Positions 1 through 64,000 are shown, counted from the first letter of the stretch. The stretch is DNA of 64,000 nt from Macrostomum lignano (GCA_002269645.1 NIVC01002153.1:135595-199594), one strand, 5' to 3'. The notes: generated by a model from the sequence alone, not told the origin. Numbers and translations are program-made.

Positions 1-79
1 TTGCTGGCTTTGCTTTTGCACTTTTTCTGTTGCAGTTATTGGCCAGAGAGGCTGAATCGGCTGCGCTGTGGGAGAGAGA

Positions 80-957
80 GACTGGAAGGTAAGAGAGAGA
101 ATGGGAGACTGGAGGGGAAAGATGGAGGTGGTTATGGACTGGAGGAGGGTAAGAAGGAGAGGATTAGACGGAAGAGTAAGAGAGAGGGTAGACTGGAGGG
201 TAAGAGGGGAGACTGGAAGGTAAGAGGGGAGACTGGAAGGTAAGAGGGGAGACTGGAGGGTAAGAGGGGAGACTGGAGGGTAGGAAGGGAGACTGGAGGG
301 TAAGAGGGGAGACTGGAGGGTAACAGGGGAGACTGGAGGGTAGGAAGGGAGACTGGAGGTAAGAGGGGAGACTGGAGGGTAGGAAGGGAGACTGGAGGGT
401 AGGAAGGGAGACTGGAGGGTAAGAGGGGAGACTGGAGGGTAGGAAGGGAGACTGGAGGGTAAGAAAAGAGACTGGAGGGTAAGAGAGAGACTGGAGGGTA
501 AGAGGGGAGACTGGAGGGTAAGAGAGAGACTGGAGGGTAAGAAAAGAGCCTGGAGGGTAAGATGAGAGACTGGAGGGTAAGAGAGAGACTGGAGGGTAAG
601 AGGGGAGACTGGAGGGTAAGAGAGAGACTGGAGGGTAGGATGAGAGACTGGAGGGTAAGAGAGAGACTGGAGGGTAAGAGGGGAGACTGGAGGGTAAGAG
701 AGAGACTGGAGGGTAAGATGAGATACTGGAGGGTAAGATGAGAGACTGGAGGGTAAGAGGGGAGACTGGAGGGTAAGAGGGGAGACTGGAGGGTAAGATG
801 AGAGACTGGAGGGTAAGAGGGGAGACTGGAGGGTAAGAGAGAGACTGGAGGGTAAGAAAAGAGACTGGAGGGTAAGATGAGAGACTGGAGGGTAAGAGAG
901 AGACTGGAGGGTAAGAGGGGAGACTGGAGGGTAAGAGAGAGACTGGAGGGTAGGAGG
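80..957 (+). repeat. GA-rich minisatellite, ~20-bp unit GACTGGAGGGTAAGAGGGGA
   Basis: Direct tandem repetition; explains ORF 1..243. Confidence 0.95.
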
Positions 958-1283
958 GAAGTGCGGAAGAGTTTTAACTATTTGTAGTGAGCTTAGTGAA
1001 TAAACAGCTCTTATTATATATTTTCTACATTTAATTTTCTGTAACTTTTTTGTGACACTACTGGCAGTAGCACTTTAGACAAGCATATTAACTACAACCA
1101 TTGATCGAAATGTCACTTCACGTTAATGTCCTCTGATTAATTACCGGTCATTAACTGTAAGACAAACGGCAATTTTAATTTAAAGGGCAAACCAGACAAA
1201 CGAAGCAACAATTTATTTTTAATTTATTATGGTAAAGTCCTATCAAGTCATATTAAGCTTCATATCATTAGCTGTCTTATTTA

Positions 1284-1629
1284 TCAAACGAATTTGCATT
1301 CGGAGAAGGTGCAGTTGTTAAAGCTAAACTTCGCCGTCGCCAGATTTTCCTGATTAACGCCGGTGATTTGCATGTTTGACACCACATTGACATCCAGCTC
1401 ACTGGCCCCAGAATCGCTTGGTCCTACGTGTCCGGCCTGGTCACCTTTAACTTCTTCTTTAGTTTGCAGTGCCAATGCCGACGTCACAGCATAGCTGCTC
1501 GCTTGCAGAGATCGGTCCCGACGTTTTGTAAGGTACCTGCGTGCCGTTCGTTCAGATGTCTGGCCGGTGATGGACATAATGTCGGCCATGCTATGTCCAG
1601 CGGCCTCTAGATCCGTAATCCTGGTTACC
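1284..1629 (-). pseudogene. Terminal exon of a Crypton/DUF3504-like tyrosine recombinase (5' exons not found)
   Basis: Acceptor TATTTTCTTAG, then (R)VTRITDLEAAGHSMADIMSITGQTSERTARRYL...FSFNNCTF. This matches the YR C-terminal box pattern HxxR.T.(I)T.L..AG....IM.(I)TGH.S......Y and the FNNCT-type tail of Crypton proteins. The conserved His of TGH is Gln here. Confidence 0.6.
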
Positions 1630-2191
1630 CTAAGAAAATATGATTAATGATGATTACATTACATTACATTATTCGAGTGGCGAATTTGTTTCCAAAATAC
1701 GAGTGGCGTTTCGAAGTTTGTTTCTGTAGGGTTTCAAATTAATCTGAGACGAACTTCGCAGGTCGGAAAGAAGAGATTTTAAGAATTTCGCTGTTCAAAC
1801 TGTCACAGATTAGCAATTGTTTTATAATCCGAAATTTGGCTAATCCGATTGAGCAGCAATCAGCTCAATCAGGCTAAGCATTCAGCACCCAGCGGGAAAA
1901 TCCTTCCGGCCTTTAATTCTCAAATTGCCCATAATCTCGATAAAATCCTGCATATCTCGTTAAGTGCCGTAGGGATCAGGAAGGGATTAAGTAGGGAAAT
2001 TTGACTACTATGCTGTCAATTCAATTAGCTTCATCAGCGCGGCAGCTGAACGGTGGACAGTTATTAATTAGCGAAGTTCTTGCAATTAAATAAAATACAG
2101 AAATATTCTTTTTTCGAAGAAGCCTCCTCAATAAGGTCAATGCGCTGGGACTCTGCAGGCTTCACATTTGCCTTTCTTTAGAAAAGTTCCC

Positions 2192-2632
2192 AACTTGTGA
2201 AGCTTCGAACTTGTGAAGTTTAAAACTTGTGAAGCTTCGAATTTGTGAAGTTTAAAACTTGTGAAGCTTCGAATTTGTGAAGTTTTAAACTTGTGAAGCT
2301 TCGAACTTGTGAAGTTTAAAACTTGTGAAGCTTCGAATTTGTGAAGTTTTAAACTTGTGAAGCTTCGAACTTGTGAAGTTTAAAACTTGTGAAGCTTCGA
2401 ATTTGTGAAGTTTTAAACTTGTGAAGCTTCGAACTTGTGAAGCTTAAAACTTGTGAAGCTTCGAACTTGTGAAGTTTAAAACTTGCGAAGCTTCGAACTT
2501 GTAAAGTTTAAAACTTGCGAAGCTTCGAACTTGTAAAGTTTAAAACTTGTGAAGCTTCGAACTTGTGAAGTTTAAAACTTGTGAAGCTTCGAATTTGTGA
2601 AGTTTAAAACTTGTGAAGCTTCGAACTTGTGA
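2192..2632 (+). repeat. 16-bp minisatellite with 32-bp higher-order alternation (AACTTGTGAAGCTTCG / AACTTGTGAAGTTTAA)
   Basis: Direct tandem repetition. Confidence 0.95.
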
Positions 2633-2805
2633 AAGTGACACACGTGGAGATGTAATAAGTTTTTCTAAGAATGAAATGTAAGATGGGTATTTTCATGTCC
2701 TCAAGTGAACTTCCATGCAGCAGATGTTTACATACGCTAAGAAATAGTAAGCTTTCACTGCACTACATATAGCTCATTTCTCAGAACAATAGATTTTTTT
2801 ATCTA

Positions 2806-3779
2806 CGAGGGGTGCTCCGAAAGTCCTGAGACTTTTTGCCCTAGCAAACGAACACAGTCACTCGGAGTCTTCAAAATTGTCACACTTCTTGACGAAGTCC
2901 CCCCTTCAAGTCAACATATACTTCTTCCAACGCAGCACAAGCTTGCGAAGGCCGTCATCAAAGAAGCTTCTTGGTGTAGTCTCGAGCCACCTGTTCAGCG
3001 CACGTTTCACCAGGCTGGTGAAATGGTGACCATGGAGTGATTTTTTCATTGATCAGAAGAGGTGATAGTCGCTTGGTGCCAAATCTGGTGAATAGGCAGG
3101 GTGTGGAAGAACAGTTTGCCGACTGTGCTCACAGTGTGCCTGGCAGTGTGAGGCCTGGCATTGTCGTGCTGAAGGAGTGGCCGACTCGAAGATGGAGCAT
3201 CACGGGCCTTGACTGGGTGACCTTCTGGCCTGCGCCACTCACGTGACTGGTCCTTGGTTTCTGGATTGTAGTATGGAAGCCAGGTCTCGTCCACAGTGAT
3301 GATGCGTTGCCAGAATGCCTTGCCATGCTTCTCAACCAGAGTCAGCAGGTGGACGCCCAACAGCCGAGGCATCCATCTGGCTGACAGCTTGCACCGATGC
3401 CACAGAAGTCAGCGATCTTGCCAAGGACTCTTGGCCAGACTTGAAGCGATCCACCCACCTGTAAACAGTGGCTCATGATTCGGCATCGTCACCAAAGACA
3501 GCTTGCAGGCGGCGGGCGATTTCGGCTCTGGCTTCGTCCCTTCCTTCGAGAGGAAGAACGCGATGGCTCGTTGGGAATTTTTAGCAGTTTACATCTCGGC
3601 TGAAAAGGTAGCTTACGGAATTTAGCGTAGCTGGGCAGTCGCTGTTTCAAACTAGTTGAAAATTGATGCGAAGTACAATGGTATGTTGATGTACGAGCCT
3701 ATAAGTGTGTAAAGTTTCAAAGCAATGACATGAAGCGCCTGAATTTTATGTTAAAAAGTCTCAGAACTTTCGGAACACC
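2806..3779 (-). mobile_element. Degenerate, internally deleted mariner (DD34D-type) DNA transposon
   Basis: Left end TA|CGAGGGGTGCTCCGAAAGTCCTGAGACTTTTT; right end is its inverse, AAAAAGTCTCAGAACTTTCGGAACACC (outermost bases lost). Minus-strand fragments: HTH region (EIARRLQAVFGDDA..ATVYRWVDRFKSG), RWMPRLL, IITVDETW, LQHDNARPH, DLAPSDYHLF, with frameshifts and stops. Confidence 0.92.
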
Positions 3780-3851
3780 ATGATTTCAGAATTCCTTGAT
3801 GCAAGCCTATTATCCAAGCATTTTTCCATGCAGTGCTCCGACAGAGCCTGT

Positions 3852-3917
3852 CCAATAACAGCGGCCGAAGCTATCGGGAAAATTGCCTGCTACGAGCGTA
3901 TATAAACTGTATATAAA
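3852..3917 (+). promoter_or_regulatory. Candidate core promoter of the neuropeptide gene (CCAAT plus duplicated TATAAA)
   Basis: CCAAT at 3852; GTATATAAACT duplicated, giving TATAAA at 3901 and 3912, about 100 nt upstream of the ATG. Confidence 0.5.
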
Positions 3918-4015
3918 CTGCCCAGCAACTGACGCGGAACCGGGTCCCGCTTTGCAGACCATTGCGAAAGGAAAGTCTCATCCCCATAACCTTGAATTGA
4001 ACGGCCATAGAGAAA

Positions 4016-4339
4016 ATGGGAGTTGTTTCCAGATCTGTCCGGCTATTTCTGCTTTTAGCTTTAGTCGGCGTCTTCGCGGATGCTGCTGTCGCACCTTCGG
4101 CTGGCTCTAAACTGCTTGAGCAGTGCTGGCGACCCAATATGAGACATCGTTCACCGGCCGAGTTCAGAGACTGCGCAATCCGGATGCTGCTGAGCCACCG
4201 TCAGCGTCGCGGCAGCTTCACTTTTGTCTCTCCGCTGCTCCGCAACCTGCACCACGTGCGCCTGCAGCCTGAGCAGCCTCAGAACTACGGAACTGGCAGC
4301 AGCTCAGCCTATGGACCCAATGTGATGCGGTTCGGCTGA
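4016..4339 (+). CDS. Secreted RFamide neuropeptide precursor (NKY/sNPF-PrRP-like), 107 aa
   Basis: Hydrophobic signal peptide (LFLLLALVGVFADA), basic cleavage site RQRR, C-terminal ...YGPNVMRF-G-stop (amidation glycine); AATAAA at 4518-4523. Confidence 0.85.
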   Translation: MGVVSRSVRLFLLLALVGVFADAAVAPSAGSKLLEQCWRPNMRHRSPAEFRDCAIRMLLSHRQRRGSFTFVSPLLRNLHHVRLQPEQPQNYGTGSSSAYGPNVMRFG

Positions 4340-4595
4340 TCAAACAAGCAGCGATTGTGGGAAACATGTTTCAGAGACTAAAACTTTTTGAAACTCGACC
4401 AGAAACTGACCCCCCCCCTCAGAAACTTGTAGCCACTCTGAATGAGAATCTCAATGTGTTAAAATTTCGAGACCCACACAGCCGATGTCTCAGATCTACA
4501 TGGTTGGCTCTTGATGAAATAAATTGTTAAAGAAAAGCCTATTGCCGATTTCAATTTAACTGTTGAACTGTTAATTGATCATTTCTGTATCAATT

Positions 4596-5548
4596 CCTGT
4601 CTGTCTTAGTGTCTTTCTGTCTGTCTCAGTGTCTGTCTCAGTGTCTGTCTCAGTGTCTGTCTTAGTGTCTGTCTCAGTGTCTGTCTCAGTGTCTGTCTTA
4701 GTGTCTGTCTCAGTGTCTGTCTCTGTGTCTGTATCAGTGTCTGTATCAGTGTCTGTCTCAGTGTCTGTCTCAGTGTCTGTATCAGTGTATTTGTGTCTGC
4801 CTTAGTGTCTGTCTCAGTGTCTGTCTCAGTGTCTGTCTTAGTGTCTGTCTCAGTGTCTGTCTCTGTGTCTGTATCAGTGTCTGTCTCAGTGTCTGTCTCA
4901 GTGTCTGTCTCAGTGTATTTGTGTCTGCCTTAGTGTCTTCCTCAGTGTCTGTCTCAGTGTCTGTCTCAGTGTCTGTCTCAGTGTCTTCCTCAGTGTCTGT
5001 CTCAGTGTCTGTCTCTGTGTCTGTCTCAGTGTCTGTCTCTGTGTCTGTCTCAGTGTCTTCCTCAGTGTCTGTCTCAGTTTCTGTCTCAGTGTCTGTCTCA
5101 GTGTCTGTCTCTGTGTCTGTATCAGTGTCTGTCTCAGTGTCTTCCTCAGTGTCTGTCTCAGTTTCTGTCTCAGTGTCTGTCTCAGTGTCTGTCTCAGTGT
5201 CTGTCTTAGTGTCTGTCTCAGTGTCTGTCTCAGTGTCTGTCTCAGTGTCTGTCTCAGTGTCTGTCTCAGTGTCTGTCTTAGTGCATTTGTGTCTGCCTTA
5301 GTGTCTGTCTCAGTGTCTGTCTTAGTGTATTTGTGTCTGCCTTAGTGTCTGTCTCAGTGTCTGTCTCAGTGTCTGTCTCAGTGTCTGTCTCAGTGTCTGT
5401 CTCAGTGTCTGCCTCAGTGTCTGTCTCAGCGTCTGTCTCAGTGTCTATCTCAGTGTCTTTTTCAGTGTCTGCCTCAGTGTCTGTCTCAGTGTCTGTCTCA
5501 GTGTCTGCTTCAGTGTCTGTCTCAGTGTCTGCTTTAGTGTCTGTCTGT
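4596..5548 (+). repeat. 12-bp GTGTCTGTCTCA-type simple repeat
   Basis: Tandem repetition; source of the SVSV ORFs. Confidence 0.95.
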
Positions 5549-5990
5549 CTTCCTATCCTAGTGTGTAATTTTGAACAGCCCATGATGGCAAATAGTATTT
5601 CATCAGGCCATTTCATCAGGCCAGAACTATGTGTAGGCTATCATGACTATCTGACCTGCCTGAATGAAGCCGACAGCAGTGCAGACGCTAACCCTATGAG
5701 CAGTTGAACTTCGAACTACTCAGGCTGGTGAGCGTGTACTTCTAGTTGGGGATATTTGTTTAAACTGTAGCAATATCCTGGATAATCTTTTGTTAACTAA
5801 AGAACAAACACGACGTAAGTAAAGCGACATCAGGATGGGACCTACATCAGAATAAGAGTGCATCCTTTTCTTATCCGAGATGAATGTACTTTGTGATACT
5901 GGAGATTTTGGCATCCTTTAAACTGTTGCTGTTTTTTAGATTACCTTCAATTACGTTATATTGAAAATGAGCTTTGTACTACTCTTGAGA

Positions 5991-6590
5991 ATATCACACC
6001 TGAGAATATCACACCTGGGAATATCACACCTGAGAATATCACACCTGGGAATATCACGCCTGAGAATGTCACACCTAAGAATATCACACCTGAGAATATC
6101 ACACCTGAGAATATCTCTCCAAGAATATCACACCTGAGAATATCTCACCTGAGAATATCACACATGAGAGTATCACACCTGAGAATATCTCACCTGAGAA
6201 TATCACACCTGAGAATATCTCACCTGAGAATATCACACCTAAGAATATCACACCTGAGAATATCACACCTGAGAATATCTTACCTGAGAATATCACACCT
6301 GAGAATATCACACCTAAGAATATCACACCTGAGAATATCACACCTGAGAATATCACACCTGAGAATATTACACATGAGAGTATCACACCTGAGAATATCA
6401 CACCTGAGAATATTACACATGAGAATATCACACCTGAGAATATCACACCTGAGAATATCACACCTGAGAATATCTTACCTGAGAATATCACACCTGAGAA
6501 TATCACACCTGAGAATATCACACCTGAGAATATCACACCTGAGAATATCACACCTGAGAATATTACACATGAGAGTATCACACCTGAAAA
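5991..6590 (+). repeat. 15-bp minisatellite GAGAATATCACACCT
   Basis: Tandem repetition. Confidence 0.95.
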
Positions 6591-7052
6591 TTTACACACC
6601 AGATATTTTTACTTTTTGTGATAAAAAATATTTAACAAAACTGACGCTAGCGGTGCCGTCAGGTGTGAACTTGACTAAACAAACTGTTCAGTAACATAAT
6701 AAAAGTAACATAATTTGGTGAGGTTAATAAAATAAATTTTAGCGATAGCGAAACGCTACCACCCCAACCACAACAAGTTGGGCGCGGCCTGTCTGCTCAC
6801 TCACAGGTGCTAAAATCATTGCAATTATAAAGTAGAGCTATTTCAAACACGTTTTATTGATAATTAACTGGGCTAAATTGAGCCTAATTGCCTCGTGCAC
6901 TGAAAACCTGGCGCGGCTAATTGACGCCCCAGGAGGGCCCACCAAACTCCCCCACCCCATAAGCCCCACAAACTGCGACTTTTTCTGATTGGTCAATTAA
7001 TTAATTAATTATATAAAGTCTGACGCAATCGTGCACCTGTTTTGCAACAGCA

Positions 7053-7058
7053 TATAAA
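7053..7058 (+). promoter_or_regulatory. TATA box of lysozyme copy 1
   Basis: CATATAAA 100 nt upstream of the ATG; the same CATATAAA motif is found 82 nt upstream of copy 2 (12484). Confidence 0.5.
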
Positions 7059-7152
7059 CTGGATGCGTTGCATCAGATCTGACAGACAATTTCTACTAAT
7101 TTGACTGTAGATCGATTTCAATCAGTCCAAAAAGACGAAGTCGCTACTCGGC

Positions 7153-9096
7153 ATGTCTTGTCTCGCACGCAAGGTTCTATTGGTCTCTGCTCTGCTGAGC
7201 GCTTGTGTGGTCAACAGGTTTGCTTTTGGTAAGAGCTCGGTTCTCTTTTGTGCGTTACTCGGAGTAGCTGAAAGTGGCAACTGGAAATAAGTGCGAGTAG
7301 ATGGGGTCGAGAGGGAGAATAGAGTAGATACGAGAGTGGATTGAAAGTAGATACGAGATTCTTGAGAGTAGATACAAGTGGGTTGAGAGTAGATACGAGA
7401 GGGTTAAGAGTAGATACGAGAGGGTTAAGAGTAGATGCGAGTGGGTTGAGAGTAGATATGAGAGGGACTGTGGAGAGTAGATAAGAAAGGGAATGGTGAG
7501 ATTAGATGCGAGAGGGAATGGTGAGATTAGATGCGAGAGGGAATGGTGAGATTAGATGCGAGAGGGAATGGTGATATTAGATGCGAGAGGGAATGGTGAT
7601 ATTAGATGCGAGAGGGAATGGTGATATTAGATGCGAGAGGAATTGATGAGATAAGATGCGGGAGAGATGCGAACACAACCATCACACCCACACCCCAACT
7701 CTGCAGGCCTACCAGACCTGCCTAACAAATTTTTCGACTGCATCTGCGAGGTGGAATCGAACTGCAACCCAAGAATTGGCTGCGTTAACGACCCCGCGAC
7801 CCTGTCCTGCGGACCGTACCAGATCAAGGAGGCTTACTGGCAGGATGCTTCAGAGTTTGCCAAAGAGTCCATCGGTGGAAGTGAGTATTTGTCATATTTA
7901 GCTGTTTTGTTGGGACATTGTGCTGTCAATAAGTGATGTTCCTCTGTGGTGAGTGATGGTTCACCCCTGATGTGAGTGATGCTTCACCCCTGATGTGAGT
8001 GATGGTTCACCCCTGATGCGAGTGATGCTTCACACCTGATGTGAGTGATGCTTCACCCCTGATGCGAGTGATGCTTCACACCTTATGTGAGTGATGCTTC
8101 ACACCTGATGTGAGTGATGCTTCACACCTGATGTGAGTGATGCTTCACCCCTGATGCGAGTGATGCTTCACACCTGATGTGAGTGATGCTTCACCCCTGA
8201 TGCGAGTGATGCTTCACACCTGATGTGAGTGATGGTTCACCCCTGATGTGAGTGATGCTTCACACCTGATGTGAGTGATGCTTCACACCTGATGTGAGTG
8301 ATGCTTCACACCTGATGTGAGTGATGCTTCACACCTGATGTGAGTGATGCTTCACACCTGATGTGAGTGATGCTTCACACCTGATGTGAGTGATGCTTCA
8401 CCCCTGATGCGAGTGATGCTTCACACCTGATGTGAGTGATGCTTCACCCCTGATGCGAGTGATGCTTCACACCTGATGTGAGTGATGGTTCACCCCTGAT
8501 GTGAGTGATGCTTCACACCTGATGTGAGTGATGCTTCACACCTGATGTGAGTGATGCTTCACACCTGATGTGAGTGATGCTTCACCCCTGATGCGAGTGA
8601 TGCTTCACACCTGATGTGAGTGATGGTTCACCCCTGATGTGAGTGATGCTTCACACCTGATGTGAGTGATGGTTCACCCCTGATGTGAGTGATGCTTCAC
8701 ACCTGATGTGAGTGATGCTTCACACCTGATGTGAGTGATGCTTCACACCTGATGTGAGTGATGCTTCACACCTGCTTCGGCTCTTGACTCTTTCAGACTG
8801 GATGAACTGCATCACCGGAGCTGACAACATGAGCTGCTCAAAGAAGGTCATGCTCAACTATTTCCAAAGATACGGCAGGTACTGCACAAATGGACGGGAG
8901 CCCACGATTGAGGTGAGCATACTTTGTTTACGTAGATATTTGCTAATTGTTTGGATTATAGTTTATAGAAAACTGTAGAAATGACAAAATTGTGCCTCCA
9001 CAGGACTACGCCAGAATCCACAACGGAGGTCCGCAGGGCTGCAGACTGCAGCGCACCGTGAGCTACTGGGCCAAGGTGTCCCGCTGCCTGGGCTGA
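7153..9096 (+). CDS. Invertebrate (i-type, destabilase-like) lysozyme, copy 1, 152 aa, 4 exons
   Basis: Exons 7153-7228, 7707-7880, 8797-8912, 9004-9096 with GT-AG introns in phases 1,1,0. Signal peptide plus motifs CICEVESNC, IGC..D..TLSCGPYQIKEAYW, ARIHNGGP.GC, YWAKV..C. Confidence 0.95.
7320..7660 (+). repeat. Intronic minisatellites (~23-bp AGAGTAGATACGAG-type, then 25-bp GAGGGAATGGTGAGATTAGATGCGA)
   Basis: Tandem repetition inside lysozyme-1 intron 1. Confidence 0.9.
7948..8773 (+). repeat. 23-bp minisatellite TGATGTGAGTGATGCTTCACACC
   Basis: Fills lysozyme-1 intron 2. Confidence 0.95.
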
Positions 9097-9356
9097 AGTA
9101 TCGCGACGTGGACTTTGAGAAAATTTAAACAATTTTTATTGGCCTTGCCACTCTTGACTGCAGTCATTCTTTGCTAGTGAATAGTATGGTTTTAATTAAT
9201 TTGTTTTATTACTGCATGCAGGTGGACTACCAAATATATTCGACAGAATTACTCGTACATAGACGCCAACAATAGTGCATCAAATTTAGCTCGTATAAAG
9301 CCAATATTCGACTTGTTCTACTTTAAGTAAGCTAGAATAGACCTAGAAACTGTAGA

Positions 9357-9575
9357 CTGGCCCAGCAACTAAGGATCTGGGAGGCTGGCCCAGCAACTGA
9401 GGATCTGGGAGGCTGGTGAACCAGCAACTGAGGATCTGGGAGGCTGGTGAACCAGCGACTGAGGATCTGGGAGGCTGGTGAACCAGCGACTGAGGATCTG
9501 GGAGGCTGGTGAACCAGCAACTGAGGATCTGGGAGGCTGGTGAACCAGCGACTGAGGATCTGGGAGGCTGGCCCA
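9357..9575 (+). repeat. 28/31-bp minisatellite GGCCCAGCAACTGAGGATCTGGGAGGCT
   Basis: Tandem repetition; same family at 13565-13675 and 42338-42715. Confidence 0.93.
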
Positions 9576-9584
9576 GAAACTCCG

Positions 9585-9840
9585 AGTATATCTCCGAGGC
9601 TTCATATTTCGGACACTTCATACCTCCGACACTTCATATCTCCGACACTTCATATCTCCGACACTTCATATTTCGGACACTTCATACATGCATCTCTGAC
9701 ACTTCATATCTCCGACACTTCATACCTCCGACACTTCATAGCTCCGACACTTCATATCTCCGACACTTCATAGCTCCGACACTTCATATCTCCGACACTT
9801 CATAGCTCCGACACTTCATATCTCCGAGGCTTCATATTTC
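9585..9840 (+). repeat. 16-bp minisatellite TCCGACACTTCATATC (left part)
   Basis: Tandem repetition; resumes at 11810 after the LINE. Confidence 0.93.
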
Positions 9841-11809
9841 AACAACAACAACAACAGAGTACGCTGCCGGTTCGCAAAAGCGCAAAAGCAGCGTCAGATG
9901 GCGCACTTCGAAGCTTGGGCGCGAACAAAGGCCGCACCGCCGGCAGAGTCCGGGGCGCCGGCGTCAGCCAGCAGACAGTCGACGTAGCGCCGAGTCCTCG
10001 CCTGTCCCCGCCGGTAGGGTGCCTGCAACGTAAGTATTCATAGCAGCACCTCCTTCACCGGCTCCGGACAGTAGGCCTCGGCGCGGATGACGTGGCCTGC
10101 CAGCTGGAGTCGCCGACGGCGCAGCAGATCGCTAGGACGGGCCAGGCCGGCGCGATGATAGAGCGCCGTGTTGGTGACTCGCTCGTTGCCGATCTTGAAG
10201 GCGGCGCGCAGCAGGCCAGCGTGCGCCGCGTCGACTTGAGCCTCGAGCGAGTCTGTCAGCGTCCAGGTCTCGGCGTTGTATAACAGGACGGTTTCGATCA
10301 CCGCCTGGAACAGCGCCGCCCTCTGGCGGTCCGGTAAGGCCTCGGACTGCAGGACTGACCTTATAGAACGAAAGGCAGCCCAGGCAAGTCCTCGGCGACG
10401 CCGCAGATCCTCGCGAACGTCGGGAACCAGACCGCCGAGGTAGACGAACTGCTGACATCTTGGAAGCTCACTCGCCTGTCCGTCAGCGCCTCGGCAGAAG
10501 ATTGCAGCCTCGGCGTCGTCCGGCACGCATAGCACGACGGTCTTCTGCGTGTTGACCACCAGGCCGACGCTCGCCGCAACGGCAACCAGCCTATCCAGCT
10601 GTCGTTGGGCGCCCTCGACGGTCGAGGACAGCAGGGCGAGGTCATCGGCGTAGCCCCAAGCACGCTGAGCCGTCTCTCCGGTTGGCGTCGACCCACGCGT
10701 CGCCGCAGCAGGAAGCCGTCGTCGTTGGAAGGCAGAGCAGTCCGTAGCACCCAGTCAAGCACCAGAATAAATAGGAACGGCGCTAGCGTATCTCCCTGGA
10801 GCACCCCGGAGGATGTCTCGAAGAAATCCGATAGGCCGTCCGGTGTTGAGACAGCAGCCGTCGTGCCGTGGTACAGCGCCATGACAGCAGAAATCAGCAG
10901 CTCTGGCACGTTGTACGCACGGAGCACCTCTGGGAGCGCGTCCCTCAGGACCGAGTCGAAGGCCTTCCTGAAATCGACGAAGATCAGGATCAGGGTCAAC
11001 TGGCGGATGCGCGGCTCCTCGATGACTCGCCGAAGAGCCAGGATCTGCGTCACTGTGCCGCGATGGAGCCGGAATCCGTTCTGCTCAGGCCGCAGGTACG
11101 GGTCCAGCACAGGCTGTAGCCGCGATAGCAGCATGCGGTTGAACAGCTTCGCGGCGCAGGACTGTAGGCAGATGCCTCGATGCTCCTCGAGCTTGGTGGT
11201 GCCCGGCTTCTTTGGAATGGCGACGATGTGCGCCGTGGTCCATTCGTTTGGCGCCACCTCACCGGAAAGCACGCGGTTCATCACTCTGGCGACCTCAGTG
11301 GCCACGCAGTAGCGTAGCGTTCCAGCCGCGCGCGTTCCGCCGCCTCTGCTTGCAGCCCACGAAGGTCGCGAGCCTGCCCGGTGACTTGCGGAATCTGGTG
11401 TTGGCCGACACCATGTCCTGTCTCTCCAGGAAGTCCTCTAGCGCTCCGAGCGTTCAGGTCTCCGAGAATGACCTCCGTGTCACGTTGCGCCATCTCCTCC
11501 ACCCGCACCGAGAGTTGCTCGAAGAAGGCCTGAGCCTCATCGGAGCGGGTAGCAGGCGGCGCGTACGCGCAGAACAGGCGGGCGTTCTGGCCGCGAAGCC
11601 GGACGTCGACCCGAAGCAGCCGAGAAGACAGGGAGACGCAGCGACAGCTCTGCTGCAGCCTCGGTCCGATCAGCGCTCCAACTCCTCCACGGCCTCGCTC
11701 ATCCGCTGAGGTGTACCAGAGTGTCCAACCGGCGCCCAGGTCCTCACAGTGAAGTCCGGGGTCGGCTCTGATAGACACCTCCTGTAGTGCGATGACATCA
11801 CTGCTGATG
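9841..11809 (-). mobile_element. 5'-truncated, internally deleted RTE-like non-LTR retrotransposon
   Basis: Minus strand: APE fragment (DVIALQE...LFCAYAP...ILGDLNA), RT (GVLQGDTLAPFLF, YADD after a +1 frameshift near 10655, YLG), (TTG)n 3' tail at 9841-9855, and TSD TCATATTTC at 9832-9840 and 11810-11818. Confidence 0.95.
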
Positions 11810-12165
11810 TCATATTTCGGACACTTCATACCTCCGACACTTCATATCTCCGACACTTCATATCTCCGACACTTCATACCTCCCACACTTCATATCTACG
11901 ACACTTCATATCTCCGACACTTCATATCTCCGACACTTCATATATCCGACACTTCATACCTCCCACACTTCATATCTCCCACACTTCATATCTCCGACAC
12001 TTCATATCTCCGACACTTCATATCTCCGACACTTCATACCTCCGACACTTCATATCTCCGACACTTCATATCTCCGACACTTCATATCTCCGACACTTCA
12101 TATCTCCGACACTTCATAACTCCGAGGCTTCATAACTCCGACAACCTTCATAACTCCGACACTTT
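11810..12165 (+). repeat. 16-bp minisatellite TCCGACACTTCATATC (right part)
   Basis: Tandem repetition. Confidence 0.93.
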
Positions 12166-12565
12166 ATGTCTGCATGTACACTTTCCGAGTCTTGGGGGCT
12201 TGGCCTCATGAAGGGGGGGGGTGAATCCGCATGTCAAGCCCCAAGTGAATATGGCCGCATTTTATCTGTTTATCGATTCGTTTGACTTGCAGTCACCATG
12301 CGTAGTCGTTAAAGTTACTATCGCGGATCAACGGCCAACTGGAAACTCGAAAACAAAACGTGCTGATAGCTTTCAGCTGTGTTCTAATTTCTGGCAATCT
12401 CTGCTTTTCCTGTGGACTTCTTATCAACTCTTACCTTGGTGACCAAGCATAAACAGAAAATATGTTGATTTCCTCCGGTTGCATATAAATAGTTTCAACA
12501 TCAAATTAACGGATTGATCGAAAATTACACATTTTCACAACCTAAATCGGAAGAAACGAATTCCA

Positions 12566-13290
12566 ATGTCTTCTATGCAGGGAGTTCTACTAATCACCGC
12601 ACTGCTGGCTGGCTGCTTTGCCAACAGATTCGCACTCGGTGAGCTTGACATTGAACTGGATTCTTGATGCCATTTTACTGCGGAAATGATAATGACACCC
12701 GCACCCCAACTCTGCAGGCCTACCAGACCTGCCTGACAAGTTTTTCCGCTGCATCTGCAAGATCGAATCGAACTGCAACCCCAGCATTGGCTGCGTGAAC
12801 GACCCCGTGACCCTGTCCTGCGGGCCGTACCAGATCAAGGAGGCTTACTGGCAGGATGCTTCGGAGTTTGCCGGGGAGCACATTGGTGGAGGTTGGTATA
12901 ATTGGTCCAATTGGGTTAAGGCTTTTCACTGCTTTCAACTCTTCAAAAAACTTTCTCACTTCATAACTCTCAGGCTGGAAGACCTGTACCACAGGAGCCG
13001 ACAACATGAGCTGCTCAAAGAAGGTCATGCTCAACTATTTCCAAAGATACGGCAGGTACTGCACCGGTGGACGGGAGCCCACGATTGAAGTGAGAATTAT
13101 TTGCAATTTGATTGTCGTTGTGTACTACATGTAATTATTTAGATTATAGTTTATAGAAAACTGTGGAAATTGCAAAACTCGCCGTGTGCTTCAACAGGAC
13201 TACGCCAGAATCCACAACGGAGGTCCGCACGGCTGCAGACACTCCAGCACGGATGGCTATTGGGCCAAAGTGTCCCGCTGCCTGGGCTGA
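12566..13290 (+). CDS. i-type lysozyme, copy 2, 151 aa, 4 exons
   Basis: Exons 12566-12638, 12718-12891, 12974-13089, 13198-13290; same intron positions and phases as copy 1; CICKIESNC, LSCGPYQIKEAYW, ARIHNGGPHGC; TATAAA at 12484. Confidence 0.95.
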
Positions 13291-13564
13291 AGCACCACCG
13301 TTTACGACTCTTTTTGAGCAAATAACTTTTTATTGATTTTCTGCGAATGAAGGGCGTTTTACTGATTTACCAGATTTTTTTTATTTGTCTGATTTTTAAC
13401 CGAATGCGTCAATACCGCAAATTATTCGAATATATTCCAAAATTATGAAAATATCCAGCATATACATTGATTAACACTGCACAAACTCATTCTCTTGTAT
13501 TTAAACCATTTTAAGTAGCCAAAGAACTTTAAAACACTTTTAAGATTCATTTAAGCAAGGAATT

Positions 13565-13675
13565 GGCCCCAGCAACTGAGGATCTGGGAGGCTGGCCCAG
13601 CAACTGAGGATCTGGGAGGCTGGCCCAGCAACTGAGGATCTGGGAGGCTGGCCCAGCAACTGACACTCTGGGAGA
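13565..13675 (+). repeat. 28-bp GGCCCAGCAACTGAGGATCTGGGAGGCT minisatellite
   Basis: About 4 units, same family as 9357. Confidence 0.9.
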
Positions 13676-14262
13676 GCCAGACCAGTTGCATTCAAAAGAA
13701 CGAAGGCTGCAGGAACTCAAACAATTGGTTGCAGATTCGGATAGACTGTCGTGTATAATAGTATTTGTATGTAATAATAACTATAAGATATATTTATATA
13801 ATAAGCTGAAACAGGAACGCAGCAGAGAGAGCAGCTGACAGGCGCCATCAACTGGGCTAGCAATATTACAATTTTGTGCAAAAAGAGACACGGTCAGAAC
13901 AGAAAAACGGTCAGCTGAAAACAGAAGCAGAGCATGACGGAAAGAAAATTAATATTTATTAAAAGCAAAACAGATTGCATTATCCAGTTGAATCGCATTT
14001 TCATTACAATCTATGGATAGGGTTTACAGTAGTATATGAAGAATAATCCTATGCAAAACAAATAAAAAAAGAAACAGACAAAGCCTGCAGCAGCAATGTG
14101 GTGATTGATGGGGCTGTCTATTTTAAAACAATCATTGCTTCATCTTTGGCATGGCCCAGCAAACTTAATTACTGTGCGTTGCACTCGTGTGTATCTCAGT
14201 TTCTAAATTCCCAGCTGAATGTTATTGACTAGTAATTACAATTGCATTTAGTAAGGCTCATA

Positions 14263-14755
14263 AGGGGAATTACTCAGGTGTTGAGTATTAATGAGGGGAA
14301 TTACTCAGGTGTTGAGAATTTACGAGGGGAATTACTCAGGTGTTGAGTATTAATGAGGGGAATTACTCAGGTGTTGAGAATTTACGAGGGGAATTACTCA
14401 GGTGTTAAGTATTAATGAGGGGAATTACTCAGGTGTTGAGTATTTACGAGGGGAATTACTCAGGTTTGAGAATTTACGAGGGGAATTACTCAGGTGTTGA
14501 GAATTTACGAGGGGAATTACTCAGGTGTTGAGTATTAATGAGGGGAATTACTCAGGTGTTGAGTATTTACGAGGGGAATTACTCAGGTTTGAGAATTTAC
14601 GAGGGGAATTACTCAGGTGTTGAGTATTTACGAGGGGAATTACTCAGGTTTGAGTATTTATGAGGGGAATTACTCAGGTTTGAGTATTTACGAGGGGAAT
14701 TACTCAGGTTTGAGTATTTATGAGGGGAATTACTCAGGTGTTGAGTTACCATGAG
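14263..14755 (+). repeat. ~31-bp minisatellite GAGGGGAATTACTCAGGTGTTGAGTATTAAT
   Basis: Tandem repetition. Confidence 0.95.
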
Positions 14756-15461
14756 GGAAATATTATTGTAAAAATACAAATAAACTGATTTTATCTAATG
14801 TCAAACCTTGCTAATAATTCCCCAATATACATATAGAGCCTACTGCAAGTACTATGCATCAAATAACAAACCAACCTTTATTATGTAGAGCAAGAACACT
14901 TCAGAAATAGACTCGCCGCACAGACAAAAATTCCAATTTTATAATAATTAAAAAAACTAAATCTTTTAGACAATAACAGCAGACAGTTAAACACAGGTTA
15001 AATTCGATTTGATATGAAAGCATACTAAATATACAAAATATAGTTACAACGAAAATAGAAATAAATAAACAATATGCGATATGATATGATAGACAAGAAT
15101 TAATAGAAATGCAAAAAACAGACTTCCGCGGACTTCAAAGACCATTTTTAGTATATTGGATATCAATATCAAGTACGCTATTAACAGATATTAGAATTGT
15201 GACAACATTCAAGTAAATTATTAATAAACAGATTAATAATAATACAAAACACATACAAGCAAGTAATTATAGCAGACCAGACGTAAGGCAACTATTATAT
15301 TGTAATAATATTTTTTGAATAAAAAATGCAAAAACAATTGCTATAGTTAGCTATGCTACTACTATTGAGATTGTAAGTAGTTAAAGACAGACTTATCTGA
15401 TTGAATATTTTGTTAGACATATTCGTTTCCGAATAGACAATAACGGAATGCAAAAATAAGA

Positions 15462-15532
15462 GACAGACAGACAGACAGACAGACAGAGAGACAGAGAGAC
15501 AGACAGACAGACAGACAGGCAGACAGACAGAC

Positions 15533-15571
<39 letters not shown>

Positions 15572-15588
15572 GGCAGACAGACAGACAA

Positions 15589-15635
<47 letters not shown>

Positions 15636-15742
15636 CAGACAGGCAGACAGACAGACAGACAGGCAGGCAGGCAGACAGGCAGGCAGACAGGCAGGCAGAC
15701 AGACAGACACAGACAGACAGACAGACAGACAGGCAGGCAGGC

Positions 15743-15819
<77 letters not shown>
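15462..15819 (+). repeat. (GACA)n microsatellite
   Basis: Direct. Confidence 0.97.
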
Positions 15820-16564
15820 CTAAGGGCAGTCGTAGCTCACTGGCCTGGTTGTTAATAAACTAATTAGCAAAACATTATAGGGGCCTTAAAATGATAAGGA
15901 TACAAAGCGATAAAACAGGATAGATGGGATAAAAAAAATCGGAATGACTTGCCTGAAAGGAAAAAAATAATTGTAACATTGCAACAAGATAATGCAATAA
16001 CAATATCAAACATAACAAACAGTGATTGTTTCAGCGCAAAAAAACATTTCCTGGAAAAGGCATAACTACTCTTTTGTGTGCGCGTGTAGGTGGCTATTTG
16101 TAATAAACGGACAACCGAAAAAAGCACATGCCTAGCTGCGAATGCGAATTATGCTACTTAAGTAGCTGTGGAATAAGTAGAGCAGTTGGAACATGAACAG
16201 AAAAAATAACACAAGGAAATGATACACAGTAACAAAGCTCGAATGTTGAAATTAATCGCGCAGTTTAAAAGTACATGTACTATTAAAGTCCAACTTAAAA
16301 GTACATGTACAAATAGAGTACAACTGAAACAAAGATACAGGCATTCAGAAAGTTTGTGCGGATGACAGACTTCAAATTTGTAGAAAATGTTTAAAGTGTG
16401 CGTAAGGAAACAGTAGATATATGATAATAATTATGACTATGAATGTAAGCGGAGGTGAGAGGTGTACAACATTGAAAATTATGATAGCAGCTGCAGTTTT
16501 CCTCAGTATCGACACATTCCTATGACAAGTTATGGTCCATTTATTTCCACTAGTTAGTCAGAAC

Positions 16565-16910
16565 CCACTGGTGACTCATCCCTGACCCACTGTTGACTCA
16601 TCCCTGACCCACTGACTCATCCCTGACCCACTGGTGACTCATCCCTGACCCACTAGTCAGCCATTGACCCACTGGTGACTCATCCCTGACCCACTAGTCA
16701 GTCATTGACCCACTGGTGACTCATCCCTGACCCACTAGTCAGTCATTGACCCACTGGTGACTCATCCTTGATCCACTAGTCAGTCATGACCCACTGGTGA
16801 CTCATCCCTGATCCACTAGTCAGTCATTGACCCACTGGTGACTCATCCCTGACCCACTAGTCAGTCATGACCCACTGGTGACTCATCCCTGACCCACTAG
16901 TCAGTCAGTC
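16565..16910 (+). repeat. Composite ~41-bp minisatellite (GACCCACTGGTGACTCATCCCT + GACCCACTAGTCAGTCATT)
   Basis: Tandem repetition starting immediately after the gene A stop codon. Confidence 0.9.
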
Positions 16911-16912
16911 GG

Positions 16913-19900
16913 TCACTCGCCGGACCCAGCGGCGGCATTGGCTGCAGCGGCCGCGGCAGACACGGCGGTGGCAGCGGCGGCGGCCCGGCGAGCCCAGTCG
17001 CCAGCTCCTGGCGGTGGCGGCCTGCTGCTGACATAGTCGGCATCCCGCTGCACAGTCATAGTCTGGTACTTCTCCCGCTGGGCAGGCGTGGCGATGCGTT
17101 GGAAATAGAAATCGTCAAGCAGCTGTTTGAGTTGTCGGGCCTCGCAGCTCTCCCAGGCCAGACTGCGGACCCGAACCTGCTTCCTGTCGTCGTCCTCATC
17201 CTCGGAGCTGACAAATTCGCGCTGCAGAAGCTCTTCGAGTTTGGCCGCCTCCTGAGTCTCCAAGGTGCGGGACAGGTAGCTGGCGGCTTTCTGGCGACGG
17301 CGGAGCTTCTGGTTTATCGGGGGTGAGTTGGGAGATGAGAGTGAACAGATACCTGTTGTATACTACTGACGCATGCGCTATTTAGTAATATAATATGGAA
17401 ATCATCCATCCTGTTTTCAATTGCGCCCACCCTATTTCTAATCTCACCATTCTGTTTTCAATCGCACCCACCCTATCTCTAATCTCACCCCTCATGTTTT
17501 AAATCTAACCCTCTTGTTTTAAATCCCACCCATCATATATCTAATCTAATCACCTAGCCTATTTCTAATCTCACCCATTCTGTTTTTAATCTCACCCAAC
17601 CTATTTCTAATCTCACCCACCATATCTCTAATCGCACCTAGCCTATTTCTAATCTCACACTCTTGTTTTAAATCTCACCCACTTTATCCGCAACCTCATC
17701 TACATAATCTCTAATCTCACCATCCTGTTTTTAATCTCATTCAACCTATTTCTAATCTCACTCACCATATCTCTAATCGCACCTAGCCTATTTCTAATCT
17801 CACCCACCCTATCCCTAATCTCACCTACCCTATCTCTAATCTCACCTACCCTATCTCTAATCTCACCATCCTATCTGTAGCAACACAAGCTACAAGAGTC
17901 AGCAGCAACACAAACCTTCATTCGCGAAGTGAACCGCCTAGCGCGCTCATTGCTGCCAATATCTTTCAGTCGGCGAAATATGTCTTTCATAGCGGCGAGA
18001 AAGGAGTCAGTAAGGCTCGCTTCTGCAACAAAAGGATAAAAATTAAGTATCTATTTTGTTAATTTAGCTACTAAAATAAGTTTAAAAGACGAATAAAAAG
18101 TCAAGCAACATCTCTCACCTCGTCCATCTCCATCGCAACAGCCCAGTCTGCCGATTGCGCGGCGAATAACTTTGCGAGTAATTTCCACATTCAAAGCGTG
18201 AGTGAATGGCAGATTCAGTTTGAACAGATGCGGCCCGGTTCCTTTTAGCTCTTTGTAGCACTCGCGTAGCAGAGCCTAAACATATTTTACAATGCAAAGA
18301 TAGGTAAAAACGGCCCTTTTAAGTACGCTCAAAACTTCAAAGTTCGAATCTACATGAGTTCGAATCTACATGAGTTCCAATCTATATGAGCTCGAATCTG
18401 CATGAGCTCGAATCTACATGAGCTCCAATCTGCATGAGCTCGAATCTACATGAGCTCCAATCTACATGAGTTTGAATCTATATGAGCTCGAATCTACATG
18501 AGTTCGAATCTACATGAGCTCGAATCTACATGAGCTCCAATCTACATGAGTTCGAATCTACATGAGCTCCAATCTACATGAGTTCGAATCTATATGAGTT
18601 CGAATCTACATGAGCTCGAATCTACATGAGCTCCAATCTACATGAGTTCGAATCTACATGAGCTCCAATCTACATGAGTTCGAATCTATATGAGTTCGAA
18701 TCTACATGAGTTCGAATCTATATGAGTTCGAATCTACATGAGTTCGAATCTACATGAGTTCGAATCTATATGAGTTCGAATCTACATGAGTTCGAATCTA
18801 CATGAGTTCGAATCTATATGAGTTCGAATCTACATGAGTTCGAATCTACATGAGTTCGAATCTATATGAGTTCGAATCTACATGAGCTCGAATCTTCATG
18901 AGTTCGAATCTACATGAGCTCCAATCTACATGAGTTCGAATCTACATGAGCTCCAATCTACATGAACCCGAATCTACATGAGCTCGAATCTTCATCAGCA
19001 TAAGACTTCACACGTTCGAAGCCTTATTTTGTCGAAAACGTCTTACCAGAATCACATACGCTAGCTTAAAAAACTTACAACACAAATGCTTTCAAGTTCA
19101 ACGCTTTAAGAAACATCGGGTCTTTCTTTATCAACTCACCCGAGACTCCGCCGGGTCCATCGGCAAGCCTGACTTGCCAGAACCGCCGCTTCCACTGCTG
19201 CCTCCGCCTCCACCGCCACCAGAAGCGACAACCTCCTCGCCAGCCACCGTCGGCATACTCAGAATCGAACCGAAGCATCTAACAGTCGAAGCACCGCTGC
19301 CCAGATCTTCTTCGCTGTCGTCGGCTGCTCCTGCCGCTGGCAATTCGCCGACAATGGCATCTCCGGCGTCAACAACATCAGAGGGAGGCGGAGGCTGTGA
19401 TGATGGAGACGACAGATCCAACTGACGCCGGGGCATGACAGTCAGCTGGATCTGACGCTGATGCTTCTTCTGACTGGTTGGTGGCTGCTGTTGCTGTTGA
19501 ATCTTGATCGGATGCTGGATATGCAGGAGCTCGTCAGCCGCCACTGCTAAGCAATTGTTAAGGCTCGAGTCTACGCCAACTGTGGATGAGTCATCTTCAA
19601 CGCTAAGCTGCTCGTCATCAAGATGCTGAGCATCGGTGCTGGGCCTCTGCTGTTGCTGCTGTCGATGAGGCCGCTTTCTACAGCGTCGTTTAGCAATGGG
19701 AATGATTGACGGCCGCGACTGAGGCGATGAGGCCACTGATGAGGCAGTAGCAGATTTGGTTGTAGCTGGCAGATTTGGAGACTGGCGCTGCTGATGAAGC
19801 TGATGAAGCTGAAGATGGTGAGATGGCAGCGGTACAGTGGAATCAGCACTGCTTGACGATGTTGTCGGAGCTGCAGCGGCTGCGGCAGCGGCGGCGGCTG

Positions 19901-20165
19901 CTGAGGCGGCAGTAGGACAGGGGCCATTGTGCATCTCGTAGAACTGGCACACTGTGTCTAGGGACGGCCGCATGGCTTCAACAGCGTGCAGGTAGACTTG
20001 GCCAATGAGGCGCATGCAGGTGACCACGTCTTTCAGGGGCATGCGATCGATCAGCAGGGTGAGGTTGCTCAGGGTGCACTCGAACAGCGTTAGGGGCGGC
20101 AGCAGGTTGCTGGCGCCTGGGGCCAGGGAGGCCGGCAGGAGGGTCGGCAGTGCCTGGCAGGACAT
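16913..20165 (-). CDS. Gene A: C14orf93-like protein with an uncharacterised N-terminal PLTLFECT domain, 561 aa, 4 coding exons
   Basis: Exons 20165-19140, 18275-18119, 18022-17916, 17308-16913 join in frame (phases 0,1,0) via GT-AG sites; in-frame stop upstream of the ATG. C-terminal pattern LLRECYKEL..F....F....N / IFRRLK / RMKKLRRRQK / FVSSEDE / VRSLAWES....LLD / SSRPPP resembles the C14orf93 family C-terminal region as I recall it. Confidence 0.85.
17400..17875 (+). repeat. Degenerate CTAATCTCACC-containing repeat (gene A intron 3)
   Basis: Recurrent CTAATCTCAC motif with variable spacers. Confidence 0.8.
18342..18995 (+). repeat. 16-bp minisatellite TTCGAATCTACATGAG (gene A intron 1)
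   Basis: Tandem repetition. Confidence 0.95.
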
Positions 20166-20263
20166 TGCTGCTGCTGCTTGTTGCTGCTTTTAGGAGCCGG
20201 CTTCTGGGAGTTGCTGTTGCTGTGCAGAGCGAGTGGCGATCTGGAACTGCGGGAGGGGGGCAA

Positions 20264-20597
<334 letters not shown>

Positions 20598-21214
20598 TAG
20601 CTCCGAAAGCAAAAAACATAAAAAGCAACGAGTTTCTATTACGTGACGTCACACAAACAAAGTATGCATTGTTATTAATTGCTGGATTGCTGAAGCTGAC
20701 CAGCTGTGCTTCAAAAATACAACATGGCAAATGGTGACAGACATATGTAAACTGAAAGCAATAGAATTGAATTTCCTAGCAAATTATTGAAGTAATAAAC
20801 GCAATGCGATCACTGGTTGAAGCAGAGGATGATCAATAATAGTGGTGCAAATGAAGTTTTAAAAAAAGAATTCTTCAGTCATTAAATATGTATAGGAGCT
20901 GATGCAAGTTTCATTTTATTAAAAATATAGTTATAAAATAGAATGCTGAGTCAACTACAAGAGTGAAGTTATCAACAGATGGAATTATTGCCCATTGGTG
21001 ACCAATTGAAATACCTGTTGAGTAACCGCCTCACATGCAAGTATTCTTATTTAAAAAAAAACAAAAGTTAGTGACGATGATTGAATTAGCAGATGAATTA
21101 TTGAACAGATTGCCGATTTTGTTGTTGTTTAATTACTTATTGCAACTGCTGCAAACTGAAATAGAGCTTCGTTGACCAGTGACTTGGACAAACTATGGAA
21201 TAGGCGGGCATAGA

Positions 21215-22432
21215 CACAGTGAGACAGACAGACAAAGCAGACGGACACATATACAGACAACAGGCAGAACAAACCAAAGACACAACAGACAGACCTAACA
21301 GAAAGACAGACACAGGGACGGACACAAAAACAGACAAAGCAGACAGACACAGCAGACAGACAGACACAGGGACGGACACAAAAACAGACAAAGCAGACAG
21401 ACACAGCAGACAGACAGACAGCAGACAGACACAGCAGACAGACAAGCAGACAGACACAGCAGACAGACAAGCAGACAGACACAGCAGACAGACAAGGAGA
21501 CAGACACAGAGACAGACACGCAGACAGATACAGCAGACAGACACAGCAGACAGACGCAGCAGACAGACAAGCAGACACACAGCAGACAGACACAGCAGAC
21601 AGACACAGCAGACAGACAAGCAGACAGACAGCAGACAGACACACAGCAGACAGACACAGCAGACAGACAAGCAGACAGACAGACACAGGGACGGACACAA
21701 AAACAGACAAAGCAGACAGACACAGCAGACAGACAGACACAGACAGACACGCAGCAGACAGACACAGCAGACAGACAAGCAGACAGACAGCAGACAGACA
21801 CACAGCAGACAGACACAGCAGACAGATAAGCAGACAGACACAGCAGACAGACAAGCAGACAGACAAGGAGACAGACACAGCAGACAGACAAGCAGACAGA
21901 CACAGCAGACAGACAAGCAGACAGACAGCAGACAGACACACAGCAGACAGACACAGCAGACAGACAAGCAGACAGACACAGCAGACAGACAGCAGACAGA
22001 CACACAGCAGACAGACACAGCAGACAGACAAGCAGACAGACACAGCAGACAGACAAGCAGACAGACACAGCAGACAGACACAGCAGACAGACAAGGAGAC
22101 AGACAAGGAGACAGACAAGGAGACAGACACAGCAGACAGACAAGCAGACAGACAAGGAGACAGACACAGCAGACAGACAAGCAGACAGACAAGGAGACAG
22201 ACAAGGAGACAGACAAGGAGACAGACAAGGAGACAGACACAGCAGACAGACAAGGTGACAGACACAGCAGACAGACAAGGAGACAGACAATGAGACAGAC
22301 ACAGCAGACAGACAAGGAGACAGACACAGCAGACAGACAAGGAGACAGACACGCAGACAGATACAGCAGACAGACACAGCAGACAGACAAGCAGACAGAG
22401 AGACAGCAGACAGACACAGCTCAGACAGACAG
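21215..22432 (+). repeat. Degenerate GACA/GCAGACAGACACA-type simple repeat
   Basis: Direct; source of the CLSV-rich ORFs. Confidence 0.93.
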
Positions 22433-22470
22433 GAAACCAGAGAAAGAAGCGATGAGTTCACAGTGCCTCT

Positions 22471-22800
22471 CTACATCCGCTTAGCCCAGCCGGGACATTC
22501 GCTAGGCGGAGGTCGGGAGCTGCGGCAGGCGGGGTCCCGCCTCAGCCGGGTCATCTCGCCGCGCTGTTTCTCGTCAGCTAGGTTGTCGTGGAACAGTTGG
22601 TCAAGCCGGTGTTTCATGTCGCGCAGTTCGTCAGACTCCCATGGGAGCTGTTTGACTCGCATCTCGCTGTCTAAATCGGCGCCGCACTCTTCATCTGAGG
22701 AGGTGAAGTCGCGGTTTAGTACAGATTCGTAGCGCTCTCGGGCGGCTGAGTCCAGAGTGGGCTTCAGGCTGTCGAAGGCTTTCTGGCGGCGGTTGAGCTT
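22471..22800 (-). CDS. Gene B constant terminal exon
   Basis: CAG acceptor, phase 0, homologous to gene A exon 4, stop TAG at 22471. Confidence 0.85.
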   Translation of the reverse strand, partial: KLNRRQKAFDSLKPTLDSAARERYESVLNRDFTSSDEECGADLDSEMRVKQLPWESDELRDMKHRLDQLFHDNLADEKQRGEMTRLRRDPACRSSRPPPSECPGWAKRM

Positions 22801-25800
22801 CTGCCAGGGTGTTGGGGCGTTGGGATGGGGATTGAGTCACGACAGACATGCATGAAGTGACCCTGAAGCTTATTAATCCTCATCCTGAAGTGACCCTGAA
22901 GTCTATTGCTCCTCATCCTGAAGTGACCCTGAAGCTTATTAATACTCACCCTGAAATGACCCTGAAGTCTATTGATACTCATCCTGAAGTGACCCTGAAG
23001 CTTATTAATACTCATCCTGAGGGGACCCTGAAGACTAATACTCATCCTGAGGGGACCCTGAAGACTAATACTCATCCTGAAATGACCCTGAAGTCTATTA
23101 ATACTCATCCTGAAGTGACCCTGAAGCTATATCTATTCTGAATTATCTTCTGCTTTTGATTCTTTTTTATAGGCAGTTAATTGAAATATCCTGCTTTTAA
23201 AAATTCCTGAACTAATGATAAACACTTGTGATAAGGAATTCCGAAGAAGTATTATAAAGAATACCTGCTTGCAATTGCTGTCTGCTTTTGTATATCAAAA
23301 CCTTAACTACAGAATTGTAACAACATAAGTGGAGACAAAAGACTGAAAGCAACTCAGAGATGGTAGACAGAAGACTGAAAGCAACTCAGAGATGGGAGAC
23401 AGAAGACTGAAAGCAACTCAGAGATGGTAGACAGAAGACTGAAAGCAACTCAGAGATGGTAGACAGAAGACTGAAAGCAACTCAGAGATGGGAGACAGAA
23501 GACTGAAAGCAACTCAGAGATGGGAGACAGAAGACTGAAAGCAACTCAGAGATGGGAGACAGAAAGAAGACTGAAAGCAACTCAGAGATGGGAGACAGAA
23601 AGAAGACTGAAAGCAACTCAGAGATGGTAGACAGAAGACTGAAAGCAACTCAGAGATGGGAGACAGAAGACTGAAAGCAACTCAGAGATGGGAGACAGAA
23701 AGAAGACTGAAAGCAACTCAGAGATGGGAGACAGAAAGAAGACTGAAAGCAACTCAGAGATGGGAGACAGAAGACTGAAAGCAACTCAGAGATGGGAGAC
23801 AGAAGACTGAAAGCAACTCAGAGATGGGAGACAAAAGACTGAAAGCAACTCAGAGATGGGAGACAGAAAGAAGACTGAAAGCAACTCAGAGATGGGAGAC
23901 AGAAAGAAGACTGAAAGCAACTCAGAGATGGTAGACAAAAGACTGAAAGCAACTCAGAGATGGGAGACAGAAGACTGAAAGCAACTCAGAGATGGGAGAC
24001 AGAAAGAAGACTGAAAGCAACTCAGAGATGGTAGACAAAAGACTGAAAGCAACTCAGAGATGGGAGACAAAAGACTGAAAGCAACTCAGAGATGGGAGAC
24101 AGAAAGAAGACTGAAAGCAACTCAGAGATGGTAGACAAAAGACTGAAAGCAACTCAGAGATGGGAGACAGAAGACTGAAAGCAACTCAGAGATTCTATTC
24201 TAACCTAAAACAGGAAATGTCAATAACTTATCCATATGGTTCAACAAAGACAAAAGCAGAAACACTTGATCTTAAATTCGAAATTCGAAATAATTAGACA
24301 ACATAATAAAAAACAGATGGTATGAGCCACATCCCAGTGGGAGTTTAGAAACACCATTTAGTCCAGTCAAGGTGTGAAGTCACACGTGACAAAGGCAATT
24401 AGCAAGACGTATAAATTGTGCAAATCGAGTCAACCCAACAGCAGGGGACAGAGGGGCGTATGGGGTACGTCGCAGTCACAAACACCTGGATGAAGGACGC
24501 TGGGAAACTGCCTCAATGGACCAAATCGCGAATTAAAAACTTCCCGGACTAAAGACTTCAACGCTTGACTGAAGTTAAATAAATTTTATAATCAAGCTAT
24601 CAGCTTGGCCTGTAAATGCTAAATAAGGTGGGTTATTAAGGGAGGCTCTCACAGCCATATAATCGTACCGGGTACTATATATTGTAGACATTTATATACA
24701 GCCTGAGATAGACACATGATACAGACTGAGACACAGGAATGACAGACTGAGACACAGGAATGACAGACTGAGACACATGAATAAGAGAATGAGACCCATG
24801 AATAAGAGACTGAGACACATGAATGACAGACTGAGACACAGGAATGACAGACTGAGACACATGAATGACAGACTGAGACACATGATAGAGACTGACACAC
24901 AGGGATGACAGACTGAGGCACATGATAGAGACTGAGACACATGAATGACAGACTGAGACACATGATAGAGACTGAGACATATGAATGACAGACTGAGACA
25001 CAGGAATGACAGACTGAGACACAGGAATGACAGACTGAGACACATGAATGACAGACTGAGACACAGTAATGACAGACTGAGACACAGGAATGACAGACTG
25101 AGACACAGGAATGACAGACTGAGACACATGAATAAGAGAATGAGACACATGAATGACAGACTGAGACACAGGAATGACAGACTGAGACACAGTAATGACA
25201 GACTGAGACACAGGAATGACAGACTGAGACACAGTAATGACAGACTGAGACACAGGAATGACAGACTGAGACACATGAATGAGAGAATGAGACACAGTAA
25301 TGACAGACTGAGACACAGGAATGACAGACTGAGACACATGAATGACAGACTGAGACACATGAATGAGAGAATGAGATACATGAATGACAGACTGAGACAC
25401 ATGAATGAGAGAATGAGACACAGGAATGACAGACTGAGACACATGATAGAGACTGAGACACATGAATGACAGACTGAGACACAGGAATGACAGACTGAGA
25501 CACAGTAATGACAGACTGAGACACATGAATGAGAGAATGAGACACAGTAATGACAGACTGAGACACAGGAATGACAGACTGAGACACAGTAATGACAGAC
25601 TGAGACACAGGAATGACAGACTGAGACACAGTAATGACAGACTGAGACACATGAATGACAGACTGAGACACATGAATAAGAGAATGAGACCCATGAATAA
25701 GAGACTGAGACACATGAATGACAGACTGAGACACAGGAATGACAGACTGAGACACATGAATGACAGACTGAGACACATGATAGAGACTGACACACAGGGA

Positions 25801-28800
25801 TGACAGACTGAGACACAGGAATGACAGACTGAGACACAGTAATGACAGACTGAGACACAGTAATGACAGACTGAGACACAGGAATGACAGACTGAGACAC
25901 AGGAATGACAGACTGAGACACATGAATGACAGACTGAGACACATGAATGAGAGAATGAGATACATGAATGACAGACTGAGACACATGAATGACAGACTGA
26001 GACACATGATAGAGACTGAGACACATGAATGACAGACTGAGACACAGGAATGACAGACTGAGACACAGTAATGACAGACTGAGACACATGAATGAGAGAA
26101 TGAGACACAGTAATGACAGACTGAGACACAGGAATGACAGACTGAGACACAGTAATGACAGACTGAGACACAGGAATGACAGACTGAGACACAGTAATGA
26201 CAGACTGAGACACAGGAATGACAGACTGAGACACATGAATGAGAGAATGAGACACAGTAATGACAGACTGAGACACAGGAATGACAGACTGAGACACATG
26301 AATGACAGACTGAGACACATGAATGAGAGAATGAGATACATGAATGACAGACTGAGACACATGAATGACAGACTGAGACACATGAATGAGAGAATGAGAC
26401 ACAGGAATGACAGACTGAGACACATGAATGACAGACTGAGACACATGAATGAGAGAATGAGATACATGAATGACAGACTGAGACACATGAATGAGAGAAT
26501 GAGATACATGAATGACAGACTGAGACACATGAATGAGAGAATGAGACACAGGAATGACAGACTGAGACACATGAATGACAGACTGAGACACATGAATGAG
26601 AGAATGAGACACAGGAATGACAGACTGAGACACAGGAATGACAGACTGAGACACAGGAATGACAGACTGAGACACATGATAGAGACTGAGACACAGGAAT
26701 GACAGACTGAGACACATGAATGACAGACTGAGACACATGAATGAGAGAATGAGATACATGAATGACAGACTGAGACACATGAATGAGAGAATGAGATACA
26801 TGAATGACAGACTGAGACACATGAATGAGAGAATGAGATACATGAATGACAGACTGAGACACAGGAATGACAGACTGAGACACAGGAATGACAGACTGAG
26901 ACACATGAATGACAGACTGAGACACATGAATGACAGACTGAGACACATGAATGAGAGAATGAGATACATGAATGACAGACTGAGACACATGAATGAGAGA
27001 ATGAGATACATGAATGACAGACTGAGACACAGGAATGACAGACTGAGACACAGGAATGACAGACTGAGACACAGGAATGACAGACTGAGACACAGGAATG
27101 ACAGACTGAGACACATGATAGAGACTGAGACACAGGAATGACAGACTGAGACACATGATAGAGACTGAGACACAGGAATGCCAGACTGAGACACATGATA
27201 GAGACTGAGACACATGAATTGCAGACTGAGACACATGAATGACAGACTGAGACACATGAATTGCAGACTGAGACACAGGAATGACAGACTGAGACACATG
27301 AATGACAGACTGAGACACATGATAGAGACTGAGACACAGGAATGACAGACTGAGACACATGATAGAGACTGAGACACAGGAATGCCAGACTGAGACACAT
27401 GATAGAGACTGAGACACATGAATGGCAGACTGAGACACATGAATTATAGAATGATTACAAAAAATTATAAAACCTAAGTATGGGATTAAGAATAATATAT
27501 AGGTCAGTGAAAGTTAAGTAGGTCAAAGAAAAGCTGCGTAGGACAAAATGTGACAAATTTTCTAGATTCGCTCTGGCTGGTTACAAATTCTAAGACGATG
27601 ACAAGCTGTCAGTAAGCCAGTCAAGCATATGATATAAGCTCAGTAATTAGCCCTCAATAGGGTAATCTGATTATTAATTTTCTAAGATGAAACTCAGGAG
27701 AAAGTAGTTTTTTGAATATTGACGAGTCGCGAGACTTCATGACATTTCACTCTCCTTAAGCCTATTTAGTTTCTAGCCAACTTACCACCTAGAGCTAGCT
27801 TGAGAAAATTTCCATAACCAAGGCCTAACACCACTACACACCCTGGGGGTCCTTAGCCATAGGGCAATGGTGTGGCTAATTCTGGCTCGCGAAAACCCTT
27901 GGGTCCTTTAAAACTTCACAAAGGCGTGTTTGTGTCTCTTTCTCTACCTACTTCTCTTTATCTTACTCTCTTCTCTTCCCTCTTGTCTCCTCTCTCCTCT
28001 CAACTCTTCTGTCTTATCTCGTCTCTTATGTCCTTATCTCTCCTCTCTTATCTCCTCTCTTATCTCTCCTCTCTTATCTCCTCTCTTATCTCTCCTCTCT
28101 TATCCCTCCTCTCTTATCTCCTCTCTTATCTCTCCTCTCTTATCTCCTCTCTTATCTCTCCTCTCTTATCTCCTCTCTTATCTCTCCTCTCTTATCTCCT
28201 CTCTTATCTCTCCTCTCTTATCTCCTCTCTTATCTCTCCTCTCTTATCTCCTCTCTTATCTCTCCTCTCTTATCCCTCCTCTCTTATCTCCTCTCTTATC
28301 TCCTCTCTTATCTCTCCTCTCTTATCTCCTCTCTTATCTCTCCTCTCTTATCTCCTCTCTTATCTCTCCTCTCTTATCTCCTCTCTTATCTCTCCTCTCT
28401 TATCTCCTCTCTTATCTCTCCTCTCTTATCTCCTCTCTTATCTCTCCTCTCTTATCTCCTCTCTTATCTCTCCTCTCTTATCTCTCCTCTCTTATCTCTC
28501 CTTCCCCTCTTATACTCGTATCTCCTCTCCCCTCTTATCTCTCCTCTCCGATCTATCTCTCCTCTCCCCGATCTTATCTCTCATCTCCTTTTCTCCCTTT
28601 GCAGCTCTTTTACCCTTTCCTCTCTAATATCCAATCGCCCTTTTTATCTCTTATCTCCTCTCACCTCTTATCTCTCTCCTATTCTCCCTTCGCAGCTTTC
28701 CTTTACACTTTCCCCTCTATTATCCTCTCTCATCTCCCCTTTCCCTCTTATACTCGTATCTCCTCTCCCCTCTTATCTCTCCCCTCCAATCTATTTCTCT

Positions 28801-31800
28801 TATCCCCTCTTAACTCTTATCTTTTCTAATTACTTTTCTCCTTTCCTCCTTTTTCTCCTTTTTCTCCTTTTCCTTTTCTCCTTTTTCTCCTCTCCTTCTA
28901 CTGCAGCTTCTATGGACAGAATTGAAAACAATGGTCTGGCACCCTGCGGGGGACTGTCGCTTGAAAACAAAGACCTTAATAGAATGCACGAATTGCGTAA
29001 TATAGCTCGAAAGAGAAAGTGGTCAGTCAACGTGCACATATTGCCTAGGGGGAGGGGAGACTTAGCAAGGATAAGGAGACTTAGTTGGGACTTTACTATT
29101 ATTGATACTGCGCAGTATCCAGTAGCCTTAGCCAGAGAATGAAGGTGCAAATGATGCCTAACCAAATCATATGCCCATTCGTATAATATTAAACCATTTT
29201 TACCCGCAGGCCAACTGTGCGAAATAGAAAAAGTGCTAAATAAAAACAACACCTTCTAACTATGAGCAATGGCATTGAATCCAGTAACCCGTAAACTTTA
29301 TATGCGTTTGTGAAATGAAAAGGTGAATAATACTGAGTTGATTATTGCGGGTAGAGAGGTGTGCTAGCAGAATCTTTCCCTGCTCTGATTTATAAATTTC
29401 TGACAATTTTAGATGTAACTGAGATGACGGAAAAAAGAAGAAAAGAAAATGGATAATGATGGAGACTTGGAGAAAGAGAAATGTTGGAGAAATATTGGGA
29501 GAAAAATAGGATGGCGAAAAGGAGAAAAATAAAATGGAGACTGAGAGTATAAGAGGATGGAGATGGGGAGAAAAATTGGATGAAGACTAGAAGACGGAGA
29601 CTGGGAGACTGAGAATGGAGACTGGGAGACTGAGGATGGAGACTGGGAGACTGAGGATGGAGACTGGGAGACTGAGGATGGAGACTGGGAGACTGAGGAT
29701 GGAGACTGGGAGAAAGAGGATGGAGACTGGGAGACTGAGGATGGAGACTGGGAGACTGAGGATGGAGACTGGGAGACTGAGGATGGAGACTGGGAGAAAG
29801 AGGATGGAGACTGGGAGACTGAGGTTGGAGACTGGGAGACTGAGGATGGAGACTGGGAGAAAGAGGATGGAGACTGGGAGAAAGAGGATGGAGACTTGGA
29901 GAAAAAGAGGATGGAGACTGGGAGACTGAGGATGGAGACTGGGAGAAAGAGGATGGAGACTGGGAGAAAGAGGATGGAGACTGGGAGACTGAGAATGGAG
30001 ACTGGGATAAAGAGGATGGAGACTGGGAGACTGAGGATGGAGACTGGGAGAAAGAGGATGGAGACTTGGAGAAAGAGGATGGAGACTGGGAGAAAGAGGA
30101 TGGAGACTGGGAGACTGAGGATGGAGACTGGGAGACTGAGGATGGAGACTGGGAGAAAGAGGATGGAGACTGGGAGAAAGAGGATGGAGACCGGGAGAAA
30201 GAGGATGGAGACTGGGAGACTGAGGATGGAGACTGGGAGAAAGAGGATGGAGACTGGGAGAAAGAGGATGGAGACTGGGAGACTGAGGATGGAGACTGGG
30301 AGAAAGAGGATGGAGACTTGGAGAAAAAGAGGATGGAGACTGGGAGACTGAGGATGGAGACTGGGAGAAAGAGGATGGAGACTGGGAGAAAAAGAGGATG
30401 GAGACTGGGAGACTGAGGATGGAGACTGGGAGAAAGAGGATGGAGACTGGGAGACTGAGAATGGAGACTGGGAGAAAGAGGATGGAGACTGGGAGAAAGA
30501 GGATGGAGACTGGGAGAAAGAGGATGGAGACTGGGAGAAAGAGGATGGAGACCGGGAGAAAGAGGATGGAGACCGAGAGAAAGAGGATGGAGACTGGGAG
30601 ACTGAGGATGGAGACTGGGAGAAAGAGGATGGAGACTTGGAGAAAGAGGATGGAGACTGGGAGAATGAAAGGATGAAGACTGGGAGACTGAGGATGGAGA
30701 CTGGGAGAATGAAAGGATGAAGACTGGGAGACTGAGGATGGAGACTGGGAGACTGAGGATGGAGACTGGGAGAAAGAGGATGGAGACTGGGAGACTGAGG
30801 ATGGAGACTGGGAGAAAGAGGATGGAGACCGGGAGAAAGAGGATGGAGACTGGGAGAAAGAGGATGGAGACCGGGAGAAAGAGGATGGAGACTGGGAGAA
30901 AGAGGATGGAGACTGGGAGAAAAAGAGGATGGAGACTGGGAGACTGAAGATGGAGACTGGGAGAAAGAGGATGGAGACTGGGAGAATGAGAGGATGAAGA
31001 CTGGGAGACTGAGGATGGAGACTGGGAGAAAAAGAGGATGGAGACTGGGAGACTGAGGATGGAGACTGGGAGAAAGAGGATGGAGACTGGGAGAATGAGA
31101 GGATGGAGACTGGGAGAAAGAGGATGGAGACTTGGAGAATGAGAGGATGGAGACTGGGAGAAAGAGGATGGAGACTGGGAGAAAGAGGATGGAGACCGGG
31201 AGAAAGAGGATGGAGACTGGGAGAAAGAGGATGGAGACTGGGAGAAAGAGGATGGAGACCGGGAGAAAGAGGATGGAGACTGGGAGAAAGAGGATGGAGA
31301 CTGGGAGAAAGAGGATGGAGACCGGGAGAAAGAGGATGGAGACTGGGAGAAAGAGGATGGAGACTGGGAGAATGAGAGGATGGAGACTGGGAGAAAGAGG
31401 ATGGAGACTGGGAGAAAGAGGATGGAGACTGGGAGAAAGAGGATGGAGACTGGGAGAAAGAGGATGGAGACTGGGAGAAAGAGGATGGAGACCGGGAGAA
31501 AGAGGATGGAGACTGGGAGAAAGAGGATGGAGACTGGGAGAAAGAGGATGGAGACTGGGAGAAAGAGGATGGAGACTGGGAGAAAGAGGATGGAGACTGG
31601 GAGAAAGAGGATGGAGACCGGGAGAAAGAGGATGGAGACTGGGAGAATGAGAGGATGGAGACTGGGAGAAAGAGGATGGAGACTGGGAGAAAGAGGATGG
31701 AGACCGGGAGAAAGAGGATGGAGACTGGGAGAAAAAGGATGGAGACTGGGAGAAAGAGGATGGAGACTGGGAGAAAGAGGATGGAGACCGGGAGAAAGAG

Positions 31801-34800
31801 GATGGAGACTGGGAGAATGAGAGGATGGAGACTGGGAGAAAGAGGATGGAGACTGGGAGAAAGAGGATGGAGACCGGGAGAAAGAGGATGGAGACTGGGA
31901 GAAAAAGGATGGAGACTGGGAGAAAGAGGATGGAGACCGGGAGAAAGAGGATGGAGACCGGTAGAAAGAGGATGGAGACTGGGAGAAGCAGAGGGAGAAG
32001 ACTTGAAAAAGCAAGAAAATAAATACTGGAAAAGGAGGAAGACTGGGAGTCTGGTAGCCGCGAATAAAGAAGAATTGGGATATTGTAGAAATAGAGAAAG
32101 ATAGAGTAGGCACAGAGACAGATGGAGCAGAAAGAGGGATACATACAGTAGACAGAGTGGTAGATGTAGTAGGCAGAGAGATAGATTGAGTAGACAGAGG
32201 GATAGATGGAGTAGAAAGAGAGATATATTAAGTAGACAAAGAGATAGATGGAGTAGTCGGAGAAATAGATAGAATAGACAAAAGCACAGCACAAGGCAGG
32301 ACACACAAAAAACTGACACTATTTCAATATGATTTAATAATCAAACACTGAAGTACAAAACATTAGTTAGAAGATAAAAAATTCTTCAACATTTTCTTCA
32401 ACAAAGCTGAATACCATTTCAGAATATCACCGTGACATTGGTTTCCCCAATTGTGACTCCGTGCGAGGGGTCCACCAGACCCCATCCCAGCCAATAGGAA
32501 TCCAGCTAGGGGGCAATCTGTATACCGCACCCCTCCCAGCCAATAGGAATCCAGCTAGGAGCAATCTGTATACCGGACCCATCCCAGCCAATGACAGCCA
32601 GACTGTAAACTTTATATAATCGAGACAACTTTTTCCATCTCAGTCGATCAATCAATCAGCAGTAGAAGCAGTTCTACTAGAAGATCGAGGAAGCCAGCTA
32701 TACGGAGGTAAGTCTTACTTCTATCTTAAGACTATTATGGCGCTTTCTAGTCCAACGTGTCTCATTATTAGTGCCCGTTGTACTAAAGAGTGGTCCATAA
32801 CAAAGCTTATTAATCGACTGCTTTATTTTATTATTTTCATTACATATAAATAAGGCGCTTTATTAGAACTGCTTCAACTTTCTTTACATTGTACACGCAC
32901 TGATTTTATTAGGTGTGTACAAGGTAAGAGTTGGAATAGTCGCCTTGATTCGACGTTTTCAAGATTCTGAATAATCAGTATTAGTGATACAGTCAGTTTG
33001 GCTAACCATGGTTGCACAAACAAGAGATTTTAAAGCTTGGTGTACATGGGAAGCCTACTGTCTGGTCACTATGAGCAGCACAGTAAATCCTAATCCCTAT
33101 ACTAAGCGGACAATACTATCGCAGGGTCCTTCTCTGAGTACACGTGAAGGCAAAAGTCATGTGTACAGAGTAAGCGCCCTACGTTATTATCCGTTAAGCA
33201 CCTAGTAACCCCTCATCAAAGGCTGGATTAACATTGTGGCGCTTTATAGTCCAACGTGTCAGCTATCAGTGACCGTTTGACTACGAAGCGGTCACAATAT
33301 CATTCCTTAATCGACTGGATCAGCTTGTAATTATTGCAATAGAAATTATAACTCTGTGGCGCTTTATAGTCCAACGTGTCTGCTATATGATAAGTGACCG
33401 TTGTACTACAGAGTGGTCACAGAGTGGTTTCTAAACCAACTGCCCTACCCACCCAAGTTTAAATATGAGCCAAATATGGCGCTTTATAGTCCAACGTGTC
33501 TGCTATATGATAAAAGTGACCGTTGTACTATAGAGTGGGCTATATTGCCGGCTTGTTGATCAGCGATACTGGACCTTAACCCTTATTCATTATATTCAGT
33601 ACATTGCGCATCATCCATACCGCTTAACATCCAAACTGCTACATCATCTATACCAGTCATTATTTATGATCTATATCATCATCATCAATACCAGCAATCA
33701 TTTATACCAGTTATATACCAGTACTGCTAGTCATCATCCATACTGGTCATCATCCATACTGGTCATTATCCATACTGGTCATTATCCAAAGTACTGCTAG
33801 TCATCATCCATACTGCTCATCATCTATACTGCTCATTATCCAAAGTACTGCTAGTCATCATCCATACTGCTCATTATCCTAAGTACTGCTAGTCATCATC
33901 CATACTGGTCATCATCCATACTGCTCATTATCCAAAGTACTGCTAGTCATCATCCATACTGCTCATTATCCTAAGTACTGCTAGTCATCATCTATACTGC
34001 TCATCATCCATACTGCTCATTATCCTAAGTACTGCTAGTCATCATCCATACTGCTCATTATCCTAAGTACTGCTAGTCATCATCCATACTGGTCATCATC
34101 CATACTGCTCATTATCCAAAGTACTGCTAGTCATCATCCATACTGCTCATTATCCTAAGTACTGCTAGTCATCATCTATACTGCTCATCATCCATACTGC
34201 TCATTATCCTAAGTACTGCTAGTCATCATCTATACTGCTCATTATCCATACTGCTCATTATCCTAAGTACTGCTAGTCATTATCCATACTGCTCAGTATC
34301 CAAAGTACTGCTAGTCATCATCCATATTGCTCATTATCTTAAGAACTGCTAGTCATCCATACTGCTCATCATCCATACTGTTCATCATCCATACTGCTCA
34401 TTATCCTAAGTACTGCTAGTCATTATCCATACTGCTCAGTATCCAAAGTACTGCTAGTCATCATCCATATTGCTCATTATCCATACTGCTCATTATCTTA
34501 AGAACTGCTAGTCATCATCCATACTGCTCATTATCCATACTGCTCATTATCCTAAGTACTGCTAGTCATTATCCATACTGCTAGTCATCATCTATAATCA
34601 TACTGCTCATTATTTATACTGCTTAGATCCAACATAAGCCTCAGACTATCCAAAATTTACCGTAATCCTACTAATGATTTGCGAAGTAAAACGAACAGTC
34701 TCGCGTTGTTTGTGCGAAAATTTCAAATTCATCGAATAATATCGACGAAAATAATCGTGACACCGCTCTAGAAAACGTCAACAAAGTACGTTAACTTCTA

Positions 34801-37800
34801 ATGAAAGTAGTAAAAAAGCGTTAAAAATAACAAGGGAGGTTGCACGGGCTCAGATGCTTACAACAAGGGTGTGCCTAGCGCTGGCTATGTAGCTATTTAA
34901 GGTGGTCACTCGCTCCTCTTCTAAGAATTTCCTTCGCATGTTTTTGTACACAACAGTGCGCAAATAGAAATTGTTAGCTTCTGTAAGTGAAATTGAGATT
35001 TTCATGACTGTTTATTATAAATAATAGTATAAAACCACAGGGTCTCTCATTGACATAGATACACATTTTCTAGAAATTATTATGTACACATGCGACATTA
35101 TGGACTGCCATAACTATCATATGGATGGAAGTCTATGTTCCTACCACTGATACTAAACTACGAGTAACTAGATAAGACACCCAGGCATCGTAGTGATTTA
35201 GTAAAACAGCTTTCTACTTTCAGTAGCAAATAAGAATACATAAGCTATTTTATAAAAATAAAGGCAGCTGAAGTGACTTTGACAAGTTTGCAGCTTGCTA
35301 ATTGGATCAGCAATAATGTACTTTGGCCAGTCCACTTGAAATGTACATAGCAGCTGTAGGCTGGAATTCCGATAATAAAAATTAGGGCGGGGCGGGGTGG
35401 TAGTGGAAAGGCGCGGTTGGAGGGTAAGGGCAAATAAATGATGGCCTTTTAAAATTCATAAAAATGCGTCTAAGCTACTACTACTACTGAACTGAAAGTA
35501 GCTTACAAGCAAATCAGCCCATTTGTATTCTAGTTATTCTAGTATCTGTGGTTTCTACTGAGAGAGGGGCATCTTTCTTTGTGCGGATGTCTATGGTCGA
35601 ATTTTCAACTTGTCTATGGGCAAGAATGTCTGTCTATGTCATAGAACTTAGAGAATTGAAATAGGGAACAGCAGTCTATGGTCTAAAGCCAAAGCTATCT
35701 AACAAGCAGCATTATTTCATCTCACACTGAAAGTGGCCACGCGTGTATTCAATAACGAATGTAGCTTCCGTTCTCTGGCCAAAGCTGAATGAGATTGTTT
35801 CAATGATTTGAAGAAATTGTACTGAAAATATCGCTTAGATGAGTCTGTAATGTGTCAATTTTTCGTAACGTAATAAATAGCTATTTAATTTACAATTTAC
35901 TAGGAGTCAAAACGTTTCTTAGAAAACTTAGAATTAAGGCCTGAATAGAACACTGCAGGTTTTTTTTTACTTTTTTCGGATATTTTTTCGACACTACTTA
36001 TAGTAAAATGTTATAGCAAACTCCCATTCCCAAGAAAACTTTAAAAAGTGTAATTAGCAGTAAATTAAGAGTTGACTTGCGTACTGAATAAGTGTTGATA
36101 AGTTTATTGGATTTCAATCGATTAGCTTCCAACGAATAGGACTTCCTTAGCGTGTCTCTATAGTAAGTGCCGGTGTACTTTTGAATGGCGACTGTAAGCA
36201 AAAGTGCATAACAATGTATAAATATTTTGTTAAAGTACTTTAGGCGCCCACGATTATTAAAATACTGAAGAGGATGCTGCAGGTCTAAATAAATCCCTTA
36301 GATTAATCTCAACTCCCCATTGATAATAAAAGATAAAATTTTTAATTACAAATATTTTCTGCATATTTGAGCTGAGATTTTTGTTTAACTGCGTTGTACG
36401 AAATTTGCACTTCAAATTGTGATCAAAGTGATAGCGCATGTACTTCAGTGCCGGCTCTAAAAAGGTATATAAATTAAAAAAAATTGCACACTGTCTAATG
36501 ATCAAATGATTGAAATTTCTTGAACAAAGACTGTTGCAGAGATTAGTAATATTGAATGAATTTAATTACAAAAATTTGATGCATTTTCAAATCCCTATAG
36601 TAGACAGTCAGGTATTTGAAACCAGCTTCTAAAATAAAAATAAATTTTCATAAATCTATTTCATATCCTAGTGAACTGTGTAGTTATTATTCAATCAAAT
36701 TACAGTCTGCTCAAGGACGGAGCGTGGTGCTTTCATGAACGATTTCTACAAACAGCAACTTATACTTACCAACGACTGTCTCAGCTGCCTCATCACCGAG
36801 GCCCCAGCATCAATAGTCTTCTGCCGATATTTCAAATAAGTACTGTAGTAGTTTCTCAAATATTTCGATGCTAAGTCTATAAAGCATTGTTTTCATTATG
36901 TTAGAATCAATTATCTTAGAACACAGCTCAACACAACAGCTCAATTGCCAAAGATTTTAGCAGCAACAAGTAGAAACAATGATTAACTTACAAAAACAGA
37001 GTAGAATCGGTTTTTAGCCCTGCTTCGATTGTAATCCGATTTTAAGAAACCGTAATACCAACTATTCAGGTATTTGATACCTAGGCCTGATCGATTATTA
37101 ATAGACTGTGTACATTATATAAGAATAAGGATTTTTTAAAAAATGGGAAAAGCCATTTCAGGGCCAAATATTCTCTAGTTTATTGACCACAAGCAAGAAT
37201 TTCTCAAGTATTACGCTTGTAAAGTTTAATTAGTTAATTAATGCATAGTTGCGACAATAACGTGAGCAATTTTGACCATTCAATCCTGGTCATGTTTAAC
37301 AGTCCCAGCACAAACACTACACTATATAGTCTGAAACAAATAAAAAACTTTCTAACTTTCCCAAACTCTGTCTCAATGAGAGAGCCCTGCAACGTCCTTT
37401 CACAATTGAGGCGCAAAAACTTTAAATAATAATAATCGGAATTTTATGTTAAATATGCTACTGGTTTGCTTCATAAGTAGAATTAAACGAATATTGCAAC
37501 AATATTTAAAAAGGAGCAGAACTTACTGGTCCAAGCGGCAATGTTAGTGGGCTTGTAGCTGGTGATTTGCAAAGCTTTGTCAATTACTTTCTTGGCGGCC
37601 TCCATGTTAACGGGGGCGGAGTAGGGCAGGGAGAAGTCGAATACGTTTGAACCGGTTTCGTCTTTGAGCTGGCGGTAGGCTTTACGGAGTATGCCCTGGG
37701 ATTAGTAGGATATTGGAATGGTAGGATTGTTTGATTTTTAGATGCTTATTATGCTTTTGGACGAATACGAACGTACTTTACATCGAGGTGTGAAAGTTAC

Positions 37801-38902
37801 AAAGTGTGACAGGCCCATAGCAACCGAGGATCTGTGAGTGTGACAGGTCCATAGCAACCGAGGATCTGTGAGTGTGACAGGCCCATAGCAACCGAAGATG
37901 GGTGTGACAGGCCCATAGCAACCGAGGATCTGTGAGTGTGATAGGCCCATAGCAACCGAGGATCTGTGAGTGTGACAGGCCCATAGCAACCGAGGATCTG
38001 TGAGTGTGACAGGCTCATAGCAACCGAGGATCTGTGAGTGTGACAGACCCATAGCAACCGAGGATCTGTGAGTGTGACAGACCCATAGCAACCGAGGATC
38101 TGTGAGTGTGACAGACCCATAGCAACCGAGGATCTGTGAGTGTGACAGACCCATAGCAACGGAGGATCTGTGAGTGTGACAGGCCCATAGCAACGGAGGA
38201 TCTGTGAGTGTGACAGGCCCATAGCAACGGAGGATCTGTGAGTGTGACAGGCCCATAGCAACCGAGGATCTGTGAGTGTGACAGGCCCATAGCAACCGCC
38301 AGATAGCCCCCTACCTTCCACTCAGCGGACAGTTCGCCAGTATCGCTAAGGTCTCCACCGCTAGTTCTGGCAATCTTTGCCGGGCTACCAGCCGACGCAC
38401 CGAAGGCGGCGCCGCTGCCGCCCGGAGCGCCGACAATGTCAAAACTGCCGAACATGCTGCCGCTAGCGTCGTCGTCCAGAATCTGACAATCGTCATCAGA
38501 GTTGTACTCTCGTTTTAATGAGCCAGCCGACATAAAGTCGGCGACAGCGCCGCTGCTTGACGGCTGCTGCTGCATCTTCATAGCCGAGTTGCCGATTTGC
38601 GATCCAGATGATCCAATATTCGCCGTCGGCGGAGGCGGAGGCGGCGGACATCTGGCGTGAGCATCGGCCGTGTCGGCAATCCTGACAAATTGCGGTTCCA
38701 TAGCTTCGACTAGATGAGAATTCAATTGGGTGACGATTTTGAAAGCGACCATCAGATCTCTAGCAGCCATGCTGTCAATCAGCATAGTGGCATTAGTGAT
38801 GGTGCACTCGAACAGTGTCAAAGGCGAGAATGCGCCTCCGCCGCCGGCGCCACCGCCGGCACCCATCTGCTGCGGGGTCATCATAGCAATGCTGGCCGCC
38901 AT
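22471..38902 (-). CDS. Gene B: C14orf93-like paralog with a mutually exclusive exon-3 cassette (~397 aa per isoform with a 107-nt exon 3)
   Basis: Exon 1 38902-38315 (PLTLFECT domain), exon 2 37695-37527 (GILRKAYRQLK..VFDFSLPYSAPVN, ends phase 1), alternative exon 3s at 34661-37086 (phase 1 to 0), terminal exon 22800-22471 (KLNRRQKAF..FTSSDEE..VKQLPWESDEL..RLD..SSRPPP). Same intron positions as gene A. The link to the terminal exon across about 12 kb is inferred. Confidence 0.75.
22850..23125 (+). repeat. ~33-bp minisatellite TCATCCTGAAGTGACCCTGAAGCTTATTAATAC
   Basis: Tandem repetition. Confidence 0.9.
23330..24192 (+). repeat. 32/36-bp minisatellite AGACAGAAGACTGAAAGCAACTCAGAGATGGG
   Basis: Tandem repetition. 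Confidence 0.95.
24705..27442 (+). repeat. 21-bp minisatellite ATGAATGACAGACTGAGACAC with variants
   Basis: 2.7-kb tandem array; source of the 900-aa spurious ORFs. Confidence 0.97.
27990..28810 (+). repeat. CT-rich simple repeat (TCCTCTCTTATCTC-type)
   Basis: Direct. Confidence 0.93.
29595..31985 (+). repeat. 21-bp minisatellite GAGGATGGAGACTGGGAGAAA with variants
   Basis: 2.4-kb tandem array. Confidence 0.97.
32481..32645 (+). promoter_or_regulatory. Pol II promoter: three ~48-bp repeats each with CCAAT, plus TATA and Inr
   Basis: CCAAT at 32491, 32540 and 32588; TATATAA at 32613; TCAGTC initiator at 32640-32645, with the A 29 nt after the TATA start. Confidence 0.8.
32738..32798 (+). 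ncRNA. pre-miRNA-like hairpin, family 1 copy a (5p UGGCGCUUUCUAGUCCAACGUG)
   Basis: 5p arm pairs with CCGTTGTACTAAAGAGTGGTCCA; lower stem TTATGG/CCATAA; CGAC at 32815. Confidence 0.7.
32852..32946 (+). ncRNA. pre-miRNA-like hairpin, family 2 copy a
   Basis: TTGTACACGC/GTGTGTACAA core stem extended by CAAC/GTTG and AAGGCG/CGCCTT; CGAC at 32951. Confidence 0.6.
33035..33107 (+). ncRNA. Possible additional hairpin
   Basis: GCTTGGTGTA/TATACTAAGC and TACTGT/ACAGTA stems with a large internal loop; no clear CNNC. Confidence 0.35.
33123..33180 (+). ncRNA. pre-miRNA-like hairpin, family 2 copy b
   Basis: GTACACGTGA/TCATGTGTAC, CTCT/AGAG and AGGGT/GCCCT stems; 3p arm ATGTGTACAGAGTAAG resembles GTGTGTACAAGGTAAG of the 32852 hairpin. 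Confidence 0.55.
33237..33296 (+). ncRNA. pre-miRNA-like hairpin, family 1 copy b (5p UGGCGCUUUAUAGUCCAACGUG)
   Basis: Full-arm pairing; lower stem ATTG/CAAT; CGAC at 33312. Confidence 0.72.
33357..33421 (+). ncRNA. pre-miRNA-like hairpin, family 1 copy c
   Basis: Identical 5p arm; lower stem ACTCTGT/ACAGAGT; CAAC at 33437. Confidence 0.72.
33477..33543 (+). ncRNA. pre-miRNA-like hairpin, family 1 copy d
   Basis: Identical 5p arm; lower stem AATAT/ATATT and AGCC/GGCT; CAGC at 33561. Confidence 0.72.
33715..34620 (+). repeat. Composite minisatellite (AGTACTGCTAGTCATCATCCATACTGCTCATTATCCTA modules)
   Basis: Tandem modules with variable order. Confidence 0.92.
34661..34767 (-). CDS. Gene B alternative exon 3i (107 nt): KRCHDYFRRYYSMNLKFSHKQRETVRFTSQIISRIT
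   Basis: TTTTCTAG| ... |GTAAAT, phase 1 to 0, open; Y6, Y10-Y11, L15-K16 pattern. Confidence 0.8.
34862..34980 (-). CDS. Gene B alternative exon 3h (119 nt): KANNFYLRTVVYKNMRRKFLEEERVTTLNSYIASARHTLV
   Basis: CACTTACAG| ... |GTAAGC, phase 1 to 0, open; Y6, M15-R16, F19. Confidence 0.75.
35240..35334 (-). CDS. Gene B possible alternative exon 3g (95 nt): MDWPKYIIADPISKLQTCQSHFSCLYFYKIAY
   Basis: AAG| ... |GTATTC, phase 1 to 0, K5-Y6 and L15 kept; weak acceptor and divergent middle. Confidence 0.35.
35726..35844 (-). CDS. Gene B alternative exon 3f (119 nt): NSSKRYFQYNFFKSLKQSHSALARERKLHSLLNTRVATFS
   Basis: CATTACAG| ... |GTGAGA, phase 1 to 0; aligns without gaps to exon 3e (S.S..A...K...L.NT). 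An alternative donor at 104 nt is possible. Confidence 0.75.
36085..36191 (-). CDS. Gene B alternative exon 3e (107 nt): IAIQKYTGTYYRDTLRKSYSLEANRLKSNKLINTYS
   Basis: GCTTACAG| ... |GTACGC, phase 1 to 0, open. Confidence 0.78.
36350..36456 (-). CDS. Gene B alternative exon 3d (107 nt): KPALKYMRYHFDHNLKCKFRTTQLNKNLSSNMQKIF
   Basis: CCTTTTTAG| ... |GTAATT, phase 1 to 0, open. Confidence 0.75.
36570..36628 (-). CDS. Gene B alternative exon 3c (59 nt, short): KAGFKYLTVYYRDLKMHQIF
   Basis: TTATTTTAG| ... |GTAATT, phase 1 to 0; K5-Y6-L7, YY, LK. Confidence 0.6.
36770..36876 (-). CDS. Gene B alternative exon 3b (107 nt): NLASKYLRNYYSTYLKYRQKTIDAGASVMRQLRQSL
   Basis: CTTTATAG| ... |GTAAGT, phase 1 to 0, open. 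Confidence 0.8.
36992..37086 (-). CDS. Gene B alternative exon 3a (95 nt): SLGIKYLNSWYYGFLKSDYNRSRAKNRFYSVF
   Basis: GATCAG| ... |GTAAGT, phase 1 to 0, open. Confidence 0.75.
37527..37695 (-). CDS. Gene B constant exon 2
   Basis: CCCAG| ... A|GTAAGT, 169 nt, homologous to gene A exon 2. Confidence 0.85.
37800..38297 (+). repeat. 34-bp minisatellite GTGTGACAGGCCCATAGCAACCGAGGATCTGTGA (gene B intron 1)
   Basis: Tandem repetition. Confidence 0.95.
38315..38902 (-). CDS. Gene B exon 1 (PLTLFECT domain plus low-complexity linker)
   Basis: ATG at 38902; donor AAG|GTAGGG, phase 0. Confidence 0.85.
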
Positions 38903-39074
38903 TTGTTCTGCTGTGCTGGTAGTGGGAAATTATTAAATTCTGCGATTGTCTTTCAAATTCGATTATTGATCAGCTTGTTATTGAGGCGAGGCACGCTTGA
39001 GAACAGTGCTTGTTGCTAATGCATGCAAGCGAATTTATTTGTTTTATTAAACTCGAAACAGTGCGATTGGAGAT

Positions 39075-39990
39075 TCACTCTGATCTAGATTGAGAGTCAC
39101 TCTCTGACTTGGATTGAGAGTCACTCTGACTTGGATTGAGAGTTACTCTGACCTGGATTGAAAGTCACTCTGACCTGGATTGAGAGTCACTCTGACTTGG
39201 ATGAGAGTCACTCTGACTTGGATTAAGAGTTACTCTGACCTGGATTGAGAATCACTCTGACCTGGATTGAGAGTCACTCTGACTTGGATAGAGATTCACT
39301 CCGACTTAAATAGACATTCCCTCTGACTAGGATAGAGGTTCACTCCGAATTGGATAGAGATTCACCCTGACTTGGATAACGATTCACTCTGACTTAAGAG
39401 ATTCACTCTGAATTGGATATATTCTCTGACTAGGATAGAGATTCACTCTGACTTGGATAGAGATTCACTCTTAGATTGAAATACACTCTGACTTGGATTG
39501 AGAGTCACTTTGACTTGAATAGATATTCACTCGGATTTGGATAGAGATTCACTCCGACTTAGATAGAGGTTCACTCTGACTTGGATAGAGATTTACTCTG
39601 ACTTCGATAGAGATTCACTCTGACTTGGATAGAGATTCACTCTGACTTGGATAGAGATTCACTCTGACTTGGATAGAGATTCACTCGGAATTGGATTGAG
39701 ATTCACTCTGACTAGGATAGAGATTCACTCTGACTTGGATAGAGATTCACTCTGACTAGGATAGAGATTCACTCTGAATTGGATAGAAATTCACTCTAAC
39801 TTGGGTTGAGATTCACTCTGACTTCGGTTGAGATTCACTCTGACTTTGGTTGAGATTCACTCGGAATTGGATAGAGATTCACTCTGACTCAGATAGAGAT
39901 TCACTCCGACTTGGATAGATTGACTAGATAATAGAGTCACTTTGACTAGATAATAGAGTCACTCTGACTAAATAATGGAGAGTCACTCTC
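39075..39990 (+). repeat. ~22-bp minisatellite AGAGATTCACTCTGACTTGGAT
   Basis: Degenerate tandem repetition. Confidence 0.92.
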
Positions 39991-40434
39991 ATAATCAAGG
40001 GCAGTCACTTACAACTAAGTTCTGCAGGGTTAATGTTAAGTCACAGATAAACTGTCGAATGAAAACAGATTAAAATTTCAACAAATTTATGGAACAATAC
40101 ATGTAGACACTAAATAAACAAGTATATGAGAAAAATAAAAAAAACCTCCGCATATTATAGACAATTGCATCAGAATAATTCAACATTGATTGGTAAACAT
40201 GGATCTGTTAGTTACAAGTAATTAAAAAATCATAAGCGACAAATATTTTTTTTCACAGAGCACAATCTCACTTCGATAAATTGCAAACCTATAAATCAAT
40301 ACGTTGTGTCCGTGCGGTTTTACTAAATTAAAATTATTCAGGAAAATAACAAAAACAACAACTAGCAGGGCGACATACCTACACACAACGCCATTTACTT
40401 TCAAGAATTGTCAAATCGCGAAATTTAAAAATAT

Positions 40435-40848
40435 CTGCCAATTTCAACCTACCAACTGCCAATTTCAACCTACAAACTGCTAACTTCAACCTACAAACTG
40501 CCAACTTCAACCTACAAACTGCCAATTTCAACCTACAAACTGCCAATTTCAACCTACAAACTGCCAATTTCAACCTACAAACTGCCAACTTCAACCTACA
40601 AACTGCCAACTTCAACCTACAAACTGCCAACTTCAACTTACAAACTGCCAACTTCAACCTACCAACTGCCAATTTCAACCCACAAACTGCCAACTTCAAC
40701 TTACAAACTGCCAACTTCAACCTACCAACTGCCAATTTCAACCCACAAACTGCCAACTTCAACCTACCAACTGCCAATTTCAACCTACAAACTGCAAACT
40801 TCAACCTACAAACTGCCAATTTCTACCTACAAACTGCCAACTTCAACC
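40435..40848 (+). repeat. 21-bp minisatellite AACTGCCAACTTCAACCTACA
   Basis: Tandem repetition. Confidence 0.95.
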
Positions 40849-41374
40849 AATCAATAATAAAACGAAATAATTTAAGGAATGCAACCTACGATTTTCGTAT
40901 GAGTACAAATATGATTTACAATTTTACTGATTTACTGAATATTAATTAATATAATTTCCAGTCAAGAAATTACTTCAAATGGAGATTAAAACTATAGTCA
41001 GGTACGCAACAAAAAAGTTAACGCAAAGTTGCAATTGGTTTGCAGTGAAAATATAGCATTTGTATTTATATTTCGTTTTGACAAGAATTTACTAGCTTAA
41101 AATGTAAATCAACAGATTAATACCTACGTATTGAAACAGTAACGGTGCTCTGTGTACCCGCTGGATAAAAAATTGAACTGATTTTATAAGTTGAATAATA
41201 AACCAAACTAATATTGGCATGTCTAACGTTAATAATATCGATGGTCGCGCTGATACATGCTGACAATACAGTATAACTAAATTAAACTGCACTGAAGGAA
41301 ACATTTCGCTGACTCAAATTCAAATATTGTTGTCTCATCACGGATGACAATTACATAGGTGAATGGGAAACCTC

Positions 41375-41700
41375 GGGATGAGGGACATCTAGTCTCTAGA
41401 TGAGGGAAATCTAGTCTCTAGATGACGGACACGTAGTCTCTAGATGAGGGACACCTAGTCTCTAGATGAGGGACACCTAGTCTCTAGATGATGGACACGT
41501 AGTCTCTAGATGAGGGACACCTAGTCTCTAGATGAGGGACACCAAGTTTCCAGATGAGGGATACCTAGTCTCTAGATGAGGGACAACTAGTCTCTAGATG
41601 AGGGACACCTAGTCTCTAGATGAGGGAAAACGGGTCTCTAGATGAGAGTCATTTAGTCTCTGGATGAGAGACACTAAAGTCCATAAATAAAGGACACCTA
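41375..41700 (+). repeat. 22-bp minisatellite GATGAGGGACACCTAGTCTCTA
   Basis: Tandem repetition. Confidence 0.92.
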
Positions 41701-42038
41701 GTCTAACTGTTAGTCTCTAAATGATAAGTGATACTTTCTGTAGATCTATAGCCAGTCTCTACATGAGGGACAGTGGATATAGAGATGCCACAAAACAAAG
41801 ACAACTCAAGATATAAGCAAAAGCATATTATTCAATAATAGAGATAAAAATAGCCAATGATAATCGCATAAAGATCTTGAGAGCATCAGACAGACGGAGG
41901 ACCAATACACGGTTGACGGAGTACTTAAATAGCATCTGTAATTTTGCACTCGAGCCCTAAAATATACTTTATAATATGAATACGCCACAATGTAAAGAAT
42001 ACGAGTAGGCAATAAATGAGAAGTAAATAGTCAATAGA

Positions 42039-43922
42039 TTAGTTATTACTTCGAACAGACAGATAAATCACCAACCCGATGACAAGTAGTACAATTAGAA
42101 CTATGATAGCCAATATGATCTTCTTGCGTCTAGCTGATCGCTTGTAACTAACAGCTTTGCCCAGCTGTTTGTTGCCGGTTTCTACGTGCATGACAGCCTC
42201 GCTGACGTGGTCCTCGATGCTGTCCAGCATCTCGCCTTGGTCGTGCACCATGTGGGCCAGGTCCTTGAATAGCTCGTTGATGCCTGTAAGGGAGAATTGA
42301 GATAGGGATGAAATGACAAGCTGCTGTGACGACAAGGGGATCTGGGAGGCTGGCCCAGCAACTGGGGATCTGGGAGGCTGGCCCAGCAACTGGGGATCTG
42401 GGAGGCTGGCCCAAAAACTGAGGATCTGGGAGGCTGGACCAGCAACTGGGAATCTGAGAGGCTGGCCCAGCAACTGACACTCTGGGCGGCTGGCCCAGCA
42501 ACTGAGGTCTGGGAGGCTGGCCCAGCAACTGAGGATCTCAGAGGCTGGCCCAGCAACTGAGGATCTCAGAGACTGGCCCAGCAACTGAGGATCTCAGAGG
42601 CTGGCCCAGCAATTGAGGATCTCAGAGGCTGGCCCAGCAATTGAGGATCTCAGAGGCTGGCCCAGCAACTGAGGATCTCAGAGGCTGGCCCAGCAACTAA
42701 GGATCTGGGAGACTGAGGATTTGGGAAACAAGCACAATACCGGAACGCACCAACAATATCCTGCTCCAGCTGATGCAGCTGCTGTTCCCGCTGCTCAGCA
42801 GCCTGGAGATCCAGCTGCTGTTGCTGCTGCTGCTGCTGGCCGCCCAGTCTGAACGGGCTGTCTGCATCAACAAGCTGAGCAGGTTGCTGCTGTTGCTGAT
42901 CAAACAGGGAGTCCAGCCCACTCCCGCCAGCTTCGCGCCGCTGTTTAGCTGCGGCCTCCTTCTCTCGGGCCTGGACGAGGCGCTGCACCTCTTGAAAATC
43001 GCCAGCCACTTTGGTTACCTGGTTAAAGAAAACGAATTGAGCCTGATGAATTACCGAGGGAAGTGTCCAATCTCAACAATTTTAAAATAGCTATAATTTT
43101 TTAATCCAATTCTACTTGAATTAATCTTGCCAAAATTTAAATTTAAATATCGAATTAAATCTATCTCACTCGATCTAATTTAACCAATCTTGATCTATTC
43201 TCGCCCGATCTAAAATAATCACTCTGGATCTAATCTCATTAGATTTAAACCGATAAATCTTAATCTAATCTCCATCGATCTAAACTTATCAACCTTGATC
43301 TAATCTCACGCCATCTAATCTAACCAATATTGATCTAATCTCACTGAATCTAAACCGAACGATCTTGATCTAATCTTACTCAATCTAAACCAATTAATCT
43401 TTATCTAATCTTACTCAATCTAAACCAATAAATCTTGATCTAATCTCACTCAATCTAAACCAATAAATCTTGATCTAATCTCACTCAATCTAAACCAATA
43501 AATCTTGATCTAATCTCACTGAATCTAAACCAATCAATCTTCATCTAATCTCACTAAATCTAAACAAATAAATATTGATGTAATCTCTCAATCTAAACCA
43601 ATCGATATAAATCACATAGTAAAAGATGCAGTACACTCCGCACCTGATCCACCAAGCGATCCTTCTGCACTCGCCGCATAGCCGCAGCCATGCCCTGACA
43701 CATTGGAGTCAAATCTCTCTTCAACTGTTCAGTAGCCCGCTGGCATTGAGACAATGTTGTATGCGTCAGCGAGTGAATCTGAGAACGCAATGCTTCGGAA
43801 TCTCGGTCCGTACCAATTTTATTAGACAAATTGCGTATCTGGCCAGTGTTAGTCTGTACGCCAGTTACTAGTTGACTAATCTCGGCGGCCAGATTAGCAA
43901 AACGCTCATCGTCTGTAGACAT
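42039..43922 (-). CDS. STX7: Syntaxin-7/12-like Qa-SNARE, 263 aa, 3 exons
   Basis: Exons 43922-43644, 43018-42751, 42283-42039 (phases 0,1). Habc region (IGTDRDSEALRSQI), SNARE motif INELFKDLAHMVHDQGEMLDSIE and C-terminal TM helix. STX7 versus STX12 is not resolvable by eye. Confidence 0.9.
42338..42715 (+). repeat. 28-bp GGCCCAGCAACTGAGGATCT-family minisatellite (syntaxin intron 2)
   Basis: Tandem repetition. Confidence 0.92.
43150..43600 (+). repeat. Degenerate ~35-bp repeat TCTAATCTCACTCAATCTAAACCAATAAATCTTGA (syntaxin intron 1)
   Basis: Tandem repetition. Confidence 0.85.
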
Positions 43923-46139
43923 CTTTGATGATTTATTGATTGTACTGAGTATTCAATCAGATGAATGAGTTGAAATTTTTATTGCACAATAATGGCTGAA
44001 AAATAGAATGGTAACTGGTTGCTATTACTTTAAGTAGTAGCATGAGAAATTTAGTTCTTTAGTTTTAAACTAATTACAATTTGCTATTATAATTATAATT
44101 TGCTATAGTACGAGCTATGTTATATATCAATAAATTTAGTGAATGAGAGCTTTGTTTTACAAAAAAATTGCGTCACAAATCATCATTAATATAAATGGAT
44201 GCATTTAGGATAGAAAGATTTTTAACATGTTTTTTTCATTGCATGTTTATTGACTAAATGCACAATAAATATAAAACAGTGACTTATAAAGTAAAAGTTA
44301 AAGTTAAGGATCACAACTACTTTTAGGCCTATGCCAGAATAAATATATAATATCTTAGCTCAATTTGTATAACCCTAACAAATTATCTTCAACAAGACTT
44401 TTAGGCTGATCCTTATTAATTGCCTTATAAATTCATTATTACAAAAAGTAGCTATGTTATATTGTATCTCTTTATTTTTATTTTTATTATATAGATACAT
44501 ATAAAAAATATTTTATTAGCATAGTTATTGTTTATTTCTTTGGCATTTTTAGTACCTACACATCTAAAACCCTTGTTATATATGGGACTTTTTCTTTATT
44601 TAGTCTGTGCATTCTTTCTATTTCCTAGGTTTTATCTTTCTAATTCAGTGCTTCTAATAGTAACTTGCATGGTACTTATTGTGTCACTGTATTTTGCTAT
44701 AGTAAAACAATTTGTTTTGATTTACACATAAATGTAGACTAGACAGCACATCAATTCAAACTTTTGAATAGAATAGAAATAGGGGAACTGGTTGCAAAGG
44801 AAAGTGGGTTGGTGGCGGGCCAACAATGGGGGTACAAATGTAATACATAATTGTTAAAAGCTGACTGTACAGTGGAATTGGACTTTCTAAGAATGCATCA
44901 AATAATGATAAACTTGTTTTTTAATTTTCTTTTTCAGTAATAAATATTTTAGTCCATTAGTAGTGCAACAAAAAAATTGTTAAAGGGGGCAGATTCTGAA
45001 GAGTAAAGGGGTGGGTTTCACAAACGCAAAATTTCATAACCGCTAAAAGCACTAGCTTTCATAAATGCAAAACTTCACAACTGCTAAATTGTTTGCAGTC
45101 ACTTTCATAAACATGAAACTTCACAACTGCAAAACTTCATAACCACTAAAACACCTACTTTCATAAGTGCTAAATTTCATAAATGCGAAACTTCACAACC
45201 ACTAATTTTTTTGCAGTCACTTTCACAAACTCGAAACTTCACAACCGCTAAATGTCACCTACTTTCACAACTGCTAGATGCCATCTACTTTCACAACTGC
45301 TAAATGTCATCTACTTTCACAACCGCTAAATGTCATCTACTTTCACAACCACTAAATGTCATCTACTTTCACAACCGCTAAATGTCATCTACTTTCACAA
45401 CCACTAAATGTCATCTACTTTCACAACTGCAAAATGTCATCTACTTTTACAACCGCTAAATGTCATCTACTTTCACAATTGCAAAACTTTACAACAGCCA
45501 AATGTCCTTCAAGTAATCATTTCTGCAGGTTTCTGTGGTTTAAGAATTAGTTTTAACACAAATGCATATTGTATTGAAAAAACTACATGACACTGCAGGC
45601 TATACAATGCGGCGCATAGCCCATAGGCTGTGGATTTTATTTTTTAAAGGACGTTTTGAAAAAGCTACCTACTTACATTACAAGCCACAACTGATGTGCT
45701 AAGCTAAACCATAGAATTATAGATAATATGGAAGTGAAGTCTTTTAAAAAGGGTTTGAAAAATTTTATATAACTGGGCTCTGGCTGGCCGACTGTTTTTT
45801 CTTATTCCCTTTGGCTTTGACAAAACTGGGCCATTGCTTCCCATTCCATAAAAGGGGTATTGAGTGAGGGGCTGAGGGCCAATGAAATGTGGATACTAGA
45901 ATATGAGCACTGAGCCGTTGTACATGGGTCCGAAACAACTTTTTAGGGTTTAGGGTTAGGTTATAGGAATATTGTAAAGATAGTGATAACTGCCATTTGA
46001 GTGCAATAAGAAAACTTGCTATGTAGTTTCAGTCATTCTCACATCAAGTTAAACTGACAAAGAACGGGTGATGGCTATATAATGTGCTTGGGGAATCGAT
46101 TCAAAAGAAACCCTTTCTATAAACAGCTAACTGTATAGC

Positions 46140-47030
46140 TATTCACTACCCTCTGCAAAAAGAAATGCGGGACCATGGAGGGGCAAGAGGGGATGCAGGT
46201 AAGAGAAATAAACTGTACAGTTACAAGCTAGCTTGTATATACACAAGTCTTTGTTGTGTTGGTAAGATATAAGAAAACTTACAAGAGTTGCCAGAGAAAA
46301 GAGCAGCTCTGCTTTTATCACAGCAGGTTTCAGTCACACCAAAAGCTTCAAAATCTGCCAGGCTCCTTACAGATTGCAAACTCTGGTTTAGATAGTACTG
46401 TTAAGCTTCCTTGGTTAATCTTTCACAGGAACATAGAAGGGGCTTTGTTAACACCTCCTTCATCTTCAACAGCAACCAGCAGTTTGGCACAGGCTCGCTT
46501 GACAGTTTTTTTGCACTGAAATTGACTTGGCAAACTTGCCTGCAACATAGAAAGTGACGATGTCATCAGCATCTCACAATTCACCCACTGCCTCCAGTTC
46601 GCAAATGGATTCCTTGACTTCTTCATCTATGCCTCGGTGCTGCTTGATGATTCCGCAGCAAGGTAGGTACTGAATATCCCGAGGCACAACTCCACTGAAC
46701 TGCTTTTACAGTTTTTCTAGTTGCGCACGTAGTTTTTCTATATCATTAAGATGGCATAGCTGCCAGTCCATATCTGATCTGACTTGATCTCGGCTGGCAA
46801 TCTTTCCTGTGCCTATTGATTGTACTTGTCCTCATATTATGAACATGCCAGCGTGGAACAATGGATCAAACAAAAATTGCTGTCTCATTCCACTGCTTGC
46901 CTTGATTTTGATTTTTTAAATGCTCTTTTGTTCAATCATGCTGCAAGTCAAATTTGAAGCCAGCTTCAAAGGCTTTTGCTCTTCAATGTTTACATGTTTA
47001 CAATGTCTACGTAGGTGATTTGAATTTGTT
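46140..47030 (-). pseudogene. P-element/THAP9-like transposase remnant inside the MULE TIRs
   Basis: Fragments ITYVDIV..EEQKPLKLASNLT..I..K.KIK, FYVAGKFAK...C..C..LL and INQGSLT resemble P-type transposase motifs (LKLAPKLT..., YYIAGY...C..C, NRGGL); many stops and frameshifts. Confidence 0.5.
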
Positions 47031-48410
47031 GAAGGCCATAGGGGCTCAAGGCTTCTCCTAATAGACCAGAATGCATACAGGTGCAAAAGAACATTGAACA
47101 AGAAGTACTATTTTACATGTCGTAATGAAGACTGCTTCGCCAAAGTTATGCTAAGTGGTGAGACTGCCACACACAGTGGGACTCATAAAGATGGTCCAAT
47201 CCCTGATGAAGAAATTGGAAAGATGAAGTTAAAGCGACGACTAAATGAAGCTGAGACAAAACAGCCAGAAAAGTGCCTATGAGTAGTTTTTGACAAAATA
47301 ACAAATGATAAAGCAGCTAGGCCAGATGTTGGATTTCCAGAAATGGAGCTCCGCATGTGGCGAGCAAGATGAGCTGTACAGCCTCGAATCCCAACATCTG
47401 TTGATGAGGCTGTCGAACTTCTGCATGACGTGGACATGCATTTGCAAAACTGCGGAGTAGATAGCAAGAAAGTTTTCCAGAAAAGCAGTCAAGTTGACCA
47501 GCATGCTGCTGTTTTTTTTGCTCACCCTGAACTCCTGGCTGAGCTTCAAAATGCAAACAACATTTTTGTTGATGGCACATTCCGAGTTGTGCCTTGCCTG
47601 TTTTTTCAATTAGTGACCATTGGAATCATTAAACAAGGTTTCTTTTTTCCTTGCTTTTTTGTGCTACTTACTGGCAAGACAAAGGCCCTCTACCATTTAG
47701 TGTGGTCGAAGGTAAAGCAGCTGTTTCCTGCCTTTGAGCCACTGAGTGTCATGATGGATTACAAAATTGCACTGCGAGATTCTCTGCTGGAAGCGTTTCC
47801 AACATCAACCGCTCATGGATGTTGGTTTTACAAGCTGTCCTCACGAAGCTAAAAAAGCTTGGACTATGGAGTGAAGTGTGCCGCAACACTAATGTTTGCA
47901 GCTATGTGAGACTGCATTTGTGCTTGCCTCTGCTTCCTGCGCAACACCTTGCTGCACTTCATGCTGTCCTGCAACCTGAGACATTTGTTACAACACTTGC
48001 CAATGACAAGATGGAAGCACTGCATCGAGCCTACATGTACATCCGGACCTATTGGCTAGAGAGGGTTGGTGCAGCCATCCTCTCTGTGCACAACTGCAAA
48101 GACAGGACCAATAATAAGCAGGAATCCTACCATAGTCATTGGAGGACCTTTGTAGAGACCACTCATCCCAATATGTGAGATTTCATTGTAGTGCTTTATT
48201 CCTCAACGAAAAGAAGCAGTTGTTCAACCTATGCAGCTGACCTAAATAGGCTAAAATGTGGTGTTCCAATCCACCGAGTGCGAGGAAAGTGCAGTGTACT
48301 AAAAAGTATCCGCATTCGGCAGCAGTATGACCTATTAAGCAGTGGACGGGTAACTGCTCTGGAGGTTCTACGCAATTTGAGTGTATCAGCTGGTCTCCCT
48401 CTAGACAACC
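47019..48410 (+). pseudogene. FLYWCH plus MULE DDE transposase, disrupted
   Basis: FVEGHRGSRLLLIDQNAY..YYFTC...C....THKD zinc-finger region; IFVDGTF, VMMDY, GCWF, RTNNKQESYH motifs; in-frame stops and frameshifts. Confidence 0.88.
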
Positions 48411-48439
48411 CACATGATGCTGCTGAACTAGCTGTAGGT

Positions 48440-48690
48440 CAGTTGCCAGATGTTGCCCAGCCGGCCCTTGGCAACGCCGGCAGGCAGCCGCAAGTCATCG
48501 CCCAGCCAGCCCTTGGCAGCTCCAGCGGGCAGCTGCAAGTCATTGCCTAGCCGGCCCTTGGTGGTGCTAGTGGGCAGCCGCAAGACATCACCTAGCTGGC
48601 CATTGGTGGCACTGGTGGGCAGCTGCAAGACGTCACCCAGCCGGCCATTGGCGGCACTGGTGGGCAGCCGCAAGATGCCGCCCAGCATTT
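48440..48690 (+). repeat. 45-bp (15-aa) degenerate tandem repeat in the transposase tail
   Basis: AQPALGNAGRQPQVI-like units repeated about 5 times. Confidence 0.75.
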
Positions 48691-50563
48691 CCTGCACATT
48701 TTTCAGTTTTGTTGTTGTTATCTTGCCATTTGTCAAATACAACCTTTAGACTCTGGCAGTTTGTACCCCCGTTTCCCTGCTACCCCATCAATGTAGAGCT
48801 AGAACCTGCTATGGCCAGTGAGAATTGAGGAAGGCACAAGGGCCAGCAAAATAAAACAGTACGACAGTACTTCCCAAATGGGAAACAAGTGTTCTTTCAT
48901 TGAAGACATGGTCAAAAAACCTGCCTCTGTTCTGAGTTCCGAGTTCTAGATCTATATAATTATAAACTGTTTTATTATTAATATATTTAGACTACTCTAT
49001 CATTTCTGTATTATTCCTAAATTTCTGAGTCTTAAGTACTGCCCTGTACTTTACAGTTCAAACATTAAGAAATTTTGGTCTTATGAAGCCTCCACCGAGA
49101 AGACGAATGTATAATAGCTTCATTACATATACAAAATGTACGAGTATCTGCCTTTACTTAACTGAGAATAATTATTGACGTCACTGTTATGGAACATAAA
49201 ACCTACCACTTGGTATCTGTGCCCAGTTGGCAATGGAACTCTACTATAATAAGAAAGTAGATGACATATGCTCGTATTTAGCGACTGTAAAGTTTCGCGT
49301 AGACAACATTTAGCAATTGTGAAAGTAGATAACATTTAGCAGTTGTGAAAGTAGATGACATTTAGCAGTTGTGAAAGTAGATGGCATTTAGCGGTTTTAA
49401 AGTTTTGCGGTTGTGAAGTTTTGCGTTTGTGAAAGTGACTGCAAAAAATAGCGGTTGTGAAGTTTCGCATTTGTGAAATTTAGTGCTTATGAAAGTAGGT
49501 GATTTAGCAGTTGTGAAGTTTCGCGTTTATGAAAGTAGGTGATTTAGTGGTTATGAAATTTTGCATTTGTGAAAGCAACCCAGGTAAAGACCTTAGGGGC
49601 CATGAAGTAATGGGGGGGGGGTGACCTGTGGCCTGTGGTCTTGGACTGAAAACCTCATCTCGCTCTTAAGTGGAAAAAGGTTGCCAACCCCTAAATTTAC
49701 AAGGACACTATATTTGATTCTATATAGGCCCCCTAAAATGATTTTTTCTACTAATTATCTATAGATATATTTTTTGTTTACCAGCCTCTACTAACTGTCT
49801 AGATATATTTTTGATCAATATATATACACTTTCTACAATTCTACATAGTTTCCATTCATACTAGAGTAGCCTAATATCATGTGTAATTTGAGAGATAAGA
49901 ATTGGGTATATATGAAATCTACATTCTACAATACTGTTTAATAGGGTAGAAGAGTGGCTCTATATTTTGGTAAAGGCAGCCCTTCTGACACCCCCTACCC
50001 CTAGTTGCACTATAAAAATCAGTGTATATATGAATATACATTTTGTGTAGGCAAGTATAAACTAGGTTTTTGGTTTCTTTTTTATATTAATCAAATAAAA
50101 TCAATCAATTAGCGTAGATAGACTAGCAACAATTCAGAATTAAGCTAGGCTATATATATTGATATATATCTATTTATTTATTGCAATTAGCATCAACTAT
50201 ATCTATTTTTATAATAACAAAGTTTGGCATTCTTCTCAAATTGTTCATTTAACTATTTTTTAGTGTTTTTCATATTTTCTCTACTTTAGAAGCTGATTTT
50301 AGCATGTTTGTATATACCTCAAGCTATTAAAATAGTACAATTAACAACTTTGTTTTTTAAGCACTTTTTCCATCTTTAGCAATTCTTAATGATTCCTAAC
50401 AATTTGAGGGCAGCCTCCTGGCATGGTGTTATAGACTTAATGGTTGGTTAATGGTCTTAGCAAGAACTAATTAGTAGCAAGAAAAGAAGTCTGAGTGCTT
50501 AGACTTCCTTTTCCTCTAACCAACTCATCCCTTTGGACCATATATATTCCCAACAAGCATAAG

Positions 50564-50815
50564 CATACATGCGCAACAGTTGGCCGAGTCGGCCGATCCG
50601 GCCGACCGATTTGGCGGCCAACCAAGGAAGTCGCAAAAATGCCCACCCGGCTTAATAAGACAGTCATAGTTACTCCTGCCGTTTACCCAAAGTTGCGTTA
50701 ATTTTGCTTTAGGGTTTTTTTACATGTAAGTCACATTTTTGGCCAAAAACTACATCGCATTTTTGTTAAAACTAAGTCGCATGGCCGACCAAATTTCAGA
50801 GGTTGCGCATGTATG
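50564..50815. mobile_element. 252-bp MITE (hAT- or P-superfamily type)
   Basis: Perfect 14-bp TIR CATACATGCGCAAC/GTTGCGCATGTATG; perfect 8-bp TSD AGCATAAG at 50556-50563 and 50816-50823; internal GGCCGA repeats and palindromes. Confidence 0.9.
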
Positions 50816-53800
50816 AGCATAAGTGCCATATTAGACAACATGTGTTAGATTTGTATTTTCTGTTTTGCAATATTTTCTGTTTTGCAATTCAGCCTCGTAC
50901 TTTTCAGTTAGCCAACTCTTTTCATCTACTATGCTCTTCCCATAGACAATCTGAGCCAATAATTTACTATAGATATTTAAGCTAACCTGTTTGCTATGTT
51001 AGTATAAATATAAGTTTAACTTGTGGCCTAGGCTTTTCACTTCTTTTTTGCCCCACTCTAGGGAGTCTAGTCTAAAGATGGAAAAAGTTGTCAAAAAAAA
51101 TTAATTTTACTGTTTTAATAGCTTAGGGGATGTCCAAACATGCTAAACTCAGCTTCTAAAGTGGAGAAAATATAAAACATTGAAAAAATAGTTTAATAAA
51201 TGATTTGAGAAGAATGCCTAAAGTTTAGAAATGTCCCAAGATGAAATTTTTGTATGAAATCCTAGACACATTTTATGCACGCTGACAAAAACGTGTACAC
51301 ACATTTCTGGCTAACTTGCATAACTTTAAAAGGTTTACATGTGCACGGCTGATAACTTATTATTCTAAGAAATCTTACAAAACTTCATTTAAAATTTTAA
51401 ATATTGCACTTGTTGTTGAAAAAACAAAGTTATTATATATCTAAAAATTACATTAAAAGTACATTAGCCTCTGCAAACTACATTAAACTCAAAAGAGAAT
51501 TATAAAGTTTATTTTTAAAGATTTATTTAAACTTTAACAAAACATTATAAAAAAGTTGCTTAAAAATTATTGTGCCAAAAAACTTGCATGGTTTTGGGTA
51601 AAAAACTTGCATGAAAAAAATGCGCATAACTTTTTGTTTCAAAATTGTTATGCAAAGATTCTATCCTATGTAATGACTATCAAAAGCTGTGGATTATGAT
51701 AGATATAAATTATGGTAGCATAATAGGACTTATCATAGGCCTATTGGCATTAGTCAAAAGGAATATGGGTTAATAGGGCCCATACAAAAATGAGTTTTTA
51801 TTGTATAATAGGCCTATACTTTTAGATTAGGGCTTATATACTACAAACTATAGATATGTTACATTAGATATTTATATTCTGTAATCATATACAGGTGAGC
51901 TTTAGCTTGAATGTATTATCATATATGTCTAGCCCTAGCTGTCCCCTGGCTGAAGCTTTAGATAAACTTAGTAAGCTCTCTTCCCTAGTAGTGCATACCA
52001 TGTATATATAGTAGGCCTACATAGTACTAAAAACTAGGCCCTAGATCTAGACCACCTAAGACATTGTTGTTGCATTTGAGAATTTTTCCAAAAGAACTGT
52101 ATCTTTGTAAGTATAAGTCATAGAGTTGTTGACGTTCCTGGACACTTTGTCATTGAATAGGCCTAGGGACTAGTACGGCCTAACGTCTAACGAATTGGCC
52201 ATGAAAATAATGGCAGGAGAAACAAGGATAAAGGCAAGACTAGGCCTACCAATCGTTAAAGTTATAGAGCCTAGTTTCTGCCGAAGAGCAGGAGTTAGAG
52301 TAGGCCTACAAGTACAACTACAACTAGAAGTATAGATAGGCTGATGATAGGCATTTGCTTGTCTCTTCTCGAATTTTTTATTCTTCTTGAACCCCGCTTC
52401 AATCAGAGGGATAGTAAATTTGTTTACTTTAACTTTAAACAATTGTTTAATTTAAACTTTTAACCATTTCTTTGCAACACCACTGGAAGTACACGACCCG
52501 AGGTGGCTGGGATACGCTTGTCCACTCGTCATGCCATGCAACCGAACCTGTCGTAGAAAAAATACTTTTGAATAGAAATTTGAAACCTAAAACTTATGTA
52601 AAACAGGCTTAAAAACAAATAAATAAAAAAATGCATATAAAAATTCAAAATAAATTTGGTAGTTTTTTAGGTTATCTGACATTTTTTTAATCAAAGAAAG
52701 AAACTATTTTTGTTTTAAAACACAAACATATTTTTAGGCCTGGCAATTTAACACTATATATTTCAAAAAGGGAAAAATAAAAAATAAAAAATAAAGAATA
52801 AAAATATTTCTATTGTTTCATACGATGGCGCAAAAAAACCTTATTACATTGCATTTGAAAATTGAAAGGGAAATAATGGCTGCTTCAGTCCGAGTGCAAA
52901 ACCTTACAAAGATAGATTTTTCCCAGATAACTTGAGCAAAGTTAAAACCAACAATATATTATTTAAACTGGTGGTTTATAGCTAGCTGCTAGTTTTTTGG
53001 CTATTCGCTCAAACAAAGTTAACCAATTGTTTAAGAACTTCATCCTAGTAGTTTGAAAAACTGTGTTTCCGGGTTTTTCAACAGATACAAAACGGAAAGA
53101 GATTTAATTTAAAAAGGGGGATTTCTACGAAACTGAAAGAAATTAACTCCTATAGGCTTTTCACGAAGATCGGTTCCAGAACCAGAATAATACCGATTCC
53201 AGAACTAGAATCGGAAAAAATGAAAAGCGTCGAATTTTTCTATTCTATTTCTGTCCTATTATATTACTTCTTAAAAGATAAAAACATTTTTTTCTAAAAT
53301 CGAGAAACCAGTATTCTCTTTAAAATTTTTGAAATGTTATTTCAAAGCCGCGGGGTTGGCAAAGTTTATTACCACCTTTTTGCACCTCTTCAGGTCCCTC
53401 AATCTTGCAATATTTTTTAATACTCATAGAAAATTTTAGCAAAATAGCATAAAATATTCGCTGTTATTCTTACCTCAATGCTCAATACACCATTTTTTAA
53501 ATAAAAAATAAATATACACTTTTTGGACTATTTAAGATTTTATTAGACTTCCTTGTTGTCAAAATTTTTTTGATATATTATAATATTATAGGGCTTTTTT
53601 CTTTCTTGTGAAAATCATGCCACTTGCTCTGTTTTAGAATATCTTGCTATTACTAAGTTGTACTAGGCCTGTGTGCTTTCTATTATGGCTATGAATATGA
53701 TTTATCCTTTTAATCTTATGATACTTTTTAGTTATTGAAGACTGAAGTATATACTAGACTTAGTTGGCTATTGTTGCTATGATTTACCACTAGTAGCTTC

Positions 53801-54494
53801 AGTGCCCAAGCAACAAGATATTATCCATATCCATATACTAAAAATGAAAATCTTGCTTGTATGTTTGTATGAAATCGATTTTCTCCTGAATGGCTTCTTC
53901 TTCTTCTTCTTCTTCAAACTTGCACTGTTCAATCAGAAATTTTCCTGGGATGGTACATGCATCTTGGCTAAGAAATTTCTCAATATTAAAGGGATTAAAT
54001 ATTCGAAAAACACGTTTTTTTTGCAAAGCAAAGGTGAAAGGTCAAGCAAACTTTTCAACTTGAAATGCATTGTAAGAATGCTAGAGAAAAAACTGACTGG
54101 TTGAATTTTGATTCTGAAATAGATTGCATCACACCAGGCTTTTTATTTATTGTCTATATACTGGCTGAGTTTTGACACTGAATTGAATTGCATCACAGTA
54201 TTAAAAATGCAGTGTAAGACTAAGACTAAGATTTGCCTAAGAAATTGATTATGTCATAACTGCTTCGTGTGACTTTTACTCAATTGACTTGGTATGAGTG
54301 TTGAATTATATAAGTGCTACAAATTCATTTATAATTTCAATGAGAGCTAGCCTAGATGTGAACACACTAGACTGCTAATGTAGCAACCTGGGTTCGAATC
54401 TTAGAAGTGTAGGCCCTATAAAAAATAAAAGTAGCATAATTTTTTTCATTGAAAGCCTTTTTTAAATTACTAATTAAAAAGACCTAGATTATGG

Positions 54495-55100
54495 CGCTAG
54501 ATAAACCAAGGATTATTGCACTTGATAAGCCAAGGATTATTGCCCTTGATAAACCAAGGATTACTGCACTTGATAAACCAAGGATTATTGCACTTGATAA
54601 ACCAAAGATTATATCACTTTGATAATAAGGAATATTGCACTAGATAAACCAAGGAATATTGCACTTGATAAGGCAATGATTATTGCACTTGATAAACCAA
54701 GAATTACTGCGCTTGATAAACAAAGGATTATTGCACTTGATAAGCCAAGGATTACTGTGCTAGATAAACCAAGGATTATTGCACTTGATAAACCAGGGAT
54801 TATTGCACTTGATAAACAAAGGATTATTGCACTTGATAAACCAAGGATTATTGCACTTTGATAATAAGGAATATTGCGCTCGATAAACCAAGGAATATTG
54901 TACTTGATAAGCCAAGAATTATTGCACTAGATTAGAAAGGGCTATTGCACTAGCCCAGACATAGATTTTTGGACTTGATGAGTAAAGGATTATTGCACTA
55001 AATGTGAAGCTGATTATTGCGCTGTTTAAAAAGAGATTATTGCGCTTGCTAAGACATGGATTGTTGCACAACCTAAGAAAGCAATTATTGCATTAGCGGA
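54495..55100 (+). repeat. 24-bp minisatellite GATAAACCAAGGATTATTGCACTT
   Basis: Tandem repetition decaying at the 3' end. Confidence 0.92.
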
Positions 55101-55119
55101 GGTAACATTTTCTCTAGCT

Positions 55120-55640
55120 ACTTGCTGTCTCGTGGATGCTTGCTATCTGGAGGATGCTTGCTATCAAGGGGGGATACTTGCTATTTGGGAGTTGGGGGTA
55201 CTGGCTACATGTATTTGATTCTTTCTATCCAGGGATGCTTGCTATTTAGGGATTCTTGCTATCTGCAGGATGCTTGCCATCTGGGTGGATACTTCTATAA
55301 TATCTGGGGGGGGGGTGCTTGCTATCTGCAGGTACTTGCTATCTGGGTAGATGCTTCTATCTGGGGGGTGCTTGCTATTTGCAGGATGCTTCTATAATAT
55401 CTGGGGGTGCTTGCTATTTGCAGGATGCTTCTATAATATCTGGGGGGTGCTTGCTATTTGCAATATCTGGGGGGTGCTTGCTATCTGCAGGATGCTTGCT
55501 ATCTGGGTGGATACTTTAACAATATCTGGGGGATGCTTGCTATCTGCAGAATGCTTGCTATCTGGGTGAATGCTTCTATCTGGGGGATGCTTGCTGTCTG
55601 CAGTTGTTTACTTTTGGAGGGGGGTGCTTGCTATCTTGAG
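55120..55640 (+). repeat. Degenerate GCTTGCTATCTG-based repeat
   Basis: Recurrent 18-20 bp units. Confidence 0.85.
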
Positions 55641-57005
55641 AATATTTTATATTTTCTATTTAGGAGAAGCTATATTTTGTTGTCTGTTTGTTAATTTTAG
55701 AGAAAAAGTGATTCTTTCACTTTGCAAACACCTTTGTCCATGACAATTTTACACGAATAAGGTGATTTATAAAAGTGAAAAAGGAATTGGTATTTAAGAA
55801 AATGTGCTTTTTTATTGTTTTCCATGAACTATTTTTGCTCCTTTCTTATTAGGCGCCCCAAAGGGGGGCCACACTAGATTGCTAGTTAAATTACTAATTA
55901 CAAATTCCAAAAAAGTATTACCAATTATCAAGGGATTCCTAGCTTCATTTATGGAATTATAATCTATCACGGCTTGCTATTGCATTACACTATTTTTTGT
56001 CTAATAGCACATCTTTATTTTTTAGGAATTCTTTTCCATTTTCCTTTTGATACTAGACAATTCACCTAATTCCTTACTGTGCATTATGATTTATTCAAGA
56101 AATCATTAATATATCACTTTCTTTTTAGGCCATATTGTGGAAGGTTTTCAGTGTACGCCAGACACATTTTCATTGAATTTTCAATTGTACGCCAACAAAT
56201 TTTAAATGTATGCCAACTTTCTTAATGTGCGCTAACAAAAACTAATGGTAAAAAAATCGACAAATATTTAAATTTAAATTTAAATTACAAAAAATTGATA
56301 CCAACATGACACATGTTGTGACGATTCCGGTAATTCAAATGATTAGTAAATGAGAAAATAGTAGCAGAAAAAAAAGGTTTTTGAAATAACTTTACACAGA
56401 AAAATGCACAACAAATTATTTATATTAATTTGTATGCTAGTCGTGTATGCCACACTATATGCCACACTGTACACAGCCAAGAAATGTATGCCGGTATATG
56501 CCACAAAACTATATGCCTTCCGCAATATGGTTTATAGGCAATACATTTTAGTTTCAACCCTAAATGTCTTTGTTTTGCAATTACTACTCTTATCAGCAAA
56601 CACTGGTTTAACACATCTTAATTTGTAGGCACTGCTTCTATCCAAATGACTAAAAAAGACTAAAAATTTGTTTAGAATTTGTTTAGCTTTTTGCTTTTTT
56701 ATACTTGTTTTAGAATCTTCCCTTTAGATTGCACCTAGTCGAATAAAATTGGATGCAGTTTACCAAAACAAGTTATATGGTAAAACAAATTCTGTAAAAC
56801 AAATAATTTTTGGTGGAAATTTAAAATATAGAAAAACTAATGTTCTCATAGACCTATTACAGTAGCTAAAATCTAGTTAAAGTATTATTGGCTAGCACTA
56901 AATAAAATGGATTCCTTTATCTTCCTATTTTAGCTTTATTTATAGTTTTAAAAGAATAAATTTCTGTTACTTATAGTAGCTACAAACTTTTTTTCAAGTT
57001 CCAAA

Positions 57006-60000
57006 ATGTCATCAAATCAACTTACTACTCCAAGCAGTGGTGCCAATAGCAAAGTGGTCAGCAAATTCTATAAATTTGGCCAACCCCAGGCAGCAGAGAA
57101 GCAGATGCTGCAGCAGCAGTGCCGCAAACGATTCACTGGCACTCAGTCGCATCCTCGTAAGCAGCCTTTGTTCGCTAGCAAATCGCCTTATTCAAAGCCA
57201 GTTGGAATTAGCAAGCCACCGCCAGGCCACCAGCTGCATCATGTTACCGATTCTCCAGCTAGAAAACAACCTCGAACAGTTTTTCGATTCGGTTTGGATA
57301 AAGATTCGCCTAAATTGTTGTTGGAATCTCAACAGACTGGAACTGAAAATGTAACCAATTCGGAACCAGATTCTTGCCCGGCTGCAAATGGTCAGTCTTC
57401 TTCTTCAAACAGAGTCCAATCTGATGTGATCGAACTTGAAGAAGCTGAGTTGGAGCCTTCTAATCAAAGCGAAAGTCGTGGCCAGCAGCAACAGCTTAGC
57501 AACAATGCTAATATAAATTCTTGCAATGAATTTTTTGGTCTGCCAATGTTTGTTAAAGATTTGCTGAAAAAGCACAAAGGCATTGATAAGTTGTACGGTA
57601 AGTTTCTTGAGGTATTCTTTTCTAATATTAATTGTTCCTATGGCTATCCTCTTTATTAAAAAACAATGTCGACAACTTCATCCATTGTCCACCTCAAAGA
57701 ATCGGCCATTAATCGGTCACTTCTTTGTCCACTTCTAAGAATCGGCCATTGTCCACTTCTAAGAATCGGCTATTGTGTACTTCTAAGAATCGGCTATTGT
57801 CCACTTCTAAAAGAATGGGTCATTGTCCACTTCTAAAATTATGGACCATCGCTTCTAAAAATTGGCCATTGTCCACTTCCAAGAATCGGCCATTGTTAAC
57901 TTCTTACAATCGGCGATTGTCCAATTTAAAAAATCGGCCATTGTCCAATTTTAAGAATCGGCCATTGTCCAATTTTAAGAATCGGCCATTGTCCAATTTT
58001 AAGAATCCTCCATTGTCCACTTTTAAGAATTGGCCATTGTCCACTTTTAAGAATCGGCCATTGTCCACTTTTAAGAATCGGCCATTGTCCTCTTCTAAGA
58101 ATAGGCCATTGTCCTCTCTCCTAAGAGTCGGCCATTGTCCACTTCTAAGAATCGGCCATTGTCCACTTCTAAGAATCGGCCATTGTCCACTTCTAAGAAT
58201 CGGCCATTGTCCAATTTTAAGAATTCTCCATTGTCCACTTTTAAGAATCGGCCATTGTCCTCTTCTAAGAATAGGCCATTGTCCTCTCTCCTAAGAGTCG
58301 GCCATTGTCCACTTCTAAGAATCGGCCATTGTCCACTTCTAAGAATCGGCCATTGTCCACTTTTAAGAATCGGCCATTGTCCTCTTCTAAGAGTCGGCCA
58401 TTGTCCACTTCTAAGAATCGGCCATTGTCCACCTCTAGGAATCGGCCATTGTCCACCTAAGAATCGGCCATTGTCCACCTAAGAATCGGCCATTGTCCAC
58501 CTAAAAATCGGCCATTGTCCACCTAAGAATCGGCCATTGTCCACCTAAGAATCGGCCATTGTCCACCTAAAAATCGGCCATTGTCCACCTAAGAATCGGC
58601 CATTGTCCACCTAAGAATCGGCCATTGTCCACCTAAAAATCGGCCATTGTCCACCTAAGAATCGGCCATTGTCCACCTAAGAATCGGCCATTGTCCACCT
58701 AAAAATCGGCCATTGTCCACCTAAGAATCGGCCATTGTCCAACTCGAAGAATTGGCAATAGTCCAATATCCAGAGTCTAAGAGTTGCTTCAACCCCCCCC
58801 CCCCCTCAACGCCCTCAGACTGGCAGACAGACTGCCTGTCCATGCCAGCAGTTCAGTCCGGCGGCAACTTGGTGTACAGCCTGCCAACAAGCGGTGGCAA
58901 AACATTGGTAGCGGAACTGCTCATACTCCAACAGTTGCTAGTGAACGGTCGAGATGCATTATTCGTGTTGCCGTTTGTCTCAATAGTACAGGAGAAAGTT
59001 CTATCAACTAGCGCCCTAGGACTCGAGCTGGGCTTCCTAGTGGAAGAATACGCTCACCATAAGGGTCGACTACCACCCGTGAAGCGTAGAAATCGAAAAA
59101 CGTTGTACATCGCCACTATTGAGAAGGCTCTGGCCCTGGTTAACAGTCTGATTGAAGAGAAACGAATCGAAGAATTGGGTATTGTAGTTGTGGACGAGTT
59201 GCACATGATTGGCGAATCTGGACGGGGCTCTACATTGGAGTCCTTAATTACTAAGGTGCTAATATTATTTAGATTTTGCAACCTTACCTAGACTAGTTCA
59301 GATATGAATAGCAGATTACTTCTGCGGTATTCTTGAAAAGTTGCAGTTTAGCTAGCCGAAAAAATCGCCCAAAGACTATCTGGGGAATCGCTCATGGACT
59401 GGAGAATCGCCCATAGATAGACTATCCAGAGGATCACCCATTAACTATCCAGAGGATCACCCATTAACTATCCAGAGGATCACCCATTAACTATCCAGAG
59501 GATCACCCATTAACTATCCAGAGGATCACCCATACACTATCCAGAGGATCACCCATACACTATCCAGAGGATCACCCATTAACTATCCAGAGGATCACCC
59601 ATACACTATCCAGAGGATCACCCATACACTATCCAGAGGATCACCCATACACTATCCAGAGGATCACCCATTAACTATCCAGAGGATCACCCATACACTA
59701 TCCAGAGGATCACCCATTAACTATCCAGAGGATCACCCATTAACTATCCAGAGGATCACCCATTAACTATCCAGAGGATCACCCATTAACTTTCCAGAGG
59801 ATCACCCATTAACTATCCAGAGGATCACCCATACACTATCCAGAGGATCACCCATACACTATCCAGAGGATCACCCATTAACTATCCAGAGGATCACCCA
59901 TTAACTATCCAGAGGATCACCCATTAACTATCCAGAGGATCACCCATTAACTATCCAGAGGATCACCCATTAACTATCCAGAGGATCACCCATTAACTAT

Positions 60001-63000
60001 CCAGAGGATCACCCATTAACTATCCAGAGGATCACCCATTAACTATCCAGAGGATCACCCATACACTATCCAGAGGATCACCCATTAACTATCCAGAGGA
60101 TCACCCATTAACTATCCAGAGGATCACCCATACACTATCCAGAGGATCACCCATACACTATCCAGAGGATCACCCATTAACTATCCAGAGGATCACCCAT
60201 ACACTATCCAGAGGATCACCCATACACTATCCAGAGGATCACCCATTAACTATCCAGAGGATCACCCATACACTATCCAGAGGATCACCCATTAACTATC
60301 CAGAGGATCACCCATACACTATCCAGAGGATCACCCATTAACTATCCAGAGGATCACCCATTAACTATCCAGAGGATCACCCATTAACTATCCAGAGGAT
60401 CACCCATTAACTATCCAGAGGATCACCCATTAACTATCCAGAGGATCACCCATACACTATCCAGAGGATCACCCATACACTATCCAGAGGATCACCCATT
60501 AACTATCCAGAGGATCACCCATTAACTATCCAGAGGATCACCCATTAACTATCCAGAGGATCACCCATTAACTATCCAGAGGATCACCCATTAACTATCC
60601 AGAGGATCACCCATTAACTATCCAGAGGATCACCCATTAACTATCCAGAGGATCACCCATTAACTATCCAGAGGATCACCCATACACTATCCAGAGGATC
60701 ACCCATTAACTATCCAGAGGATCACCCATTAACTATCCAGAGGATCACCCATTAACTATCCAGAGGATCATCCATACACTATCCAGAGGATCACCCATAC
60801 ACTATCCAGAGAATAACCCATAGACTACCAGAGAATCGCCCATAGACTATCCAGAGAATCGCCCATAGACTATCCAGAGAATCGCCCATAGACTATCCAC
60901 AGAATCGCCCATAGACTATCCAGAGAATCGCCCATAGACTATCCAGAGAATCGCCCATAGACTACCCAGAGAATCGCCCATAGACTATCCAGAGAATCGC
61001 CCATAGACTATCCACAGAATCGCCCATAGACTATCCAGAGAATCGCCCATAGACTATCCAGAGAATAACCCATAGACTACCCAGAGAATCGCCCATAGAC
61101 TATCCAGAGAATCGCCCATAGACTATCCACAGAATCGCCCATAGACTATCCAGAGAATCGCCCATAGACTATCCAGAGAATCGCCCATAGACTACCCAGA
61201 GAATCGCCCATAGACTATCCAGAGAATCGCCCATAGAATAACCAGAGAATCGCCAATAGAGTATCCAGAGAATCGCCCATAGACTATCCAGAGAATCGCC
61301 CATAGACTATCCAGAGAATCCCTCATAGACTATTTAGAGAATCGCCCATAGACTATCTGGAGAATCGCCCATAGACTATCCAGAGAATCGCCCATAGAAT
61401 AACCAGAGAATCGCCCATAGACTATCCAGAGAATCGCCCATAGACTACCCAGAGAATCGCCCATAGACTATCCAGAGAATCGCCCATAGACTATCCACAG
61501 AATCGCCCATAGACTATCCAGAGAATCGCCCATAGACTATCCAGAGAATAACCCATAGACTACCCAGAGAATCGCCCATAGACTATCCAGAGAATCGCCC
61601 ATAGACTATCCACAGAATCGCCCATAGACTATCCAGAGAATCGCCCATAGACTATCCAGAGAATCGCCCATAGACTACCAGAGAATCGCCCGTAGACTAT
61701 CCAGAGAATCGCCCATAGAATAACCAGAGAATCGCCAATAGAGTATCCAGAGAATCGCCCATAGACTATCCAGAGAATCGCCCATAGACTATCCAGAGAA
61801 TCCCTCATAGACTATTTAGAGAATCGCCCATAGACTATCTGGAGAATCGCCCATAGACTATCCAGAGAATCGCCCATAGAATAACCAGAGAATCGCCCAT
61901 AGAATAACCAGAGAATCGCCAATAGAGTATCCAGAGAATCGCCATAGACTATCCAGAGAATCGCCCATAGACTATCCAGAGAATCGCCCATAGAATAACC
62001 AGAGAATCGCCAATAGAGTATCCAGAGAATCGCCCATAGACTATCCAGAGAATCGCCCATAGACTATCCAGAGAATCCCTCATAGACTATTTAGAGAATC
62101 GCCCATAGACTATCTGGAGAATCGCCCATAGACTATCCAGAGAATCGCCCATAGAATAACCAGAGAATCGCCCATAGAATAACCAGAGAATCGCCCATAG
62201 ACTATCCAGAGAATCGCCCATAGACTATCCAGAGAATCGCCCATAGAATAACCAGAGAATCGCCCATAGAGTATCCAGAGAATCGCCCATAGACTATCCA
62301 GAGAATCGCCCATAGACTATCCAGAGAATCCCTCATAGACTATTTAGAGAATCGCCCATAGACTATCTGGAGAATCGCCCATAGACTATCCAGAGAATCG
62401 CCCATAGACTATCTGAAGAATCGCCAATAGACTACCTAGAGAATCGGCATAGACTATCCACAGAATCGCCAACAGACTATCAATAATTCACCCTTTAGGT
62501 ATAAAAAATCACTTGAGTATAACTTACGAGTACTCTTATGCCTAGCTGACTACTACGAGTTATAAACATGTTAATTAAGCACTATAAATAAAATTTATTT
62601 GATCAGATTCGATTTTGTTCGCGCGCGGAGCCGCCTGGTCGGCATGAGCGCCACTCTCAGCAACTTGGACCAGCTGGCCTCGTGTTTGAAGGCCTCTCTA
62701 TTCACTGGAAATTTCCGTCCAGTTCAACTGAAAGAATACGTGAAAATTGAAGATACAATTTATCGATTAGTAACTAATAGCCCGCAGTCGAATTTGGACG
62801 AGTCTTCTTCTAGTATGACGTTTGTTAGGCGGCTGAATCACGACAGTTTTGTTGGTCGATTGTATCCGGATAAAGCTAGCCGAGCTGCGGATCCTGACCT
62901 GCTGTGCGGACTTGTGCTGGAGGTGAGCATGCGCGTCTTGTAATCTCATTAGTAATCCAAATGCAATCCGAAACTCAAATCCTATAATCCCAAGATCCCT

Positions 63001-63758
63001 ATGATCCCAAAGGTCCCTATGATCCCAAGATCACAATGATCCCAAGATCCCTATTATCTTAAGATCCCTATCATTCCAAGATCCCTATGATCCCAAGATC
63101 CCTAAGATCCCAATGATCTTTTTGATCCCAAGATCCCTATGATCTTTTTGATTCCAAGATCCCTATAATCCCAAGATCCCTGTGATCTCAAGATCCCACT
63201 GATCCCAAGATCCCTATGATCATAAGATCCCTATGATCTCAAAATCCAATGATCCTAAGATCCCAATGATCCAAGATCCCGATGATCCAAGATTCCTATT
63301 ATCCCAAGATCCCAAAGATCCATATGATCCCAAGATCCCTATTATCCCAAGATCACTATTATTCTAAGATCACAATAATTCCAACGATCCAAATGATCCC
63401 AAGATGCCATTGATCCCAATATTTCTGTGATTCCGTATTCCTATAAAATTATAGAATCCTATAATCTATATAACCCCCGTGATTCGAATCCAGTTTGTTA
63501 TTGATCCCAGTTAGGCCTAGAATTAATCTAATCTAGGCCTAGAAATGAATCTAATCGCCAAATTAAATTTTTTCGTTATTTCATCTACTTTAAGTAGTAA
63601 ATCCACTTCACCGCCAGGTCATCCCAGCCAAGTCCTGTCTGGTGTTTTGCCAAGTCAAAAAAGTCTGCGAATCCGTGGCCAACCTCTTAGCCAAGTATCT
63701 GCCGCGTCGCCTGGCAACGGCTTCTGGCGTTGGCGATGACGTCTATCGGAGAAGACAG
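57006..63758 (+). CDS. HELQ: HELQ (Hel308/mus301) SF2 DNA helicase, exons 1-4, continues beyond the window
   Basis: Exons 57006-57597, 58819-59255, 62607-62922, 63618-63758. Motifs [64 protein letters not shown]. One apparent extra base near 62627. Confidence 0.92.
57680..58750 (+). repeat. 22-24-bp minisatellite AAGAATCGGCCATTGTCCACTTCT (HELQ intron 1)
   Basis: Tandem repetition. Confidence 0.95.
59395..62480 (+). repeat. 23-bp minisatellite, two domains (ACTATCCAGAGGATCACCCATTA then ACTATCCAGAGAATCGCCCATAG), HELQ intron 2
   Basis: 3-kb tandem array with a variant switch at about 60810. Confidence 0.97.
62985..63420 (+). repeat. ~17-bp degenerate repeat GATCCCAAGATCCCTAT (HELQ intron 3)
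   Basis: Tandem repetition. Confidence 0.88.
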
Positions 63759-63814
63759 GTTAATTGATTATTTCAGTTAGCGCATAATTTCCCGAGCCTT
63801 CAGGTTTAGCTGTC

Positions 63815-64000
63815 GCCAGTTCCTCCCAATCTTCAGGCTCAGTTCCTCTCATCTTCAGGCACAGTTCCTCCCAATCTTCAGGCACAGTTCTCCAATCTTC
63901 AGGCAAGTTCCTCCCAATCTTCAGGCTCAGTTCCTCCCAATCTTCAGGCACAGTTCCTCCCAATCTTCAGGCACAGTTCCTCCCAATCTTCAGGCACAGT
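63815..64000 (+). repeat. 23-bp minisatellite GTTCCTCCCAATCTTCAGGCACA (HELQ intron 4, runs off the window)
   Basis: Tandem repetition. Confidence 0.92.

Follow-up and report, generated by a model that had tools for sequence, protein, structure and literature searches.

A probable cluster of eight mutually exclusive helix exons in a gene remotely related to C14orf93/DUF4616 in the flatworm Macrostomum lignano

The window analysed here, a 64,000-nucleotide stretch of Macrostomum lignano DNA with positions counted from its first base, contains on its minus strand the locus BOX15_Mlig030636, which we call gene B, together with a tandem paralog, gene A, which corresponds to the public protein P0040 (BOX15_Mlig011566g1). 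The constitutive parts of gene B, the long intron that precedes its terminal exon and the homologous exon of gene A are located as follows.

38315..38902, minus strand: gene B exon 1, with the ATG at 38902, an end in phase 0 and the donor GTAGGG; identical to the N-terminus of P0023
37527..37695, minus strand: gene B exon 2, constitutive, 169 nt, ending in phase 1 (…NIAAWT + A)
22801..34660, minus strand: intron of 11.86 kb between alt9 and the terminal exon, mostly minisatellite arrays
22471..22800, minus strand: gene B terminal coding exon, starting in phase 0 (KLNRRQKAF…), with the stop at 22471-22473
17916..18022, minus strand: gene A exon 3, 107 nt, the single homologous exon of the tandem paralog, which has no array

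The original prediction had given gene A exon 3 (18022-17916) the same length of 107 nt, and the exon is indeed contained in P0040. In gene B, the interval between exon 2 and the terminal exon holds eight exons within 2.4 kb.

36992..37086, minus strand: alt1, 95 nt, SLGIKYLNSWYYGFLKSDYNRSRAKNRFYSVF, with the same peptide in the duplicate loci L001 and L009
36770..36876, minus strand: alt2, 107 nt, NLASKYLRNYYSTYLKYRQKTIDAGASVMRQLRQSL, bounded by AG and GT, recovered by the position-specific scoring matrix (PSSM) and conserved in L001 and L009
36570..36628, minus strand: alt3, 59 nt here and 92 nt in both duplicate loci
36350..36456, minus strand: alt4, 107 nt, KPALKYMRYHFDHNLKCKFRTTQLNKNLSSNMQKIF, with one K->R change in L009
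36085..36191, minus strand: alt5, 107 nt, which alone appears in P0001 and P0023, the NCBI models built on RNA-seq
35726..35844, minus strand: alt6, 119 nt, NSSKRYFQYNFFKSLKQSHSALARERKLHSLLNTRVATFS, bounded by AG and GT, recovered by the PSSM and conserved in L001 and L009
34862..34980, minus strand: alt8, 119 nt, used with intron read-through in the UniProt models P0002, P0024 and P0020
34661..34767, minus strand: alt9, 107 nt, KRCHDYFRRYYSMNLKFSHKQRETVRFTSQIISRIT, the array exon closest to gene A exon 3

The nine segments listed at the outset, a weak candidate included, are all bounded by AG and GT, open in phase 1 and of 3n+2 length (95, 107, 59, 107, 107, 119, 95, 119 and 107 nt). All eight exons listed above run from phase 1 to phase 0, four of them measure 107 nt in an overall range of 59-119 nt, and their splice sites are of the normal U2-type GT-AG class, with gtaag, gtaat, gtgag or gtacg donors. 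When anchored at the acceptor they share, in register, the motif K-Y-[LFM]..[YW][YF]...L-[KR]. The short alt3 is a derived form, produced by a 33-nt in-frame deletion of the 92-nt exon that L001 and L009 retain.

As a control for chance, all 3,546 open candidates bounded by AG and GT and of 3n+2 length on both strands of the window were scored with an acceptor-anchored PSSM in leave-one-out mode. The eight exons each outscored every unrelated candidate (~3,540 of the total), and the only candidates scoring as high as the array exons (n=6) were readings of these exons that use an internal GT. Leave-one-out tests with a standard HMM on stop-to-stop fragments were weak, and the decisive test is the acceptor-anchored PSSM alone. 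A scan of the rest of the intron with an HMM built from the exons had also been proposed; a six-frame HMM scan combined with the PSSM found no further family exon in the intron at 22801-34660 or elsewhere in the window.

The weak ninth candidate (35334-35240, minus strand, 95 nt) was rejected. Of the 3,546 background candidates, 343 equal or exceed its score, its four changes relative to L001 are all non-synonymous (4/4), an intron-like mode of evolution, and in L009 it contains an in-frame stop and an indel and has no donor site. It is a decaying pseudo-exon.

Inclusion of one array exon preserves the reading frame, and all nine one-exon coding sequences (9/9, counting that of the weak candidate) are open as far as the stop at 22471. 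All 28 possible double inclusions run into a premature stop within the second of the two exons, 41-104 nt ahead of the last junction; if the whole array is skipped, the frame shifts and the terminal exon is read for 107 nt before a stop is met. The prediction that only one exon can be used per productive mRNA is therefore borne out at the level of the frame. In all likelihood, gene B carries a cluster of eight tandem-duplicated alternative exons between the same two constitutive exons, one of which is used per mRNA. The pre-mRNA would be spliced so as to carry one exon, yielding eight proteins of 381-401 aa that would differ only at residues ~252-287, and frame incompatibility, acting via NMD or truncation, would be the demonstrable filter against joint inclusion.

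Docking and selector complementarity of the Dscam type had been suggested as a feature to look for in the introns. Duplex energies were computed for candidate docking regions against the introns between the array exons, with shuffled controls, and 22 of the 23 comparisons gave |z|<2 in what is a low-power test made without a cross-species footprint; the one outlier (z=-3.2) pairs the first intron with the pre-terminal region. There were no 12-mers that pair with more introns than in the shuffles, nor any common k-mer or motif in the introns between the array exons that exceeded the shuffled controls. These tests thus lend no support to an active mechanism of exclusivity.

Evidence that the exons are maintained comes from the duplicate copies of the locus. 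Between the window and L001 there are 4 mismatches in the 820 nt of the eight exons, every one of them synonymous, as against 106-108 mismatches in ~1,900 nt of intron (5.6%) and 197 gap columns (exon versus intron, Fisher p=1.3e-12); conservation is limited to the exon intervals, and divergence returns within a few bases of entering the introns. Against L009 the corresponding counts are 7/820 in exons and 111/1,931 in introns (p=9e-11), and K->R and N->S are the only amino-acid changes in the L009 array exons. Both duplicates retain the frame, the length class and the splice sites of the eight exons, and conservation is stronger in the alternative than in the constitutive exons (4/761 versus 24/1,087 mismatches, p=0.003). 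Such a pattern shows that purifying selection keeps all eight exons intact in three gene copies.

The conservation might conceivably have a non-coding cause, such as gene conversion, assembly redundancy, or regulatory or antisense elements. The Mlig_3_7 assembly does hold 180 Mb of redundant blocks that are at least 95% identical, one further copy (L008) does not differ from the window, and L009 is built as a mosaic, in part window-identical and in part diverged, which means that gene conversion among the copies occurs. Conversion could locally inflate the apparent conservation, though the introns adjoining the exons are diverged. The confinement of conservation to exons in the L001 comparison, with synonymous changes throughout, speaks against these causes, and paralogs of no more than 32-50% identity, which are out of reach of conversion or redundancy, contain exons of this family with unchanged phase and splice sites. 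The window has, moreover, no match to any Rfam family. We regard a non-coding cause as exceedingly improbable.

The paralog arrays were detected with a PSSM trained on the window exons alone. They comprise about 7 exons at L002, at least 3 at L003, 3 at L007 and about 5, of 77 nt, at L004. At L007, two complete isoforms (P0004 and P0030) use different single exons and the same terminal exon. The closest matches between exons cross from one locus to another (L2_6 with L3_2, L2_7 with L7_3 and L2_2 with L7_2), and the starfish homolog has a single exon with the same intron positions. From these comparisons the array appears to be a lineage-specific expansion, in which several M. lignano paralogs possess arrays of their own and some exon subtypes are probably orthologous.

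The path proposed in the original prediction, from exon 2 (37527) through an alternative exon to 22800, exists for alt5 in the RNA-seq-based public model P0023. The alt5 isoform (P0001, P0023) is the only complete full-length isoform on public record for the locus; in the collections searched, alt1-4, 6 and 9 have no transcript or protein model, and neither the other seven full-length isoforms nor the weak-exon isoform is on record. Alt8 is represented by P0002 and P0024, which terminate with 'VSI*' through intron read-through and are not joined to the terminal exon, and P0005 and P0025, paralog models from NCBI that are based on RNA-seq, stop shortly past an array exon, so that some of the output may be truncated or unproductive.

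The latter four models would also be expected if the exons served mostly as alternative last coding exons, through lola-like read-through and polyadenylation, and gave truncated proteins that lack the conserved C-terminal domain; a downstream intron made up of 11.9 kb of minisatellites is in keeping with such an arrangement. However, in all copies a consensus GT donor is preserved for each exon, as is the exact 3n+2 length that allows splicing in frame to the terminal exon, features for which use as a terminal exon would not select, and five proteins (P0001, P0023, P0003, P0004 and P0030) are complete from exon 2 through an alternative exon to the terminal exon. The read-through models themselves may be unspliced precursors, given that precursor mRNAs make up about 7% of the transcripts assembled, according to the source paper of the models. 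We therefore think it quite unlikely that most of the exons are last exons.

A further alternative is that alt5 alone is functional and the other seven exons are recent silent duplicates that are never productively spliced. Its completeness in the public protein sets, where it stands alone, can be read in this way, as can the decay of the ninth candidate. Yet the seven exons show no amino-acid change against L001 and, against L009, just the two substitutions named above; splice sites, length class and frame have persisted in three copies while the introns diverged by ~5.6% and acquired many indels; and even the 33-nt indel of alt3 is in frame. The paralogs, too, retain arrays with orthologous subtypes, including the L007 array with its two different-exon isoforms. 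The RNA-seq assembly behind the NCBI models was made with StringTie/TACO and --isoform-frac set to 0.75, a value that filters minor isoforms, and this setting plausibly accounts for the single isoform recorded per locus. That only alt5 functions seems to us very improbable.

For the protein, two AF2 models have pLDDT >90 across the C-terminal domain and place the exon-encoded segment inside helix H248-303 (P0001) or H241-300 (P0004), so that an array exon is predicted to encode most of one alpha-helix of ~56 residues. The aromatic part of the segment, K-Y-L..YY...L-K, corresponds to 'K.YF.SLKD' in distant homologs, and the C-terminal part is basic and variable, with a net charge of +4 to +7. 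The conserved aromatic N-terminal part probably fixes the helix to the conserved core, and the basic variable part probably sets partner specificity. The original prediction went further, to a nucleic-acid-binding helix, nuclear regulators and isoform-specific DNA recognition. This finds no support in a Foldseek comparison of the confident AF2 model with the PDB, which gave no fold match (best E=1.8), or in the search of PDB sequences with the family profile, which returned low-complexity noise only. The proteins contain no Pfam domain either, and the reported secretion of the mouse C14orf93 homolog as a chemoattractant (PMC10163356) does not favour a nuclear role; the basic charge of the helix is only suggestive of nucleic-acid binding.

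The resemblance to C14orf93 survives as a remote homology, although not as a Pfam assignment: PF15394 was not hit by the isoform (E<=1), by 8 M. lignano members (E<=10) or by 36 distant homologs (E<=0.01), and none of these proteins passes the threshold of any other Pfam model. P0171, a genuine PF15394 member (47.2 bits against a cut-off of 27, model positions 270-479 of 524), matches the profile of the distant homologs with E=7e-17 and aligns to the M. lignano profile in hhalign with 92.8% probability and E=4e-7 over 177 collinear columns, the variable exon included. The collinear pattern, carried via P0171 to DUF4616 270-479, reads …N..V…W…YF.S…KL.RRQ…SS[DE]EE…VR.L.WES…LD…S.RPPP…W. C14orf93 (also RTFC or 4931414P19Rik; PF15394, DUF4616) is thus collinear with exon 2, the variable helix and the C-terminal region, and differs from the M. 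lignano proteins in its N-terminal domain; the M. lignano domain would be a remote relative of the C-terminal half of DUF4616/C14orf93. Accounts of the vertebrate gene differ, one connecting it with thyroid differentiation (PMC5322522) and another describing the mouse homolog as a secreted chemoattractant (PMC10163356). As the original prediction had supposed, our literature search found no paper describing such an array in this family, C14orf93 itself included.

The gene B array is thus very probably an unannotated mutually exclusive exon cluster, situated in a flatworm model that is amenable to transgenesis and found again in paralogs from a metazoan family that is uncharacterised and related to C14orf93/DUF4616. 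Since the M. lignano annotation gives one isoform per locus, as many as eight proteins per gene go unrecorded. The origin and in-phase upkeep of exon arrays can be studied here in a tractable case, and, on the structural models, the locus would point to one helix as the specificity-determining element, a starting point for studies of the domain. An extension that we consider unlikely would make the whole M. lignano family a system of combinatorial diversification, in which at least 5 paralogs, often in tandem pairs, would each have 3-8 interchangeable helix exons, some of them of orthologous subtypes, the helix variants, chosen by regulation or randomly and differing between cells, would set partner specificity of a DUF4616-type domain, and the additional synonymous constraint on the array exons would represent an exon-selection code. 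If true, this would bring a logic like that of Dscam and the protocadherins to an intracellular protein family of a regenerating flatworm.

Multi-exon mutually exclusive clusters are uncommon and best known from arthropods. The hallmarks that can be read from sequence, among them tandem clustering, common phase and homology of the exons, are all present in gene B. As in the exon 4, 6 and 9 clusters of Dscam1, large tandem arrays of homologous exons, one of them per mRNA, would swap one module on a constant scaffold, and paralogs would multiply the diversity. The Dscam1 clusters, however, have 12, 48 and 33 variants rather than 8 and exchange half an Ig domain instead of a helix in an intracellular-looking DUF4616-related domain, and their docking and selector sequences have no counterpart found in the gene B array. 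The likeness to lola and mod(mdg4) that was originally drawn lies in the pairing of a shared N-terminal portion with one module out of many variable ones. Those genes use alternative 3'-terminal exons, partly trans-spliced, that have their own stop and poly(A) and encode zinc fingers or FLYWCH domains, whereas the gene B exons are internal, lack a stop and are joined to a shared C-terminal exon; the mechanism is not comparable.

Another parallel is provided by the frame-shifting, NMD-class clusters listed for Drosophila and human by Kassiopeia (PMC3923563) and by Hatje et al. 2017 (PMC5740500), where the human clusters are mostly pairs, with 71 clusters of 3-10 exons. Like those of gene B, these exons are neighbouring tandem duplicates of similar length, with the same phase, GT-AG boundaries and detectable homology, they encode the same secondary-structure element, and their joint inclusion results in a frame shift and a premature stop. 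The catalogues require validation by splice junctions, and most of the gene B exons are predictions from sequence; the gene B cluster differs further in its organism, a flatworm that is free-living, in its protein family, and in the recurrence of arrays in paralogs. The closest flatworm-related example from our literature search is the mutually exclusive exon pair of helminth coq-2 (PMC7434440), which belongs to a conserved enzyme whose biochemical switch is known, in contrast to the eight exons of a lineage-expanded family in gene B.

Gene B (BOX15_Mlig030636) and its tandem paralog gene A (BOX15_Mlig011566g1) lie on the minus strand of the window, which is eukaryotic, repeat-rich sequence. 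The features that bear on the structure of the two genes are as follows.

38902-38315, minus strand: gene B exon 1, phase 0 at its end
37695-37527, minus strand: gene B exon 2, 169 nt, phase 1 at its end
34661-37086, minus strand: candidate exon array, between gene B exon 2 and the terminal coding exon
22800-22471, minus strand: gene B terminal coding exon, phase 0 at its start, beginning KLNRRQKAF
18022-17916, minus strand: gene A exon 3, 107 nt, present in the public protein P0040

The original prediction placed nine short exons in the array, and its account of their boundaries was borne out: all nine segments are flanked by AG and GT, are 3n+2 nt long and are open in phase 1, and any one of them, when used singly, yields a coding sequence without interruption. 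The length of 107 nt assigned to gene A exon 3 was likewise correct, and is shared by four of the array exons.

As a background, 3,546 open AG..GT segments of 3n+2 nt, between 56 and 125 nt long, were collected from both strands of the window and scored with an acceptor-anchored, leave-one-out position matrix (PSSM). Each of eight clear exons (alt1-alt6, alt8 and alt9) scored above all unrelated candidates among these segments, and the only equal scorers, six candidates, were the same eight exons read with an internal GT. A generic HMM, applied leave-one-out to stop-to-stop fragments, did not set the exons apart from background; since peptides of 20-40 residues leave such a model with little power, we consider the in-register PSSM test to be decisive. 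The proposed HMM scan of the rest of the intron was carried out as a six-frame HMM and PSSM scan of the window, the interval 34660-22801 included, and detected no additional family exon there. The nine-exon array thus stands for the eight clear exons, on the basis of PSSM score and conservation, and fails for the ninth (35334-35240), whose score is equalled or exceeded by 343 of the 3,546 candidates and so lies at the background level. Relative to L001, a duplicate copy of the gene B locus, the ninth segment carries four changes, all of them non-synonymous, and in a second copy, L009, it has a stop and an indel and the donor site is absent. This segment is therefore rejected as an exon. The length of alt3 is 92 nt in both copies, and the 59-nt form in the window represents a 33-nt in-frame deletion.

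Comparison of the window with L001 (Mlig012439) revealed mismatches at 4 of 820 nt in the eight exons, all four synonymous, and the encoded peptides are identical; the introns between the same two copies differ by 106-108 mismatches in ~1,900 nt and by a further 197 gap columns (exons versus introns, Fisher p=1.3e-12). Against L009 the exons differ at 7 of 820 nt, with K->R and N->S as the only amino-acid changes, and the introns at 111 of 1,931 (Fisher p=9e-11 versus the exons). The array exons are also better conserved against L001 than the constitutive exons (4/761 versus 24/1,087 mismatches; p=0.003), which argues for constraint at synonymous sites, possibly imposed by splicing signals or RNA structure. 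Conservation of alternative exons above that of constitutive ones is typical of regulated alternative exons. L009 (NIVC01001001.1, 3001-18278) is itself a mosaic, in which the stretch from exon 1 to alt1 and the terminal exon are identical to the window and the middle of the array shows ~6% divergence and large indels; this suggests gene conversion or recombination between the copies, or a chimeric assembly.

The gene B array exhibits all of the sequence-level characteristics of mutually exclusive exons (MXEs; PMC3923563, PMC5740500), and falls in the class of MXE clusters whose joint inclusion shifts the reading frame. We interpret it, from the sequence comparisons, as a real, unannotated cluster of eight mutually exclusive exons. 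The frame shift predicted from the 3n+2 lengths was found without exception, as joining two array exons brings a stop inside the second exon in 28 of 28 pairs, 41-104 nt before the last junction; skipping of all eight exons also shifts the frame and places a stop 107 nt from the start of the terminal exon. The frame-shifted RNAs from joint inclusion would be disposed of by NMD. Steric hindrance and U2/U12 incompatibility are among the mechanisms listed for MXEs (PMC5740500), and both are unlikely here, the former because the introns separating the array exons measure 94-745 nt, and the latter, of which there is no sign, because the array donors all resemble ordinary U2-type GT sites. A search of the introns for docking/selector complementarity had been proposed, and in low-powered tests neither a search for it (RNAduplex and 12-mer complementarity) nor one for an intronic motif common to the array (shared k-mers) gave a signal above shuffled controls. 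The reading frame is the sole demonstrated filter against joint inclusion.

Over the 3.2 kb of the array region that were aligned, the window matches NIVC01002153.1 (assembly Mlig_3_7) at 100% identity, and the nearest protein matches all come from Macrostomum lignano. Among them, the alt5 isoform is exactly matched by NCBI PAA60433/PAA73638 (BOX15_Mlig030636g1/g2, P0023). The Mlig_3_7 annotation derives from a genome-guided RNA-seq assembly made with StringTie and TACO at --isoform-frac 0.75 (PMC5730564), so that the link from exon 2 through alt5 to the terminal exon is RNA-supported; we take the --isoform-frac setting to be the reason why minor isoforms are missing. The predicted splicing of exon 2 through an alternative exon to 22800 therefore holds for alt5, whereas the UniProt models that use alt8 (P0002 and P0024) then read through into the intron. 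The array was aptly described as hidden, as an exact look-up in a collection of 15 billion proteins returned none of the seven other full isoforms, nor the isoform with the weak ninth exon. A protein search with an alignment of the nine segments and their junctions, aimed at transcript ORFs specific to single isoforms, yielded at least three hits, of unrelated depth, within its capped candidate set. Three UniProt ab initio models of paralogs (P0006, P0026 and P0021) look like annotation errors: they run several array exons together or merge adjacent genes, and their names (Exo70, ULP protease, Ras-GEF, BEN), transferred from the merged parts, are misleading.

Human MXE clusters of 3-10 exons exist (PMC5740500), and arrays of this kind are therefore already known. 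The proposed likeness to lola and mod(mdg4) did not survive, since the variable exons of those genes are terminal and those of gene B are not, and the gene B array differs from Dscam in having no docking/selector signature so far as the tests reach. A literature search turned up no account of the array or its gene identifiers; it likewise yielded no report of an MXE cluster from Macrostomum and none of an exon array within the C14orf93/DUF4616 family, in agreement with the earlier statement that no such system was known for that family. The added interest of the gene B array lies in its recurrence across a paralogous family. A PSSM trained on the window exons alone, applied to the corresponding intron in further genes of the family, identified the following arrays.

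L002 (P0003 gene): 7 array exons, AG/GT, 3n+2
L003 (P0005): at least 3 array exons, AG/GT, 3n+2
L007 (P0004): 3 array exons, AG/GT, 3n+2
L004 (P0008), a remoter paralog: ~5 exons of 77 nt

At L007, the complete public proteins P0004 and P0030 each carry a different single exon (6554-6672 and 8396-8502) and have the terminal exon in common, which is the pattern expected of mutual exclusivity. The best matches of individual exons cross loci (for example L2_6/L3_2, L2_7/L7_3 and L2_2/L7_2), indicating that part of the array is older than the gene duplications. In a homolog from a starfish (P0063, locus L010) one exon covers the variable segment, and the terminal exon again starts with KLQRRQ. The intron positions appear to be ancient and the array lineage-specific.

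Members of the family occur as head-to-tail tandem pairs: gene A (16913-20165), in which exon 3 is single and no array occurs, lies downstream of gene B (22471-38902), P0031 follows P0004, and P0028 precedes P0008. A 4,884-nt contig, L006 (ENA ERZ25070786 ctg69267l), contains a homolog of the terminal exon (P0022) and, at a distance of 2 kb, a homolog of exon 2 that belongs to a different family member. From this we infer that the family is present, again in tandem, in one or more further sampled organisms.

Profile searches gathered 528 relatives, among which are uncharacterised starfish, hemichordate and bivalve proteins; in the place of the variable exon these have a conserved 'A.K.YF.SLKD..RR' segment. 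Pfam searches with 1, then 8, then 36 family members returned no relevant domain. One relative, P0171, is a genuine member of PF15394 (DUF4616, the C14orf93 family) and gives a collinear alignment to the M. lignano profile (hhalign probability 92.8%, E=4e-7), so the term 'C14orf93-like' is valid in the sense of remote homology only. AlphaFold2 models of the public protein P0001 and of the paralog P0004, which uses a different exon, have pLDDT >90 over the C-terminal domain, and in both the variable exon lies within a single helix of 56-60 residues. The variant peptides are all aromatic-rich and basic, with net charges of +4 to +7. The idea that the array swaps a nucleic-acid-binding helix in nuclear regulators of differing DNA specificity found no support in Pfam, in a PDB fold search with the AlphaFold2 model (no match) or in a PDB sequence search with the family profile (no meaningful match), and is speculation; published studies of the vertebrate C14orf93 gene point elsewhere (PMC5322522, PMC10163356). 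Rfam had no match in the window.

Minisatellites make up ~8 kb of the 11.86-kb gene B intron (22801-34660, minus strand), the L002 counterpart of which is only ~1-2 kb long.

24710-27444: 21-nt minisatellite, 131 copies
29589-31987: 21-nt minisatellite, 113 copies
33718-34582, 27961-28596, 23331-24193 and 22853-23128: further minisatellite arrays

These repeats are open in several frames, which accounts for the long 'ORFs' that appear in this intron. Intron 1 of gene B holds a tandem repeat (37803-38298; 34 nt x 14.7, 95% matching) that is open in all three minus-strand frames and thereby artificially prolongs the exon 1 ORF beyond its true donor at 38315. The interval separating genes A and B is occupied by long microsatellites of the (TCTG)n and (AGAC)n type (20264-20598 and 21222-22432), which produce spurious long ORFs in every frame.
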